64,000 nucleotides of DNA from Spirochaetia bacterium. GTDB lineage: Bacteria; Spirochaetota; Spirochaetia; DSM-2461. The DNA lies in contig CAXXIA010000002.1 of assembly GCA_963666985.2 (NCBI GenBank), positions 2,528,001 to 2,592,000 of the forward strand, in the 5' to 3' direction. Made by a program: the position numbers and the translations under genes. Positions 1 through 64,000 of this stretch are shown in pieces (the stretch's first letter is position 1; each line of letters begins with the position of its first letter). A model generated the notes under the pieces. The model saw nothing but the letters and a program-made list of their open reading frames with translations. It was not told where the DNA came from and made no database searches.

Positions 1-1113
1 ACTCCCGTGCGCGATCTTCGCCTTGGCCAGCAGCAGATTGTCGAAATTGCCAAGACAATGATCGACGAACCGAAAATCCTCATCATGGATGAACCCACAT
101 CTTCTTTGAGCATTCCCGAGGTTCGGGTTCTTTTTAAGGTGATGAATGATTTAAAAGCCAATGGAGTCGCCATTATTTATATCTCCCATCGTTTGGAGGA
201 AATAAAGGAGATCGGCGATTATATCACCATCCTGCGGGATTCGCGTCTGATTGATTCGGGGCGGGTTAACGAGATGAAAATGCCGGACATCATCGAAAAA
301 ATGGTGGGCCGCGACCCGAAGAAATTTTTTACCGGTCAGGCACATGCAACCGGTGAAGTTCTTTTAAAAGCGAAGGATATAACCCTCCCGCGCTATGGCG
401 GCGGCTATACGCTCGACCATGTTTCCTTTGAGGTGCGCAAGGGGGAGGTTCTCGGTATATACGGCCTCATGGGCGCCGGGCGAACGGAGCTTCTGGAAAG
501 TCTTATGGGAGGCATGCCGGCCGCGGAAGGCGAAGTATGGCTGGACGGCAAGCGTCTCGACGGCTTCGACATGAAGAAGCGGATAGAGGCCGGTTTGGTT
601 CTTATCCCCGAAGAACGGCAGAGGGAAGGTTTGTTCCTAAATCTTGAAGTCGACAAAAACCTTACCATGTCGAGTATCGGTAAGTTCACGAAAGGCTTCC
701 ATATAAGGAAAAATCCCGAAGCGAAAAGCGTCAGGGAGATTATCGAATCCATAAAAATCCGAGTTGCCTCTCCTGAAATCTCCGTTACGGCGCTTTCGGG
801 CGGCAATCAGCAGAAGGTGGTTATCGGAAAGGCTCTGCTCACCGATCCCAAGATTCTGCTGATGGATGAACCTACTCGCGGGATTGATGTCGGTGCCAAG
901 TCCGATGTCTTTAAAATCGTCGATTCGATGGCCAACGAAGGCTTCGGCATCGTGCTTGTTTCTTCGGAGCTTGAAGAGGTCTGTTCCATGTCGGACCGGA
1001 TTCTCGTTTTGTCCAAGGGACAGGTAACCGGTGAGTTCAACAGAACCGAAGCGAACGAAGAAACAATTCGGAAAGCTTCGGAAATCGGTCATGGAATATC
1101 CGTTTCTGCATAA
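1..1113 (+). CDS. Sugar ABC transporter ATP-binding protein (5'-truncated by window edge)
   Basis: Two ABC halves: ILIMDEPT, GLMGAGRTE, LSGGNQQKV, DEPTRGIDVGAK. Confidence 0.95.
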   Translation, partial: TPVRDLRLGQQQIVEIAKTMIDEPKILIMDEPTSSLSIPEVRVLFKVMNDLKANGVAIIYISHRLEEIKEIGDYITILRDSRLIDSGRVNEMKMPDIIEKMVGRDPKKFFTGQAHATGEVLLKAKDITLPRYGGGYTLDHVSFEVRKGEVLGIYGLMGAGRTELLESLMGGMPAAEGEVWLDGKRLDGFDMKKRIEAGLVLIPEERQREGLFLNLEVDKNLTMSSIGKFTKGFHIRKNPEAKSVREIIESIKIRVASPEISVTALSGGNQQKVVIGKALLTDPKILLMDEPTRGIDVGAKSDVFKIVDSMANEGFGIVLVSSELEEVCSMSDRILVLSKGQVTGEFNRTEANEETIRKASEIGHGISVSA

Positions 1114-1133
1114 AGGGAGGAAGTAAGACAACT

Positions 1134-2198
1134 ATGGGAAATACGGAAATTGCTAAGAAACAGGGAGCCTCTTCGATTGGAATGGTTCTTCTGAAATTAC
1201 GATCCCTGATTGCTTTTTTGGGAGTATTTATCGTTTTCGCTTTCATCGCGCCGAATTTTCTTACAACGAGCAACCTGATATCCATGGCCAAGCATTCGGC
1301 CATATGGACGATACTGGCGATGGGAATGTCTTACGTTATCATCGGTGATGGTATAGACCTTTCGGTAGGATCCATCGCCGGGCTTTGCGGTATGCTCGCG
1401 GGCGGACTGATCATCGAAGGATTACGGCTGCCCATATTCGGCGTTATCATTTATTTCCATACTTGGATGATTATTCTCATTATTCTGGGAATCGGAGTCC
1501 TTCTCGGTGCCGTGAACGGTTTATTGGTAACAAGACTCGGTGTGGCGCCGTTTATCGCGACATTAGGGCTTCTCTATATGGCCCGCGGTTTCGCGATGCT
1601 TCGTTCCGGCGGAAAGACATTCCCCAATCTTGTGGGAGTTCCGGCGCTTGGAACAACGGGATTTCGCGTATTGGGGGCCGGGACGATTCTCGGGATTCCC
1701 TTGGTGGTGTGGATCGCCCTGGTGATAGCCTTGCTGGCTCACTACGTTTCTCGAAAAACTCCTTTCGGACGTCATGTTTATGCCGTCGGCGGAAACGAGG
1801 ATGCGGCGCGGCTCTCGGGTATCCGGGTTAAGCGGATTAAGACGGCCACGTATATGTTCTCGGGATTCTGCGCCGCCCTTACCGGTTTGGTGCTCGCTTC
1901 TCAATTGATGGCCAGTCATCCCGCCACGGGAGAATCATACGAATTAACGACGATCGCGGCCGTTGTTCTCGGCGGCACCTCCTTAAGTGGAGGACGGGGG
2001 TCCATCGGCGGTTCGGTCGTCGGGGCGCTTATTCTGGGTGTTCTGAACGACGGCCTTGTAATGGTCGGTGTCTCTTCGTTCTGGCAGACGGTTATCAAGG
2101 GGCTGGTTGTGGTCCTTGCCGTTGTGATCGATCAGTATCAATTGAGAAAACAGAATGAAGCCGCCTTGAAGCAGCAGACGGCAACGGCGGAGAAATAG
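1134..2198 (+). CDS. Sugar ABC transporter permease (RbsC-like)
   Basis: Hydrophobic; GIDLSVGS, GRHVYAVGGNEDAARLSG and AAVVLGGTSLSGG motifs; GGAGG upstream. Confidence 0.95.
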   Translation: MGNTEIAKKQGASSIGMVLLKLRSLIAFLGVFIVFAFIAPNFLTTSNLISMAKHSAIWTILAMGMSYVIIGDGIDLSVGSIAGLCGMLAGGLIIEGLRLPIFGVIIYFHTWMIILIILGIGVLLGAVNGLLVTRLGVAPFIATLGLLYMARGFAMLRSGGKTFPNLVGVPALGTTGFRVLGAGTILGIPLVVWIALVIALLAHYVSRKTPFGRHVYAVGGNEDAARLSGIRVKRIKTATYMFSGFCAALTGLVLASQLMASHPATGESYELTTIAAVVLGGTSLSGGRGSIGGSVVGALILGVLNDGLVMVGVSSFWQTVIKGLVVVLAVVIDQYQLRKQNEAALKQQTATAEK

Positions 2199-2252
2199 GA
2201 AAAGCTAATAAACAACTGGAAGTATAGGGAGAAACAGGAGTATTATAATGCG

Positions 2253-3083
2253 GTGAAACGACAATCAAGAATCGACTATTTACAAGATATTATCGCAGAA
2301 GCGAATTCCATAACCATAAAAGACCTGGCGGATCGGATGGATGTTTCCGTCATGACGATTCGCCGGGATATGGAGGTTCTGGAAGAAGCCGGATTAATCC
2401 GGACTTACCGCGGAGGGGTGATCGTTTCCGAGAAGCCCTCTCACCATAATTCCATCGCCGGATATTCCCTGACTTCGGCGGAAACTTCCCAAGTGGAAGA
2501 GAAAAAAGCCATCGCCCGGGTTGCCGCTTCTCTTATTGAAGAAGGTGATGTGGTATTCTTCGATGCCGGATCAACAGTGGAACTCATCTTAAGTTTCTTA
2601 AATCCGGATATCGAGATGACGGCCATTTGCTACAGCCTGAACATCATGAATCATTTGGCGAAATGGGCCCACACGCGGATTATCTTCGCGGGCGGTCATT
2701 ATCATCCCGACTCTCAAAATTTTGAGAGTCCCGAGGGGTTGGAACTTTTATCGAGGAACCGGATTTCCAAGGCCTTTATTTCCGCCAATGGAATACGCGC
2801 CGACCTCGGAGTCACCAGCTCCGGTCAATTTGAAATCCCTATAAAGCGGATTATTATCGAAAACAGCATCGCATCCTACTTGGTCGCCGACAGTACGAAA
2901 TGCGGATTGGTTCGAACGGCGCATTTCGCCGATGTCCGTGATTTTTCCGCCATTATAACCGACTGGCATATCTGGGATGATATGAAGGAAAAGCTGATTG
3001 AGGTTGGTGCCGATGTTATGGTGGCCCCGAATCCTTTGGGGAGCGCCGCTACGGAACACGAAACACCCTCCATTGAGAACTAG
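2253..3083 (+). CDS. DeoR/GlpR-family transcriptional regulator
   Basis: HTH VSVMTIRRDM; FFDAGST; VADSTK. Confidence 0.93.
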   Translation: MKRQSRIDYLQDIIAEANSITIKDLADRMDVSVMTIRRDMEVLEEAGLIRTYRGGVIVSEKPSHHNSIAGYSLTSAETSQVEEKKAIARVAASLIEEGDVVFFDAGSTVELILSFLNPDIEMTAICYSLNIMNHLAKWAHTRIIFAGGHYHPDSQNFESPEGLELLSRNRISKAFISANGIRADLGVTSSGQFEIPIKRIIIENSIASYLVADSTKCGLVRTAHFADVRDFSAIITDWHIWDDMKEKLIEVGADVMVAPNPLGSAATEHETPSIEN

Positions 3084-3244
3084 TGTGGTGCTCCGGAAAT
3101 CCTAAGACGGCGAAACGGCGGCTTAACGGAACGAATTGAGGCCGAGGATAGTCACTTGACGTCTTTTTGGGTCACGTTCGTAATTCAACGATGCGTTTCC
3201 AGAAGCCGCCGCTCCGTGAGAGAAATACCGGGACACCACACCAG
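3080..3244. repeat. MITE/REP-like palindromic element between convergent genes
   Basis: Terminal inverted repeats GTGTGGTGCTCCGG / CCGGGACACCACAC flanked by CTAG and CCAG; internal arms GGCGGCTT / AAGCCGCC. Confidence 0.6.
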
Positions 3245-3268
3245 CCGCTTCATTGCGGCTTAAGTTTC

Positions 3269-4777
3269 TTAATGGCCGGCAACGGCCGCGAATCGATCTT
3301 TCAAATCATTGTAAAGACCGAGAAAATGGGGGTATCGCTGTTCGTAGATGTCGCTGGGAGATGCTTCCACGGTTCTTTCGATTCGGATGAGCCTCTTTAC
3401 CGCTTCGTCGGCGTTTTTATAATCGCCGATCGCCATGGCGGCGATGATGCTGTTGCCGACATTTCCCGTATGAGGATTCGCGGCTATACAGATGGGCCGC
3501 TTGATAATCTGGGAAAGAACCGACAGCCATACGGGGCTTTTTAACCCGCCGCCGACAGCCTGGACGCGATCCACGGACATTCCGAGGGATTCCACCGTTT
3601 CGATGTTGTTTCTTAAGGCGAAGGAAACACCTTCCATAATTGATTTGATGAAATGTGCTTTTGTTGTGTTGATATTCACGCCGAAAAAGACACCGCGCGC
3701 GTGTGAATCCCAGTAAGGCGTTCTTTCACCGTTTAGATAGGGAAGAAAGATAAGCCCGTCGCATCCGTCGGGAATTTCGGCCGTTTCTCGATCATAAACT
3801 GAAAAAATGTCTCCCGAATCTTTGCCACCTTCCGAGTCGAAAGCGTTTTTAAACCAGTTGAGAGATTCTCCGGCCGTCTGCGTAACGCCGATGTTGATCC
3901 ATCGGTCTTCCAGACAGTAATTCCAGCAGAGAACCCGGTTTTTCGGATCGGGAAGCGGTACGTCCGAGCATGCGCTGGCCACACCGGCGGTACCGATGAT
4001 GAGAGTGACTTGCCCCTTCTGCGTCATGCCGGCCCCCAGGGCCGCCGCTTGGTTGTCGCCGCTGCCGTTGGCCACCGGCGTTCCTTCCGGAATGCCCGTG
4101 GCCGAGGCCACCTCCGCCGTGATTTTGCCCATGACCGTCGCCGACGGAGCGGCTTCGGGCATCATGCTCCGGGGGATTGAGAAGATATCGAACATCGTTT
4201 GCGACCAGCGCCGATTTTTAACGTCGAAAAGAAGCGTGCCCGAAGCATCCGAGTAATCGATAAGCATTTCGCCGGTAAGTTTGTACTTGATGTAATCCTT
4301 GGCCACCAGGATATGCTTTGTCGCTTTCCAAGTTTCCCGGTCGTTTTCCTGAACCCATGCAACCTGAGGAGCGGTGTAGGTCGGTGTTGCGTTATTGGCA
4401 ACTTCCTTCATAATGACCGCCGCCGTCGAAGCGTCGGCGTTAAGCCTGTTGGTAATGGCAAGGGATCGCTGGTCCATCCACGTAATGGCGGAACGGAGAG
4501 GTTTCCCCGCGGAGTCGAGATAGACATGGGTGTGCATCTGTCCGCAGAGTCCGACGGCCCGGATACGGGCCATGTCGTCGGGATTGGAAGCACGAAGTTT
4601 TTTGCATCCGGAAAGAACCGCATCCCACCATAAACCGGGATTTTGCTCGGCGAACCCCGGGCGGGGTACCTCGATGGAGTATTCGGAGTAAGCGTCGTTG
4701 ATCGTTGCTCCATTTTCCGCAACCAGCGCGACTTTCGTGCCGGTTGTTCCGATATCCAGGCTCAAATAGGTGTGCAT
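3269..4777 (-). CDS. FGGY-family sugar kinase (xylulokinase-like)
   Basis: LDIGTTGTK, GQMH, DASGTLLFD, GDNQAAA, PYLNGERTP, GGGLKS. Confidence 0.93.
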   Translation of the reverse strand: MHTYLSLDIGTTGTKVALVAENGATINDAYSEYSIEVPRPGFAEQNPGLWWDAVLSGCKKLRASNPDDMARIRAVGLCGQMHTHVYLDSAGKPLRSAITWMDQRSLAITNRLNADASTAAVIMKEVANNATPTYTAPQVAWVQENDRETWKATKHILVAKDYIKYKLTGEMLIDYSDASGTLLFDVKNRRWSQTMFDIFSIPRSMMPEAAPSATVMGKITAEVASATGIPEGTPVANGSGDNQAAALGAGMTQKGQVTLIIGTAGVASACSDVPLPDPKNRVLCWNYCLEDRWINIGVTQTAGESLNWFKNAFDSEGGKDSGDIFSVYDRETAEIPDGCDGLIFLPYLNGERTPYWDSHARGVFFGVNINTTKAHFIKSIMEGVSFALRNNIETVESLGMSVDRVQAVGGGLKSPVWLSVLSQIIKRPICIAANPHTGNVGNSIIAAMAIGDYKNADEAVKRLIRIERTVEASPSDIYEQRYPHFLGLYNDLKDRFAAVAGH

Positions 4778-4795
4778 GCGGTCCCTCCTCGCGCA

Positions 4796-5509
4796 TTACT
4801 CCGGATAGAAAAGATCGATTAAACCCTTGTTCGCCCCCGGCGCACCGATCATGGGGAGTTCACGGGTTTTCATCGTCCGTTCCATTTTTTCCACTTCTTT
4901 ACGCGGAATTTCCTTCACTTCACCGGCCGCCAGGGCGGCAAGAATGGAAATGGAACTCACTTCAAGCATATCGACGATATGCATAAGCCGGATGATGTCC
5001 GAAGGACTTATGGCCGTAATTCCATGGTTTTCCATGATGAAGGTGTTGTACTTCTGAAGATAAGGGATGAAGTTATCCGCCAGTTCCTGTGAAATAGGCT
5101 CTCCGTAGGGAACCACGGGAACGGGACCTATCTCCACGACGCTTTCGGGAAACAGCGGACGCATCAGCCAGTTTTCCTTCATGATGGCGAATGCGTTTGT
5201 CCAGGGCGGATGACAATGGATGGCCGAAACGATGTCCGGTCTGTGCTTGAAGAAATTCAGGTACATCGGCATTTCGCCGCTGGGTTTTCTGGTTCCTTCA
5301 AGAACATTGCCTTCGATGTCGACGAACACAAGATCTTCGGGAACGAGGATATTTTTATATCTTCGCGTCGGGGTGATGATGTAGATATTCTCTTCCACTT
5401 TGTAGGCAAGATTTCCGCCGTGGCTCGTGGCGAAAAGGCGATCGGCCAGAATCTTGCAAACATAAAGAAAATCATCGACTTCTTTTTTGTGTTTTTTGAG
5501 CAAGCTCAT
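4796..5509 (-). CDS. Class II aldolase/adducin-family protein
   Basis: GGNL, ITPT, PSGEMPM, HCHP and MENHG zinc-site motifs. Confidence 0.9.
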   Translation of the reverse strand: MSLLKKHKKEVDDFLYVCKILADRLFATSHGGNLAYKVEENIYIITPTRRYKNILVPEDLVFVDIEGNVLEGTRKPSGEMPMYLNFFKHRPDIVSAIHCHPPWTNAFAIMKENWLMRPLFPESVVEIGPVPVVPYGEPISQELADNFIPYLQKYNTFIMENHGITAISPSDIIRLMHIVDMLEVSSISILAALAAGEVKEIPRKEVEKMERTMKTRELPMIGAPGANKGLIDLFYPE

Positions 5510-5520
5510 GTATTTCTTCC

Positions 5521-6402
5521 TTATTTTGCTTCTTCGGCCTTAACCTGCCGATAGATTTCAAACGCTTCTTTCGGCTTGGCGCTGCCGTGAACAACGGCAT
5601 TAATGGCCTGCATCATTCCATGGGGAGAATCCGATTGGAAAATATTTCTACCCATATCCACGCCGGCGGCTCCCTGGTCGATGGCCCTGTAGGCCATTTC
5701 GATGGCGTCCATTTCCGGTCTTTTCTTTCCGCCGGCGATTACGATGGGCACCGGACAGCAGGCGGTTACCGTTTCGAATTCTTCGTCGGTGTAATAAGTC
5801 TTAATAACGTGAGCCCCGAGTTCCGCGCACATTCGGGTGGCCAGTCTGAAGTATTTCGGCGTTCTGGCCATTTCCCGTCCGACGGCCGTTACCGCCATCG
5901 TGGGAATCCCGTACCGGAGTCCGGCGTCCACGAGTTTGGTCATGTTCACGACGCTTCGTGATTCGAACTCGCCGCCGATGAATACCTGAATCGCGGTTCC
6001 GCAAACGCCCAGACGGATGCAGTCTTCGATATCCATCGCGATTTCCTCATTGGAAAGCTCTTTAAGAATGCTGGGGCCGCCTGAAGCCCGAATCATGACG
6101 GCTTTCGTCATCGAGGGAGGAACGACGCTTCGCAGAATTCCCCGTGTACACATCAGTGTATCCGCATACGGAACCAAGGGCATGATATCGACATCGACCC
6201 GTTCGAGGCCGGTCGTAGGTCCCTGAAAGTATCCGTGGTCTATGGCCAGCATAATGGTTTTTCCATCTTTCGGATTGAAAACCCTGGATAAACGGTTTTT
6301 CATTCCCCAGCCGAGTTCGTTTGAACCTTTCAGTCCGTATAACTCCGATTTCTGAGGGATATCAACGTGATAATTACGACCTTCAACATCGGCTTCAGGC
6401 AT
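5521..6402 (-). CDS. lsrF: LsrF-family thiolase / class I aldolase
   Basis: [62 protein letters not shown]. Confidence 0.88.
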
Positions 6403-6411
6403 GATTTTCTC

Positions 6412-6990
6412 CTAATACTTTAATGTTCCGTCGGGATTACGGAAATCATCCAGAGTCATTCCTCTCTCTTCCAATTCTTTGAGAAGAATCTCCAAGCCCC
6501 AGCGGGCTCCGTCGCCGACGGCCATGCAGCATTTATCATCGTCGTGATGTGCTCCCGCCGCTCGGAAAGCTTCCTTATCTTCATCAATGCGAAGGTCGAA
6601 ATGACGTCCGTCATAAAGGGATTTCTGGACGCCGCTACAGAGCACGCTGCCGAATTTCTCTTCGAATTTATCATGGAGAGCCCGTGTCATGCGGAACGAA
6701 TCGTATTTATCGGCTCGTCCCTCCTCGCTGGCTTCCTTGGCGCGGGTGCGGCCGAAAAAACTGGCCATAACCATGGACGCGCCCGTGTAGCCGCCGCAGT
6801 TCCCGTCGGTACATTCTCCGCCGCCGCCGGCCAGACCGCTTCCGGCCTTGTAGACAATTTCATCTTTTATGCCGATGGCATCGAATATCCCGGCAATGGC
6901 GCATTGAGCGCATCCGCGATAATCCCGTTCGTACTTAAAACCCAGATCGAATGCTTTTTGCAGCAAAGCGTCTTTTTCTTTCTGATCCAT
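6412..6990 (-). CDS. C-GCAxxG-C-C family putative redox protein
   Basis: GCAQ, NCGGYTG, FGSVLC and C-terminal CC. Confidence 0.8.
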   Translation of the reverse strand: MDQKEKDALLQKAFDLGFKYERDYRGCAQCAIAGIFDAIGIKDEIVYKAGSGLAGGGGECTDGNCGGYTGASMVMASFFGRTRAKEASEEGRADKYDSFRMTRALHDKFEEKFGSVLCSGVQKSLYDGRHFDLRIDEDKEAFRAAGAHHDDDKCCMAVGDGARWGLEILLKELEERGMTLDDFRNPDGTLKY

Positions 6991-7014
6991 ACAGGTACCC
7001 TCCTGATGTTGTTT

Positions 7015-7776
7015 CTATTTATATGTCGATCCACCATCGACGATGATGTTTTGTCCGCAGATAAAACCGGCCTGGTCCGAAGCGAGGAACAGTACAAGAT
7101 TCGCGACATCCTCAGGCCGGCCCAGACGGCCGACAGGAACCCGGCCTATCATGTCTTTCCATTGTTCCGGGTCCGGATAACGATCCCGGAAGAGATCGGT
7201 TTCGATCAATGCGGGCAGAACGGAATTGACCGTGATTCCTTTCGGCGCCAGTTCTTTGGAAAGATTCCGGACAAGACCGTTGATTCCCGCTTTCGCCGCG
7301 GAATAGAAGGCCGAACCGCCTCCGCCGGTGATGGAGCCGGAAGAACCGATATAAATGATTCGGCCGGTTTCGCTCATGTATTCCAAAGCGGCGCGGGTAA
7401 CATAGAATGCCGCCGACAGATTCACTTCGATGCCGCTTTTCCACTGCTTGTCGGTAATTTCCTTGGCGCCCAAAGGAACGGCAAATCCCGCGCTGTTGAT
7501 CAGGATATCAAGCCTTCCGTAGGTCTCTTTTGCCGTTTTGCAGAGTTCCGAGCAGAATTGGGAATCCGTAATATCGCCGGGGCATGACGTGCAGCGTCCG
7601 CCGAATCCTTCGATTTCCGCCTTTACCTTTTCAAAACCCGCGATATCCCGTTCAACCGGAAGATAATTTATAACGACCGATACTCCGGATTGGGCGAGAG
7701 CCGTACAAATGGCCGCTCCAATTCCGCGGGATCCGCCTGTGACGACGGCAACTTTATCCTTCAGCCGCAGCTCCAT
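7015..7776 (-). CDS. Short-chain dehydrogenase/reductase (FabG-like)
   Basis: TGGSRGIG, NSAG, YSAAK. Confidence 0.93.
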   Translation of the reverse strand: MELRLKDKVAVVTGGSRGIGAAICTALAQSGVSVVINYLPVERDIAGFEKVKAEIEGFGGRCTSCPGDITDSQFCSELCKTAKETYGRLDILINSAGFAVPLGAKEITDKQWKSGIEVNLSAAFYVTRAALEYMSETGRIIYIGSSGSITGGGGSAFYSAAKAGINGLVRNLSKELAPKGITVNSVLPALIETDLFRDRYPDPEQWKDMIGRVPVGRLGRPEDVANLVLFLASDQAGFICGQNIIVDGGSTYK

Positions 7777-7810
7777 ATATTCCTCCAGAGTCTTTGAGTT
7801 GTTGCCTATT

Positions 7811-7830
7811 AATGTTACAAACAGAACATT
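7811..7830. promoter_or_regulatory. Palindromic operator AATGTT-N8-AACATT, site 1 (probably bound by the DeoR regulator)
   Basis: AATGTTacaaacagAACATT, just downstream of the leftward promoter; same arms recur at 8046-8065. Confidence 0.6.
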
Positions 7831-7850
7831 AAATTGTGACTTATTCTTAC

Positions 7851-7878
7851 ATTATAGGCCGGGATGTGAGAATGTCAA
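7851..7878 (-). promoter_or_regulatory. Sigma70 promoter for the SDR-lsrF-kinase operon
   Basis: TTGACA-16nt-TATAAT on the minus strand. Confidence 0.7.
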
Positions 7879-8045
7879 CAAGAAGAAAAGTAATTCAAGA
7901 GGATAATTTCGGGATAAACGATGGAAATTCGGTATGGTTTCGGCGCTTCGGAGATGGATGTTTTATTCATTTATTCCATCTCACATAAGTGTTTAAGATT
8001 TGTCGGCGGAACAGGTTTCCGGTTGTGGTAGAGTTTACACAAAAA

Positions 8046-8079
8046 AATGTTGACAATGGAACATTGAACGCTTGATACT
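8046..8079 (+). promoter_or_regulatory. Operator site 2 overlapping the TTGACA -35 of the ABC operon promoter
   Basis: AATGTTgacaatggAACATT (8046-8065); TTGACA-18nt-GATACT. Confidence 0.6.
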
Positions 8080-8112
8080 GATGGAAGCGACAATTTGAAA
8101 TGGAGGTATTAC

Positions 8113-9105
8113 ATGAAGAAATGTTTTCTGGTGCTCCTGGTGCTGGGCCTGACGGCGGCGCCGGTATGCCTGTTCGCGGGCGGAGGATCGGAGGCCAAAG
8201 GGGATTCCTACGAGATTGCCACGGTCGTCAAGATTACCGGTATCCCCTGGTTTAACCGGATGGAAGAAGGCGTGAAACGGGCCGCCGATGAGCTCGGTGT
8301 GAACGCTTATCAGGTCGGTCCGGCCGACGCCGATCCCGCTCAGCAGGTTCGCATGGTTGAAGATCTGATCAGTAAAGGCGTGGACGCCATCTGCGTAACT
8401 CCCAACGATGCAAAGGCTCTCGAACCTGTATTCAACCGGGCTCGGAAGGAAGGTATCATCATTATTACTCATGAGTCTCCGGATCAGAAAGGCAAGGACT
8501 ATGATCTTGAGCTTATCGATAATGAGAACTTCGGCCGGCATCACTGGGATATGCTGGCAAAGTATATGGGGAATTCGGGGAAGTACGCCATTTTCGTCGG
8601 ATCTTTGACGGTTCCCCTGCACAACCTCTGGGCCGATGTGGGTATTGATTACGCCAAGACGAAATATCCCGGCATGGAACTGGTAACCGATCGTATTCCC
8701 TGCGGTGAAGATCAGGAACTCTCCAAGCAGAGAACTCTTGAGTTGCTTCAGGCGTATCCCGATTTGGCCGGTATCATCGGTTTCGGAAGTCTCGGCCCTC
8801 CGGGTGCGGCTCAGGCGCTCAAAGAGAAAGGCCTTACCGAAGAAGTCTCCGTCGTCGGTACGGTTCTTCCCGGACATGCGGCTCAGTACCTGAAAGACGG
8901 TTCCATGGATCACGGTATCCTGTGGGATCCCGCCGATGCCGGTTACGCCATGACTTGGGTTGCCCTGCAGATGCTGGAAGGCAAAGAGATTAAAGACGGA
9001 ATGACGGTGCCCGGCATGGGCAAAACGGTCCTTGACGGTGATGTTATCAAGGTTGACGCCATGATCGATATTACCGCCGAGAATGCGGACGATTTCGGAT
9101 TCTAA
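8113..9105 (+). CDS. Sugar ABC substrate-binding protein (LsrB/rhamnose-binding-like)
   Basis: Signal peptide ending FAGGG; VVKITGIPWFNRMEEGV; WDPADAGY; start moved to ATG 8113 after GGAGG. Confidence 0.9.
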   Translation: MKKCFLVLLVLGLTAAPVCLFAGGGSEAKGDSYEIATVVKITGIPWFNRMEEGVKRAADELGVNAYQVGPADADPAQQVRMVEDLISKGVDAICVTPNDAKALEPVFNRARKEGIIIITHESPDQKGKDYDLELIDNENFGRHHWDMLAKYMGNSGKYAIFVGSLTVPLHNLWADVGIDYAKTKYPGMELVTDRIPCGEDQELSKQRTLELLQAYPDLAGIIGFGSLGPPGAAQALKEKGLTEEVSVVGTVLPGHAAQYLKDGSMDHGILWDPADAGYAMTWVALQMLEGKEIKDGMTVPGMGKTVLDGDVIKVDAMIDITAENADDFGF

Positions 9106-9116
9106 GTGATTCTTTC

Positions 9117-9163
9117 GGCGGCGGACCGTATTTCTTCTTCGAAATGCGGCCCGCCGTCTTTTC
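9117..9163 (+). terminator. Hairpin/terminator after the binding-protein gene
   Basis: GGCGGCGGACCGTATTTC-loop-GAAATGCGGCCCGCCGTC followed by TTTT. Confidence 0.6.
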
Positions 9164-9196
9164 TTAAGCAATAAAAAATAGGAACAGGCGATTGAT

Positions 9197-10690
9197 GTGA
9201 AATTCCTCGAAATGCGGAATGTTAGGAAGCGGTATACCGGTGTCCAAGCCCTGGGGGGTGTCGATTTCGATATCTCGGCCGGTGAGGTTCATTGCCTCGC
9301 CGGTGAGAACGGCAGCGGGAAATCCACGCTGATTAAAATCATCTCCGGTGTTGAAACTCCGGATGAGGGGACGGAAATCCTTATTGATGGGAATCCGATC
9401 GGACAGCAGGATTCCCTGAAAGCGATGAGGCGGGGCATTGAGGTGATTTACCAAGATCTTTCTCTGTTCCCGAATATGACCGTATCGGAAAATATTGCTC
9501 TGAATGAAGTCATCGGTTCCGGCAGCCGGATTATCACCAAGTCGAAGGAACGCGAGATTGCCAAGTCCGCGATGAATCGTGTCGGAATCGAACTTCCGAC
9601 GGATGAGCTTGTCGGTGATTTGTCCATGGGCGATCAGCAGCTTGTCGCCATTTGCCGTGCTTTGACATCGGATATCAGGCTTCTGATTATGGATGAGCCC
9701 ACGACGGCTTTAACCCGCAAAGAGGTTGTGGGGTTGTTTCGAGCGGTGGAGGAACTTCGAGCACAGGGAATTGCCTCTCTCTTCGTCAGCCACAAACTCT
9801 GTGAAGTTCTGGAAATTGCCGAGAGGGTGACTGTGCTTCGCGACGGACAAAAGGTGGGAGTCTATCCCGCCTCCGAGCTTGACGATGCAAAGCTGTCCTT
9901 TCTGATGACCGGAGAAAACTTGGAATATGAGTCTTTTGTTTATGACTTGGGAAATCGGAAACCTCTGCTTGAAGTGAACAATCTCTCCCGCAGGGAGCAT
10001 TTCTCAGGCATCGATTTTCAGCTGTTTCCGGGAGAAATCCTGGGAATTACCGGATTGCTGGGTTCGGGAAGAACGGAACTGGCCATGGCTCTTTTCGGAC
10101 TGAATCAACCCGATTCCGGAGAGGTTGTTCTCGACGGAAAGAAGGTGAATCTTAAAAGCGCGAAAAAGGCGGCCGCGGCGGGGATGGCCTATGTGCCCGA
10201 GAACCGGCTGGTTCTAGGTTTGGTTATGCCTCAATCGGTCGCTCGGAATACCGTTCTTACCACCATACGCGGACTCGTCGGCCGCTTCGGTTCCGTGGAC
10301 GAGCGGCGCTTCGACGAGAGCGTCGATTACTGGGTGAAGCGTCTGCGAATAAAAGTTCCGAATGTATCCTCGCCGGTTTGCACCCTTTCCGGAGGAAATC
10401 AGCAGAGGGTTGTTCTGGCCAAATGGATGGCCGCGAGTCCCAAGGTTCTTATTCTGGACGGACCGACGGTCGGAATCGACGTTGCCGCGAAGAGCGCCAT
10501 TCATTCGTTTCTCAGGGAACTCGCGGCAACCGGGGTGGGTATTATCATCATTTCGGATGAAATCCCCGAAGTTCACGGGAACTGCAACAGAATCCTGCTG
10601 ATGCATCGCGGCCGCATTCGGGGAGAATTTCTGTCCGCCGAAATCACACCGGCGGAAATTCAAGATGAGATAGAACGGATCGCTCAATGA
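9197..10690 (+). CDS. Sugar ABC transporter ATP-binding protein
   Basis: GENGSGKST, DEPT, LSGGNQQRV. Confidence 0.95.
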   Translation: MKFLEMRNVRKRYTGVQALGGVDFDISAGEVHCLAGENGSGKSTLIKIISGVETPDEGTEILIDGNPIGQQDSLKAMRRGIEVIYQDLSLFPNMTVSENIALNEVIGSGSRIITKSKEREIAKSAMNRVGIELPTDELVGDLSMGDQQLVAICRALTSDIRLLIMDEPTTALTRKEVVGLFRAVEELRAQGIASLFVSHKLCEVLEIAERVTVLRDGQKVGVYPASELDDAKLSFLMTGENLEYESFVYDLGNRKPLLEVNNLSRREHFSGIDFQLFPGEILGITGLLGSGRTELAMALFGLNQPDSGEVVLDGKKVNLKSAKKAAAAGMAYVPENRLVLGLVMPQSVARNTVLTTIRGLVGRFGSVDERRFDESVDYWVKRLRIKVPNVSSPVCTLSGGNQQRVVLAKWMAASPKVLILDGPTVGIDVAAKSAIHSFLRELAATGVGIIIISDEIPEVHGNCNRILLMHRGRIRGEFLSAEITPAEIQDEIERIAQ

Positions 10691-11706
10691 AGAAATCTGA
10701 CATCACGCGCTTAATGCGCAAGCACGAAACTTACGTATTCCTCGCCATCCTGATCTTGACGGTTTTAATTACGGCTTTAAATCCCAATTTTCTGACGCTG
10801 GAAAATATTTTCGATATTCTCAAGAGCTATTCGTTCATCGGAATCTTGTCCATCGGCGTTTTGGTTGTGCTTATCTCCGGAGGGATGGATATTTCCTTTA
10901 CGGCCGTCGCCACGGTGGGCGAATATGTTATGGCCGTTATTATTTCCAAGCATACCGGGAACATCGTTATCGCCTTTGTTATTTCCATGGTCATCGGTTT
11001 TATCCTGGGAACGCTGAACGCGGTTTTGATTTACCGATTCAATATTCCTTCCATGATCGTCACTATTGGGAATCTGAATGTGTTCTACGGCCTGCTGATT
11101 GTATTCTCAGGAGGGAAATGGATTTACACCATGCCCGAATGGTTCGCCAAGTTCGCGGAGATTCGCCTGTTTTCTCTTGCCGCCGCCGATGGGGTTCAAT
11201 TCGGGCTGTCCATCATGACGGTTATCTGGATTCTTGTGATTCTCGTCGCCGCGTTTATTTTGAAGTTTACGGCGCTGGGCCGCAGTTTGTATGCCTTGGG
11301 CGGATGCGGTTCGGATAAAACACCGGCCCGAAGGGCGGGGATTAATGTTTTTAAGGTGCAGCTTTTCGTCTATTCCTTCATGGGCGTTATCGCCGGTATC
11401 GCCGGTGTGGTGCAGGCCCTTTTGGTTCAGGCCGTGGCTCCCAACAGTATTGTCGGCAAGGAGCTTAATGTCATTGCCGCGGTTGTTATCGGCGGCGCCA
11501 GCATTTCCGGCGGGACGGGAACCATTATCGGAACGCTGCTCGGCGTGTTCCTTTTGGCTGTGCTGAGTAACGGCCTCACTTTGATGCGGGTGCCGTCTTA
11601 TTGGTACGACGTTGTGATCGGTCTTGTCATCGTTGCCAGCGTCGGCGCCAGTGCGCTTCAGCAGAAAAGAAAAAATCAGCGGGCCATCGCCGTGGAGGAA
11701 CTATGA
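10687..11706 (+). CDS. Sugar ABC transporter permease
   Basis: GGMDISF, AAVVIGGASISGG; hydrophobic; ATGA overlap with upstream gene. Confidence 0.93.
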   Translation: MKKSDITRLMRKHETYVFLAILILTVLITALNPNFLTLENIFDILKSYSFIGILSIGVLVVLISGGMDISFTAVATVGEYVMAVIISKHTGNIVIAFVISMVIGFILGTLNAVLIYRFNIPSMIVTIGNLNVFYGLLIVFSGGKWIYTMPEWFAKFAEIRLFSLAAADGVQFGLSIMTVIWILVILVAAFILKFTALGRSLYALGGCGSDKTPARRAGINVFKVQLFVYSFMGVIAGIAGVVQALLVQAVAPNSIVGKELNVIAAVVIGGASISGGTGTIIGTLLGVFLLAVLSNGLTLMRVPSYWYDVVIGLVIVASVGASALQQKRKNQRAIAVEEL

Positions 11707-12707
11707 GCGGGAATGTCATGAGGAAGAAATCCAACTTTCTGGAGAACGAATACACCCTTTTGGGAATTATCATCGTCGTGATGCTGCTGCTCATGGGGAT
11801 TCTGAATCCGTCCCGTTTTTTCAGAATTACCAATCTGCAGTCCATGGCTTTCCAGATGCCCGAATTGGGGCTTTTGTCTTTGGGTATGATGCTGGTGATG
11901 CTGACCGGAGGCATCAATCTTTCCATAATCGCTTCGGCGAATCTCTCGGGGATTCTCATGGCACTGGTGCTGAACGCCATGGCGCCGCCCGATCTTTATA
12001 CGGGAGCCGGATTGGGCGCGGCATTAACGGCCGTCGCCGTCGGGCTTGCGGCCGGCGTACTGGTGGGTGTGATCAACGGGTTTCTCGTTGCGAGAATCGG
12101 CGTATCTCCGATTCTGGCGACTTTGGGAATGATGACGCTTCTGGGAGGACTGAATATCCTTATTACCAAGGGCTATGTTATCTCGGGATTCCCGCCGGCC
12201 TTCCTGTTCTTGGGAAACGGCAAAGTTCTGGGACTGCCTTTTCCCTTCCTCATTTTTATCGTTATAGCTTTTATCGCGGGTTATGTGATGAAGCGGACTC
12301 CGTACGGTCTCGAAGTCTACATGCTGGGAACAAATGAAACCGCCGTTCGATATTCGGCGGTGGATGTACCGCGTGTTCTGATGAAAACGTATATCGTTTC
12401 CGGTCTGCTTTCTTCCGTCGCGGCCGTTGTGATGATTTCACGGTTCAATTCGGCAAAGTCCGATTACGGCGAGTCTTACCTTCTGGTGACTATTCTGGCG
12501 GCCGTGCTCGGCGGGACGGATGTGGACGGCGGATTCGGTAAGGTGTTGGGCCTGTTCCTGGCCTTGGTTATTCTGCAGATTATCGGCAGCGGACTCAATC
12601 TGCTTCAGGTGAACGCTTTTCTTACCCGGGCGATTTGGGGCCTGATTCTGGCCGCGGTGATGATCGGTCAGTACTACAGGGGGCGGGCCGCCACCCGGCG
12701 GAGATAG
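11703..12707 (+). CDS. Sugar ABC transporter permease
   Basis: GGINLSI, AAVLGGTDVDGG; start moved to the ATG overlapping the previous stop. Confidence 0.92.
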   Translation: MSGNVMRKKSNFLENEYTLLGIIIVVMLLLMGILNPSRFFRITNLQSMAFQMPELGLLSLGMMLVMLTGGINLSIIASANLSGILMALVLNAMAPPDLYTGAGLGAALTAVAVGLAAGVLVGVINGFLVARIGVSPILATLGMMTLLGGLNILITKGYVISGFPPAFLFLGNGKVLGLPFPFLIFIVIAFIAGYVMKRTPYGLEVYMLGTNETAVRYSAVDVPRVLMKTYIVSGLLSSVAAVVMISRFNSAKSDYGESYLLVTILAAVLGGTDVDGGFGKVLGLFLALVILQIIGSGLNLLQVNAFLTRAIWGLILAAVMIGQYYRGRAATRRR

Positions 12708-12903
12708 GAACGCGGACGGGGCTGTCGTATAGGCGGCCCCCGATGGGCCGCCTATGGGCCGCCGTTTTGTCCGTGATTCGCCGACTGGCCGAATGGAATC
12801 TCGGCCGCGGAATCCCGCGGCGAAAAGGGCAAAACCTTTCGAATCACCCGGATGATTCGGGAAACATAGACATCAATGTGTGTGTCCTTTAGGATCGGTA
12901 TTT

Positions 12904-13202
12904 ATGACGTCCACCCCTCTTTACCTGGCTTTGGATATCGGGGCCGCTTCCGGCGCGAAACTGGCTTTGTTTACAGATGGTTCCATGCCTATTACCGAAC
13001 CGAGAAACTGTGCTTTGCGGTATCATGAGGTTTTCGACGATTTCGTCGATGCCCTGCTCGCCGGCGCGGAAGAAACCCTCGGAGAAATGAACCGATCTTT
13101 CAAGGATCTGGCCGCGATCGGAATCGCCTCGGCGGGAATCCTCGGGAAAGACGGACGATTCCAGCTGTTTCATAACCGTCCGCAGTACAACGGATTCAAT
13201 CT
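12904..13202 (+). pseudogene. ROK-family protein, N-terminal part (interrupted by prophage)
   Basis: LALDIG, AIGIASAG; joins 48559 onward in frame once the prophage and one AATCT copy are removed. Confidence 0.9.
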
Positions 13203-13216
13203 TGTAACCGCTCGCC

Positions 13217-13250
13217 GAAAATGAAAAACAAATTCACTGAAAATGAAAAA
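13217..13250 (+). repeat. Left-end transposase-binding repeats GAAAATGAAAAA x2
   Basis: Copies at 13217-13228 and 13239-13250; inverted copy at 48528-48539 lies the same distance from the right end. Confidence 0.8.
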
Positions 13251-13302
13251 TGCAATTTTCAAAGTTATTCAAACGACAATTAAACTCTTTTTAAACAACC
13301 TT

Positions 13303-14112
13303 TCAGGACACATTTCCTGATATCTTACTGATCGAATAATTAGCTGTTAGTACTTCGATTTTCCTGCCCTGCCGTCCTTCTTTATCTCTGGACATTGACT
13401 TTGCCATGCTTAGCTCAAACGAATCCCAATGATTTTCTTTAATACGACTGGTCAACTCAGCATTACGAAAAGAACTTAATAAGAATCTACCTTCAATCTT
13501 TTCCAATTCGTTTAAAAGGTTTGAGAAATCCTCATCTGTATAGCCATCGTAATGTCCCATGTCCGTACCGACATATGGAGGATCAAGATAGAAGAAAGAC
13601 TCCGAAGTATCTCGACTTCGAATAATTCGTAATGCATCAGCACATTCAATTTGGACATCCTGAAGTCTGATTGCATAGTCATAAGTAAAAGCCTCTCGCT
13701 TTCGTCTGATAGTCTTTGAGGTAGAGCCTGAACGATCATACCCGAAGGAACCATTCAGCTTTGATCCATAAGATTGAGCGGACAACACCCAGACGGCCCA
13801 TGCTCTTTTTAAGCTGTCGAACATATCCGGATTCTGATAGATCACAGCCGCTTTTCGATGAAGATCCCTACTATGCAGGCTAATTTGGACTTCCTTCTCA
13901 AGACCAACAAAGTCTCGCTGCACCACATCGTAGAAATTGATCAACTCACTATTGATGTCATTAATTACTTCAACAGGAGATGGCTTCTTCTTGAAGAAGA
14001 CAGCTCCTCCTCCGATAAATGGCTCACAATAGATTTTATGATCCGGGATCAAAGATATGATTCTATCAGCCAGCTGTTGTTTCCCACCGTAGTAGGTTAA
14101 TGGTGTTTTCAC
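13303..14112 (-). CDS. Dam/D12-class DNA adenine methyltransferase (in the position of Mu mom)
   Basis: YYGGK, EPFIGGGAVFF, INDIN, YLDPPY; GTG start at 14112 after GGAGG. Confidence 0.92.
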   Translation of the reverse strand: MKTPLTYYGGKQQLADRIISLIPDHKIYCEPFIGGGAVFFKKKPSPVEVINDINSELINFYDVVQRDFVGLEKEVQISLHSRDLHRKAAVIYQNPDMFDSLKRAWAVWVLSAQSYGSKLNGSFGYDRSGSTSKTIRRKREAFTYDYAIRLQDVQIECADALRIIRSRDTSESFFYLDPPYVGTDMGHYDGYTDEDFSNLLNELEKIEGRFLLSSFRNAELTSRIKENHWDSFELSMAKSMSRDKEGRQGRKIEVLTANYSISKISGNVS

Positions 14113-14201
14113 TCTTCCCTCCAATAATGATGCAAAGTGATGATGAGGGATAAAGGAACGATGAGATTTCGCCGACCATAATTCTATGCAAATTAAGTGG
14201 T

Positions 14202-14268
14202 GGTGGCGGGTTTCCCGTAGGTGTTGGCGCACCTGTTCCGGGAGGGGTTTTCTCCTGGAGCCGCCACC
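14202..14268 (+). ncRNA. Putative structured RNA (three-way junction) upstream of, and antisense to, the methyltransferase gene
   Basis: GGTGGCGG/CCGCCACC closing stem plus two internal hairpins; G-U pairs form only on the + strand. Confidence 0.45.
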
Positions 14269-14292
14269 CTTTCCGGCGGCCCGCTAGAAATC

Positions 14293-14529
14293 TTATTCCG
14301 TAATAAACCGAACTGAGTGTTTATACCCGGAGTCTCTTGTTAAAAGCTCTGCCCTAAGCTTGTACGCCTTAGAAAGCTTTGCCTTTGTATCATCCGTAAC
14401 TTCAATCTCCCGAATGGTTTCAAGAATCTCAGATTCATACGGTTCATCAATAGTATTTCCTTCTTCGTCAGTGGTTTTTCGTGTCAGAGTTTCGTATTCA
14501 TCGGTGTGCTTGGTAAGTTGGATTGTCAT
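14293..14529 (-). CDS. Small phage protein downstream of the tail fibre (possible fibre chaperone)
   Basis: GGAGG RBS; position in tail operon. Confidence 0.6.
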   Translation of the reverse strand: MTIQLTKHTDEYETLTRKTTDEEGNTIDEPYESEILETIREIEVTDDTKAKLSKAYKLRAELLTRDSGYKHSVRFITE

Positions 14530-14538
14530 ATCGCCTCC

Positions 14539-16068
14539 TTATGTGGACGCCAGGTAACGGCCACCGTGTATATAAAAGAATCCGCCGAGGGCTTTCGGCT
14601 TGGTTTTGTCGCCAACACGTGGTGTTCCATTTGATCCGTCTGTTATGATGCCGTCGGTGTCGTAGTATTTGATAACTGTACTCTCGGCACGATCAAACCA
14701 CCCACCGTCGCCGTCGTCAGATGTCATTCCAAGTTGATGCTCATGCCCCTGGAAGAAATCCCGATGTCTAAGCCCTGAAATCGCAGAACCGTCAGAAGCC
14801 TCAGAAATCAAAGTTCGGTCGGAACACTCAAAGAGACGAGCCGTTGTGGTTGATCCCGGTATTCTGTAAGGATAAAAGGCGACCGTATAAGATCCGGTTC
14901 CTGAATTATCATCACCGGCATATGCAAACGAAATTGTCCTTGTTGACGGATCGATATCAGAGATTGCATAGTCGCCCGCAGCAATGTCTCCGATCACCGA
15001 GCTGAAAGAAATGGGCCTCCATCCGGAGTAAGAGTCATGAACCAGATTGTCCTCGGCCAAGGCCGCCAGAATCGCATTCTCCGCGTTATTATCAGCGAAG
15101 GTCAGGGTCGCAACATTCGAAGCGATTTCCCAAGCGGTGATTTCAAATTCTGATACTGCGCCTGTTCGACCTGTTTTGTAGGAAAGGGCTTCCGCACGAA
15201 GAAAAGGAACAAGGTCCGGATGATTTGTTTCACTTATATCTTTATATCCACTTATTGTGTTGAGGCAGATACCACCGAAAAAGCTTTTAGGATCAGAGAT
15301 GTCAAACGCAGAAAGTTCTTTGTACTTGGCGTTCCAAAAATATTCCCCGATATCCTTTTTATAGACGGTGCACTCTTTGATCAAAACATCAATATATTTC
15401 TTTGTACCGGCATCAGCATCAGCGTCCGGGTCAGCAAACTGCGCCCGACCGTTTCCATCTCGAACCACCATCCTTGATGCCGTAGCGGCGCTGACCGCAC
15501 CGTGGGCTGTGGTTAAATCGGCATGCTCATCAAGCTGCTTGAAAAAAGGAACCGGCCGCCGAGTCAAATCAATAGATAGGCACCCGGGTGTATCATAATC
15601 AAAGACGGCATCAACAAGCAGAAAGGCATCTTCATCAATTTCGGCATACCCGGCTTCACTTTCGGAGGCGGCCTCATCACCCTCAACAAAAGAGATAGAG
15701 ATACTTTCCGATTTTTCTTTCCAATAAGAGTTCCCGACTTCATCCTGGATTTCACCATCTTCAACTTGGCTGTAGGCACCGATTACAGCTACCTTTTTGT
15801 ACATCCCTGATGAGGGCCTTGTGATACCGGAGAAATCCAGAGTAAAGGCTTCCTCCACATTGATCATGCGACCTTGGCTATCCCATCCAAAACCGGTACT
15901 GATATCGACCGATCCATCGACAGCGGTCCGCTCCGGAATGAGCCCATAGACGATACCGGAGCCAAACAATCTGGCAATCTTTTGTAGATCGTTATGGGCA
16001 TTCTCCTGCATCCCTGAAAAGAAAGTAGCCGGTGGTTTGTACCCGGTTTTTACATTTAATAACTTCAT
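14539..16068 (-). CDS. Tail fibre protein
   Basis: Follows baseplate genes; C-terminal DFFQGHEH...GTPRVGDKTKPK collar/tip-like motif. Confidence 0.75.
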   Translation of the reverse strand: MKLLNVKTGYKPPATFFSGMQENAHNDLQKIARLFGSGIVYGLIPERTAVDGSVDISTGFGWDSQGRMINVEEAFTLDFSGITRPSSGMYKKVAVIGAYSQVEDGEIQDEVGNSYWKEKSESISISFVEGDEAASESEAGYAEIDEDAFLLVDAVFDYDTPGCLSIDLTRRPVPFFKQLDEHADLTTAHGAVSAATASRMVVRDGNGRAQFADPDADADAGTKKYIDVLIKECTVYKKDIGEYFWNAKYKELSAFDISDPKSFFGGICLNTISGYKDISETNHPDLVPFLRAEALSYKTGRTGAVSEFEITAWEIASNVATLTFADNNAENAILAALAEDNLVHDSYSGWRPISFSSVIGDIAAGDYAISDIDPSTRTISFAYAGDDNSGTGSYTVAFYPYRIPGSTTTARLFECSDRTLISEASDGSAISGLRHRDFFQGHEHQLGMTSDDGDGGWFDRAESTVIKYYDTDGIITDGSNGTPRVGDKTKPKALGGFFYIHGGRYLAST

Positions 16069-16080
16069 GAACCCTCCCTA

Positions 16081-16869
16081 TTAGCTTTCAATAATTGTTC
16101 GTGGAACAGATTCGTCCAGAACGACTTCAAGACGTTGATAAACACGAGCTTTCTGGGACTCATTCACATAGATCAGAACCATCTCGGTCTCATCCCAGAT
16201 TCTGGTCGGTACCAAGGATTGACCGGCTGAAAACGCATCATCGGGCATTAATTCACAGCTTGCATCGGTGATATCTTCCAGCTGTTCTTCGAGCCAAGAA
16301 GAGCCGCCATTTTCGCGAAGTTCCTCCATTGTTACCGGCGGGTAAGACACGTACTGCCATTCGATAATTTCTATTTCGATATCAGCCCCGAGGAACCAAT
16401 CAAGAAACTCATATGCATGGTTGTAATCATCTTGAGTCATATCCTTGATAAAGACGATCAGCCGTGAATCCCCGCCGATTCGCGTCTTCCCGATTGCCGA
16501 GTAGCCAACGGTGAATCCTTCTTCCGGATATTCAATATGCTTCCATCTGTCTGGAAATAGCTGATCCATGGTATCCACAAAGGTTCCATACTCACCGGTG
16601 GATTCCAGGGTAAAAGAACCGGTGGCCAGCCTTTCCCGATAGCTGTCATTCGTATCGAAGGTGAATCGGGGAATACCCATGGCATCCCCATGTTCAGGTA
16701 ACCTATCATCAGAACAGAGGGCCGGAAAATGATCCCGAAAAATGCTGTTTCCTGATTCCAATAAGTTCTCATTGCTTTTTGCAATGACTTTATAGAGACT
16801 GCGACGATTGGGCCTTTGAAGCCCTGGTGGATGGATGTACTTCATCAGCCATTTGAAGAGATCCATCAT
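16081..16869 (-). CDS. Baseplate wedge protein (gpI/gp48-like)
   Basis: Follows baseplate J; LPEHG...R...DTNDSYRERL motif. Confidence 0.65.
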   Translation of the reverse strand: MMDLFKWLMKYIHPPGLQRPNRRSLYKVIAKSNENLLESGNSIFRDHFPALCSDDRLPEHGDAMGIPRFTFDTNDSYRERLATGSFTLESTGEYGTFVDTMDQLFPDRWKHIEYPEEGFTVGYSAIGKTRIGGDSRLIVFIKDMTQDDYNHAYEFLDWFLGADIEIEIIEWQYVSYPPVTMEELRENGGSSWLEEQLEDITDASCELMPDDAFSAGQSLVPTRIWDETEMVLIYVNESQKARVYQRLEVVLDESVPRTIIES

Positions 16870-17933
16870 TCATCCACCTTGGTTGCCGTTATTGAAGAAG
16901 GAATAATTTTTTCATATTCCGCGCTACAGAGAATGTCTTGAGTCGGGCTGGTGAATTCATACTCGTCAATGTCCAATACAGGATCATTATCCGTATCCGT
17001 TAATGCATCCTGATACAGATCCTTCATCTTGATTGACTCACCGATGCTACGATTCAAGATCCACCATTGCAGTTTTTCTTCAACCTCGTCTTTAGTTGAG
17101 TTTCCGGAAAACTCCAAAATAAAATCCCGATTGATGGCCGTCGGCCCTAAGACAAGAGTGTCCCTGGCTACCAGCCTGGAATTAGCGATAGCCTCATTAA
17201 CCTTTTCGATTAATTCATCAGATGGAAGACCGCTGGTTGAGGCTACGACAACGTTGACGCTTCCCGGTCCTCTTGGTGCTCTGATAATCACCACATCCTG
17301 GACACCAGAGACTTCTCGGGCTAAGGTCTCATATTTTGAAGGCCGATTATCATCACCCTGGGCATCCCATTTGGCACTGATTCTGTCCTGCAAGGTTTCA
17401 TCGTCTTCTTCATCGGTACCGGACTGAGTAATCCAATCAGATGGAACGGCGACTGAATCCACGCCGGTTACAACTGAAGTAAAGGCGACCGAAGTTCCGG
17501 CTATGAGATTGTATTTTTCACCAACAAACTCGGCTTCAACGGGGATGTCAAATTCGCCAGAAACAAAGGATGTATCTTCTATCACTTTGAATCTGAGGCC
17601 GGATGTTGTCTTCAACCATTTCCCAGAGGTGACAGTTCCGGCCGAGTAGGCCGTGACTCGGAAATTGCCTTCTGTCTTCACCTGATCCGCAGGACTGATT
17701 CCAAGTTCAAGAGCCTTGATTTTCAAAATGAAACCGGTAGCCGATCTCCAGGTGATTTGAGTCGTAAAGAGATTCAGAATCTCCGAATAGACCTTATAAA
17801 AAACTCTTGCGAAAGTTTCCCAGATTGCGCGTAATTTCCCAGTACTCTTGAAGTTTTTAATGCCGGTTTCTTCCATCCCGATTTCGAGGATTTCTTCTCG
17901 GATATCATCAAGGCTCTTTTCTTCTATGGACAT
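16866..17933 (-). CDS. Baseplate J-like protein
   Basis: ATGFIL, VEAEFVGEKYN, GTDEEDDETLQDRI, PRGPGSVNV. Confidence 0.88.
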   Translation of the reverse strand: MSIEEKSLDDIREEILEIGMEETGIKNFKSTGKLRAIWETFARVFYKVYSEILNLFTTQITWRSATGFILKIKALELGISPADQVKTEGNFRVTAYSAGTVTSGKWLKTTSGLRFKVIEDTSFVSGEFDIPVEAEFVGEKYNLIAGTSVAFTSVVTGVDSVAVPSDWITQSGTDEEDDETLQDRISAKWDAQGDDNRPSKYETLAREVSGVQDVVIIRAPRGPGSVNVVVASTSGLPSDELIEKVNEAIANSRLVARDTLVLGPTAINRDFILEFSGNSTKDEVEEKLQWWILNRSIGESIKMKDLYQDALTDTDNDPVLDIDEYEFTSPTQDILCSAEYEKIIPSSITATKVDE

Positions 17934-18314
17934 CTATTCCCCCAATAAATCCTTTAAATCAAAGAGCAGTTCTTCTTCATCCACCGAACCGTAGAGAGTG
18001 AAAACCAGATAGTATTTACCGCTTTCGGTGTTCACTCCGCTTTCAACGGTATCAGGATCAATCCGGATATCTTCGATGGCCGCAGAACGAAGAGCGGAAA
18101 CAACTGTGCTGTCACTCACATCGTTATCTTTGATCAGATCCCGAACACCCTTCCCGATGGTGGGAGCCCAGAGTAAGTCACCGGCGGACACCATCACCGC
18201 TTCTTTGACATCTTGAGCCACAACCTGTCCGTCCTGGGCGATTTCGATATCACCGTCTTCGGTGAAAACAAAATCATCATCATCGTCGACGTATAAATCT
18301 TCATACAGACTCAT
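17934..18314 (-). CDS. Baseplate wedge protein (gp25/gp46-like)
   Basis: DGDI..AQD..W.PTIG..DIRIDP pattern; immediately upstream of J. Confidence 0.65.
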   Translation of the reverse strand: MSLYEDLYVDDDDDFVFTEDGDIEIAQDGQVVAQDVKEAVMVSAGDLLWAPTIGKGVRDLIKDNDVSDSTVVSALRSAAIEDIRIDPDTVESGVNTESGKYYLVFTLYGSVDEEELLFDLKDLLGE

Positions 18315-18544
18315 GTAATGCTTCCTGTTCCTGTACCGGTAACAGCCCCACCGGTGGCCGATGAGCCCGTTACGATCGTTGAGACAACAGCGGTCGATTG
18401 GATATGTGTAACGACTCTCTGTGCAATAAGGGCGGCCAGCTGATCGGCATATTCTTTTGCCGATATCCCGTCATCTTCAGACGCACTGAGAAAGAGGCTT
18501 ACTATGTCGGATTTCAGTTGCGTTTTCAGAACTGCGGCATCCAT
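18311..18544 (-). CDS. Small phage protein (possible spike-tip protein)
   Basis: Follows spike gene; Gly/Thr-rich C-terminus VTGTGTGSIT. Confidence 0.55.
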   Translation of the reverse strand: MDAAVLKTQLKSDIVSLFLSASEDDGISAKEYADQLAALIAQRVVTHIQSTAVVSTIVTGSSATGGAVTGTGTGSIT

Positions 18545-18547
18545 ACT

Positions 18548-19147
18548 TCATGCCTCCAAGAGCTGAGCAAGCTCATCTTTTATGGCCTTCAAGGCACTCT
18601 GGGAATCCGGGGAGACAACATGCTGAGGCGGAGATCCAATCGTCTTAATGGCGGCAGTCTGATCAATAATCTTTTCAAGAATGGCCTTCAGTGATTGTGC
18701 CGAGGTTGCCAGCTCAAAAAGCCCGGAAGAAGAAATCCTGAATTTCGATTTTCCCTTCACAATGACCAGTTCCCTCTTGGCGAAATCTCCGCAGTTGTAT
18801 TCCTGTCCCCAAATCCCGGAGATAAAAGGAAAGGCGGCCGAGCCTTCCAGAAAATCAACGACGACCAGCATGCCGTCCTCCGGTGGAGCGTATATCCCTT
18901 CGCCGTTTTGTCCTGCCCAGATCGGGCTTATCGCCACATCACCAATAACCCGCTCAGTCTCCTCCAAAGTTGAGGCATCCAAGACCTTGACCGTTATTGA
19001 ATAGGTACCTTTCCCTTTACCGGCATTGACCTTCTCCACCTTGGCCAGTACCGGTTTTTCCCTATTGGGATCTGCTATATCAAGCCAGTTTTTCAAGATT
19101 TTTTTCAGCTCATTTGTCCCCGGTATCATGAGGCGCTCCAATAACAC
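18548..19147 (-). CDS. Baseplate spike/assembly protein (gpV/gp45-like)
   Basis: OB-fold motif GIYAPPEDGMLVVVDFLEG...PFI; real start may be ATG 19129. Confidence 0.75.
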   Translation of the reverse strand: MLLERLMIPGTNELKKILKNWLDIADPNREKPVLAKVEKVNAGKGKGTYSITVKVLDASTLEETERVIGDVAISPIWAGQNGEGIYAPPEDGMLVVVDFLEGSAAFPFISGIWGQEYNCGDFAKRELVIVKGKSKFRISSSGLFELATSAQSLKAILEKIIDQTAAIKTIGSPPQHVVSPDSQSALKAIKDELAQLLEA

Positions 19148-19848
19148 ATTGTCCGAGACTGACGGGAAGAGAGAGAAATTAGAGAGCGGGTAATAATTCG
19201 CGCTACACCATCAACAGAAACACTCCTTCCGGCCAAAACCGGCAGAGCAAATGACGTCAACCGATCCCGGCTCTGCTGTAAAATGTTGGAACCTGTTTTG
19301 TACTCCACGGGAGAAGAGGGAAACGACGATTCGGGAAGGAAACAGAAACAATTATCCTGATCAAAAAAGGCGGAGTAGGTGCCATATTTATTCATCAGAT
19401 CAAGGAAGGAAAAAAGAGCTTCTTTCAAGGTACCGCGAAACGTGAAGCGGCTTATCTCAACATCCGCCACTTCTATGCTGTAGTTCTCAATTCCGCCTTG
19501 GGAAAGTATCTCAAGAAGAACACCTTGAGCACTCTCGTTGACAAAGGAAACATTAATATCGACGCCCGAAATATCCTGTTGCATGACAAGGCCGATACGA
19601 CCTTCGGATAAGGGCACAACCATTAACACCGGGCCTGTAAAAATGGTATGAAGTTTTCCTTCCGGGGAACGGAGAGAACAGACGACTTCATCGTCTTTAT
19701 CAAGCTCGTTTTCAGCCTTCAAAAAGATCATTTCACAAATGGGAGTTATCAGCGGCAGGCAGGTTGATAGTGTCATAATTGCGGGCCGAACATAGAAATT
19801 TGATCCGTTTTTTTTCAAAACCAAACGATAGGAGGATTCAAACATCAA
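19126..19848 (-). CDS. Baseplate hub protein (gp44/gpD-like)
   Basis: IFTG motif; lies between the post-TMP gene and the spike. Confidence 0.6.
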   Translation of the reverse strand: MMFESSYRLVLKKNGSNFYVRPAIMTLSTCLPLITPICEMIFLKAENELDKDDEVVCSLRSPEGKLHTIFTGPVLMVVPLSEGRIGLVMQQDISGVDINVSFVNESAQGVLLEILSQGGIENYSIEVADVEISRFTFRGTLKEALFSFLDLMNKYGTYSAFFDQDNCFCFLPESSFPSSPVEYKTGSNILQQSRDRLTSFALPVLAGRSVSVDGVARIITRSLISLSSRQSRTMCYWSAS

Positions 19849-20399
19849 AGCCCCCTATTGAGCATCTTTTCTTCAAGACGCTTTAGGGCCTGGACATCCT
19901 CTGAGTTATAAGAGGATGTCAATTCGGGATCCGGAAGTTCTTCTTCCTCGGAAGCCTGAGCCTGTTTACTTTCCTGAATGAGATCAATTTCGGGCTTATA
20001 CTCCCTGAACTTTAGCGCTCCGGTATACTCTTGTTTTCCCATTTGCTGGTCGGTCTGTAGACCGGAGAAAAAGGTTCTCGTAATCTTCCAGGCGGTAACA
20101 ATCGGTAAGTCGATTTCATAGATAATGGGGGCACCGGTAGAATCTGTTTTCTTGAAAAGCTCGACAACCTGAGCAAGCTTATCGGTCATGCTCTCTTTCT
20201 CATCACCAATAATTCGGATGTTGACCGAGATATCTCCGTCTTCCCAGCCTTTCAGCTGATACTTTTGACCGTTGGTTCCTTCGGTTGTTGCCGTATCGAA
20301 TATCAACTTGGAGCCTACCGAGGCCGAGACACAGAAGGCCGGTACCGCTTGAGGCGGATTACCAAGTTTCAGACCATCATCATCGAGAGAAATGATCAT
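19845..20399 (-). CDS. Tail tube initiator-like protein
   Basis: Directly after tape measure; GWED..I and LKFREY pattern. Confidence 0.55.
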   Translation of the reverse strand: MIISLDDDGLKLGNPPQAVPAFCVSASVGSKLIFDTATTEGTNGQKYQLKGWEDGDISVNIRIIGDEKESMTDKLAQVVELFKKTDSTGAPIIYEIDLPIVTAWKITRTFFSGLQTDQQMGKQEYTGALKFREYKPEIDLIQESKQAQASEEEELPDPELTSSYNSEDVQALKRLEEKMLNRGL

Positions 20400-22547
20400 C
20401 TAAAAGCCTCCCGCTTTCCGGAGCATCTCAATAAAGTCCATCGCACTCTGCATGTCTTCGGCCTGAACCGTCAGATGATCGATATGGATGATATTGTTTC
20501 CACCGGAGTGTCCGCCTTCTTTTGAGGATTGAAAAATGTTGTTTACAGACCGTTTAAAGATGCCTTCCGGAGGAATTAAAATATTACTTAAATCAACGGA
20601 AGAACCTTGTCTTTCTGCTCCGGCACTAAAGGTAGTTATCAAGGAGGAACCGGCGGCCGTCAGCCTCGATAACGGTCCTTTCTTGGCATCGCTATGAGGG
20701 AAGTATGCATCGGCGGCGGCAGCTGCTGTGTACGCGGATTGCTCAATGGCCGGACGGGCGGAATCCATACCTTCGGCCATCGTATAAACCGCAGCCGATC
20801 CCGAATCCTTACCATCGAAGAGTTTCCCCAGAACCGGGATCTTGGCAAGTTTCTCTTTAATCCAATCAACCCCTCCCGTGAAGATTGCCTTAATCCCATC
20901 CCATAGATTTTTGATCCACTCTAATCCCGCAGAAAATGGCGCTTTGATTTTTTCCCAAAGCATCCCGGCCTTTTCGCTGATAACATCCCAGTGCTTAATA
21001 AGCAAAACCCCGACAGCAATCACTGCGGCGACGGCGGCGACAATCAGTAGTATCGGGCCAAGAGTCGCCCAATTCGCGGCCGCCATGGCATACAGTTTCG
21101 GAACGGCCGCTACTGCATTCTTTCCCATTCCGAAAATTGCCGTTGCACCGCTCTTAATAAGCGATCCGGTTTTAGCGAAAGGCGTCGCAAGTAACGATGT
21201 CGCACTCCCCAGAAGCTTGGCATAACCTCCGGCATTGGCAGCCGCCGAAGAGAGAAGAGCAAACTGGCTTGTCAGTTGCAGGCCGGTTGAAACCGCCCCG
21301 AGTCCCGCCTGAGCGAAGACACCGACACCGCCGGCCGCCTGAACAAAGAATGAACCGACCTTTGTATCGAGGATGGCCGAAGACCAGCCCATGACCCCGG
21401 TTGCCATATCGGCCATGGACCGTTTCACAAAGTTCGAACCCTGGCCCATCTTGATCTGCCAGACAGAGGCGGCATTATTCATGCGGGCCATGCTGTCTTC
21501 AAAAGTATCCGCCTGCCGCTCGGCCATGGAGAGGGCCATACCTTGAGAGTTGGCCACCCCTTCGTACTGACCGGCTAATTTCTCCAGATTGGAACCGAGC
21601 AGGGTCACAGCTCTGACCCCTTCATCTCCAAAGGCGGACTTCAGGGCATCGGCGGACTCCAGGGAAAGCTCATCGAGCGGTCCCATCTTCGCCTGGATAT
21701 TTTCCAGAGTTTTGATGACATCAACACCGCCCTGATCGTTGAAAGCAACATCAAAATCCAATGCACCGGAGGCACTGGACATCTTGTTCATCATGGAAAC
21801 AAAGGCGGTACCGGCCATTGATCCCTGAAGTCCGGCGGTGTTCAATGCACCGATGGTCGTTGCAAGCTGAGCCGTTTCAACGCGGTACTGCTTCGCCGCC
21901 GGGATACCATACTTTAAGCCTTCGTTAAGCTGACCGAGATCGGCAATTTGAAAGGCTCCTTGAGTGGCGGCAACAATGTCGGAGAGTTCCGAAAGATCCC
22001 CGCCCAGGTTGTTGTACATCGTACCAAGCAGATTCCCGGCGGCACCGGCATCACCCATGGTGGCTTTCGCCAGAATGAGGGCTTGGCCGGTAGCATTGAT
22101 GGCATCCGCCGCATCAAGTCCGGCGGAAATCATGCTGTAGGTAACCTCTCCAAACTTCTTGGTATCGGCCGTTGCCGCCTTGGCTCCGCGTGAGGTGCTG
22201 GCAGACCACTCAAGGGAAGCCTGCTCAATGGCTTTGTAGGTTGCAGAGACATCACCGCCGATGGCGTTCTGCTCATTGAGCACCGAGTTAACGGCGGCCA
22301 TGGCCGCCTCAAGACCGGCGGCTTTTTGTGAGGGGACATCTAAAGCGGCCGAGAGACCCGCCCGAAGAGGCTCGGTCATCTGAGTCGCCATACTCAAATG
22401 AGCGGCAAGCTGGGTCATCCCATTGTCGTTATTCTTGATGTCCTCCAGAGCGGAGTTCATCCCGGCAAAGGCGGCCTTTGCCCCCTTAACCCCGCCGGAG
22501 AAACCATCAATGAAATTTAATCTGACCGATGTGATGAACTGACCCAA
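20400..22547 (-). CDS. Tail tape measure protein (TP901-type core)
   Basis: Ala/Gly-rich; GLQGSMAGTA, FGDEG, Trp/Phe periodic repeats; probable TTG start at 22547 after AAGGGA. Confidence 0.9.
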   Translation of the reverse strand: MGQFITSVRLNFIDGFSGGVKGAKAAFAGMNSALEDIKNNDNGMTQLAAHLSMATQMTEPLRAGLSAALDVPSQKAAGLEAAMAAVNSVLNEQNAIGGDVSATYKAIEQASLEWSASTSRGAKAATADTKKFGEVTYSMISAGLDAADAINATGQALILAKATMGDAGAAGNLLGTMYNNLGGDLSELSDIVAATQGAFQIADLGQLNEGLKYGIPAAKQYRVETAQLATTIGALNTAGLQGSMAGTAFVSMMNKMSSASGALDFDVAFNDQGGVDVIKTLENIQAKMGPLDELSLESADALKSAFGDEGVRAVTLLGSNLEKLAGQYEGVANSQGMALSMAERQADTFEDSMARMNNAASVWQIKMGQGSNFVKRSMADMATGVMGWSSAILDTKVGSFFVQAAGGVGVFAQAGLGAVSTGLQLTSQFALLSSAAANAGGYAKLLGSATSLLATPFAKTGSLIKSGATAIFGMGKNAVAAVPKLYAMAAANWATLGPILLIVAAVAAVIAVGVLLIKHWDVISEKAGMLWEKIKAPFSAGLEWIKNLWDGIKAIFTGGVDWIKEKLAKIPVLGKLFDGKDSGSAAVYTMAEGMDSARPAIEQSAYTAAAAADAYFPHSDAKKGPLSRLTAAGSSLITTFSAGAERQGSSVDLSNILIPPEGIFKRSVNNIFQSSKEGGHSGGNNIIHIDHLTVQAEDMQSAMDFIEMLRKAGGF

Positions 22548-22551
22548 GCTT

Positions 22552-22740
22552 TTATCCCTTAAACAAAGTGGCAAGGGCATCGATCAGGATGCCCTTTTCA
22601 ATATCCCTGACATACAAGGCTTCTTTGACTTTCCGATCCGCCTGACGTACCGTCAGGCTTGATATGTCATCTCCCAGAAAATGCTTCACCAAGAGACGGC
22701 GTTTATCGGATTTCGTTAAATCTTCTTGAGCGGAAGCACC
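22552..22740 (-). CDS. Second tail-assembly-chaperone ORF (probable -1 frameshift extension)
   Basis: Open -1 frame ...KRRLLVKHFLGDD...LATLFKG* overlapping the end of the chaperone gene; missing from the ORF track. Confidence 0.55.
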   Translation of the reverse strand, partial: GASAQEDLTKSDKRRLLVKHFLGDDISSLTVRQADRKVKEALYVRDIEKGILIDALATLFKG

Positions 22741-23081
22741 TCCTTGGTAACTCCGGATAAAGGGTTGAGGTAGCTCTGAATAAAGGTGGAAACGGCATTT
22801 TGATAATTGCCTATTTCGTCCATGATGGATTTGGGGGTAGGAGCTACGATGAGCATTTGCATTATCATCCGGTTGGCCCCGACTTGGGATTTTTCGAATT
22901 GGGAGATATAGACATTCATCTCCTCTTCTTTGGGTTCCCTGAAGACAAACTGCAAATGATGATCCTTATTATCAACATCCGTGAATTTGTAATCGGCCAG
23001 AAAGAGCTCTCCATCATGTTTGCCTTTGGCTTCGATAATCAGCTTGTCGATCTTGGTGGTTTGTTTTTCCTCATTAGCCAT
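22716..23081 (-). CDS. Tail assembly chaperone
   Basis: Between tube and TMP; FVFREP motif. Confidence 0.7.
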   Translation of the reverse strand: MANEEKQTTKIDKLIIEAKGKHDGELFLADYKFTDVDNKDHHLQFVFREPKEEEMNVYISQFEKSQVGANRMIMQMLIVAPTPKSIMDEIGNYQNAVSTFIQSYLNPLSGVTKEVLPLKKI

Positions 23082-23095
23082 TTCTTCGTTCCTTA

Positions 23096-23548
23096 TTAAA
23101 CGCGGCTGATAACCGCTTCTCCGTCATGCTTGATGGGCGCGGTTAGGGCACCTTCATATTCCCGCATCAGAGCTTTGTCGCTCTTGCTGTTGGAGAGACT
23201 TCGTTTATTGATGACAAACTCAAGGGTATCGGTCATGGCAACCTGAACCGAAGAGCCAAAGGTTACGGTCGCGGAAATGGGAAGAAGGTCGTTGTACACA
23301 CCGCCGGAGGAATTCATCTGCGTCTCGAAAACCTTGGCATCCGAGAGCGCCATCTTGAACTTCACCGTTCCCTTGTATTCACCCTCGGCAACACCGCCGG
23401 GAAGACCATTGGTTTTCGTGATTACCTCGCGGTCAACCTCGTCGTCGTAGTCGATGTTGTCCAGATACTGGGGCATTCCGCTGGGCAATACGGCCTTAAT
23501 GTGTACATAACTGTAGACCTGTCCGTTGACAGTTCCGGCTTTGCTCAT
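23096..23548 (-). CDS. Tail tube protein
   Basis: Follows sheath; VNGQVYSY, NIDYDD, GEYKG. Confidence 0.75.
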   Translation of the reverse strand: MSKAGTVNGQVYSYVHIKAVLPSGMPQYLDNIDYDDEVDREVITKTNGLPGGVAEGEYKGTVKFKMALSDAKVFETQMNSSGGVYNDLLPISATVTFGSSVQVAMTDTLEFVINKRSLSNSKSDKALMREYEGALTAPIKHDGEAVISRV

Positions 23549-23551
23549 TTA

Positions 23552-24982
23552 TCAATCCTCCTCTAATGCGGGATTCTCAAACTGAATGGTTCCGCTGATT
23601 TCCGTGAACGACCCTCTGGGAGTGACGTATACCTTCTCCGTCACAACCGGATTGGAAAGGATGTTCTGATTAATGGACATCTCGATGCGACCGGAGGATA
23701 TTTCCTTATCCTTCTGCATGATCTTCAGCTGGGCTTCGCCTGCCGCCTTAACCGCTTCAAGCTGGGGAACCGATCCGTCATCGAGAACATCAAAGTTATC
23801 CTTAATAAAGGGGAACTGAGCTTCCCGAACCAGATTCCGTGCTTTGTTGAGCACGTCAATCCGGGTGCAGATGGTGAAGTCCGATCCGTCTTCACTCATC
23901 AACGTAGAATCATTGATGTACACGCCACTCTTCCCATCGTAATAACGGAAGGTTGCATAACCGGCATCTTCCAAAGAATCGATATGCGCCGAAGGGAAGG
24001 GATTGCCGTCGGCCGTCTCGGGCATAATTCTCTCCACGCCATCCACCGCACCCAGCTTGGTGGCTCCCGGAGAGAGGGCAATGTTGATGGCGAACATCCG
24101 GCCGATAATTTTTCCAAGACCGTTCCGAATATCCACGTAACCGGAAACATCGTTCTCCTCAATCCAATGCGCACAGACCATCAGGCGAACACTCGAAACG
24201 CTTCCCCGCTCAGTGCCGATCAGAGCCGCGACATATTCATCCAGGGTTTCACCTGAAGTAATGTAGCGGGCCATAGTGGAACCGGAGATATACTTATGAC
24301 TGGCTTCAGCCGCCAACAGCTTGGCGGCAAAGGCCGACCAGAAAGCGGCCTGAGTGACGGCGGCAACCGAGATGTGACGGATCAAATAGGAAGAGGCGAT
24401 CAGATCATCTACCGCCGCCAAAAGTTCCGCGTTCGATGCCGTGGGAGCCGTACTGGTGAAGCTGAAAGAATCACCGGCGGCAAAACTGACCCGCTCGCCG
24501 GTCGGAGATCCTGCGGAAAAAGTCAGAGTAATTCCGGCCTCACTGATGAGGTAGGCTCCGCTTTCGGGAACGGTGATGATTGAGGATTGGATTCCATCCA
24601 GAGTATAGCGGAAGGTCGCTTCATTCAGACCGCCTTCACCCTCGATATCTACCGAGACATCAAAGCGGTTGTAGGGAGAGCCCGAAACGGCTAAGCCGCC
24701 GACACCGGCATTACCTGAGCCCGCCGCAACGGCGCTTAATTCTCCGGCAGTGGAAGCGGCAAGAATCCGGCAGTACACCGGTGTATCCACCAGAGAGAAG
24801 ACCTGCTCAAGGAAATCCCTGATCGGGCTTAAGCCCGCTTTGGACTCATAGTTGTCTCTGGTAGCCAAAACAATGCCACTGACGGCCGCAGCACCTACGC
24901 CGACAACGGCCAAAATCCCGTCGGCTTCGGTTACTACACCGAGCCCACCGTCTTCTATCGTCAAATCAACATCTTTCCCCAT
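23552..24982 (-). CDS. Tail sheath protein (DUF2586-like)
   Basis: IEDGGLG N-terminus; LEDAGY..RYYDG..G.Y; SDF; 476 aa. Confidence 0.85.
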   Translation of the reverse strand: MGKDVDLTIEDGGLGVVTEADGILAVVGVGAAAVSGIVLATRDNYESKAGLSPIRDFLEQVFSLVDTPVYCRILAASTAGELSAVAAGSGNAGVGGLAVSGSPYNRFDVSVDIEGEGGLNEATFRYTLDGIQSSIITVPESGAYLISEAGITLTFSAGSPTGERVSFAAGDSFSFTSTAPTASNAELLAAVDDLIASSYLIRHISVAAVTQAAFWSAFAAKLLAAEASHKYISGSTMARYITSGETLDEYVAALIGTERGSVSSVRLMVCAHWIEENDVSGYVDIRNGLGKIIGRMFAINIALSPGATKLGAVDGVERIMPETADGNPFPSAHIDSLEDAGYATFRYYDGKSGVYINDSTLMSEDGSDFTICTRIDVLNKARNLVREAQFPFIKDNFDVLDDGSVPQLEAVKAAGEAQLKIMQKDKEISSGRIEMSINQNILSNPVVTEKVYVTPRGSFTEISGTIQFENPALEED

Positions 24983-24985
24983 GGC

Positions 24986-25210
24986 TTACGCCTCCTTTCC
25001 GTTCTTGGACGTCGAAACGGCTTCAGCTTTCTCCGGCTTTTTCCGGCCGTCGGAGGGTGCGTTTAAAAAGTCTTTGACAGCCTTTTTAAATACGGTCTCG
25101 GTAACGGTTTTACCGATGCCCCATTTTTTATCGATCTTTACGGCTTCCAGAATCGCAGTATCAACTCCGTTCTTTTCAGCCAACTCTTCAATGCTTTTCT
25201 TTTCACTCAT
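24986..25210 (-). CDS. Small phage protein
   Basis: MSEKKSIEELA...; GGAG RBS; between tail completion and sheath genes. Confidence 0.6.
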   Translation of the reverse strand: MSEKKSIEELAEKNGVDTAILEAVKIDKKWGIGKTVTETVFKKAVKDFLNAPSDGRKKPEKAEAVSTSKNGKEA

Positions 25211-25709
25211 GCTCCAAATCTCCTTCAAGAGAACTAGGCTCACTCAATGGCAAACCGCTTTGAGTCAAACCGACATCCACACTGAACAGAATCCGTACGA
25301 CGCTGGAATACCGGTTATCCAGAGCCGCATCAAAGTCCGAATGCTCCTCCATCTCCGGTTCAATAAATCCTTGACGGTTATCCAGCGTGAAGAAATCCGG
25401 CAAGGCCGTAATAAAGTCGGAGAAGAGAATATCAACCTCTTCTTCACTGCGGCCGGTAATCGTGACGACCAAAGGCAGTTGCCGACGAGTTCTGACCTTA
25501 AGCAGTTTCCGCTCTTCATCAATGGTGATTACGGCCTCTCTTCCCATCGGGTCGGTGTACCGGCCGGTGCCGGTAATCATCGATGCGTAGGTGTTCTTGC
25601 CGCTGGTCTTAAGATCAACTTCCGCCTTTTTCGTGCGGGCAATAACACCTTCTGCAAGACCGGCTTCAATAAGAGCGGCGGCCGTCAAATCCTTGATTTC
25701 CTTGATCAT
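25203..25709 (-). CDS. Tail completion/terminator protein
   Basis: Synteny after the virion morphogenesis gene; ATGA overlap. Confidence 0.55.
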   Translation of the reverse strand: MIKEIKDLTAAALIEAGLAEGVIARTKKAEVDLKTSGKNTYASMITGTGRYTDPMGREAVITIDEERKLLKVRTRRQLPLVVTITGRSEEEVDILFSDFITALPDFFTLDNRQGFIEPEMEEHSDFDAALDNRYSSVVRILFSVDVGLTQSGLPLSEPSSLEGDLEHE

Positions 25710-26155
25710 GCGGCAGCCTCCAGAAGGTTCCTAACATACGGATCTCTCATCAGCTCCCTGGGCCAATCATTTGAATGCCCAAGGTATCGCCGCTCGGGAA
25801 TCTCAACACTACGATTTCTCCCGGCCTTGCCTCCCAGGTTGTGAATCCGGGCATAGATCATGCTCGATCCCACAATGGCCGCAACGCCCGTGGACTTCTC
25901 CTCGACACTTTCCTGTAAGGTGCCGCCATCATGAAGAATCGGTCCGGAGCTTCGGCCCTTCCGACTCTTGATCGAGTCCCACCGGATTCCGGTTACCGGG
26001 TTCGTTTCATCTTCAAAAGCCTGCATGCTCAAAAGGTGAAGCTCACCACCGGCAAATTTCACAAGCTTTTCAATGTCGAAAATCGAGAGCTTATCCAGAA
26101 CCCGCATAACCTCACTCATGCCCTGGATATCGACGGTGATACCGGTTCCGGCCAT
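25706..26155 (-). CDS. Virion morphogenesis protein (Mu gpG / tail S-like)
   Basis: FEDETNP.TG.W, ILHDGGTL, YARIHNLGG, IPERRYLG. Confidence 0.88.
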   Translation of the reverse strand: MAGTGITVDIQGMSEVMRVLDKLSIFDIEKLVKFAGGELHLLSMQAFEDETNPVTGIRWDSIKSRKGRSSGPILHDGGTLQESVEEKSTGVAAIVGSSMIYARIHNLGGKAGRNRSVEIPERRYLGHSNDWPRELMRDPYVRNLLEAAA

Positions 26156-26574
26156 CAGCAGAACCCTCGTACATCCATCTTTCGTCCGGTCTTGATATGG
26201 AACTTCTTTCCCGGCCGAGTACTCTTTTGGTCGGTTCCTTCAGCCGCTGTCGGGATTTGGAACTTGCCTATGGCTACGCCTTCCAGAAACCGAATAGCCG
26301 CCGCTTTTTTCGCGGCCAGCTCCTTATCGGAAGGAGCATCCGTGATGCCCCGAACAACCGCCAGATTGTAGAGGGCAATGGATACCGCATGATCTTTGAT
26401 ATGGTCAGGTACCGGAGAGAGCGGGACTGTATAGCCGCCTGAGAGCAAATAGCCGTCAATCTCGGATGAGGATGCCCTTATGGCTTTGGTGATTTTCGTC
26501 TCATCACCGCCGCTCCAGGAGTCGATCACTCCATCCCTTACGGCCGCTTCAAGGTCCGTCCTCTCGCAGTACAC
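26155..26574 (-). CDS. Head-tail connector (Mu gp36 / DUF1320)
   Basis: MYC...AS.EIDGYL...Y.VPL..VP...IA.Y.L...AIRFLE.VA.GK. Confidence 0.88.
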   Translation of the reverse strand: MYCERTDLEAAVRDGVIDSWSGGDETKITKAIRASSSEIDGYLLSGGYTVPLSPVPDHIKDHAVSIALYNLAVVRGITDAPSDKELAAKKAAAIRFLEGVAIGKFQIPTAAEGTDQKSTRPGKKFHIKTGRKMDVRGFC

Positions 26575-26588
26575 TTACCAATCCTTAC

Positions 26589-27557
26589 TTACACCAGAGA
26601 CTTCAATGAGTAGAGAAGCTCCGGAGAAACCACCCGCTCATCGGTTCTGGTGGCGACCTTTACGATCCGCTCTCCCTTCACACCGGCTTCCTTATCGTCC
26701 CAAGTGGTGACGACATAGCCCGAACCGTCGGCCTCGGAGTCTTTTACCTGGAAAGTGGAACCGGCACGATTTACAGCCAGATCGTTCTGCTTGTCATCGA
26801 CGTAGGCAAGCACCAGGCAGTTCTGCCAAATCTGAGAAAGGTCACTCATGGAGGTGCCGTTCTTGTTTTTCTTGGCAGGACCGACAATCCCGTCGGTAAC
26901 AAGAACCGTCTCGATTTCAAAAAGATCGGCGATGGTCTGAATGGTGACTCTTTTGGTGTTCTGGACTTCTCCGACGCGGCCGGTAAAATCCGAATGTCCC
27001 TGCATAACCCGCCATACATCCTTACTGATGATCATCATGTTCGGAGCAAAAAGGATGTTGTCGATGGCCGCCCGGATTTCGTCGTAAGGCTTACCGCCGC
27101 TCGAGGGCCATTTATTCCCCAATGCCGAACCGGTACCGGAAAGGGTTTTGTAACGACCGCTCTCATTTAAAACGACTTCCCGAATACGGACTTCCTGAGC
27201 CACTTCCAGCTTCCGGACCAAAGCTTGGACTTTGGTTTTCTCTTTCAGAGCGAAAGGCCCTTCCCGGTACTGCATGTCCTCGATGTCAAAACCGTCCTGC
27301 AAACCATGGGCGGCACAGGAGAGAGTCTTCTCTTCTCCTTCCATCCCAACCCGATGCGGCCGTCCGCCGTTTTTAGCCAGACTGGTATCGGGTACCACCA
27401 GGGAATCAAGGCCGAAGTAGGCATACTTATCGTCGGGTTTCTCAACCGGAACCCTGGGGAACAGCCGATGACCCACCAGCCCCTTGGCCAGTCTTTCCGA
27501 ATAATCCACCGCGAATCCGCTAAGGAGCGGATCAATATAACCTTTACTCTTGGGCAC
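26589..27557 (-). CDS. Major capsid protein
   Basis: 322 aa; IDPLLS, LFPRVPV, PN.MII; follows protease and cement genes. Confidence 0.82.
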   Translation of the reverse strand: MPKSKGYIDPLLSGFAVDYSERLAKGLVGHRLFPRVPVEKPDDKYAYFGLDSLVVPDTSLAKNGGRPHRVGMEGEEKTLSCAAHGLQDGFDIEDMQYREGPFALKEKTKVQALVRKLEVAQEVRIREVVLNESGRYKTLSGTGSALGNKWPSSGGKPYDEIRAAIDNILFAPNMMIISKDVWRVMQGHSDFTGRVGEVQNTKRVTIQTIADLFEIETVLVTDGIVGPAKKNKNGTSMSDLSQIWQNCLVLAYVDDKQNDLAVNRAGSTFQVKDSEADGSGYVVTTWDDKEAGVKGERIVKVATRTDERVVSPELLYSLKSLV

Positions 27558-27596
27558 GTTCTCTTCTCCTTCTTTTCAATTACTAACGGCCGTCAA

Positions 27597-27998
27597 TTAC
27601 TCGGAGGCCGCAGCAATCGTCATCTGCTGGATGTTGACGTTGAACTCCACGTAATCCCCGGCCACACCGTCCTGCTCGAACTGACCGAAAACCTTGTAGG
27701 TTCCCGCATCTTCCGGAAGAGCGACCATCGCTCCGGTGGCATCGGCCACATAGCCGAAATCACCGGCGGAAACGGCTCCGCCTGCAAGTACCTTGGCCGG
27801 TCCCATACGAGTTATGGGAGCCGAATCCTCAGTGTTCGGATTATCATGAATAAACTCATAATCCGCGTCGTACACACCGGCAGGGACACCGGCCCCGGCG
27901 TCTCCGGGCAGATCAACCAGGCCTTCTTCCGAACCGAAAACCACAGCCACTCCGGGCTCAAGATCAGACTCATATCGCATACTTTTCACATTGCGCAT
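27597..27998 (-). CDS. Capsid cement/decoration protein (DUF2190-like)
   Basis: AGGAVSAGD..ADATG...AGD pattern; ATG 27998 after GGAGG. Confidence 0.72.
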   Translation of the reverse strand: MRNVKSMRYESDLEPGVAVVFGSEEGLVDLPGDAGAGVPAGVYDADYEFIHDNPNTEDSAPITRMGPAKVLAGGAVSAGDFGYVADATGAMVALPEDAGTYKVFGQFEQDGVAGDYVEFNVNIQQMTIAAASE

Positions 27999-28011
27999 TC
28001 TTCTCTTCCTC

Positions 28012-28461
28012 CTACAGAATGACCGCGCCCGAATCGTCGCCTTCAAAAAGAGCAGGCTCGGCCTGATACAGCTGGCTGGCGGCATCTTCGTAGTCGATGC
28101 CCTTCTCCCGTGCGAAAGCCTGAATCCTCTGAACAAGGCCTCCGGAGAACTTCTTTTCTCCGGCACCGGCGGCTTTATGATCTGTACCGAGAGAGACAAC
28201 CGGAGCCGCGCCCTCCAGGGACGTAAAAAGAACCTCTCTGGATCTTTCTTCCATCTCAGTTACATCTTTTTCCAACTTGGCAAACTGGGCCGGGGTGATT
28301 TTTCCCTCATCCCGAAGCTTTATCAGCTTCTCTTTCGTTTCCCGATCAACCGCTTCTTTTTCAAAACCGGCAACCTTATCACCCAGGGCCTTGTTTTGAA
28401 CCTGAAGGGCCGCGTTTTGAGTTTTTAAGGTCTCAAACTCCTTCTTTTCCTCTTCCGTCAT
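28012..28461 (-). CDS. Nested in-frame scaffold protein (Mu gpZ-like)
   Basis: Internal ATG (MTEEEKK) preceded by GAGGAG; same arrangement as Mu I/Z. Confidence 0.6.
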   Translation of the reverse strand: MTEEEKKEFETLKTQNAALQVQNKALGDKVAGFEKEAVDRETKEKLIKLRDEGKITPAQFAKLEKDVTEMEERSREVLFTSLEGAAPVVSLGTDHKAAGAGEKKFSGGLVQRIQAFAREKGIDYEDAASQLYQAEPALFEGDDSGAVIL

Positions 28462-29097
28462 AGGCTCCTCTTCTTCTTCAGGCCCTTGGGGACCTTCAGG
28501 ATTATTTCCATCGGCCACCCTTTGGCCGGTATGGGCATCAATTGTTTGCGGCGCTGGGCCGGGCTTGGAACTTGCCGCACAGAAGTTCACCAGATCCTCA
28601 ACGGCCTCATTGCTGATCGGACCAAACCAGGAGAACGTCTTCTCTTCTTCCGGTGTCCTCTTGGAGAAAAGCGAAATCACCGTTTTGAAGAAGGATGGCA
28701 CCCTGGCGGCGGGGACTGCCGGAATGGATCGACCCAAAAAGGCCACCCGCCAGAGATAAGGTTCCGCTCGGTCTTCACCCTTCATTTCATCGAAAGGCAT
28801 GATTTCACTTGAGATGTATTTCAGGTTCTTGTTGATGATCCAGCTTCGAAGCTGGGGAGAGATTTCTTCATTGGGGATGTCGGCCCAGACATTACCGAAC
28901 TCATCCATGGATAAAGATTCAACCCAGCAATAGGCCAGTTCGTTTTCAATCCGCTCGGTAAAGTTTTCAATATGGCCTACCACGCCGGGAGCCTGAACGA
29001 ACCCAATCGGATCATAGACGTCCACAAGCTTTTTGACGCGCGGAAGCGGCCAGCTCCCTTGAGGATATTCACCGACCTGAAAGACCTTGATAATCAT
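28012..29097 (-). CDS. Prohead protease/scaffold (Mu gpI-like)
   Basis: VFQVGEY, VGH, YISSE, VAFLG..PAV; C-terminal coiled coil. Confidence 0.85.
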   Translation of the reverse strand: MIIKVFQVGEYPQGSWPLPRVKKLVDVYDPIGFVQAPGVVGHIENFTERIENELAYCWVESLSMDEFGNVWADIPNEEISPQLRSWIINKNLKYISSEIMPFDEMKGEDRAEPYLWRVAFLGRSIPAVPAARVPSFFKTVISLFSKRTPEEEKTFSWFGPISNEAVEDLVNFCAASSKPGPAPQTIDAHTGQRVADGNNPEGPQGPEEEEEPMTEEEKKEFETLKTQNAALQVQNKALGDKVAGFEKEAVDRETKEKLIKLRDEGKITPAQFAKLEKDVTEMEERSREVLFTSLEGAAPVVSLGTDHKAAGAGEKKFSGGLVQRIQAFAREKGIDYEDAASQLYQAEPALFEGDDSGAVIL

Positions 29098-29121
29098 GAG
29101 CGCATGATGCGGCGCATCACA

Positions 29122-29149
29122 TGAAGTTATGAATTGAAATAATTCAAAA
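29122..29149 (-). promoter_or_regulatory. Late-promoter activator motif, copy 1
   Basis: TTTTGAATTATTTCAATTCATAACTTCA on the minus strand; identical copy at 33873-33900. Confidence 0.75.
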
Positions 29150-29278
29150 TCTCATCCGATCCGGTACGGTGTAACCGACTTATGGATGGGAGGCTTTGGA
29201 TAGGGGCTTAAAATCCCACCAGCTGATTTAAATGGCGTTTAAATTCTTACTTCCCGTGAAAGACGGCAAGTTATAGGG

Positions 29279-29306
29279 AAAAAGAAAGCGGCCCCGTAGA
29301 GGGCCG
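29279..29306 (-). terminator. Rho-independent terminator after the lysis-linked operon
   Basis: CGGCCC-TCTACG-GGGCCG followed by CTTTCTTTTT on the minus strand. Confidence 0.65.
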
Positions 29307-29432
29307 TTATTGCGGTCGTTTATTCCGACTGCTTTGTACGGTGGTTTCCTCATCGCCGTCATCCGCTATTTTGAACAGACACCAAGCAAGAAACAGTACG
29401 ATGAAATAGATGATCAATCCGACTTTAATCAT
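29307..29432 (-). CDS. 41-aa single-TM phage protein
   Basis: MIKVGLIIYFIVLFLAWCLFKIADD...; ATGA overlap with the upstream gene. Confidence 0.55.
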   Translation of the reverse strand: MIKVGLIIYFIVLFLAWCLFKIADDGDEETTVQSSRNKRPQ

Positions 29433-29641
29433 ATCAACTCCAGTTGTCGAACTCTCTCTTCAAACATGGCCGTCAGGCTGACACTCTCGCCGTTCACCAA
29501 ACCGAAATACTCACCCGATGTCAGCACCGGTGATAAATTTCCTGAAAACACCGGAATAAGATTTCCGGTTTTGAGCCAATAAAAACGGGCGAGTATCCCT
29601 AAGATGGAGTAACCATACACCCATCGAAAAGGACACTGCCC

Positions 29642-30895
29642 GTGAAGCTCCAGGAGAAACGCATGCACCAGGCTCAAGTGCTGGCCAAGGAAGGGTACAA
29701 GCAGTACCGAATCGCCGAAATACTCGGCGTTACCGACCGAACGGTTCGAAATTACCTCAGCGGACACAGTCCCAAAATGAGCCCCAGGAAGAAACGGAAG
29801 AGCAAGCTCGACCACTTCAAATCCCATATTCGCAGTGTACTTGAGGAGGAACCGCTCTTCAATTGCGAGGTGCTTTATAAGAATCTTTGCGCCATGGGTT
29901 ACACCGGAGGAATCACCATCCTCCGTGATTTCGCCAAAGAGACCCGAGATGAGATTCAGAGAGAAGTAGTTCGCCGCTTCGAAACCCAGGCCGGCTACCA
30001 GGCACAGATGGACTGGAAGATATTGCCGAAGGAACACTGGCGAGGCGTCTACGCCTTCGTCATGGTCCTCGGCTACAGCCGGACTCCCTATGTGAGATTC
30101 ACCACCGATATGACCAGCGGCACACTGCTGGCCTGCCACCAGAAAGCCTTTGAGTATTTTGGCGGTGTTCCTCAGACTGTATTGTACGACAACATGAAAA
30201 CAGCATGGGTCCACGACGGAGAAGAGTGGAAGACCAACTCCCGGTTACTGGAGTTCGCTTCCTCCTACGGTTTCTCTCCAAGACGATGCGCCGTCAGGCG
30301 TCCCCAGACCAAAGGAAAAGTAGAGAGGTTCATCGACTACCTTTCGGGTAACTTCCTTTCTCAGGCACGGCGTAGTGGCCTGAAGACGATCGAAGAACTC
30401 AATGACGCCATTCTGCCCTGGCTGACTGAAGTTCAGCAGAAAGAGCTCCGGGACTACCAGGAAAGTCGTGCCCAGCGATATGAGGTGGAGAAATCCTTCC
30501 TGCAACCGGCACCGCCAGAGGGAGCTTTTGACTACCGTGACAGCATTCAGCTCATTGTCAGTCGAGAAGGCTCAGTCACCTACAAGACTAACAAGTACAG
30601 CGTGCCGCCTGTATTGGTTGGTAAGAAGCTGACGCTGAAAATCGATGCGCTTTCCATGCAGGGGGAAATCCTCAATGGGAAGGTTTCCATACGGCTATTC
30701 AATCTCCTTCCAGCTGGCTCCCGGCAGAAGGATATCCGCAATGAAGATCGGGAAGCACTCTTTACCCTGTGGGAGAAGCAGCGTAAGAAGTCGGCGAAAA
30801 AACCAGTCCGGAAGCAACAAGATGAGCAGACCATCGTCGATATCAGAAATCCTGCCTACTATGAGCGCTTTGTCGCTGTGGGAGTCTCGGTATGA
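29642..30895 (+). CDS. istA: IS21 transposase
   Basis: HTH; RFETQAGYQAQMDW, YDNMKT, PQTKGKVER, NKYSVP. Confidence 0.95.
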   Translation: MKLQEKRMHQAQVLAKEGYKQYRIAEILGVTDRTVRNYLSGHSPKMSPRKKRKSKLDHFKSHIRSVLEEEPLFNCEVLYKNLCAMGYTGGITILRDFAKETRDEIQREVVRRFETQAGYQAQMDWKILPKEHWRGVYAFVMVLGYSRTPYVRFTTDMTSGTLLACHQKAFEYFGGVPQTVLYDNMKTAWVHDGEEWKTNSRLLEFASSYGFSPRRCAVRRPQTKGKVERFIDYLSGNFLSQARRSGLKTIEELNDAILPWLTEVQQKELRDYQESRAQRYEVEKSFLQPAPPEGAFDYRDSIQLIVSREGSVTYKTNKYSVPPVLVGKKLTLKIDALSMQGEILNGKVSIRLFNLLPAGSRQKDIRNEDREALFTLWEKQRKKSAKKPVRKQQDEQTIVDIRNPAYYERFVAVGVSV

Positions 30896-31656
30896 ATATC
30901 AAACTTGAGACCGTCACCGAGAGAATGAATTCGCTGGGTATGAGTTTCATGTCCGCAGGACTGGAATCCTTCCTGGCAGAACCCCGCCGGCAGGAACAGA
31001 CGGTACTGGATATCGTTGCCGACTTGATGGAACTTGAATACATCCCCCGTAAAGAACGGAGCGCCAAGAGCCGCTTGAAGCTTTCAGGAATGCCGGCAGT
31101 GAAAAGGCTGGAAGACTTCGACAGGGGGTGGCTCAAAGGTGGTATCACCAACCGCCAGTTTGACGAGCTCTCCTCTCTGGCCTTCATCGAGCGAAAGGAG
31201 AACGTCATTCTCATGGGTCCCAGCGGCCTGGGAAAATCTCATCTGATGCTGGCCCTGGGGCACAAGGCCTGCATGGAGGGATTCACCACCTACCATACCA
31301 CCTGCATCGACCTCATTGAGAACCTGGTTCTTGCCCGAGAGAACAACCGGCTCAAGCGTCGGCTGGTATGGCTCCGAAAACCGCACCTGCTTCTCATCGA
31401 TGAAGTCGGTTACGAGAAGCTGACACCCGAACAGGCTAATCTTTTCTTCCAGGTTGTGAATGCCCGGTATGAACAGGGGAGTATGATCATTACGACGAAC
31501 AAGCCATTTGGCAGATGGGCGGAGATAATGAGTGATGAGGCTGTTGCCAGTGCAACCCTGGACCGTCTGCTTCACCATGCTCATATCCTGAGTCTTCAAG
31601 GAGACTCGTACCGAATGAAGGATCGGTTGAAAGCGGGAGTCGTTGACTTCCTTTGA
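30892..31656 (+). CDS. istB: IS21 helper ATPase
   Basis: GPSGLGKSH, LLLIDEVGY, LDRLLHH, GDSYR. Confidence 0.95.
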   Translation: MNIKLETVTERMNSLGMSFMSAGLESFLAEPRRQEQTVLDIVADLMELEYIPRKERSAKSRLKLSGMPAVKRLEDFDRGWLKGGITNRQFDELSSLAFIERKENVILMGPSGLGKSHLMLALGHKACMEGFTTYHTTCIDLIENLVLARENNRLKRRLVWLRKPHLLLIDEVGYEKLTPEQANLFFQVVNARYEQGSMIITTNKPFGRWAEIMSDEAVASATLDRLLHHAHILSLQGDSYRMKDRLKAGVVDFL

Positions 31657-31896
31657 CGCCCAAAACCGGAAAAACTAAATCGGTGAAATCCGGAAATGTT
31701 TCGTCGGTGTTGACACCCGAGAGTTCTTCAAAATCGGCGAAGCTGTTTAAGGGATAGTCTTTCTGGAACTCATGCCAAGCTCTTAAAACTTTTTCCCCGC
31801 CATGCTCTTCGGCCAGCCGCACGGCAATCTCTTTCTCAAACTCTTCAAGCTCCCAGTCGAACGGCTCTTGAAGATGGCTAAAATATTCATCCCTCT

Positions 31897-31998
31897 TCAT
31901 AAAGGCCATCCACGAAAATCATGTTCAAAACACAGCCCCTTTTCCGGTGCTACCACGTACTCACCCGTCGGCTTTCCATACCCCGGTCGATGGGCCAT
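31897..31998 (-). CDS. 33-aa small phage ORF
   Basis: GAAGGGGG RBS; MAHRPGYGKPTGEYVVAPEKGLCFEHDFRGWPL*; stop overlaps the next ATG. Confidence 0.45.
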   Translation of the reverse strand: MAHRPGYGKPTGEYVVAPEKGLCFEHDFRGWPL

Positions 31999-32092
31999 AT
32001 ACTGCCCCCTTCTAAAACAGGCGGCCGCAACCTAAAACACCCATAGCTGTCTTTAGCCACAGCCGCCCTAATCAAATAAAATGGTTTTTGAT

Positions 32093-32368
32093 CTATTCGC
32101 CGTTGGAATCCTTTACAGCCAGTCCCCAGGACTCCCATTTCTGAACCAACTCCTCGTAATAGTTCAGCGTATCGGCTACCCAGTCCTTTGCTTCCTGATC
32201 GGCGTCCGCCAGCGATATCGGAGGATCGGGAATCTCTTCACGGATAGGAAACGGGTCCAGAATAATCGGCTGGACTGTGACTTCAACCGTCGTCTGACAC
32301 CCGCTTGTTATTGCCAGCAACGATGTCAGCAATAACGCTGTCAGCATCACCCTGCTCAATCCTTTCAT
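32093..32368 (-). CDS. o-spanin-like lipoprotein
   Basis: Lipobox LLAITSG-C; Pro-rich mature part; overlaps the i-spanin 3' end. Confidence 0.7.
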   Translation of the reverse strand: MKGLSRVMLTALLLTSLLAITSGCQTTVEVTVQPIILDPFPIREEIPDPPISLADADQEAKDWVADTLNYYEELVQKWESWGLAVKDSNGE

Positions 32369-32582
32369 CCCGCTCCTCCCGTTCCTTTTCGGCCTCGTCG
32401 ACTCGTTCATGATGAGCAGCCAAAGCCTCGGCGTTTTGCTGGGAATGCTGGGCTACGGCCTCCGCTTGGGCGGCATCTTCCTCGGCTTCTTTCTTCTGAT
32501 CTGACTTGACCTTTAAAAGCGTCGCAAGAAATCCAACAGCAACCGCAAGGCCGCCAGCGATCCATCCCAGCAGTTTTTTCAT
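32283..32582 (-). CDS. i-spanin-like protein
   Basis: N-terminal TM followed by an Ala/Glu-rich coiled coil. Confidence 0.68.
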   Translation of the reverse strand: MKKLLGWIAGGLAVAVGFLATLLKVKSDQKKEAEEDAAQAEAVAQHSQQNAEALAAHHERVDEAEKEREERDERIEQGDADSVIADIVAGNNKRVSDDG

Positions 32583-32984
32583 CTATTCCGCCGCCGCTGT
32601 TCCCGTTACGTTTTTATTGGCTTCGATGCCGCCTACAAAAAGGCCTATGACAATCATTAGCCCGACCCCGATTGACGCGTAAATTCCATCAAACGACCGC
32701 TCATATATCCGCGAAACAATAATGGCCTCGATACATAAGAAAGCCAAAAACGCCATGGAAAGGATGTACCGAAAGATATCGACATCCTGATACTCACCCG
32801 CAGGCAGTAAGGACGTTTCTTTGATCATGTTGGCCAAATCAACGCCGAGGAATGCTCCGATGATCAAGACGAATCCGGCGGACACAATCGTCAACACGGT
32901 TCCGGATTCCACGAAGAAAATAAATGCCGCCATGATGACGGTCGCCAGTGCTACCACCAGCATCTGCATCGTTTTTGTTTTCAT
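32583..32984 (-). CDS. Four-TM membrane protein, probable holin
   Basis: Four hydrophobic segments; lies in the lysis cassette. Confidence 0.55.
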   Translation of the reverse strand: MKTKTMQMLVVALATVIMAAFIFFVESGTVLTIVSAGFVLIIGAFLGVDLANMIKETSLLPAGEYQDVDIFRYILSMAFLAFLCIEAIIVSRIYERSFDGIYASIGVGLMIVIGLFVGGIEANKNVTGTAAAE

Positions 32985-33012
32985 AACATCTCCTTTCTAT
33001 TTTTCTGCCTGC

Positions 33013-33543
33013 CTACACAGGCAACGCTCGCCGTTCAACCTCGGGGAATCCCTCAAGGCGTGGATCTGGGTTTGATATCACTTCGCCGTCAAATAACGGT
33101 TCAAAATGAGTTGAGACTTTCTTGTCGTAGGGATTCCCATCAACATCTACAACCAGCAGGCCATACCTCTCGGTAGGAACTTCCTGAAGGTTTATACCCT
33201 GAACCCTCGCCATTTCCGCATACGCCCACTTCCAATCTCGAATCAGAAAGTGCGCCTCCGGATCGGCGTCCATACCCCACCCATCATCCGGCTTCTCGTT
33301 ATCCCAGATGTCTTGATGATTTTTGTAATTACAAACATAAACGGGGGGCATGGTCCTGGCATTCCCAAGTAGAAGAAATCTCCCACAAATAAGCTCAATC
33401 TGCATGTCCGTTATTTGCCAGTCGCTTTTCCCCTGAAAGAAGCAGCGGATATGTTCGTTTACAATCCCGAGGGAAGCTACTGCGCACGCCCAGCGAGCAC
33501 CAAAGAAGCCGAATCGGCTTTGTGTGCAATACTGCTTTTTCAA
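33013..33543 (-). CDS. Candidate endolysin (papain/C39-like Cys-His peptidase)
   Basis: Q..WACAVASL near the N-terminus and THF..NPDP near the C-terminus; in the lysis cassette. Confidence 0.45.
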   Translation of the reverse strand: MKKQYCTQSRFGFFGARWACAVASLGIVNEHIRCFFQGKSDWQITDMQIELICGRFLLLGNARTMPPVYVCNYKNHQDIWDNEKPDDGWGMDADPEAHFLIRDWKWAYAEMARVQGINLQEVPTERYGLLVVDVDGNPYDKKVSTHFEPLFDGEVISNPDPRLEGFPEVERRALPV

Positions 33544-33547
33544 GTAA

Positions 33548-33829
33548 TCACCCTCCCTGATTCAATGCCCCAGGAGTTTCTTCCTGGTCTTCTTCAATCC
33601 GGATGAGGGTGGCCTTGATCCACGCAAGGTCGGTTTGAATTGCGGCGTAGCGAACATCCTGAGAAGCGATCCTCTCCTCCATAGGAGTGACCTTCTCCTC
33701 CAAGGCGGACAGACGCTGTTCAACTCCCTCTTGCCAGCGGCCTATGGCAATGGCCAGACCGATAACGGCAATGAAAATTGAAACCGCAGTTGTAATACCG
33801 TTTTTTAGAGATACCTTCGAAAGCCCCAC
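33548..33829 (-). CDS. Single-TM coiled-coil protein (holin/antiholin-like)
   Basis: One TM plus coiled coil; GGGAG RBS 7 nt before GTG; first gene after the late motif. Confidence 0.55.
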   Translation of the reverse strand: MGLSKVSLKNGITTAVSIFIAVIGLAIAIGRWQEGVEQRLSALEEKVTPMEERIASQDVRYAAIQTDLAWIKATLIRIEEDQEETPGALNQGG

Positions 33830-33872
33830 TACTCATCTCCCTGCTAATGAGGGCAGACTACAGCGGGCTATC

Positions 33873-33900
33873 TGAAGTTATGAATTGAAATAATTCAAAA
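33873..33900 (-). promoter_or_regulatory. Late-promoter activator motif, copy 2
   Basis: 28/28 identical to 29122-29149; TAGTCT -10-like hexamer 12 nt downstream. Confidence 0.75.
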
Positions 33901-33914
33901 AGCTTATGAAGTAA

Positions 33915-35174
33915 TTACTGTATAGAACAGCATAAAACGTCTCCAGCCGTTCCAACTTGAATTTGATTTTCATAGAAAAAGAAGATTATTACGGCTATAT
34001 CTAGAAGAGCGATGACAACAGCACAGAAAATTAGGAGTCCTTTCTGAAAACGAGCTCTCTTATCCAGGTCACCAATTAAGTCACCTATCTGTTTATATTG
34101 AGCTGCATAATGAAATTTTAATCTATTCATCTGACCTGTATACTCTTCTTTTATACTTTTTAATGTATGGTTCTGATTTTTTAACAACAGAAGCATAAAG
34201 ACACTATAAATAACAATGGCAGCATAGAGTAAGAGAGCTGATAATTTGTCAAAACTATTCTCAGGATCATTCAATTCAATAGCGGCTAGAACAATAGAAA
34301 CGGGAACTCCAAGCATTTTTGCTTGTATTGATGAAAAAATATCATTGATTTTGAGAAGGTATTCTCGCTTTTTCTCTTCATATTCCAACCTTACTTTGTC
34401 GAAAGAAAACTCAGAAACGAATAAATGGTAGTTCTCGTTGATTCTTTTTGAGAACTCTCCAAAGTTCTTAAAAAGAAATTCCAACCTTTTTTCTTCCGAG
34501 ATATTTATCAAAAAGCTATACAAAACTTCTTTCAGAATACTTCTCTTTTGTTGCTTATGAGAATCATCCTCAAAGATCGAATTTAAGATTTTTAATCCAT
34601 CCAGATCCATTTCAAGAAAATGCGCATCTAAACTTTTTAAAGAGATAGATAACGATGACCTGTGGAGGAACACATATTTATCGATTATCTTATCGGAGAA
34701 GAACTGAACGTGATCAGCATTATTCTTTAATAGCTGTAAGACGGAAACAACTCCTTTATAATGAAAAACCTCTTTCTGATCTTTGGATTGGGAAAAAATC
34801 AAGCCTTCGTTGAGTAACAGACAGTCATCTGGGAGAGAAAAGAAGTATTGCCTATATTCCAGAAAATGATTCCAGTTCCGAAATATTAATAATCCATTGG
34901 AAACTAGATCATCATGAGAAAGACTTACTGTAACAGTTATATCTGATTTTAATTTAAGGATACTCCATTCTTCAGCTCTATCAGTCTCTGAGCCTTTATC
35001 TAGATAAGATGTTTCATTGATTATTTGCGAAGGGAGGGAATCAACGTCTTGGATGAATTGGTTAGTTATCACCGAAGAGAATCTGAAATAACCGCCCTCT
35101 TCTTTGAGGTTATATTTAGTGTGTAATTGAAGAATCTTTTCTAAACATTTCTCAATGTCAAGTTTTTTGTTCAT
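33915..35174 (-). CDS. Uncharacterised protein with C-terminal TM helices and coiled coil (accessory gene)
   Basis: AT-rich; FSFDKVRLEY..K motif, then about 3 hydrophobic helices; overlaps the upstream gene. Confidence 0.8.
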   Translation of the reverse strand: MNKKLDIEKCLEKILQLHTKYNLKEEGGYFRFSSVITNQFIQDVDSLPSQIINETSYLDKGSETDRAEEWSILKLKSDITVTVSLSHDDLVSNGLLIFRNWNHFLEYRQYFFSLPDDCLLLNEGLIFSQSKDQKEVFHYKGVVSVLQLLKNNADHVQFFSDKIIDKYVFLHRSSLSISLKSLDAHFLEMDLDGLKILNSIFEDDSHKQQKRSILKEVLYSFLINISEEKRLEFLFKNFGEFSKRINENYHLFVSEFSFDKVRLEYEEKKREYLLKINDIFSSIQAKMLGVPVSIVLAAIELNDPENSFDKLSALLLYAAIVIYSVFMLLLLKNQNHTLKSIKEEYTGQMNRLKFHYAAQYKQIGDLIGDLDKRARFQKGLLIFCAVVIALLDIAVIIFFFYENQIQVGTAGDVLCCSIQ

Positions 35175-36183
35175 TGCCGATTATTTGATTTTCTAATTCG
35201 GTCGGTATTTTGTCAATCTTCAATATTCCAGTCTCTTTATTATAATGAATTATTTTATTTAATAGACTTGATTCAAAGCTAATCGAAAAATCTTTTGTCC
35301 TTCCTGAAAATCGGGTAAATCCTCTTAATGCCATTCTATCCAAAGAGATTTCGTTATTAAGCTCATAGTCTTCTTGGGCGACTTTCAGGAAAAGACCTTT
35401 CTCTTTCGGTTCATATCTTGAATCAAGCATTTCAGATATTTTATCCAGCTCCGCAGGCTTTTCAGTATTCAATCGATCAAGACAATATTCTTTAACTGTA
35501 TTCCTAACATTATTTGTTATTTCATCTTCAAACTCATTTCTTTTGCACCAATCTCGAATAGCCCTAACAAGATTGCTTGTATCAATAGCGGTCTTCTTGA
35601 ATTCACTGCAACCAATAAAATTAGAAAAATAGTCTCTAACATCATTTGCAGATCGGCCAATCTTGAATGATATGTATTTATCAGAACTTCCCGATAGCCA
35701 TTTTGAAAGATTAATTCTTGCAGCCATGTGAAGTTTGTCGAGATCCAGACTTTCAATTTTGTCCAAAGTGAGTGTTTCACTTATAATCATTCCAGATTTA
35801 TTCCGTAGAAGAATTATAGAAAGAAAGCTTTCGCCTTTATGGTCGTAATGATTAAAGAGGAGAAAACCACCCTTTCCAGATTTACTCTCGTCAAGTTCCT
35901 TTTTGAATGAGTTCGTAGAGTCCTCTGTGAATTTCAAAAAATTAGAAAAACTATTTTTGATATAATATTCCTCTAGTCTCCTTTGAAAAGCGGGCTCTAT
36001 ACCTTCATTTTCCTCTGGAGGCGTAAAACGACCAATACTGACACCAGTCGTCCCAAACAGTTTTGATATCTGAGATGATAATTCTTCAGCTTTATCGTCT
36101 TTAACGTTTTCTTCTTTTCTAAGAACGGGTGGTATATCGGCTCCTTCATGAACTTCGTGAACTATGAAATTTTTAATTGCCAT
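35158..36183 (-). CDS. Nucleoid-associated protein NdpA/YejK family (NA37)
   Basis: FIVHE, GGFLLF..Y, LDLDKLHMAARINLSKW, YISF, DYFSNFIGC. Confidence 0.82.
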   Translation of the reverse strand: MAIKNFIVHEVHEGADIPPVLRKEENVKDDKAEELSSQISKLFGTTGVSIGRFTPPEENEGIEPAFQRRLEEYYIKNSFSNFLKFTEDSTNSFKKELDESKSGKGGFLLFNHYDHKGESFLSIILLRNKSGMIISETLTLDKIESLDLDKLHMAARINLSKWLSGSSDKYISFKIGRSANDVRDYFSNFIGCSEFKKTAIDTSNLVRAIRDWCKRNEFEDEITNNVRNTVKEYCLDRLNTEKPAELDKISEMLDSRYEPKEKGLFLKVAQEDYELNNEISLDRMALRGFTRFSGRTKDFSISFESSLLNKIIHYNKETGILKIDKIPTELENQIIGNEQKT

Positions 36184-36216
36184 TCTAAATCCTCCTTACC
36201 TATTAAAGAAAATGCA

Positions 36217-36396
36217 CTAAAGCTTCAGTAAGCTTTTTGCTACAAACTTAATAAAAGCCAATCTTTCATCGAGAGTATCGAGCTGTTCATATTCTTCCCT
36301 TTCATTAACAATATCGAAGGCCAATCTGAACAGCTGAATCTTGCGCCACTGAGACTCTGAAATCTTGTCGAAAGGTTTCGCGGTACCCATATTCAT
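36217..36396 (-). CDS. 59-aa ORF upstream of the NdpA cassette
   Basis: MNMGTAKPFDKISESQWRKIQLF...KSLLKL*; helical; just under the ORF-track cutoff. Confidence 0.5.
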   Translation of the reverse strand: MNMGTAKPFDKISESQWRKIQLFRLAFDIVNEREEYEQLDTLDERLAFIKFVAKSLLKL

Positions 36397-36472
36397 CTAT
36401 TCGGTAGTTTATGTTTATTTCTTGATTAAAGAAATGTTCTTGTTAATTCCGATTATCTTAGATAAAAGGAAA

Positions 36473-37117
36473 TTACCCGACATTCCGGTTTGTCTTAGCC
36501 TCGTCTTCCATCATCTGTTCATGTAAAAGGCCTTCGGCATAGTAGGTCACTTTTAATCTTCTCTGTGGGTTGAGCTTTTTCATCGTAGAGCAGACAGGGC
36601 AGGGATCGGTTTCGCCGCGTCGTTCCATAGTGTCCAGGATTATTCTCATCTGAGTTAAAGGATCGCTGATATCCTCGAAGATTTCTTTAGCCATTTCTTC
36701 CGGTGGACGGGAGGGCTTCTCTGACTCTTCATTTTGATTCGGTCCAATTTGGACCGAATCGAAAACCCTGGGTTCTAAGCCGGGTGCCGAGGGTGTGGAT
36801 TCCTCTTCTCCAGAGGGCTCATTTCGATTCCGCCCATTTTGGGCGGAATCGGTTTTCCCTGTTTCGGTGGCTTCATTTTGATTCTGTCCATTTTGGACAG
36901 AATCAAAAAACATAGAGCCTTGGCCTGTTAATAGCCATGTTGGATTTATGCGGAATTCGTCTATTATAGATTCCAATAATGTAATTGATGCTTCCTGCTT
37001 TCCTAATTCTATTCTACTTAAGTTACTTTGAGTCATCTTTAATCTACTAGAAAACTCTTTCTGATTCATGTTTAAGGTTTTTCGAATAGATGCAATTCGC
37101 ATATTTACCTGCGACAT
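36473..37117 (-). CDS. Prophage repressor (XRE HTH) with a repeat-containing linker
   Basis: RIASIRKTLNMNQKEFS..QSNLSRIELGK..INPTWLLTGQGSMF; divergent from the ner-like gene; no S24 peptidase domain seen. Confidence 0.85.
   Translation of the reverse strand: MSQVNMRIASIRKTLNMNQKEFSSRLKMTQSNLSRIELGKQEASITLLESIIDEFRINPTWLLTGQGSMFFDSVQNGQNQNEATETGKTDSAQNGRNRNEPSGEEESTPSAPGLEPRVFDSVQIGPNQNEESEKPSRPPEEMAKEIFEDISDPLTQMRIILDTMERRGETDPCPVCSTMKKLNPQRRLKVTYYAEGLLHEQMMEDEAKTNRNVG
36729..36904. repeat. Three in-frame palindromic repeats within the repressor gene
   Basis: GATTC-NGN-CCA-WTT-TGG-NCN-GAATC cores at 36736-36760, 36826-36850 and 36880-36904. Confidence 0.9.
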
Positions 37118-37169
37118 ACACGTAAACCGCCTATTTATAATTGACATATACGCAGAGCGCATATAATAT
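37086..37169. promoter_or_regulatory. Operator array (3 x 19 bp, 30-bp period) and early promoter
   Basis: ATAGATGCAATTCGCATAT (37086), ATACACGTAAACCGCCTAT (37116), ATATACGCAGAGCGCATAT (37146); TTGACA(37141)-17nt-TAATAT. Confidence 0.7.
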
Positions 37170-37316
37170 GAGTGTATCGGCTACTTGGATAGCCCGAACA
37201 AATCTAAAAATGCGGGAAGCCGGTATGTTTCAGCAGCCGAAAGCTTCCCGCAAAGGAGCATCTATGAGTCTAAACCACAATTCGTTTAAACACAAAGGCT
37301 TTGGAGGCATGGAAAA

Positions 37317-37553
37317 ATGAAAGTTTGCAGAAAGCCAAACAGGGATGTGCCGCAGGCAACCAAGATTCAGGTTCTCCTGCGCAAAAAGGACATCAGTCAA
37401 ACCGAACTCGCCCGGAGAGCCGGAGTCACCATGGTGACGGTGAATCAGGTGATTTGGGGTGTCAAGAAGATTCCCCGGATACGTCTGCATATCGCCAAGG
37501 AACTGGGCTTTGAAAGCTGGGATGAACTGATGGCCCACAAGGAGGTCGTTTGA
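37317..37553 (+). CDS. Ner/Cro-like HTH regulator
   Basis: KDISQTELARRAGVT..TVNQVIWG...IAKELG; first gene of the early operon. Confidence 0.8.
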   Translation: MKVCRKPNRDVPQATKIQVLLRKKDISQTELARRAGVTMVTVNQVIWGVKKIPRIRLHIAKELGFESWDELMAHKEVV

Positions 37554-38362
37554 TGAATCAAGATCAGGTCAAAGAAATCCTTTTGCAAATTAAATCCGAG
37601 GTTCCTGATTTCCAAGTTATCTTCTCAGGGAAAGAACGTCGGAAAGTTGACGGCCTCTATAAGCCCGACACCCAAGAAATCATCATCCACAATAAAAACT
37701 TCAAAGAGTCGCACAGTCTTATATTCACTGCCGTTCACGAGTTCGCTCATCACATCCTTTTTCACGAAGAAGGATGGAACGTTTCCAAATCGCACAATAC
37801 TCATTTCTGGAATACCTTTTACGACCTGCTGGATGAAGCCGAAAAGAAAGGCCTCTGGATTGATCCACTTAAAAAAGAAGAGGAACTGCTGAAGAAAATA
37901 AAGGAAGTGCAGGATTCTTTAAGTGGTGTCACCAAGAAAGAAAAAGACGTCGGCCGCGATTTCATAAAAGTTGTTGAGCTGGCCCTGAACTGTGGGGTTG
38001 AGGTTAACCACATCTGCCGCCGCTATCTCCGGATGAAACCGGCCACAATGAAGCACTACGTCATGCTCTTCGTTACGAACATCTCCTCTGATCTTAGCCC
38101 TGATGCATCGCTGGAAGTCTCCCGGATTAAGAATCTTGAGAAACGGGAACTCCTTCAAGCCTCCCTTACAGAAGGCCGAACCATCAGCCAAGCCAAAGAG
38201 TCCATTCTGGGACGAGTGGAGACGGAAGAATCCGAGCGGGATCAAATCGCCGATATGTGGCAACAGATTGCCAGGCTGGAAAAGGAAGTAACCAAGAGGG
38301 AACACCGGATTGAAGAACTGAAGGCCCAAATCGAAAGCATACAGGAGAGCGCAAATGGCTAA
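37550..38362 (+). CDS. HExxH zinc metalloprotease-like protein with C-terminal coiled coil
   Basis: GLYKPDTQEIII...AVHEFAHH...SHN..FW (SprT/ImmA-like). Confidence 0.7.
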   Translation: MMNQDQVKEILLQIKSEVPDFQVIFSGKERRKVDGLYKPDTQEIIIHNKNFKESHSLIFTAVHEFAHHILFHEEGWNVSKSHNTHFWNTFYDLLDEAEKKGLWIDPLKKEEELLKKIKEVQDSLSGVTKKEKDVGRDFIKVVELALNCGVEVNHICRRYLRMKPATMKHYVMLFVTNISSDLSPDASLEVSRIKNLEKRELLQASLTEGRTISQAKESILGRVETEESERDQIADMWQQIARLEKEVTKREHRIEELKAQIESIQESANG

Positions 38363-39380
38363 AGGATTACTGGGAGACCAAACATCTATTGATCTGCCGA
38401 AAACACAGTTGACGGTTATTACCCAAGAACCTGTTGACTCCCTGACCCCCCATCCGGAGAACGGCAAGTATTTCAGTGACATGGCAGGTGAAGTCTGGGA
38501 GGCCTTTCTCGAAGACATCAAAGAGAACGGCATCACCGAGCCACTCACCATCGATGAAGCGACCCGCTACATTATAAAAGGAAACCAGCGCCATCGGGCG
38601 GCTGTTATTCTTCAGCTGGAAACCGTGCCCTGCATCGTGAGGCCCTACGAGGATGAACAGGACGCCCTGGACGATCTGATCCGCGATAACGCCATGCGGC
38701 GGGACATGGGGCTTCTGGACAAGTACAAGCTGGTGGGCCACCTGAAACAGCGCCTGGAAGATCGACGCGGAGGGAATGCCCGAGGCGGCGGAGAGAACAA
38801 AGGCGGGAGTGGAACTGTTCCGCCTCGGGATCAAATCTGCCAGATCCTGGGGCTTCATAAAAATGATGTCACAGCCGCCCTGTTTCTTGAAGGCCTTGAT
38901 GCAGATGCAAAAGCGGCGTTCTTCGAGTGGGTGAATAAATACAACCCATCCAAGACGAATCTCTATGAGAAGGTCAAAGAACTTAAAGCCGCGAAGAAAG
39001 AGCTGGATGATGAGAAGAAGGCTCTGAAAAAAGAGATAAAAGATCAGAAGGCCCGCATCAAGGATTTGGAACATCTGGAAGAAGAGAAGGCCCGCCTGGA
39101 AACCGACCGGCAGATTCTGGATAACTGGAAAGAATCCGATCCCAAGCTCTGCGCGGATTCTCGGTATTTTGCCGACGGCATGAAACATGCCGACAAGGTG
39201 ATTCAAATCATGACCGAAGAATTGGCATACCTGCGGGATATGCCGATGAGCAAGCAGGCCGCCATGGCTTTGCATGATCCAATCCTTCAAATACTGGAAA
39301 ACCTCACCGACTACAAGGCTGTGCTGTTCCAGAAATACATCGCGGTTTTGGATGATGAAGAAGAGGACGATGAGGAATAG
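38355..39380 (+). CDS. ParB N-terminal domain protein with coiled coil
   Basis: LTPHPEN, DIKENGITEPL, IIKGNQRHRAA, VPCIV, DNAMRR. Confidence 0.82.
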   Translation: MAKGLLGDQTSIDLPKTQLTVITQEPVDSLTPHPENGKYFSDMAGEVWEAFLEDIKENGITEPLTIDEATRYIIKGNQRHRAAVILQLETVPCIVRPYEDEQDALDDLIRDNAMRRDMGLLDKYKLVGHLKQRLEDRRGGNARGGGENKGGSGTVPPRDQICQILGLHKNDVTAALFLEGLDADAKAAFFEWVNKYNPSKTNLYEKVKELKAAKKELDDEKKALKKEIKDQKARIKDLEHLEEEKARLETDRQILDNWKESDPKLCADSRYFADGMKHADKVIQIMTEELAYLRDMPMSKQAAMALHDPILQILENLTDYKAVLFQKYIAVLDDEEEDDEE

Positions 39381-39382
39381 CC

Positions 39383-41062
39383 ATGGAAGAGCTTGCCGGT
39401 ATCAAATCGAAATATAGAGAAACAGCATATAACCGGGCAGTTCTGGTGAACAGTTTTTTAGAGTTTGATCCCGCCCGGACGGTTAAAGGTTCGAAGGAAT
39501 TCATTAATCATTTTCTGCCTCTTCATCCGGATCTGGTCGAATTGCTTGAGAAGATTCCGTCTCCCAGTACGTTCTATAGATGGGTTCGCTCTTATCTTAA
39601 TTCCGGCCGGAATATCGCTACCCTGGCTCCAAGATACCAAGACGGTGATGGGGCCGGATCAAAAGCCTTAACGGAAAAAGAACAGAGCGTTCTTTTGATG
39701 TTCTGGATGACTCCGGCGGCGTGGTCGGTGAAGAAGTGTATAGACGAGGCTGAAAAAGCGCTGGGGCATAAAATCAGCTACGCCACCGCATTGCGTTATC
39801 TGGACAGCCAACCAAAGGCTTACAGGTACGCTTTCCGAAGCGGACGGAAAAAAGTAAATGACAAGGTAATGCCGTACATCGAACGAAACCCGGCATTTCT
39901 TGCATCCATGGAACAGGTAACCAGTGACCATCATATGCTGGACTTCTTTGTACAAAAAGACGGTAAGGTATTCCGTCCCTGGATAACGGCTTTCACTGAT
40001 TTACGGAGCCGGAAAGTTCTAAGCTGGGTGATGTGTGAGAACCCGAATAAACTAACGGTTCTTCATACGCTCCAGATAATGACACATGAATTCGGAATCC
40101 CCGAAAAGCTGATTTTCGATAACGGTAAAGATTACAGGTCGGAACTGCTTCGGGGCGGATTCAAAGAGGTGAAGGGCTTTGATTATGAGCTGATCGATAA
40201 GCCCAAAAAGATAGAACTGCAAGGCGTCTTTGGAAGTCTGGGGTGTAAGGTCATTTACGCTGAGCCCTATCATGGCCAATCCAAACCGATTGAGCGTTGG
40301 TTCCGCACACTGGCCGAACGGTTCAGTAAAGAGCAGGCTACCTACTGCGGAAGCAATACCGCTACCCGCCCGGATGAAGCCAAGCTGTACCACCAAACCA
40401 TCGGCCAGATGAAAAAGAAGGATGTGGTTCTCTCTTTCGATGAGGCCTATGCCCGCCTGAATTGCTATATCGACGAATACAACAGCACGTGGGAGCACAC
40501 GGGTAAAGGGATGGACGGGAACACACCGGACTTTATCTTCAAAGCCAATTTGAAAGGCAAGAGGATTCTTCATGATTCGGCACGGCGGAGGATTTTCACC
40601 GAAGCGGAAATCAGAACGGTAAGCCGTGAGGGTGTGCAGATTGAAAGCACCTATTTCTACAACACCGACATGATGGAACTGATCGGCCAGAAAGTCATTG
40701 TTCGCAAGCCGTTGTATTCGGATGCCTTTGTGATTATCTGCGATTTGGATGACCGGGAGTTGATGAGCGCCGTCAGGGATTTGCACGGCGACACCGGCGA
40801 TGTTACGGAAAATAATAATCGCAAGAAGTCCGCCCATAAAGAAATCCGTTCAAAGATAAAACATTTTGAAGACAAAATCCGTCAAGCCAAAGGACTGCCG
40901 GAGATTGAAGAGTACGAAATCCAGAAAGCGGCCAAGCATCAGGAGTATCTGGAAGAGTACAAAAAGGCGGTTGGAGCCGAGAACGAATCGAATCCTTCCC
41001 TCCTGGGGGGAACTTCCCGGCCCTACCGAAAACCAAAACCCCATTTACACCTTTTAGGGTGA
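39383..41062 (+). CDS. MuA-like DDE transposase
   Basis: PSPSTFYRW HTH; SDHH, FDNGKDY, SKPIERWF. Confidence 0.93.
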   Translation: MEELAGIKSKYRETAYNRAVLVNSFLEFDPARTVKGSKEFINHFLPLHPDLVELLEKIPSPSTFYRWVRSYLNSGRNIATLAPRYQDGDGAGSKALTEKEQSVLLMFWMTPAAWSVKKCIDEAEKALGHKISYATALRYLDSQPKAYRYAFRSGRKKVNDKVMPYIERNPAFLASMEQVTSDHHMLDFFVQKDGKVFRPWITAFTDLRSRKVLSWVMCENPNKLTVLHTLQIMTHEFGIPEKLIFDNGKDYRSELLRGGFKEVKGFDYELIDKPKKIELQGVFGSLGCKVIYAEPYHGQSKPIERWFRTLAERFSKEQATYCGSNTATRPDEAKLYHQTIGQMKKKDVVLSFDEAYARLNCYIDEYNSTWEHTGKGMDGNTPDFIFKANLKGKRILHDSARRRIFTEAEIRTVSREGVQIESTYFYNTDMMELIGQKVIVRKPLYSDAFVIICDLDDRELMSAVRDLHGDTGDVTENNNRKKSAHKEIRSKIKHFEDKIRQAKGLPEIEEYEIQKAAKHQEYLEEYKKAVGAENESNPSLLGGTSRPYRKPKPHLHLLG

Positions 41063-41072
41063 GGAGAAAATC

Positions 41073-41999
41073 ATGAACGAAATCGGACGTAAGTTTTTTG
41101 AATATATCGAAGAGAAGGAAATCAGCCAGAGTCAGGCTTCCAAGATGATGAATCTCTCGGCTGGCGTTCTCTCGGCTTATAAATCGGACGAATACAAAGG
41201 CAGTATCAAGAACGTTGAGGAGAGGATGGATAAGTTCCTGCGGTCGGAAGAAAGCCGCCGCCGAGCTTTGAAGATTGAGATCCTTCCCATCGGTCCTTAC
41301 CGTCAGATTCAGGATGCCTGCGACATCGCTTTGGAAGAAGGAGATATCGCGGTGATAACAGGCTCGGCAGGAGTGGGGAAGACAACAGCATTGGAAGCCT
41401 ATGTGAAGGAATCCTACGGCTCGGCCGTCATGATCAAAGTGGATAAAACCTTCACCCAGTACAAGCTAATCCGGGAGCTGGCTCAAAGTTTGGGAGTTTT
41501 AAGTAAAGGTTCGGCCGGGAGCGTCACCGAAAGAATCATAGAGAGCCTTAAGAATCATAACCGCGTGGTGATTATCGACGAGGCCGACTATCTTTCTCCA
41601 AACTCCCTGGAATACCTGCGACAGGCGGTGAACGACAAAGGGGAAAGCGGCTTGGTACTCTGTGGTATCCAGCGGCTGGCCCATCAGATCAAGCGGGATT
41701 CGAATGACCATGACCAGCTCTTATCTCGCGTCGGTGTTCATTTGGCCATCGATTCCATCAGCGATCAGGATCTGATACTGGTCATCAAAAGTGTCTATCC
41801 CAAAATGAATCAGAAGCTCATTCGGAAGCTTTTGATTAACAGCAAGATGAGGTTCTACGGTCAGGATGAACCCTCGCTTCGAACCTTGACGAAACTTCTC
41901 AAACGGCTCCATCGGTTCCTCTGGAAATACGATATGGAAGAGCCGGACGAAGAAGCCATCGACAGCGTCGCTTCACTCGTTATGCGGAGGGCTATGTAA
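41073..41999 (+). CDS. MuB-like AAA ATPase
   Basis: N-terminal HTH; GSAGVGKT; IIDEAD; QLLSRVG. Confidence 0.92.
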   Translation: MNEIGRKFFEYIEEKEISQSQASKMMNLSAGVLSAYKSDEYKGSIKNVEERMDKFLRSEESRRRALKIEILPIGPYRQIQDACDIALEEGDIAVITGSAGVGKTTALEAYVKESYGSAVMIKVDKTFTQYKLIRELAQSLGVLSKGSAGSVTERIIESLKNHNRVVIIDEADYLSPNSLEYLRQAVNDKGESGLVLCGIQRLAHQIKRDSNDHDQLLSRVGVHLAIDSISDQDLILVIKSVYPKMNQKLIRKLLINSKMRFYGQDEPSLRTLTKLLKRLHRFLWKYDMEEPDEEAIDSVASLVMRRAM

Positions 42000-42127
42000 T
42001 GGAAACCATAATAACAATTCTCGGCATTTTGAGTTTGTTGATCTTTGCTGTCGGATCAGTTGTGGAAACCTTCCACAAACGAGATCGGCGGGGATGCGGT
42101 TTCCCCAAATCAAGGAGTAGGAAATGA
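41999..42127 (+). CDS. 42-aa single-TM early protein
   Basis: METIITILGILSLLIFAVGSVV...; overlaps both neighbours (TAATG and ATGA). Confidence 0.55.
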   Translation: METIITILGILSLLIFAVGSVVETFHKRDRRGCGFPKSRSRK

Positions 42128-42720
42128 ACGAAGAATATATGGAAAACAGGGCCGGGGAAAGAATTCCCAAAGCCGCCGTGAAAACCAAGGATATCCTTCG
42201 GGATGAGTGGGTAAAGGAGAGAATCCAAAGGGCTAAGGAGATTCGGGATTTGATCTTTGACTTCCGTATCGAAACCCTTCGGGGGATGGAAGATTTGGAA
42301 GATTTACTGGCCGCTGAATACGGAGTGGAACTGCGTTCCAATACTAAGGGCAACCGTTCCATAACCTCCTTTAACGGCAGGCTGAAAGTGGAGAGGGATT
42401 CGCGTGAAATTACAGCCTTTGATGAACAAATCCATATCGCCAAAGAGCTGATTGACGAATGCCTGGAAGATTGGACCAAGGACGGCCGGATGGAAATTAA
42501 AGCTATCGTTCAAAAGGCCTTTAAACTCGACAAAAGAGGCCGCATGAATATCCGGGAAATCAAGAGCCTGCGGCAGTTTGAGTTTGATGATAATCGGTGG
42601 AAAAAAGCCATGGAGATTATCGCCGATTCGGAAGTCTTCCTCCAAAGTAAAATTTCGGTTTCCTTTCATCAGAAGCGGGCGATTGACGGGAAGTGGACTC
42701 GGTTGGAATTAAAAATGTGA
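42124..42720 (+). CDS. DUF3164-family Mu-like phage protein
   Basis: KGN.S..SFNG..KV, FDEQIHIAKELIDECL..W, WKKAMEIIADS. Confidence 0.82.
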   Translation: MNEEYMENRAGERIPKAAVKTKDILRDEWVKERIQRAKEIRDLIFDFRIETLRGMEDLEDLLAAEYGVELRSNTKGNRSITSFNGRLKVERDSREITAFDEQIHIAKELIDECLEDWTKDGRMEIKAIVQKAFKLDKRGRMNIREIKSLRQFEFDDNRWKKAMEIIADSEVFLQSKISVSFHQKRAIDGKWTRLELKM

Positions 42721-42745
42721 AGCTGTTTCGGCGGGTAAGGATTTG

Positions 42746-43195
42746 ATGGATAAAAACAAGTGGATTCAAATTATCCACGTTGCTAAAAGAGACTTGAGAT
42801 TACAGGATGATGAATACCGGCTGATTCTGCAAAGCGCCGCCGGTATTACATCCGCATCCGAACTCTCTTCATCTTTTCAATTCAACCAAATCATGACCGC
42901 CTTTAAGAAGCTGGGCTTTCATTCGAACCGTCCCCGGCAAACGACAAGAAGAAAACACGAAAACCGCTGGGGCTGTTCCGAGGCCCAGCGGTCCTACATT
43001 GAAGGACTCTGGAAACTCATGAGCCGCCGAAAGGATCTGGAAAGTCTGGAGGCAATGGTGAAGAGAATTGCCCATGTCGATCATCCCAGGTTTTTAAATA
43101 CGAAAAGCGCTACCCCGGTGATTCTGGCCATGCGTCAGATGTGCCAGGACCAAGGGATCAATCCCGATAGGAAAGATTACGATGACCAGAGATGA
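42746..43195 (+). CDS. gemA: GemA/gp16 (DUF1018) regulatory protein
   Basis: IHVAKRDL.L.DDEYR..L...G..SASEL...FKKLGF. Confidence 0.85.
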   Translation: MDKNKWIQIIHVAKRDLRLQDDEYRLILQSAAGITSASELSSSFQFNQIMTAFKKLGFHSNRPRQTTRRKHENRWGCSEAQRSYIEGLWKLMSRRKDLESLEAMVKRIAHVDHPRFLNTKSATPVILAMRQMCQDQGINPDRKDYDDQR

Positions 43196-43472
43196 AAACA
43201 GCTATGAGATATTCGAACAAATCGCATCCATTGTCGGAGAGGATGATGCGTTTTCAATTTGCGAAATGTTTGCCGGTGAACAAATCCTTTTTCCCAAAGC
43301 CATTTTACGAATGAAACGAAATTATGAAATCCGAAAAGAATTCAAGAAGGGTTCATCCTATAGGGCTTTATCTCTTAAATACGATTTGACCACACGTCAG
43401 GTTCGAACGATTTGCCATCCTGAAAAAGGATACAGTGAAATTCAGATGGATCTTTTTGAAGCGTTGTCATAA
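43182..43472 (+). CDS. Mor/C-family transcription activator
   Basis: FAGEQILFPK...RNYEIRKEF..G.SY..LS.KYDLTTRQVRTI. Confidence 0.85.
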   Translation: MTRDENSYEIFEQIASIVGEDDAFSICEMFAGEQILFPKAILRMKRNYEIRKEFKKGSSYRALSLKYDLTTRQVRTICHPEKGYSEIQMDLFEALS

Positions 43473-43477
43473 AGCGC

Positions 43478-43523
43478 TTTTGAAATAATTCAATTCATTA
43501 ATTCAACAGAGATTATTTAAGCT
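43478..43523 (+). promoter_or_regulatory. Late-promoter activator motif, copy 3, with -10 hexamer
   Basis: TTTTGAAATAATTCAATTCATTAATTCA (24/28 match to copies 1 and 2), then 12 nt, TAAGCT, 6 nt, GTG. Confidence 0.7.
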
Positions 43524-43529
43524 TCGCCT

Positions 43530-43991
43530 GTGAGAAACTGCGAACAGGCACGCGACTTATATATCAAAGGCTCCTCGATAAGCGGTATTGCTTCAGAGCT
43601 GGACGTCTCATTGCAAACGGTTTACAGCTGGCGCAAAAGTGATGAAGGTACCGAGAAAGATTGGGATAAAGCCAAGCGCGTCTATCTCATGTCGCCTGTT
43701 GAGCTGTCGGGTATTTTCATGGATTCGGTCAAGAAGATGATTCTGGAGATTTCTGAAGATCCCATGAAATTGGCCGATCCTAAGTATGCCGATGCCATTA
43801 CAAAATGCATCGCCGCCATGAAGAAGATCGATCCCATGTACAATTATATGGGAGCCTCTCTTGATTTGATGAGGGTAATCGATCAGTACCTGAAGAAGAC
43901 CGATACCGAACTGGCCAAGAGAATGCAGAGCCACTGGCCCGGCATCAAAGAAGAGATGGAACGGTTCGCCACACGGGACGGCCTATTCTAA
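43530..43991 (+). CDS. Terminase small subunit (DUF1804-like)
   Basis: N-terminal HTH ARDLY..G.S..IA..L.VS..TVYSW..WDKAK; directly before TerL. Confidence 0.75.
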   Translation: MRNCEQARDLYIKGSSISGIASELDVSLQTVYSWRKSDEGTEKDWDKAKRVYLMSPVELSGIFMDSVKKMILEISEDPMKLADPKYADAITKCIAAMKKIDPMYNYMGASLDLMRVIDQYLKKTDTELAKRMQSHWPGIKEEMERFATRDGLF

Positions 43992-45544
43992 TGAACGATC
44001 GCCTGAGCCGGGTTAAGAGTGCCAGGGATTTTCAAAAACAATGGGACGCTCTGGCCGCTGAGATCTTTTCCCGAACCCCCTTTGAAGACGGGAGTTCAAA
44101 GGAAGATAGAAAAGAGGCGGCATCGAAAGATCCGTGGTCCATGGCCCTGGTTTATTTCCCCGAATATGTCAGGAACGAAGGAGCCCCTTTTCACAAGAGA
44201 TGGCCGAAGATTGCAGGCATAGAGAATGCACCAGTTCTGATTGAAGCTTTTCGTGGTGCGGGGAAATCAACGTTCTTCACTTTTCTTGATAGCGTTTACA
44301 ACATCCTTTTTGGAGACTATAAATTCATGCTCTTTGCCTCATACACAGAGGATAAAAGCAAGGTCTTCACCGGAAGGATTCTTCTGGAACTCAAATACAA
44401 CAAGAGGATTACAGAGGACTTCGGTCGGATTATTAATCCGCTTTTGGACTTCTCCGCCGTGGGTAATTTCGCCGCCAAGGTTGACGGCCGCCGGATCATG
44501 GTCATGGCCTGTTCCATAGGGCAAGATCCCAGGGGCCTGGTTTCCGGAGCTTACCGACCGGATTATGTCCGCCTCGATGATATCCAAAATCGTAAACGAG
44601 CCAGGAATCCGGAATGGGTCAAGCAGACTGTCGAGTGGATCACCGCCGACCTTGTACCTGCTCTGGCGGAAACCTATAACATGAAAATCGCCGCAACTTC
44701 TGTCAGGCCTCGGGATGTCGTTCACTTCTTAAAAGAAGGGGCGGAGACAAGGGAGCCGGTGAAATCCTACAGCTTCCCGGCTTTGGATAAATACGGGAAA
44801 TCCACATGGTCAGCTTATTTTCCACTGAAGAGATTGGAACAAATAAAGAAAACAATCGGAGCCTTGGTCTTCCGGCAGGAATATCTTCTTATTCCATATG
44901 CAGAAGAAGACGGCAAGGTTCAAGAGTCCTGGTTGTTGGACTACGATCCGGCAGAAGTCAGGGAAAAAGAATATTTGGTGAAGGTCTCAGCCCTTGATCC
45001 GGGCGGTGGCAAAGCTACAAAGAAACACGACTTTAAGGCTCATATCTGTATCGGCCTGAATCCCGGCCCCGAGATTGATATTCTGGAAGCCCGAATCAGA
45101 AGGGAGACTCCCCGGAGGATGATTGAGGGCTGCTATCTCATTCATGAAAAGTGGGAACCTTGGCAGACCTTCTGGGAAGAGAACGGACAGCAGAGTCTCT
45201 TGAAGGATACCTTCGATTTCATGGCCGAGAGGTTCGGCTATCCGCTCCGGCTGAAGGCCGTAACCAATACCCAGAATAAAGAGATGCGAATTGAGGGGAC
45301 ACTCTTCACGCTTTTGGAAAACCACTGCATTCGGTTCCATCCGACAAACGCCGATCAGAAGCTTTTAAAAGAACAGCTACTGGATCTTTTTGATGGAGCC
45401 AACGACGACGGTCCGGATGCTCTGGAAATGGCCGTAAGAAAAGGATTGCAGAAACTGAAAAGCATCATGAAGGGTTCTCATTCAGATGTGGTTTCAATTA
45501 AACGGCGGATTGTTCCCAAAGGACTGGAGGGGTATTACACGTGA
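43991..45544 (+). CDS. Terminase large subunit
   Basis: FRGAGKST, RGL..G..RPD...LDD, FRQEY, ALDP, DDGPDAL. Confidence 0.92.
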   Translation: MNDRLSRVKSARDFQKQWDALAAEIFSRTPFEDGSSKEDRKEAASKDPWSMALVYFPEYVRNEGAPFHKRWPKIAGIENAPVLIEAFRGAGKSTFFTFLDSVYNILFGDYKFMLFASYTEDKSKVFTGRILLELKYNKRITEDFGRIINPLLDFSAVGNFAAKVDGRRIMVMACSIGQDPRGLVSGAYRPDYVRLDDIQNRKRARNPEWVKQTVEWITADLVPALAETYNMKIAATSVRPRDVVHFLKEGAETREPVKSYSFPALDKYGKSTWSAYFPLKRLEQIKKTIGALVFRQEYLLIPYAEEDGKVQESWLLDYDPAEVREKEYLVKVSALDPGGGKATKKHDFKAHICIGLNPGPEIDILEARIRRETPRRMIEGCYLIHEKWEPWQTFWEENGQQSLLKDTFDFMAERFGYPLRLKAVTNTQNKEMRIEGTLFTLLENHCIRFHPTNADQKLLKEQLLDLFDGANDDGPDALEMAVRKGLQKLKSIMKGSHSDVVSIKRRIVPKGLEGYYT

Positions 45545-47022
45545 AATTCGCACCGGAAGATAAAATAAAGAAACAGGCTCTGCAATATGCAACACTCGAT
45601 AAAGCTCTGGGTGGCGTCTATCTAATTCTTGATGTCCTGCCTGATCCTGATAAAGTGCTGCGAAAAGCCGGTAAAGGAGTCGAAGCCCTACGGGATCTTC
45701 TGGTGGACGACCAGATGGAAGCCTGCTGGAATGTTCGCAAAGCGGCCTTGAAAAAAACCGGTTGGCACCTTGTCCCCGGTGGAGAGTCGGCCGGGGAGAA
45801 ACAAGCCTGTGCCGAACTCTTAGCGCTCTTTTCCGAAGCCTATGATATGGACCGAATCCAGGGGGAAATGATCGAGGCGGCCGCTCTGGGATTCTCTCCC
45901 CTGGAAATCCTCTGGCTCTCAAAGGGCGGGAAGTGGATACCTTCCGACTTGGTTGGAAAGCCGACCGAATGGTTTTGCTTTGGCGAGAAAAAAGAGCTGC
46001 GGTTCCGAACTTCTTATATCGTCACAGAAGAGGCCCCGGTGAATCGCTTCCTGATTGTCAGCAATGGGGCCAGCTATGCAAATCCCTATGGCTCAAAGCA
46101 GTTTTCCAAATGCTACTGGCCGGTTCAATTCAAGCGGAACGGCTGGAGGTGGTGGGCACTCTTTGTCGAAAAGTTTGGCGGTTCTTTTTTGACGGGTGCC
46201 TACGATGAGAACGCAACCCCAGAGGATAAAAAAGCTCTTCTCGACGGCCTCTACAATTTGATTTCAGGAGGGGCCGCCATCTTCCCGGAAAAGACCAAGG
46301 TGAATACCATCTCGGATTCCGGCAAATCAATGGGCGGAACCCTGCATCAGAAGTTCGAGGAGTTCTCCAACGCCGCCATCTCCAAAGTGCTTCTGGGTCA
46401 GACTCTAACGACCGAAGTTCTCACCGGTTCTATGGCGGCCGCCAATGTTCACAATCTGGTGCGGGAGGATATTCGGCTTTCAGATCTGAAGATGTGCTCG
46501 TCGGCCTGGAACCGGCTCTGCAAAATGTACACCCTTTTTAATTATGGTGATGGGGTAAAAGCTCCCCGCTTCAGTTATGAAGGGGAAGAGGATCTGCAAA
46601 CCGCCAGAGCCTCTCGTGATATCAACCTGAAAAGCCTGGGCGTACAATTCAATGAAACCTACTTCAAAGAAGTCTATGGACTCTCTGAAGATCACTTTTC
46701 TGTAAGCACCGACTCAGAGCCTCAGCAGGGCGACTTCTCCGTCGAACCCTCCGGCCTGGTAACGTTCAGTCAGGACAAAGCCAGTGACGACATGATGAAC
46801 GACTTCATGGCCGACAAAGAAAGGGACGGCCAGGAGATCATGGACAAGATGATCGAGCTGTTCCAGAAAGAAGTCGAATCCGCTGATAGCTGGGAAGCTG
46901 CACAGCAGAACCTCATGAAGAAAATCAAATCCAAAGAGATGTACTCCCAAAGAAAGAAGCTGGCCGGGGTGTTGAATAATGTCCGATACGTCGGAGTCAA
47001 CACCGGGGCTTCCGATGCCTGA
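45541..47022 (+). CDS. Portal protein (Mu gp29 / DUF935)
   Basis: LPDPDKVLRK, GFSPLEILW, NPYG, FVEKFG, ISKVLLGQTLTT, VHNLVR. Confidence 0.92.
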   Translation: MKFAPEDKIKKQALQYATLDKALGGVYLILDVLPDPDKVLRKAGKGVEALRDLLVDDQMEACWNVRKAALKKTGWHLVPGGESAGEKQACAELLALFSEAYDMDRIQGEMIEAAALGFSPLEILWLSKGGKWIPSDLVGKPTEWFCFGEKKELRFRTSYIVTEEAPVNRFLIVSNGASYANPYGSKQFSKCYWPVQFKRNGWRWWALFVEKFGGSFLTGAYDENATPEDKKALLDGLYNLISGGAAIFPEKTKVNTISDSGKSMGGTLHQKFEEFSNAAISKVLLGQTLTTEVLTGSMAAANVHNLVREDIRLSDLKMCSSAWNRLCKMYTLFNYGDGVKAPRFSYEGEEDLQTARASRDINLKSLGVQFNETYFKEVYGLSEDHFSVSTDSEPQQGDFSVEPSGLVTFSQDKASDDMMNDFMADKERDGQEIMDKMIELFQKEVESADSWEAAQQNLMKKIKSKEMYSQRKKLAGVLNNVRYVGVNTGASDA

Positions 47023-48253
47023 GCAGGATATCCCGAAACCGAAAGACGCGATGGCCTTTCTGAAAAGAAAGAAGGTCATCATCAGGCCGGGGAATGAATG
47101 GTTTGATATCAATTCGGGTGAGCATGCTCAGACCTTCTCCGTGGCTCACTGTGCCAGTGTAGACATCGCCGAACAAATCTTCGGATTCATGAATGAGGCT
47201 CTGGCGAACGGGGAATCCTTTCAGGATTTCAAGAAGAAGATGATCCCCATGATGCAGGAGTCCGGCTGGTACGGGCGTCCTGATGTCACCGCCAAGGATA
47301 AGGGCTACATCAATTGGCGGCTGAAAATCATGTATCAAACCAACATGAGCACGGCTTACGCGGCCGGGCATTATCGTCAGCAAATGAGGGGTGCGGATGG
47401 GCGACCGTACCTTGTCTATAAGCAGGTGCAAAGAGACACGAAACGTGACGCCCATGAGAAGCTTCACGATACTGCCTATCCGGCAGATCATTCTTTCTGG
47501 GATGAATACTATCCGCCGAACGGTTACCGATGCGGATGCTACACCGTCTCCATTTCTGAATCCCAGTACCAAAACGGACCCTACACGAAAGGGGCGAGCG
47601 GTCCGGATCTTGCCGAATTCAGAAAGTCCGTTGATGAGAAATGGAGGTACAACCCAGGCCAGGAAGTCTATGCGCCATCGGTGAAGAAGTACGAGAACCT
47701 CCGTGGCATCAGAATGAGTGACGGCCGCTCGGCCTATCAGCATGTACGGGAATCCTATCGGGAAGAGATGTCCGGATTTTCATTGACTCAAAAAGAATAT
47801 GAGAAGTGGGTGGATAAAGTGCTCTCCGGTGAAACCTTTCAGGATGTTCCTCATAACATTGCTACCGTTCAGAAAAAGGTTACTCAGAAGATTGAGATTG
47901 ATCCGAAAATCATCGCCGACGGGAAGGCCATTCATCATGGAGCCAGAGGCCGGGACACGGTTTCCGATGCATCAGGGAAGGTTATTCAAAGGGGCCTCGA
48001 CCCGGAGAAAGACTTTACCATCGAAGAAATCAAGGACATTCCCAAAGGTCTGGCCGATCCGGATTATATCTTTACAGATATTACCAATCGGTTGAATAGA
48101 ATCTTTTGCTATTCAATAGGAAAAGGAATGTTGGCCAGAATCGTTTTAAGAAAAAGAACGGAAACCTCAAGCTTAAAATTGGTGACTTTCCAAAAGGTAA
48201 AGCCGGATGACGTTCTGAAGAATGGAAGATTGCAGAAGGTCTATGAGAAATAA
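47015..48253 (+). CDS. MuF (gp30) head protein with C-terminal nuclease-like extension
   Basis: FSVA, YQTNMSTAYAAG, HSFWDEYYPPNGYRCGC, YNPG, then about 190 extra aa. Confidence 0.88.
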   Translation: MPEQDIPKPKDAMAFLKRKKVIIRPGNEWFDINSGEHAQTFSVAHCASVDIAEQIFGFMNEALANGESFQDFKKKMIPMMQESGWYGRPDVTAKDKGYINWRLKIMYQTNMSTAYAAGHYRQQMRGADGRPYLVYKQVQRDTKRDAHEKLHDTAYPADHSFWDEYYPPNGYRCGCYTVSISESQYQNGPYTKGASGPDLAEFRKSVDEKWRYNPGQEVYAPSVKKYENLRGIRMSDGRSAYQHVRESYREEMSGFSLTQKEYEKWVDKVLSGETFQDVPHNIATVQKKVTQKIEIDPKIIADGKAIHHGARGRDTVSDASGKVIQRGLDPEKDFTIEEIKDIPKGLADPDYIFTDITNRLNRIFCYSIGKGMLARIVLRKRTETSSLKLVTFQKVKPDDVLKNGRLQKVYEK

Positions 48254-48335
48254 GCCGGTCGGGCGGGACTACGATTCCCACTATATTGCCCTTGAAAGGG
48301 TAGCCTTGAGATTTTTGGCTTCATCTCAACCGGCT
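48253..48335 (+). ncRNA. Putative structured RNA immediately after the MuF stop codon
   Basis: AGCCGGT/ACCGGCT closing stem enclosing three hairpins. Confidence 0.45.
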
Positions 48336-48527
48336 ATTGATGATTTTATCGTCATTTAAAGCGCTTTTCAACACTGTTTAATAGGCCATTTTATTCAAAT
48401 TTAGGGCCTAAAATTATGAGATTTTACGAGTTTTTCAGTATTTTTTCCAAACCTTAGATTATTCGCTATTGCTTTCCTATGATCCTATTATATAAGGATT
48501 TATGCAGTATTTCCGGGCAAGAATCCC

Positions 48528-48553
48528 TTTTTCATTTTCTATGACCCCCTACA
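48528..48553 (-). repeat. Right prophage end with transposase-binding site
   Basis: Reverse complement reads TGTA-N10-GAAAATGAAAAA, matching the left end. Confidence 0.85.
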
Positions 48554-48558
48554 AATCT

Positions 48559-49372
48559 GCCAGAAACCTTGGAAAACAGACTCGGGATTCCCGCCGCAAT
48601 CGCCAACGACGCGGACGCCGGCGGATTGGCCGAATGGAGCATACTGCGCCTGGAGCTTCTTTATTGGGTGTTCGGCGGCGGATGGGGCGGTACCTGGGTG
48701 GACCGGAACGGAGAAATCCGCTATCCGTCGACAGGATGGGACGGCCTGGATTCTTCTCTGCACTACAGCAACGAACCGGGATATGCCATCGGATTGGAGC
48801 GGAGCCGTCTGCGGAGTCTTTTCGCCGAAGTCGGCGCCCATTGGGAACTTTTTGAGGTTCAATTGAACGAAGATTCCGCATTGCCCGCCGATTCCCTCGT
48901 GGGACCCGAAGGGCGGAAAGATACACTGCGGGCGGAAGTTATCCTTTCCGGTCCCGGCCGCTGCCGGCTTTTCCGTTCTCTGGTGGAAGACGATGATTCT
49001 TATAAGAAATACCTGGAAATTCACGAGATTGCCGAGGTAACCGATCCGGCGAGCGCCGGGGCTCATATCAGCAAATTATCGGGAATGAGAGTGGAGGCGG
49101 CGGTGAATACGGACCGCCTTTACGGCAAGGTTCTTGCCGAAGCGACCCGTATATTGTTAAGACAAGCCGAAGCCGACGGTCTGCCGCAGGGGGTGCCGAT
49201 TTGTTTGGGCGGGAAACCCAGTTACGCACTGCCGTATTTCGGACCTTCGACACAGAGGGTCTTGGGGAAATCGGGTCTGTTCAACTATCTTCGTCCGTCG
49301 GTTATCGATGAACGGGGAAGCAACGCCAATCTGGTGGGAGCCGCCGAGCTGGCCAGACGGGCCGCGAAGTAA
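48559..49372 (+). pseudogene. ROK-family protein, C-terminal part
   Basis: LGIPAAIANDADAGGLAE, GGGWGG, CLGG, ANLVGAA. Confidence 0.9.
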
Positions 49373-49501
49373 AAAGCTGTAATCCGAAGATTCCGCCGGA
49401 ATTGCATTCCGCAGATATTCCCATTATTTGAATGAGCCTCATTTGATTATCAGCCGATTCTGTGTTTACATGAAATATATCTGAAATAGAGGGATTTAAT
49501 T

Positions 49502-50371
49502 ATGGTCACACTGGATTCGCTGGCTGTTACGGTTCTGGCCGAAGATACCGTCTGTTATGAAACACCGTATTTGGGCCAGCATGGAATATCATTGTATCTC
49601 ACCGCCATGCGTGATGGGCGGATAACGAATGTCCTTTTCGACGTTGCTCAGCATCCCGAACCGCTTTTGGCGAATATGGAAATGCTTGGAATCGATCCTT
49701 CTTCCGTTGACGCGGTGGTTCTCTCTCACTGTCATTACGATCACACTCAAGGGCTTGCTTCCGTCGTCAAGGCCATCGGCAAGAATGATCTTCCGGTTAT
49801 CGGTCATCGGGATTTGTTCAGACCGCATTTCATATCCAATCCGTCTCTTCGATGCATCGGTGTTCCGGCGAAGGACGGTCCCGATGAGATCCGAGAAGCC
49901 GGCGGTGTGTTTTTTCCGGTTACGGGGCCTTTTGAAATTACCCCCGGTTTGGTTACCAGCGGGGAAGTGGTTCGAAAAACCGAGTATGAGGGTGTGGGGA
50001 TGGCCTTGAAGACTTTGGTGGACGGAGAGGTTGTTACCGATGAGGTTCTCGACGATCTGAGTCTTTATGCATCGGTGGGCGACAAAGGATTGGTGGTTCT
50101 CACCGGCTGCAGTCATGCGGGGATTGTGAATATCACGCGGCAGGGAAGGGACCATACGGGCCTTAACGCGGTGGAAGCCGTTATCGGCGGATTTCATCTG
50201 ATTGAAGCTTCGGATGAGAAAATCAGGAAGACCGCCGAAGGACTGGCCGAACTGAAGATTAAGAGACTCCATGCCGGTCACTGCACGGGTTTTAAAGCTC
50301 AAATGGAATTGGCCCGTGTTTTCGGTGAGCGTTTTGCGCCGATGCGGACCGGCGATCGGTACGAAATCTGA
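49502..50371 (+). CDS. MBL-fold metallo-hydrolase
   Basis: QHGIS, LSHCHYDHTQG, TGCSHAG, GGFHL, GHCTG. Confidence 0.92.
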   Translation: MVTLDSLAVTVLAEDTVCYETPYLGQHGISLYLTAMRDGRITNVLFDVAQHPEPLLANMEMLGIDPSSVDAVVLSHCHYDHTQGLASVVKAIGKNDLPVIGHRDLFRPHFISNPSLRCIGVPAKDGPDEIREAGGVFFPVTGPFEITPGLVTSGEVVRKTEYEGVGMALKTLVDGEVVTDEVLDDLSLYASVGDKGLVVLTGCSHAGIVNITRQGRDHTGLNAVEAVIGGFHLIEASDEKIRKTAEGLAELKIKRLHAGHCTGFKAQMELARVFGERFAPMRTGDRYEI

Positions 50372-50488
50372 TCCGCAGGGACTTTTTCGGAGTTTTAACA
50401 GCGGCGAACGTGTGCGCTCGATGAGGGAACTCCGGCAGGCCGCCCCCCTGCAAGAGGGTTCGTCCGGATACATCAGAATCAGGATTAA

Positions 50489-50528
50489 TAAAAGGCCGCT
50501 TTCTTTCGGGCGGCCTTTGTTCGTTTTA
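50489..50528. terminator. Bidirectional terminator
   Basis: AAAAGGCCGC-loop-GCGGCCTTTG between convergent genes. Confidence 0.6.
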
Positions 50529-50606
50529 TGATTTTTTTGCGCGTTCATGCCTCCCGAATCCTTTTATACCCAGGGCCCGGGCGGCATATACAATCGGATT
50601 ACATCT

Positions 50607-51950
50607 TTAATACCGATCGGAGGGCCATTCTTCCATAAGGGCGTGGATGTTCTTCTTATCCCGGCCGACGCCGATGAAATAGATTATCAATCCCACGGCC
50701 ATCCAAACGGCGGCATACAGCAGTGCCTTCCATCCCTGAAGAATCAACAGATAAACGGAAACACCCAGTCCGATAACCGGAAGAACGAGAAATCCTTTCT
50801 TCTTGTAGAAGCCCGGCAGTTTTTCAACGAGTTCCGGATACTTGCGGCGCGCCATGAGAACGCCGAGATGAGTGATGATCCAGTTGTAGAGGAACATGGC
50901 GACGATGATTTCGGCGACCAATTGAATCGTGCCTGTCGTGATGAGGATAATCGCCAGCACACAGGTTGCGATAAGACCGAAAATCGGGGTTCCGAATTTA
51001 TTCAGAGTGGCCGTTTTCCCCCCGAGGATTTTATCCCTGGAAAGGCCGAAAAAGATTCTGGCCGCGACGGCCTGTTCACCGTTATGCGACGAGAGAATGG
51101 CGGCCCAGGCGATAATAACGATGAAGAGAACGCCGAAGGGACCCATGAAACTGGAAGCGACCGCCGCATAGGGAGCTTCCGATGCGGCGAACTCGGTCCA
51201 GGGCATAACGCCGGTGGATACGAACGCGGAGAGAATGTAGAGGACCGCCGGAACCAAAGCGCCGAGAATGATGCCCCAGGTAATCGTTTTGGCGGGATTC
51301 TTGGCTTCTTCCCCCAGATCGGCCGCCAGAGTCAGGCCGGCGTAGGAGAACAGGAGAAGCGAGACAGCCTTCATGACGCCGCCGAATCCGGCAGGAGATC
51401 CCATCGCGATGTTTTCGCCTTTCATATGAGGAATCCCCAGAATAATGTAGACGATAATGCCGGCCACCATGAGAAGGAACAGAATGTTCTGGACGATTTT
51501 CACGGTCCCGATTCCCAGCCAGTTGATGACGAAGAACACGATGGTTACCGCGACGGCGCCGATTACAACGGGAATGCTTCCTGAGGAACCGGGAACGGCG
51601 TTCAGATAGCTGATGAATGCCTGGGCCGTAATGGCGACAGGACCGATGATGGCCAGCCACATGCCCCATCCAGAGAGGAATCCGAGAGGCTTTGAAACAA
51701 TGCGCGTCGGATAAACATAACTTTCCCCTCCCTCGACCGGGTAGAGAAAATTGAGGAAAATCGTACTGATTCCGACGAGGATGACGGGAATAATGCCGAT
51801 GGCATACGCCAGCCATGTCAGGGCGCCCGCGTATTGAGCCGCGATTCCCGTAACGATGAATACACCCGCGCCGATAACGATACCCGCGGTAATCGCCGTA
51901 ACGTCGAGTATGCCGAGTTCTCTGCGGAGTTTGCCGCTTCCTTGGGACAT
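50607..51950 (-). CDS. APC-family amino acid permease
   Basis: LRRELG, IGAGVF, FSYAG, EEAKNP; about 12 TM. Confidence 0.92.
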   Translation of the reverse strand: MSQGSGKLRRELGILDVTAITAGIVIGAGVFIVTGIAAQYAGALTWLAYAIGIIPVILVGISTIFLNFLYPVEGGESYVYPTRIVSKPLGFLSGWGMWLAIIGPVAITAQAFISYLNAVPGSSGSIPVVIGAVAVTIVFFVINWLGIGTVKIVQNILFLLMVAGIIVYIILGIPHMKGENIAMGSPAGFGGVMKAVSLLLFSYAGLTLAADLGEEAKNPAKTITWGIILGALVPAVLYILSAFVSTGVMPWTEFAASEAPYAAVASSFMGPFGVLFIVIIAWAAILSSHNGEQAVAARIFFGLSRDKILGGKTATLNKFGTPIFGLIATCVLAIILITTGTIQLVAEIIVAMFLYNWIITHLGVLMARRKYPELVEKLPGFYKKKGFLVLPVIGLGVSVYLLILQGWKALLYAAVWMAVGLIIYFIGVGRDKKNIHALMEEWPSDRY

Positions 51951-52230
51951 AAATCTCTCCTTGTGTCAGTAGGCTCAGAATCCGTGAAAAAAATGATAAT
52001 CCAAGATCAAATCACTATTATATAGTGAAATAAACAAACCATAATTTTCGGAATGTGAAACTTAGATCACTAAAAGAGAATATCACGGAAACAATTTACA
52101 GCACAAAGGGGCAAGTTCTTTTAATGACGACGAAGCCGCCGAGGGAGATTCCCGGCGGCTTCGTCATCCTGGGAATACAGGATTGTGTGTTCTCCTTATC
52201 GGCATCCCGGGTACGGAACGGAGGAGGCTT

Positions 52231-53733
52231 TTATACGGAACTGATGGCCGCTTTCATTATGGTCTCCTGGTCCGCCTTATTCCGCGGGAAATCGGCCGTT
52301 AAGCGGCCTTCATGCATAACCAAGATTCTGTCGGCCACACCCAGGATTTCCTGAAGTTCCGAAGAAATCATGAGAATCGCCATTCCCGCGTCGGCCAGTT
52401 CCGCGATAATCCGGTGAACTTCCGATTTCGCGCCGACATCGATTCCGCGTGTGGGTTCGTCCAGAATCAGGACGTTCGGTTCCACCGCCAAAGACTTGCC
52501 GATGACGAGTTTCTGCTGATTGCCGCCGCTGAGATTTTTAACGGGCTGCTCTCGGGAAGAGATTTTAATTCCCAGCTTGGAGACATATTTATCGGTTATC
52601 GCACGGTCCAAACGGAAATCCACGAGTCCCGCCAGACGGCAGATTTTTTTATGCACGCTTAGCGTGAGATTCTCACGAACGCTCATGTCCAAAATAAGAG
52701 CGGAAGACTTGCGGTCTTCGGGCACATAGGCCAGTCCCCTTTTCACCGCTTGCGCGGGATTTCGGTTTTCCACCCGCCGCCCCCCTATCAGGATGTCGCC
52801 GGCGGTCGGTCTTTCGGCCCCTATCAGCAGCCGCGCCAGTTCCGTTCTTCCCGCGCCGATCAATCCGGCCAATCCCAGAATCTCGCTTTTATGAAGTGAA
52901 AAGCTGATATCCCGAAGATTCGGAGGGCCGCAAAGGCCGCGAACTTCCATTACGACTTCATCCGACGGTTCCCCTTTGCGTGATGCAAAGAGGTGACCGA
53001 GTTCTCGTCCGACCATCAGGGAAATCAGTTTATCCTTCGCGGCGTTATGCGCATCCATTTCTCCGGCGTTCTTTCCGTCGCGCAGAACGGTGATGCGGTC
53101 GCTGATTTGCAGTACTTCATCGAGTTTGTGAGAGATGAACACAATGGCGATGCCGCGCGACTTGAGTTCCCTCATGATTGTAAAAAGCTGCTGAATCTCT
53201 TTATCCGTCAGGGCGGACGTGGGTTCGTCCATAATCAGGATTTTCAAATCTCTTGAGATGGCTTTGGCAATCTCCACCATCTGCTGTTTGGCAACCGAAA
53301 GATCGGCGACTCTGGCCGTAGGATCGATGTCGATATCCAGCTTTTCAAAGTATTCCCGAGCGGCCCGTCTCATGGCCCGGTGATCGAGAAGACCGAATGA
53401 TCCGTGAATCTCTCTTCCCATCAGCAGGTTCTCCGCGGCGCTGAGATTGGGACAGAGATTCAGTTCCTGAAAGATCATCGAGATGCCGCGAAGACCGGCT
53501 TCATGGGTATTGCGAAAGGCAACCGTTTCTCCTTCCAGCAGTATATTTCCTTCGTATTCGGGATACACACCCGTAAGAATCTTCATGAGCGTGGACTTTC
53601 CCGCGCCGTTTTCGCCTAAAAGGCAGACAATCTCTCCCGCGTTCACTTCGAATGAAACGCCGCTCAGAGCGCGAACGCCGGGGAAGTCTTTTGTAATGCC
53701 CTGCATTTCGAGCAGGCGGACTTTGCTGTTCAT
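52231..53733 (-). CDS. Sugar ABC transporter ATP-binding protein
   Basis: GENGAGKST, DEPTS, LSGGNQQK. Confidence 0.95.
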   Translation of the reverse strand: MNSKVRLLEMQGITKDFPGVRALSGVSFEVNAGEIVCLLGENGAGKSTLMKILTGVYPEYEGNILLEGETVAFRNTHEAGLRGISMIFQELNLCPNLSAAENLLMGREIHGSFGLLDHRAMRRAAREYFEKLDIDIDPTARVADLSVAKQQMVEIAKAISRDLKILIMDEPTSALTDKEIQQLFTIMRELKSRGIAIVFISHKLDEVLQISDRITVLRDGKNAGEMDAHNAAKDKLISLMVGRELGHLFASRKGEPSDEVVMEVRGLCGPPNLRDISFSLHKSEILGLAGLIGAGRTELARLLIGAERPTAGDILIGGRRVENRNPAQAVKRGLAYVPEDRKSSALILDMSVRENLTLSVHKKICRLAGLVDFRLDRAITDKYVSKLGIKISSREQPVKNLSGGNQQKLVIGKSLAVEPNVLILDEPTRGIDVGAKSEVHRIIAELADAGMAILMISSELQEILGVADRILVMHEGRLTADFPRNKADQETIMKAAISSV

Positions 53734-53735
53734 GT

Positions 53736-54686
53736 TCAGCGCCGCCTGTTTTTCAGCACATCGATAATGGCCGCCAGAACAATGATGGCTCCTATAATCA
53801 GCGTTTGCCAATATGTGGAGACTTTCATCAGCACAAGACCGTTTCTGATAACGCCCATGATGGCCGCGCCGATGAGGATTCCCACGACACTGCCTTCTCC
53901 TCCCGCAAGAGAGGTGCCGCCGATAACGGCGGCGGCAATCGCATCCAGTTCCCAGCCTTCTCCCGAGGTTGATTGAGCCGAACTGAACCGCGCCACCAGG
54001 AGGATGCCGGAGAGGGAAGAGAGCAGTCCGGAGAGACCGTATACCATGAATTTAACTCTGCGGACATTGATTCCCGAAAGAGCCGTCGCCTCTTCGTTCC
54101 CGCCGATCGCAAGAAGCCGCCGGCCGAAAGTCGTTCGCGAGAAAATGGTATAGGAAACGGCGGCCACGACAAGCATGACAAATACGGGAAACGGGATGCC
54201 GAGAAACGAACCCTGTCCTCTGGCCACGAACGATTCCGGTATTTCCGTTATGGGCCAGCCCTTGGTGAGAACCCAAATCAACCCTCTGGCCATACTCATC
54301 ATGCCGAGCGTAACGATGAACGGAGCCACCCCGACATAGGCCACCAGGGCGCCGTTCACAAGACCCGCCGCAATTCCGGTCAGCATCCCGACGACGGCCG
54401 CCAGCAGCGGCGGTGAGCCCGCCGCCATCGCCATGCCCGCCGTTACCCCGCTGAGTCCGAGAACCGATCCCACGGAAAGGTCTATGCCTCCGGTGAGAAT
54501 GACAAAGAAAACGCCGTAAGCCACAATGGCGACATAAGAGATTTGCCGAGTTACGAGATACAGATTGCGTCCGCTTGCGAATTTGGGAGCGAATATCGTG
54601 ATTAGCCCCATAATGCCGAGCAGGGCCAGGAAAATTGCCGATTCCTTTTTTTTGAGCAGAGATAAGGCCATCGTCGATATGTGCAT
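53736..54686 (-). CDS. Sugar ABC transporter permease
   Basis: GGIDLSVGS, GGNEEATALSG, ELDAIAAAVIGG. Confidence 0.94.
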   Translation of the reverse strand: MHISTMALSLLKKKESAIFLALLGIMGLITIFAPKFASGRNLYLVTRQISYVAIVAYGVFFVILTGGIDLSVGSVLGLSGVTAGMAMAAGSPPLLAAVVGMLTGIAAGLVNGALVAYVGVAPFIVTLGMMSMARGLIWVLTKGWPITEIPESFVARGQGSFLGIPFPVFVMLVVAAVSYTIFSRTTFGRRLLAIGGNEEATALSGINVRRVKFMVYGLSGLLSSLSGILLVARFSSAQSTSGEGWELDAIAAAVIGGTSLAGGEGSVVGILIGAAIMGVIRNGLVLMKVSTYWQTLIIGAIIVLAAIIDVLKNRRR

Positions 54687-54745
54687 GTGTTACTCCGTAA
54701 AAAAAGGGATCCGGCTCATCCGGATCCCCGGTGTCGATCGGATGC

Positions 54746-55690
54746 CTACTTGAATTCGGCCTTCATTTCATTCATGTAGCTGTCTACGTTTTCCTTGCTG
54801 ACGACGAGAACGCCCGTGTCGATTTCCTTGGGGATCGACTTGCCTTCGGTGGCGGCCAGAAGGTTCTCAACGGACAGCCAGCCCATCTTGTAGGTTCTCT
54901 GGACGAGACAGAAGTCCACGATACCGCCTCTGATGGCTTCCAATGTGTCTTTCAGATCGTCGAATCCGCCGATGATGATTTCTCCCGCTCTGCCTTGTTC
55001 CTTGATAACGGCCGCGGCGCCCGGAGCTCCGTAGGCGGATACGCCGAAAATGGCTTTCAGATCGGGATAGGCTTCCAGAAGAGCTTCCGTTTTGTTAACG
55101 GTTTGGGCGAAGTCACCCTGAGTGTCTTCAACCGAAACAACCTTGATGCCCGCTTCCGCCATGGCTTTTTTGAAGCCTGCCGTGCGGAGGTTCAGGTTGG
55201 TGGCGCCGAGTCCTCCCTGGAGAATCGCAACCGAACCGCTGTTCCCCATTCGGCGGGCCATTTCTTTTCCGGCCGCGTAACCCGCGCTTTCATTGACGGT
55301 GCCGATGTAAGACAAGGACGCCGTCGACGGAGCGGGTGCGTCGAAATTCAGCACTTTGATACCGGCGTCCGTGGCTTCCTTCACAACCGTTATCAGTCCC
55401 GCATCGTCCAATGCGGAGATGGCGATACCGTCAACGCCTTGGGCGATCAGGTCTTCGATAACCTTAACCTGCAGAGCGATATCGAAGGTTTGCGGCGCAA
55501 CGAACTCGGTTTTGATTCCGTACTTCTCTCCCGCGGCTTTGAAGCCTTCGAAGCAGGGTTCGTAATAAGGATGCACTCCTTTGGGAACCATGACGAAGGT
55601 CATCTCTTCTTCACCGTCTCCCTGGCCTCCTGCAAAGAGTGCCGGGCCCAGAAGTACCAGCAGGAACGAAAGGACAAGAATCTTTTTCAT
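54746..55690 (-). CDS. Sugar ABC substrate-binding protein
   Basis: Signal peptide ending FAGGQG; VPKGVHPY, YIGT.N, GFDD, IDTGV. Confidence 0.92.
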   Translation of the reverse strand: MKKILVLSFLLVLLGPALFAGGQGDGEEEMTFVMVPKGVHPYYEPCFEGFKAAGEKYGIKTEFVAPQTFDIALQVKVIEDLIAQGVDGIAISALDDAGLITVVKEATDAGIKVLNFDAPAPSTASLSYIGTVNESAGYAAGKEMARRMGNSGSVAILQGGLGATNLNLRTAGFKKAMAEAGIKVVSVEDTQGDFAQTVNKTEALLEAYPDLKAIFGVSAYGAPGAAAVIKEQGRAGEIIIGGFDDLKDTLEAIRGGIVDFCLVQRTYKMGWLSVENLLAATEGKSIPKEIDTGVLVVSKENVDSYMNEMKAEFK

Positions 55691-55725
55691 AAACGACTCC
55701 TTTTTTAGTGGTTGTCCATGAGAAA

Positions 55726-55741
55726 AGCACAAAACATGCCA
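55726..55741 (-). promoter_or_regulatory. Sigma54 -24/-12 promoter
   Basis: TGGCAT-GTTTT-GTGCT upstream of the binding-protein gene. Confidence 0.7.
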
Positions 55742-55837
55742 GGTCCGTGAGCAGATGTTATCTTTTTTGCACGAAGGAACTTGGATGGATTAATAAAAAT
55801 TATCCGAGGCGCGGTGAAGTTCCGAAAACGAGTAACG

Positions 55838-55854
55838 TTACCCAAATTGGGTAA
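55838..55854. promoter_or_regulatory. Palindromic enhancer (UAS) candidate
   Basis: TTACCCAA-A-TTGGGTAA about 100 bp upstream of the sigma54 promoter. Confidence 0.55.
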
Positions 55855-55877
55855 GCTTGAGTACTTTGGATCGACCA

Positions 55878-57215
55878 TCAGCCGATCCGATATTTTTTCA
55901 TTTTATTGTAGAGTGTTTTTCGGCTTATATTCAGGGCCGCCGCGGTCATGGAGCGGTTGAATCGATGCCGCGCCAGGGTATCGACGATTTTCTTTTTTTC
56001 CTGCATGTCCGTATGAAGCGGGCGTTTTTCTTCCCCGATTTCTTCATCTTCTTCATCGAGTTCCTCCGCCGGGAAATCTTCGGGCAGAAGAACCGTCTTT
56101 TCCGGATAGAGCAGAATGACCGTTTCAACGGCATTTTTCAGCTCTCGAACGTTGCCTCGCCACATCCGTTCTCTCAAATCCCGCCGCGTTTCCGAGGCGA
56201 GAGCGGGGCAGGCTCTTCGGTAGAGCCCGCTGTAGTAGGAGAGAAAATATTCGGTCAGAGGCAGAATGTCTTCCCTTCGTTCCCGCAAAGGAGGCAGCCG
56301 AAGCCGAACGCCTTTCAGACGGTAGTAAAGATCCTCGCGGAACCGTCCTTCCTTAATCAGCCGATCCAAATCTCTGTTCGTTGAAGCGACAATCCGGGCC
56401 CGAAAGGAGACGGGCCGAATCCCGCCGATTCGTTCGAACTGCCTTTCTTCAATGGCCCGGAGAAGTTTGCTCTGCAGCCGATAATCCATATCGCCGATTT
56501 CGTCCAGAAAAAGGATTCCGTCGGCGGCGTGTTCGAATTTTCCCGGCTTTTGCCGGTCGGCGCCGGAAAACGCGCCTTTTTCGTAACCGAAAAGTTCGCT
56601 TTCGAGAAGATCCCGCGGAATCGCCGCACAGTTGATGCCGACAAACGGCCGATCGCGGCGGCGGCTTTTCAGGTGTATCTGCCTGGCCAGTATTTCCTTA
56701 CCGGTACCGCTTTCTCCGAGAAGAAGAATAGGAATTGAGGAATCCCGGATTTTATTGAGAACATTCATGATTTTTCTCATGGTCTCGCCGCTGTAAATCA
56801 GCGGTCGGCAGTCGGACTCTTCTTCCCGTACGGGTGTTTTTGTTCCCGCGGTGTTTCGATATGTATTTTCGGCAACGTGCAGAATGTCCTGCATTTCGAA
56901 AGGTTTCTGTACATAGTCGGCCGCGCCCAGCTTCATGGCTTTTACGGCGGTATCGACCGTCGCATAAGCCGTGATTACGACCGCTCGTGTTTTTTTCGTA
57001 TCGATTTTCTGTACAAGCTCAACACCGCTCATATCGGGGAGCCGGAGATCGATAAAGGCAAGAGGTACATCATTCTCGCCGATTATTCTCAAGGCCTCGG
57101 AAGCCGAACATGCCGTTGAAACATGAAATCCCGCGAGCGAAAGCGACAGGGAGAGCCCTTCGCGGATGCCTTCTTCGTCATCAACAACGAGAATATGGAA
57201 AGTCTTACGGTCCAT
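55878..57215 (-). CDS. Sigma54-dependent response regulator (NtrC/AtoC-like)
   Basis: REC domain; GESGTGKE, ESELFGYEKGAFSGA, GNVREL, Fis-type HTH. Confidence 0.95.
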   Translation of the reverse strand: MDRKTFHILVVDDEEGIREGLSLSLSLAGFHVSTACSASEALRIIGENDVPLAFIDLRLPDMSGVELVQKIDTKKTRAVVITAYATVDTAVKAMKLGAADYVQKPFEMQDILHVAENTYRNTAGTKTPVREEESDCRPLIYSGETMRKIMNVLNKIRDSSIPILLLGESGTGKEILARQIHLKSRRRDRPFVGINCAAIPRDLLESELFGYEKGAFSGADRQKPGKFEHAADGILFLDEIGDMDYRLQSKLLRAIEERQFERIGGIRPVSFRARIVASTNRDLDRLIKEGRFREDLYYRLKGVRLRLPPLRERREDILPLTEYFLSYYSGLYRRACPALASETRRDLRERMWRGNVRELKNAVETVILLYPEKTVLLPEDFPAEELDEEDEEIGEEKRPLHTDMQEKKKIVDTLARHRFNRSMTAAALNISRKTLYNKMKKYRIG

Positions 57216-59382
57216 CGTTCGCCTCGCTCGGCATGCGGAAGGTTACCGTTGTTCCGCCGCCTATAGTGCTTTCTATCGATATCGTTCCGTGCTGACGGCG
57301 TATTAATCGTTCCGATACGGCCAATCCCACGCCCGCGCCTTTTCCCCGCTTCTCGGAATAAAACGGTTCGAAAGCTTTGGCTTGAGTTTCTTGTGTCATT
57401 CCGGTTCCGTTGTCGCGGATATCGACGGCGACGTATCCTTCTTCGCATCGTATGGTAATTTCGATAAACCCCTCTGTTCCGTCGATGGAATCGATGGAGT
57501 TGTTCAGGAGATTGTAAAAAACCTGCATCAGGGCGTCGCGATTTCCGCGGATGCGGCTTGCCTGTTCCGGGGCGAGTCGGATCAGACCGTATCGGATTTC
57601 CTTGCGCTGGAATTTTAAATCGAACAGATCGAGAGCCGTCCGGGCCAGTTCTCCCAAATCGAGCGGTTCCAGGGAGAGTTCCTCGGATACGGCTCCTCCC
57701 AGAAGATTCTTCAGGAGTTTATTAACGCGGTGTATTTCCGACTCCATTCGATCCAGAAAAGTCTTTTGCTGCTCTTCGCTGAGCCGTCCGGTCTGAAGAA
57801 GCTGAACATGGTTCAATATGATGCCCATCGGATTGTTGACTTCGTGCGCGATGTCCGCAGCGAACCGTCCCATCGTCGCCAGCGCCTCCGATCGGACCAA
57901 GGCCGTTTCCAAGGAGAGCCGTTCGGTTATGTCGATAAGAACTAAAATTGTATCGACGGGAGAATCATCCATTGGAAAAATGTCGAGCGAATAGGTTTTG
58001 CCGTTCCATTCGACGGCGGGACTTTCCGTCGGACCGCTTTCCGTCCGTGCGCGGCGGAGTGCCGACTCCACCTGTTCGCGTTTGTCGCCGAATAGGGGCA
58101 GGCTGTAAATGTCGCGCCCCGCCGGTTCGTCCGGCACGTCCAGCTCGATTCTGCCGCCGGCGTTCATCAGGAGAATCGTCCGGTTCGCATCGATAACGAT
58201 TGTAACGATCTGCAGACTGTGGAAAACCGCGTCAATATAGGAATTCATCAGAGTCAGCTGCTCGTTGCGGCTTTCGAGGCGGCTGCGATTCCGTTCAAGA
58301 GTTTCCATCATTTCGTTGAAGTTCTGATACAGTCCGCTGACTTCGTCTTTTCTTTTTGGGAGTATGAGCCGTGCGCCGAAGTCTCCGCGCCTGACGGCTT
58401 CGGTTCCGTTGAACAAGGTTACGATCGATCGGACCAGGGTGGTGCCCGTCCAAATATAGAATCCGACGGGGATGAGGAGACAGAAGAGGCTTAAAAGGAA
58501 CAGTCTTCCGACAATCCCGCCGCTTTCGCCCCAGAATGAGACTCGATTTGAGCCGACATAAAGAGCTCCTATGTCCCCGTTCTCGTCCGTAAGCCGAACA
58601 CGAAGGAAACGGTACTTCTGTCCGTTCATTTGAACGGAAAAGAAACCGTCCTCATCGGCGGTCTCGTCCGTCGCGATGGTATTGATGAGTTCCGGAACCG
58701 AAAAAAAGGAGAATCCGCCGGCGAGACGAATCCCCAGTTCGGCGTCGTACTGGCGGGCCAGACGCGTAATCATGGCCTCGTCGATGTGCATCTGCAGCAA
58801 GAAAAGCCCGACGATTTTACCCTTGGAAAAAACGGGATACAGGTGGTTCATGGAAAGCCCGAACCGTTCTTGAGTATATTGAGCCTTGCCGAATCGTGAA
58901 CCGGTTTCGTTTCGAAAAAGCGTTTCCGGAACGCCTGTTACATTGCCGAAGGAAAGGATTCTGATGAAACGCGAACCGTCGGAGCGGTAAATGGCCGTTG
59001 CGTCGATACGGCTTCCCACCAGATAGCTTTCCACGGTTGCCCGCAGTGTGGCGACATCATATTGCAGCGTGCTTGATGAAATAAGGTCCCAGTATTTGCT
59101 GTAAATATAAAGTTTATCGATCACATAAGGCCGTTCCGTCATTTCACGTGCTTTGGAGAGAACGTCTTCTTCCAAATTGCCGATGTCGTTCAGAATCCGT
59201 TCGGAAATCGAAACCAGCCGTTCCCGTTGGGACGAGGCCGTTTCCGACGAAAGAAACACGGCGGCCGCGGCCGCTATAATAAACGCCGGAGCCAGAAGCG
59301 AGGCTATTGAAAAGGAAATCAGTTCACGTTTGAGCTGCATCGGTAGCGACAGTATAGACGAGGTTCGGACGGTACGCGACAA
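57205..59382 (-). CDS. Sensor histidine kinase (HAMP, PAS, HisKA, HATPase)
   Basis: AHEVNNP, QVFYNLLNNS, DNGTG, GAGVGL; start uncertain. Confidence 0.92.
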   Translation of the reverse strand: MSRTVRTSSILSLPMQLKRELISFSIASLLAPAFIIAAAAAVFLSSETASSQRERLVSISERILNDIGNLEEDVLSKAREMTERPYVIDKLYIYSKYWDLISSSTLQYDVATLRATVESYLVGSRIDATAIYRSDGSRFIRILSFGNVTGVPETLFRNETGSRFGKAQYTQERFGLSMNHLYPVFSKGKIVGLFLLQMHIDEAMITRLARQYDAELGIRLAGGFSFFSVPELINTIATDETADEDGFFSVQMNGQKYRFLRVRLTDENGDIGALYVGSNRVSFWGESGGIVGRLFLLSLFCLLIPVGFYIWTGTTLVRSIVTLFNGTEAVRRGDFGARLILPKRKDEVSGLYQNFNEMMETLERNRSRLESRNEQLTLMNSYIDAVFHSLQIVTIVIDANRTILLMNAGGRIELDVPDEPAGRDIYSLPLFGDKREQVESALRRARTESGPTESPAVEWNGKTYSLDIFPMDDSPVDTILVLIDITERLSLETALVRSEALATMGRFAADIAHEVNNPMGIILNHVQLLQTGRLSEEQQKTFLDRMESEIHRVNKLLKNLLGGAVSEELSLEPLDLGELARTALDLFDLKFQRKEIRYGLIRLAPEQASRIRGNRDALMQVFYNLLNNSIDSIDGTEGFIEITIRCEEGYVAVDIRDNGTGMTQETQAKAFEPFYSEKRGKGAGVGLAVSERLIRRQHGTISIESTIGGGTTVTFRMPSEANDGP

Positions 59383-59637
59383 TTGGATTGAATAATGATC
59401 CGCGGAAGAATTATACTCGGCGGCTCCGATGTGATTTCATGAACAAAGAGGCTCTTTTCATCATATTTGAATGTCCTTTCGCCGGAATTTAAGGGAATCT
59501 CTCGAAGAGGAGCGGGACGATAAAAGGCTTGTTTACCCGAAAGCTTCGATGAAGTAACATGGCGTGGAAGCTTTTTAGCCCATGGAGGATCGTGTTCGAA
59601 TCCCCGGAAAATTGATCTGGTACTTCGGATTGAACAT

Positions 59638-60456
59638 ATGAAAGTTGGAATAGACATCGGCGGATCGACCACCGACATCGCCGGATTCGAGAACGGACGG
59701 CTGATTTCCTGTCTTACGGTGAAAGCCAGCGATCCGATTTCTTCCGCCGCCGGCGCTTTGGGACGCTACCTGGTTGAAACAAAACGAAATCTCGGCGACA
59801 TCAACACGCTGGCCGTCACCGGTGTTGGTGCCGGTGCCATCAGCGACGAGCTTTTGGGCATCAGCGTATCCCGGGTGGATGAGTTCCGGGCTATAGGCCG
59901 GGGAGGGGTTTATCTTTCCGGGGTGAAGAGCGCGGTTGTCGCGAGCCTGGGGACCGGAACGGCTTTCGTGGAAGTTGACGGCGATAAGATTTCGCATTGG
60001 GGCGGATCGGGCGTCGGGGGCGGAACCCTGATCGGCCTTTCCAAAGCTCTCTTCGGCGTTTCCGATATCGAACTCATTGCCAAAAAGGCCGCGGCCGGCA
60101 GAATCGAGAAGGTTGATTTAAGTGTGGGAGACATCGCCACGCAGGAAATCCCCGGTCTTCTTCCGGACACGACGGCGTCGAACTTCGCCAAACTTTCCGA
60201 AGACGCCACGGATGACGACTTGGCCATGGCCGTTGTAAATCTGGTTTGTCAAACCGTGGGGATGATCGCCAAAGGCGCCGCGGGAGAAACCGGTCATAAA
60301 ATCGTTGTGCTTGTTGGAAAACTGGCCGCTTTTCCCGCCGCGGCCGGTGTTTTCCGGAAGCTTGGCGAACTCTACGATATTGAATACCGTATTGCTCCGA
60401 ATGCCTCCTTCGCCACCGCCGTTGGGGCCGCTGTGGAAGCCGGCGGATTGGGTTAG
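59638..60456 (+). CDS. Type II pantothenate kinase-like protein
   Basis: GIDIGGSTT, TGVG, DEF, SLGTGT, GGSGVGGGTLIGL, TASNFAK. Confidence 0.85.
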   Translation: MKVGIDIGGSTTDIAGFENGRLISCLTVKASDPISSAAGALGRYLVETKRNLGDINTLAVTGVGAGAISDELLGISVSRVDEFRAIGRGGVYLSGVKSAVVASLGTGTAFVEVDGDKISHWGGSGVGGGTLIGLSKALFGVSDIELIAKKAAAGRIEKVDLSVGDIATQEIPGLLPDTTASNFAKLSEDATDDDLAMAVVNLVCQTVGMIAKGAAGETGHKIVVLVGKLAAFPAAAGVFRKLGELYDIEYRIAPNASFATAVGAAVEAGGLG

Positions 60457-62273
60457 ACCGGTTGTTTCGTCAGTTCTCGGAAGCGTTGAACAAGTCCGGC
60501 GAAGCCGTTTAAAGCGGAGTCGACCGCCTCGGGTGTGGCCATATCCACGCCCGCGAGTTTCAGCGATTCGATCGGGTATCGGGATCCTCCGGATTTCAGA
60601 AAGTTCAGATAGTCCTCTCTTTCGGAATCTCCGCCTTCCAGGACGCGCTTTGAAAGTGTCATGGCCGCCGAAAGGCCGGTGGCGTATTTGTAAACGTAGA
60701 AGGCACGGTAGAAATGGGGGATGCGGAGTCCTTCCAGATCGCTTGTCTCTTCAAAGTGCATGGCCTCTCCGAGGTAGGCGGTTAGAAGTTCCCTGTATTT
60801 CATCCGGAGACTCTCCAGGGTTAACGGCTCGCCGGCTTCGGCCATTGCGTGCGTATCGCGTTCGAATTCGGCGAACATGGTCTGTCTGTAGATGGTGGCG
60901 ATAACATCGTCGATCTGCTTTCCCACCAGATACGCTTCGATTGCCGGATTATCGCTCTCGGAGATGAGCTTATGAGCCAGGAGCTGTTCGTTGAACGTAG
61001 AGGCCACTTCGGCTTCGAAAATGGTGTAATTGTAGTGCGGAAAGGGATTATTGCGGACGCTGTACCAGGAATGCATGGAGTGTCCGCCTTCATGGGCCAT
61101 GGTGAACACATCCCGGAGCACGTTTTCTTTGAAGTTCATCAGGATATAGGGCTCTCCGGTGTAGCTTCCTGCGCTGAAAGCGCCCGAGCGTTTGCCCTTA
61201 TTTTCATAACGGTCCGCCCAGCGGCCGGCAAGCCCTTTTCGAATGGTATCGACGTATTCGGTGCCCAGAGGGGCGAGGGCCCGGCAGACCACATCGACCG
61301 CTTCATCCCATGTATGACGGACGTCGGCTACGTTTACCAGGGAGACGTAAACATCCCAGGGCCGAAGGTCTCCGGCCGCTCCGAGCCGCTCGGAGCGGAG
61401 TTTGTAGTAATCGTGGAGGGCGGGAAGGTTGCGCCTGACCGAAGCGACCAGGTTGTCGTAAACCTCCACGGGCACTTTATCCGGGAAGAGGGCCTTTGCC
61501 CGTGCGGAAGAATATCCCCGGATGTCCGCCAGGTATTTATCGCGCAGAACGCTGCCCGTATAGAGCTCGGCCAGGGTGTGCTTATGGGCATCAAAGATTC
61601 CGTAGAATTTCTTGTAGGCTTCTTCCCGAACATTTCGGTCCTTATTGAGGAGCAGGGAGGAGTAGGTGCTCTGGGTGAGAGGAACCTCTCCCTCGGCGGT
61701 TTTCACCGTTCCGAATTCCATATCCACGTTGGTCAGGGCGTTGAATGCCTTGCTTGGGGTTTGGGTTGATTCCATCTGTTTGGCCAGAAGTTTTTCCTCG
61801 GCCTGACTGAGCACGTGGGGCTTGAAGCGGAGCATCTTGGAAAGATAGATGCGGTAGGGCTTCAGCAGATCATCCGCAAGAAAGCCCTTCATCATCTCAT
61901 CGTCGATAGCCAGGATTTCCGGTTCCATCCAGCTGGAGGCGGCGGCGAGTTTGGTTGCGATATTCACGTACCTGCCGTTGAGCGCCTGAACTTTTGAGTC
62001 TCCGATGTTTTCGGACTGGCGAAGCATAACATAGTAACCGAGGCGTTCTTCCAGAAGCTCCAGTTCCATAACGGTGTAGTTCAGGGCCTGCACCAGGGTT
62101 TGCGCCGATTCTCCGAGTTTTCCCCGAAAGCTTTCGATTTTCGGGATTCCCTTTTCCAATTCGGCAAGAGCGTTCTCCCAGGCTTTTTCGTCTGCGAAGA
62201 GGTTTGTGAGGTTCCAGGTGTCCGATATTTTGACGTCTTTTCGTTCGGGAATCGATTTCGTTTTATCGCTCAT
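60453..62273 (-). CDS. pepF: Oligoendopeptidase F
   Basis: GKRSGAFS, PYILMN, TMAHEGGHSMH, AEVAST, RIPHFY..FYVYKYATG. Confidence 0.95.
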   Translation of the reverse strand: MSDKTKSIPERKDVKISDTWNLTNLFADEKAWENALAELEKGIPKIESFRGKLGESAQTLVQALNYTVMELELLEERLGYYVMLRQSENIGDSKVQALNGRYVNIATKLAAASSWMEPEILAIDDEMMKGFLADDLLKPYRIYLSKMLRFKPHVLSQAEEKLLAKQMESTQTPSKAFNALTNVDMEFGTVKTAEGEVPLTQSTYSSLLLNKDRNVREEAYKKFYGIFDAHKHTLAELYTGSVLRDKYLADIRGYSSARAKALFPDKVPVEVYDNLVASVRRNLPALHDYYKLRSERLGAAGDLRPWDVYVSLVNVADVRHTWDEAVDVVCRALAPLGTEYVDTIRKGLAGRWADRYENKGKRSGAFSAGSYTGEPYILMNFKENVLRDVFTMAHEGGHSMHSWYSVRNNPFPHYNYTIFEAEVASTFNEQLLAHKLISESDNPAIEAYLVGKQIDDVIATIYRQTMFAEFERDTHAMAEAGEPLTLESLRMKYRELLTAYLGEAMHFEETSDLEGLRIPHFYRAFYVYKYATGLSAAMTLSKRVLEGGDSEREDYLNFLKSGGSRYPIESLKLAGVDMATPEAVDSALNGFAGLVQRFRELTKQPV

Positions 62274-62342
62274 TGTTCGGTCCTTTGTTTTACGTTCGGC
62301 GAAGCGTATTCGCGGTCAGGCTTTGATTTCAACGCTTCTAAG

Positions 62343-62428
62343 ATAACGTCCGCTTGCGCGAGGGGGCAAGCCGGCCGTTGGTTCTTACGGGAATATGGCT
62401 TTCATAACGTCCGCTTGCGCGAGGGGGC
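62343..62428 (+). repeat. 25-bp direct repeat pair
   Basis: ATAACGTCCGCTTGCGCGAGGGGGC at 62343-62367 and 62404-62428. Confidence 0.85.
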
Positions 62429-62600
62429 CGCTAAGGGCGGAGCTGCAAGAGACGGAACCGATCCGAGACCGATCGACCGGCCGTTCCGCTCCGGGGTGAA
62501 ATGAACGATTTGTTTATCCGCGTTCCGTCCGTGTTCATGGTTTCGTTAACCGATTCGGCCGTAGATTCCGGTTAACGTCAACAAAGAATTGAGGTGCACG

Positions 62601-63566
62601 ATGAAGAATAAGAATTATAGAAAAAACAGCGGGAACACCATCCCTCGTAAATACTTCGTTTCCGCAGCGGCCGCGGCCGCATTAACACTGCTCTCCTTTT
62701 CATGCTCACCGAAGGGGGCCTTGATGCGCGTCGAGGCCTCCGAGGTGGGCTTTTCTTCCGAGACCGGGTCCGAACACGAGGAGGTGAAAACCGTTGTTCG
62801 TGTCGCCCGGATCGAACGGAGCGATTTGGAAAATCGCATCAAACTCAGCGGCGAGGTATACGCCACGGGGCGAGTGAATGTGATGCCGGATGTCGGCGGA
62901 CTTTTAACGAAAATCCTCGTATCTCCCGGCGACAGTGTTTCCTATAACCAGATAGTGGCCTACGTGGACTCGTCCCGTCCCGGAGTGTCGTATGCGGCCA
63001 GTCCGGTCCGCAGCAAAGTCTCCGGCACCATAACGGCCGTGCCCGCCGTCGCGGGAAATCAAGTTTCGGTTCAATCGGTTATCGCCGTGGTGGGCAATCT
63101 GGATCGGCTGGAAGTGGAAACAAGAGTTCCCGAGACGTATCTGTCGTATCTGCGTCCCGGCATGAAGGGCCGCGTTACCTCGCGCTCTTATCCCGATTCG
63201 CCTCAAGAGGCGACGGTCACCGAACTTTCTCCTGTTGTCGACGCCCGTTCCCGCACCGTTCTGGTAACTCTGGTGCCCGAATCGCACAGCATCCTTCGTC
63301 CCGGACAGGCCGTTACCGTGGATTTGGTCCTGGAAAATCATGAGAACGCCGTATCGGTGCCTTCTTCCTCGCTGACCGAACGCAGCGGCGGTCAAGGTGT
63401 TTTCGTCGTTGAAAACGGCAAGGCCTCCTGGCGCGGCGTCGGTGTCGGAACGAAAATCGACGGCGTTGTTGAAGTAACCTCCGGTCTGAGCGGCGGTGAA
63501 GACGTGGTTGTCGCGGGAATCGAAGAACTTTCGGACGGCGATCTCGTCCGGATTGTCGAAGGCTGA
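62601..63566 (+). CDS. RND efflux periplasmic adaptor (MFP)
   Basis: Lipoprotein-like N-terminus; SPVVDARSRT, LRPG, VTSGLSGGEDVV. Confidence 0.88.
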   Translation: MKNKNYRKNSGNTIPRKYFVSAAAAAALTLLSFSCSPKGALMRVEASEVGFSSETGSEHEEVKTVVRVARIERSDLENRIKLSGEVYATGRVNVMPDVGGLLTKILVSPGDSVSYNQIVAYVDSSRPGVSYAASPVRSKVSGTITAVPAVAGNQVSVQSVIAVVGNLDRLEVETRVPETYLSYLRPGMKGRVTSRSYPDSPQEATVTELSPVVDARSRTVLVTLVPESHSILRPGQAVTVDLVLENHENAVSVPSSSLTERSGGQGVFVVENGKASWRGVGVGTKIDGVVEVTSGLSGGEDVVVAGIEELSDGDLVRIVEG

Positions 63567-63592
63567 AAAGCCGGCCGAAGGAAAAACACACT

Positions 63593-64000
63593 ATGCTGAA
63601 AACGATATTAAACAGACCGGTGGCCGTGGTTACGGTATTCACGGTTATAGTCATCGTATCCCTGATAATGGCTTTGGGAATCCCTTTGGACATGTATCCC
63701 AATACCGATGTTCCCATCCTTGCGGTGGTGGTAACCTATCCGGGCGCGGGCCCGGAAGAGGTGGAGGAAGAAATCGCATTGTCCCTTGAGGGCGAAATGT
63801 CCGGACTGGAAGGACTGGACACCATGACGACGTATTCTTATGAGAATTACGCCCTGGTGCTCCTGGAATTTAAGTTCGGTTCCGATATGACCGAACTTCA
63901 GGCCGACGTTCGTTCCCGAATCGACCGCGTAAAAGCGGACCTGCCCGATCAGGCCGAGGAACCCCAGCTTTATAAGTACGACCCGTCGTCCATGCCCATC
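63593..64000 (+). CDS. RND efflux permease (AcrB-like), 3'-truncated by window edge
   Basis: RPVAV, DMYP..D.P, YPGAGPEEVE, LPDQAEEP; missing from the ORF track because it has no stop in the window. Confidence 0.9.
   Translation, partial: MLKTILNRPVAVVTVFTVIVIVSLIMALGIPLDMYPNTDVPILAVVVTYPGAGPEEVEEEIALSLEGEMSGLEGLDTMTTYSYENYALVLLEFKFGSDMTELQADVRSRIDRVKADLPDQAEEPQLYKYDPSSMPI

Follow-up and report, generated by a model that had tools for sequence, protein, structure and literature searches.

A Mu-like prophage in a Spirochaetia genome carries, directly against the end of its MuF gene, an 83-nt element that is a real feature and makes most sense on the minus strand, as a separate, tRNA-like RNA gene. 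On balance, the element appears to encode a tRNA-mimic RNA antitoxin to the predicted nuclease that forms the tail of MuF. Sequence comparison with related loci establishes the layout, the strand, the promoter consensus, the covarying cloverleaf, the specificity of the RNAs for nuclease subfamilies and the joint loss of RNA and catalytic signature. The features of the window, i.e., the whole 64,000-nt stretch of DNA that was analysed, are collected in Table 1.

Table 1. Features of the prophage right end and of the MuF locus in the window
Feature	Position	Strand	Remarks
Mu-like transposable prophage	13203..48553		ends TGTA...TACA
Mu-type portal gene	45541..47022	+	Pfam Portal_Mu, E 3e-82; stop overlaps MuF start
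MuF gene, 412 aa	47015..48253	+	Phage_Mu_F domain, residues 60-177
BECR-fold (MuF-C/PBECR-like) predicted RNase domain, C-terminal	47855..48250	+	residues 281-412
tRNA-like RNA gene, 83 nt	48253..48335	-	convergent to MuF; layout as in relatives
Sigma70-like promoter, TTGAAA-17 nt-TAAAAT	48343..48371	-	sequence scan; predicted start ~48336-48337
Right phage end	48528..48553		TTTTTCATTTTC, inverted match of GAAAATGAAAAA near left end

The prophage is flanked by the 5-bp target duplication AATCT (13198-13202 and 48554-48558) and is inserted in what we take to be a ROK-like host gene, a label drawn from sequence motifs without a Pfam match. Head and tail genes occupy its left part on the minus strand, and toward the right end lie the repressor, early genes, terminase, portal and MuF. 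The paired sequences TTTTTCATTTTC and GAAAATGAAAAA at the phage ends are likely a transposase site. The RNA element is situated 220 nt from the phage end.

The MuF gene follows directly on the portal gene, and its product belongs to the MuF family (PF04233, 52.4 bits, cut-off 29.6). The preliminary description had reported about 190 further residues past the MuF domain and considered them PBECR-like. The extension measures about 197 aa after YNPG and contains the motifs that had been quoted; its assignment is supported by a profile-profile match to MuF_C-type tails (hhalign probability 96.7, E 3e-10) and by toxin structural neighbours. The structure model of the tail (pLDDT 87.9) has the BECR arrangement of a helix followed by 4-5 strands, and all 11 chains at Z of at least 5 are toxin domains (RelE, BrnT, ParE, CdiA), with Z values of 5.0-6.1 that are each modest alone. 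The best neighbour is BrnT 3u97 (Z 6.1, rmsd 3.4, 76 residues aligned), and colicin D 5znm reaches Z 4.9 over 82 aligned residues. The expected fold was not recovered by Foldseek, which gave no match at E ≤0.001 with either this model or an earlier, poorer one that had mixed structural matches. Additionally, a profile search of solved structures yielded nothing below E 0.28, and the Pfam PBECR and MuF_C models scored 13.5 and 13.6 bits, under their cut-offs.

The tail also carries the PBECR/MuF-C signature of a His located in the N-terminal helix plus a Ser/Thr on the last strand. His308 (47936-47938) lies on the helix at residues 23-29 of the structure model and is invariant in alignments A2, A5 and A9, the members of A9 having been selected for that His. 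Thr391 (48185-48187) lies on the last core strand, at residues 107-115 of the model, and is conserved at ≥90% in A2 and A5. Single-linkage clustering places the tail with MuF_C/PBECR3 tails, and 11 of the 50 A9 members match MuF_C at E ≤0.01. A PBECR/MuF-C-like BECR nuclease fold is supported for the tail, which is predicted to be an RNase. Atlas matches were to PBECR2 and MuF_C (best 0.85) and serve as a lead only. Neither single-protein scans of phage records and viral contigs, with the window protein or its tail as query, nor a search by DNA pattern turned up a close relative. Contigs X1 and X2 duplicate the window sequence and may be its source, and X3 spans a small part of it; they show no variants and were not counted as evidence.

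Read on the minus strand, the RNA has a closing stem P1 (48335-48327 with 48261-48253), joined by an AG connector to a D-like arm P2 (48320-48317 with 48305-48302, 11-nt loop), a P3 arm (48300-48289) that has a 4-nt loop but lacks an anticodon loop, and a T-like arm (48281-48263) of 6 bp with the 7-nt loop AUCGUAG. Owing to this short P3 loop and the lack of an encoded CCA, the window copy departs from the tRNA pattern of a 7-nt anticodon loop and a CCA end. Rfam, including tRNA (RF00005), and ARAGORN gave no match in the window, and the copy has no notable match among host tRNAs. The closing stem and the three hairpins described earlier are all in place, the plus-strand hairpins being GGGA/TCCC (48265-48279), TTGCCCT/AGGGTAG (48286-48303) and TTGAGAT/ATCTCAA (48306-48329), the last of which has base 48329 in common with the closing stem. 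The plus-strand orientation proposed for them was not confirmed: the minus strand folds better (z-score -3.4 vs -2.2) and has a promoter directed toward the stem, and the canonical T-loops of relatives lie on the minus strand. The earlier argument from G-U pairs holds only for the middle hairpin, which pairs better on the plus strand, but is reversed for the T-like stem and where the closing stem is extended, as G-U pairs form there only on the minus strand. The plus strand can form one 7-bp hairpin with two G-U pairs and one perfect 7-bp hairpin, and with a P0004-like single change the folding energies did not discriminate the strands. A sense-strand 3' trailer of the MuF mRNA is not supported; the element is predicted to be a gene apart, convergent to MuF and under a promoter of its own, and is tRNA-like on that strand. 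A scan of 48253-48360 on both strands detected no terminator-like site, i.e., no hairpin with a U-tract.

A covariance model of the Treponema-type RNA subfamily built in this analysis (R1) gave 23 matches over the 64 kb at E up to 5, and the window element was absent from them. Within 48150-48450 (301 bases) its best match is the window element on the minus strand, at only 5.5 bits (E 0.11). Since R1 fails to detect the element, it is assigned to the family by its position, promoter, end sequences and layout. R1 also misses the clearly structured members L004, L018, L102 and L104 and most other subfamilies, so that the low score in the window reflects subfamily divergence. The window copy does not retain the long-range G-C pairs seen in the A6 group of relatives. 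The closest proteins are three, P0004, P0005 and P0006. The P0004 locus, whose protein is 84% identical and whose element is known from read-through translation only, has an almost unchanged element despite drift in the promoter spacer codons; four of these differ, and the codons over both promoter boxes are kept.

The predicted promoter ends 7 nt before the closing stem, with the spacing seen in the family. Convergent promoters were present in 38/38 family loci, compared with 11% of the ORFs of this genome. By an ad hoc score that combines antisense promoter and closing stem, 29 of the 38 family loci were positive and only 1 of 61 tail-less MuF loci, against a chance level of 70/3190 long ORFs of this genome (2.2%). 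Convergent promoters also accompany all six of six non-MuF PBECR3 genes, several of them inside the ORF. They were seen at only 18/30 PBECR2 tails, a point against the antitoxin reading, and at 0/3 ADP-ribosyltransferase tails, a point for it.

The same-strand immunity ORF expected downstream of a MuF polymorphic toxin is missing at this locus. In agreement with the preliminary description, there is no plausible plus-strand ORF before the phage end; among ORFs of at least 40 aa, the only one is a 45-aa frame (48222-48359) that overlaps the MuF end. The idea of an immunity peptide hidden on one strand or the other was rejected, as none is conserved. Antisense ORFs starting in the RNA range from 0 to 226 aa over 38 loci, in three frames and with unrelated sequences, and the RNAs of relatives differ by 1-3 nt indels. 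The peptidase-like tails L005 and L007 have an ORF directly downstream and no such RNA.

In related loci, a convergent promoter is followed by a cloverleaf with a closing stem and a T-arm. Alignment A6, for which 24 members of a single subgroup were picked by hand, out of 39 listed, has 90% of its cells paired and double changes in 18/22 pairs, with a covariation score of 0.445 against 0.226 when shuffled and at most 0.14 when slid; alignment A8 holds 11 members. An independent PBECR3-linked RNA family is 94% paired with 15/26 pairs covarying, and its D-loop/T-loop kissing helix is 100% paired with 2/4 pairs compensated. A conserved, covarying structure beside homologous genes, as had been anticipated, was found in 24 relatives and in the PBECR3-linked family. 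Other MuF-C/PBECR tails have cloverleaf families of their own, one RNA family per nuclease subfamily. These comparisons support the proposal that the site of the usual immunity gene is occupied by a cloverleaf that is conserved and covaries. The automatic RNA call was noisy (28/41 family loci and 5/62 tail-less loci; one call, in L089, was likely false) and was replaced by the gap before gpG and a promoter-anchored test. Removal of loci that were duplicates in their last 60 aa reduced the set from 229 to 211, and L136, L146, L148 and L150, with cut or read-through tails, were left out of the RNA, gpG-gap and promoter counts.

The likeness to tRNA varies among the relatives. Canonical T-loops by a strict pattern occur on the minus strand in 24/41 relatives and on the plus strand in 0/41; by a looser pattern, 56 His-bearing tails gave 28 T stem-loops on minus vs 7 on plus. 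MuF_C-linked RNAs have a GG in the D-loop and the T-loop GGTTCGANTCC. Only 2 of the 54 relative loci scanned reach the Rfam tRNA cut-off of 29 bits, both on the minus strand (L092, 36.7; L238, 30.0), and ARAGORN called tRNAs in 2/36 relatives. The P3 arm has loops of variable length and no conserved anticodon. A functional replacement tRNA was ruled out on the ground that the anticodon arm is not conserved. Among the 28 loci that have a His tail and a canonical T-arm, 9 encode CCA after the stem; the A-CCA end arises where the gene's last Trp codon and stop are read as their reverse complement. Such an end is not needed by a pure inhibitor and counts against the antitoxin reading. Two different RNA units in tandem were seen only in L022, and the RNA of B3 is covered by an annotated 32-aa 'hypothetical' ORF. 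A search of the literature and Rfam found no description of these RNAs; the supplements of PMC5512222 and PMC5737381 lay outside that search.

The RNA tends to be lost together with the catalytic signature. A gap of 66-177 nt before the gpG homologue occurs in 27/28 tails with the His/Lys signature vs 0/6 without it. For these counts the signature was defined after the data were seen, only 34 of the 100 tails had an identified gpG, and kin are not independent. The tree shows three separate joint losses. In Mu, JBD18 and BcepMu, where the His is lost or there is no tail, the MuF gene overlaps gpG; B3, 61% identical to JBD18, has kept the His and has the RNA. The PBECR domain of Mu is called inactive in PMC5512222. 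The exceptions are L252 (a nearby His but no gap), L096 (no signature scored, yet RNA called) and L172 (Lys type, with an ORF at +1). Since the RNA is lost when the catalytic residue is lost, it is probably an antidote, predicted to replace the usual immunity protein. The joint loss is as expected of an antitoxin or a cofactor, and would fit a cofactor or processed product equally.

As an antitoxin, the RNA would be one half of a two-part module, in which a head-associated MuF tipped with a colicin-D-like BECR RNase is combined with an opposite-strand small RNA gene. The tRNA-shaped RNA would be transcribed steadily in the lysogen from its own housekeeping promoter, fold like a tRNA elbow and bind the nuclease as a substrate mimic without a conserved anticodon loop. 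It would protect the cell while head assembly makes MuF, and probably also against the same toxin brought by a superinfecting relative. It would operate in the manner of a type III toxin-antitoxin pair, here taking on the part of immunity factor for a polymorphic virion toxin. Characterised colicin-like BECR toxins cut mostly tRNA, according to 10.64898/2026.08.28.747851.

It is rather unlikely that the RNA is a payload or cofactor and not an antidote, with the nuclease maturing it or forming a ribonucleoprotein with it; the tRNA mimic would then be the working part, whether as a decoy against host defences that cleave tRNA, as a ligand of the ribosome or of a synthetase, or as a head-carried specificity subunit. 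The joint loss with the catalytic His, the A-CCA ends and the ARAGORN calls fit such a role, as does the argument in PMC5512222 that PBECRs may spare host tRNA since the phage needs it. However, that the RNA has a convergent housekeeping promoter of its own suggests that it is expressed in the lysogen and not together with late genes, and the RNA sequence tracks the nuclease subfamily without convergence on one host tRNA. Moreover, the variable P3 loops without an anticodon, and a window copy without CCA or a notable host tRNA match, count against it. Distinctly less probable is a type I-like antisense control, in which the convergent transcript enters the MuF 3' end or pairs with late mRNA to silence leaky toxin, the cloverleaf only stabilising it. 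Pairing needs no tRNA elbow, covarying loop-loop kiss or T-loop consensus, and silencing would give no protection once heads require MuF synthesis. The layout would suit it, being convergent and abutting or overlapping in all family loci, with the RNA inside the ORF in L146, L148, L150 and several PBECR3 genes, and no minus-strand terminator-like site was found by the scan at the window locus; on the other hand, the loci L186, L217, L187 and L188 end at the stop codon in a hairpin and T-run, which would give a discrete RNA.

The family RNA might be real and the window copy nevertheless decayed, or acting on the plus strand as a 3' trailer of the MuF mRNA. The low R1 score, the two 7-bp plus-strand hairpins, the lack of an encoded CCA and the missing A6-group pairs would agree with this, but the promoter intact at family spacing, the element nearly unchanged in P0004, the failure of R1 on other structured members and the intact His308 and Thr391 make it quite improbable. 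A terminator, phage-end signal or leftover tRNA gene unrelated to the nuclease is largely refuted and can be given very little credence. Against the proximity to the phage end and the members that score as tRNA stand the mid-genome position of the RNA between MuF and gpG in proteobacterial Mu-like phages, the absence of a plus-strand U-tract, the occurrence in only one of the 61 tail-less MuF loci and an R1 match in 1/141 genomes, at the MuF locus itself. Furthermore, Mu-like phages transpose without use of tRNA attachment sites, which counts against a tRNA relic.

The favoured antitoxin reading has partial parallels among known systems. ToxIN, CptIN, TenpIN and AbiQ are type III systems, made up of an RNase toxin and a cis-encoded structured RNA, and are classically defined by a tandem repeat RNA array that lies upstream of the toxin and is co-transcribed with it. 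The predicted RNase and cis-encoded structured RNA described here resemble them, but the predicted toxin has another fold and is part of a virion head gene of a phage, and the RNA is a single cloverleaf unit, downstream, encoded on the opposite strand and under a promoter of its own, in place of a co-transcribed array of pseudoknot repeats. The acceptor-like closing stem and the D-like and T-like arms recall tRNA (RF00005) and the tmRNA end, and some subfamilies add the GG D-loop, T-loop consensus and encoded CCA; unlike tRNA, the RNAs have no conserved anticodon arm, are 75-160 nt long and have subfamily-specific loops. Bacterial Y RNAs are likewise tRNA mimics. In AbiF/AbiFr, an RNA binds and inhibits the nuclease, as stated in PMC12737573. 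MuF polymorphic toxins (PMC5576092; PMC12226406) share the MuF domain in the head-packaging module, the variable C-terminal effector and, right behind the stop codon, a small adjoining gene, which here is non-coding, convergent and tRNA-like; most proteobacterial MuF extensions were left unassigned in that work. With the predicted PBECR/MuF-C RNases, as presented in the available parts of PMC5512222 and 10.64898/2026.08.28.747851, the window tail shares the BECR fold, the helix His, the last-strand Ser/Thr and the MuF fusion, and it differs in being of a spirochaete-type subfamily below the Pfam cut-offs. Those parts list Mu gp30 as an inactive member and mention no associated RNA or neutraliser.

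Nucleases of the PBECR and MuF-C types occur widely, both in the head genes of phages and in polyvalent proteins, and the RNA families found beside them are absent from Rfam. Among model phages, B3 has both the His and the RNA, whereas Mu and JBD18 have neither. If true, a tRNA-shaped antidote would explain how a tRNA-type nuclease can be produced in the phage's own host, and would represent a new RNA architecture among RNA-neutralised toxins as well as RNA immunity for a polymorphic toxin family. More tentatively, phage BECR nucleases (MuF-C, PBECR2/3, LPD3/13 and related) might make up a large class of ribonucleoprotein systems that is so far undescribed, in which each nuclease has an opposite-strand tRNA-derived partner RNA that sets or blocks its specificity and can be swapped or stacked like immunity cassettes (L022). 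In that case, the partner RNAs would range from near-canonical tRNAs to loop-kissing mimics, some CCA-ended RNAs would perhaps be processed or charged by the host, and virion-delivered polymorphic toxins would have RNA-based immunity or RNA-programmed activity.

A Mu-like prophage carries the element at its right end, behind a MuF gene whose nearest named relatives come from Treponema and Spirochaetaceae assemblies, which makes a spirochaete the probable host. Head and tail genes occupy the left side of the prophage on the minus strand; the plus-strand genes, which extend to its right end, include those for transposase, the terminase subunits, portal and MuF. Such a layout is unusual for a Mu-like phage: the capsid, tail and baseplate-like genes lie leftward on the minus strand, terminase, portal and MuF come behind the early genes, and gpG is absent directly 3' of MuF. 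The low-GC ORF pair listed in the table is possibly a cargo or defence pair.

Coordinates of the features, in the window unless a locus (L) around a MuF relative is named
Feature	Position	Strand	Remarks
ROK-like sugar-kinase gene (presumed, by motif)	12880-13224, 48559-49372		broken by prophage; no Pfam match on right piece
Mu-like prophage	13203-48553		ends TGTA...TACA; 5-bp duplication AATCT
DNA adenine methyltransferase-like ORF (presumed, by motifs)	13303-14232	-	left phage end
IS21-like element (presumed label, from sequence)	29519-31715		within prophage; transposase and ATPase; 7 further identical copies elsewhere in genome
Two low-GC (~33%) ORFs	33915-36183	-	419 and 341 aa; adjoin repressor; second presumably similar to nucleoid-associated NdpA/YejK-type proteins
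MuF gene	47015-48253	+	412 aa; Phage_Mu_F domain (Pfam)
RNA element	48253-48335	-	83 nt, at MuF stop
Sigma70-like promoter	48371-48343	-	ends 7 nt ahead of closing stem
CdiA_C-like MuF tail, L014	after 3051		followed by convergent promoter and small structured RNA
Tandem RNA units, L022	2710-2892	-	two different units, one promoter
ORF B3ORF34, L264 (phage B3)	1898-1996		annotated 32-aa hypothetical; covers predicted antisense RNA

The hairpins sit where the preliminary description had placed them, and the structured element behind the predicted nuclease tail is real. Its strand, however, had to be corrected from plus to minus, since folding is stronger on the minus strand (z -3.4 vs -2.2), which also bears a sigma70-like promoter. 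Of 261 loci gathered around MuF relatives, 229 offered a complete gene with sufficient flank; removing duplicates reduced these to 211. By an ad hoc promoter score and closing-stem test (at least 7 pairs, ending at the stop codon), all 38 intact loci of the window's tail family have a convergent promoter and 29 of them the closing stem too. The corresponding figures are 6/61 and 1/61 for tail-less MuF genes, and 362/3190 and 70/3190 among long ORFs in the genome that holds the window. Moreover, 24 of 41 loci match a T-loop pattern on their minus strand, and no locus does so on the plus strand. In P0004, a close relative of the MuF protein (84% identical), the read-through translation shows the element nearly unchanged; codons across both promoter boxes are kept and four spacer codons have changed.

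The tail that follows the Phage_Mu_F domain has no Pfam match above cut-off. Within its close family His308 is invariant and Thr391 nearly so, and profile alignment to MuF_C-type tails gives a probability of 96.7. Of 152 long tails, single linkage places 104, this one included, in one group that also holds MuF_C, PBECR3 and LPD13 tails and Mu gp30. Furthermore, a structure model from 50 sequences (pLDDT 87.9) has 11 solved chains at Z >= 5, all toxin domains (BrnT, RelE, ParE, CdiA-CT and one unnamed toxin-antitoxin complex); the Z-scores are each modest taken singly, the top being 6.1 (rmsd 3.4, 76 residues) and colicin D 4.9. The proposal of a PBECR-like extension is thereby upheld by residue pattern, profile and toxin-only neighbours; the fold check is borne out by profile and neighbours, though Foldseek with the model returned nothing significant. 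The available text of PMC5512222 describes the PBECR active site as a His on a helix and a Thr on the last strand, as in this tail, and that of 10.64898/2026.08.28.747851 gives the same pattern for colicin-like BECR RNases, whose usual target is tRNA. The tail is a predicted RNase.

Other tail families have separate RNAs in the same position and orientation. Convergent promoters accompany MuF_C (8/12), PBECR3 (7/10), PBECR2 (18/30) and CdiA_C-like tails (3/3), and none of three ADP-ribosyltransferase tails. In RNAs linked to MuF_C the GG of the D-loop and the T-loop consensus are conserved. Those linked to PBECR3 fold into a covarying cloverleaf whose D-loop and T-loop meet in a kissing helix; this helix is 100% paired in 11 sequences, with two of its four pairs compensated. 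The L014 promoter is presumably of Bacteroidota type, by motif, which suggests that the promoter adapts to its host. In L022 the tandem units resemble a stacked immunity cassette; the one next to the promoter almost matches the lone unit of L131 and retains a remnant of an earlier gene end. Six loci (L002, L105, L106, L109, L143, L166) have long RNAs of ~155-165 nt, with extra nested arms between closing stem and canonical T-arm. Additionally, PBECR3 genes outside MuF (L267, L269-L272) have a convergent promoter and a structured RNA, partly within the frame, and the RNA's strand in L267 also carries, immediately upstream, what looks like a normal tRNA gene.

RNA and catalytic signature are lost together. 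The distance from MuF stop to gpG homologue served as RNA proxy because it is independent of our own RNA call; such a homologue was located behind 34 of the 100 aligned tails. The signature, a His or Lys in the catalytic column or immediately following it, was defined after data inspection. A gap of 66-177 nt precedes gpG in 27 of 28 tails with the signature and in none of six without. The tree separates the losses into three branches, two of which have sisters that bear the RNA (L041 by L194; L033 and L050 by L200); L252, L096 and L172 are exceptions to the link. MuF overlaps gpG in Mu and JBD18, which have no His, and in BcepMu, which has no tail; Mu's domain is independently called inactive in the available text of PMC5512222. 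B3, 61% identical to JBD18, retains the His and shows a 123-nt gap with a minus-strand fold, and a Mannheimia phage of Lys type has a 150-nt gap. Joint loss of this kind fits a reading of the RNA as payload or cofactor of the nuclease, which we consider unlikely, as well as it fits the protective role favoured below.

Antisense silencing is less probable still. The convergent promoter also stands at 6/6 PBECR3 genes that lack a MuF match, several times inside the reading frame. In one subgroup of the tail family the RNA forms a cloverleaf: among 24 hand-picked members, 90% of cells are paired and 18 of 22 pairs show both-side changes, counts inflated because the structure was drawn from these same, related sequences. 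Pairing and covariation exceed every shuffle and every slid control, and a two-pair contact joins the D-like loop to the linker. That the window holds a decayed or plus-strand copy seems improbable. The expected covariation holds in these relatives, but R1, the covariance model of this Treponema-type subgroup, missed the element in a scan of the whole 64 kb and locally gives it just 5.5 bits, though on the correct strand and with correct ends. R1 also fails on most other RNA subfamilies, and over 141 genomes its one match is at that genome's own MuF locus. The single stem change in P0004 does not separate the strands by folding energy. The window's minus strand shares the subgroup's part order (closing stem, AG connector, short arm with 11-nt loop, tetraloop arm, linker, T-like arm, one base, closing strand), and its 6-bp T-like arm is similar to those of L116, L141 and L184. 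A terminator or tRNA relic is very improbable. The Rfam tRNA cut-off is passed by 2 of 54 loci scanned. Of the 28 His-tail loci whose T-arm is canonical, 9 have CCA after the stem, in most of them formed by the last Trp codon of the gene read in reverse complement. At seven MuF stops (L107, L108, L110, L112, L118, L120, L126) this codon and the stop, read from the other strand, spell A-CCA and so give the RNA an encoded 3' end of tRNA type that overlaps the toxin gene.

In classical type III systems the RNA is laid out as an array. MuF toxins with protein immunity (PMC5576092, PMC12226406) and RNases neutralised by RNA, in type III systems and AbiF (review PMC12737573), are already known, and the window's module differs from the defining layout of either. 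In the openly accessible literature searched, supplements aside, where the term PBECR occurs in only four papers, no account turned up of an RNA following PBECR or MuF-C genes; passages of PMC5737381 and 10.64898/2026.05.13.724894 did not bear on the matter. The element belongs to a widespread, uncatalogued RNA class tied to predicted nuclease activity. What the sequences show directly is the anatomy and the joint loss. In the mechanism we favour, a colicin-D-like RNase would be produced together with the phage head, and a tRNA-shaped RNA without a conserved anticodon loop would be expressed from its own housekeeping promoter and bind the RNase as a mimic. The RNA would then, somewhat probably, neutralise the MuF-borne nuclease and safeguard the producing cell and the lysogen.
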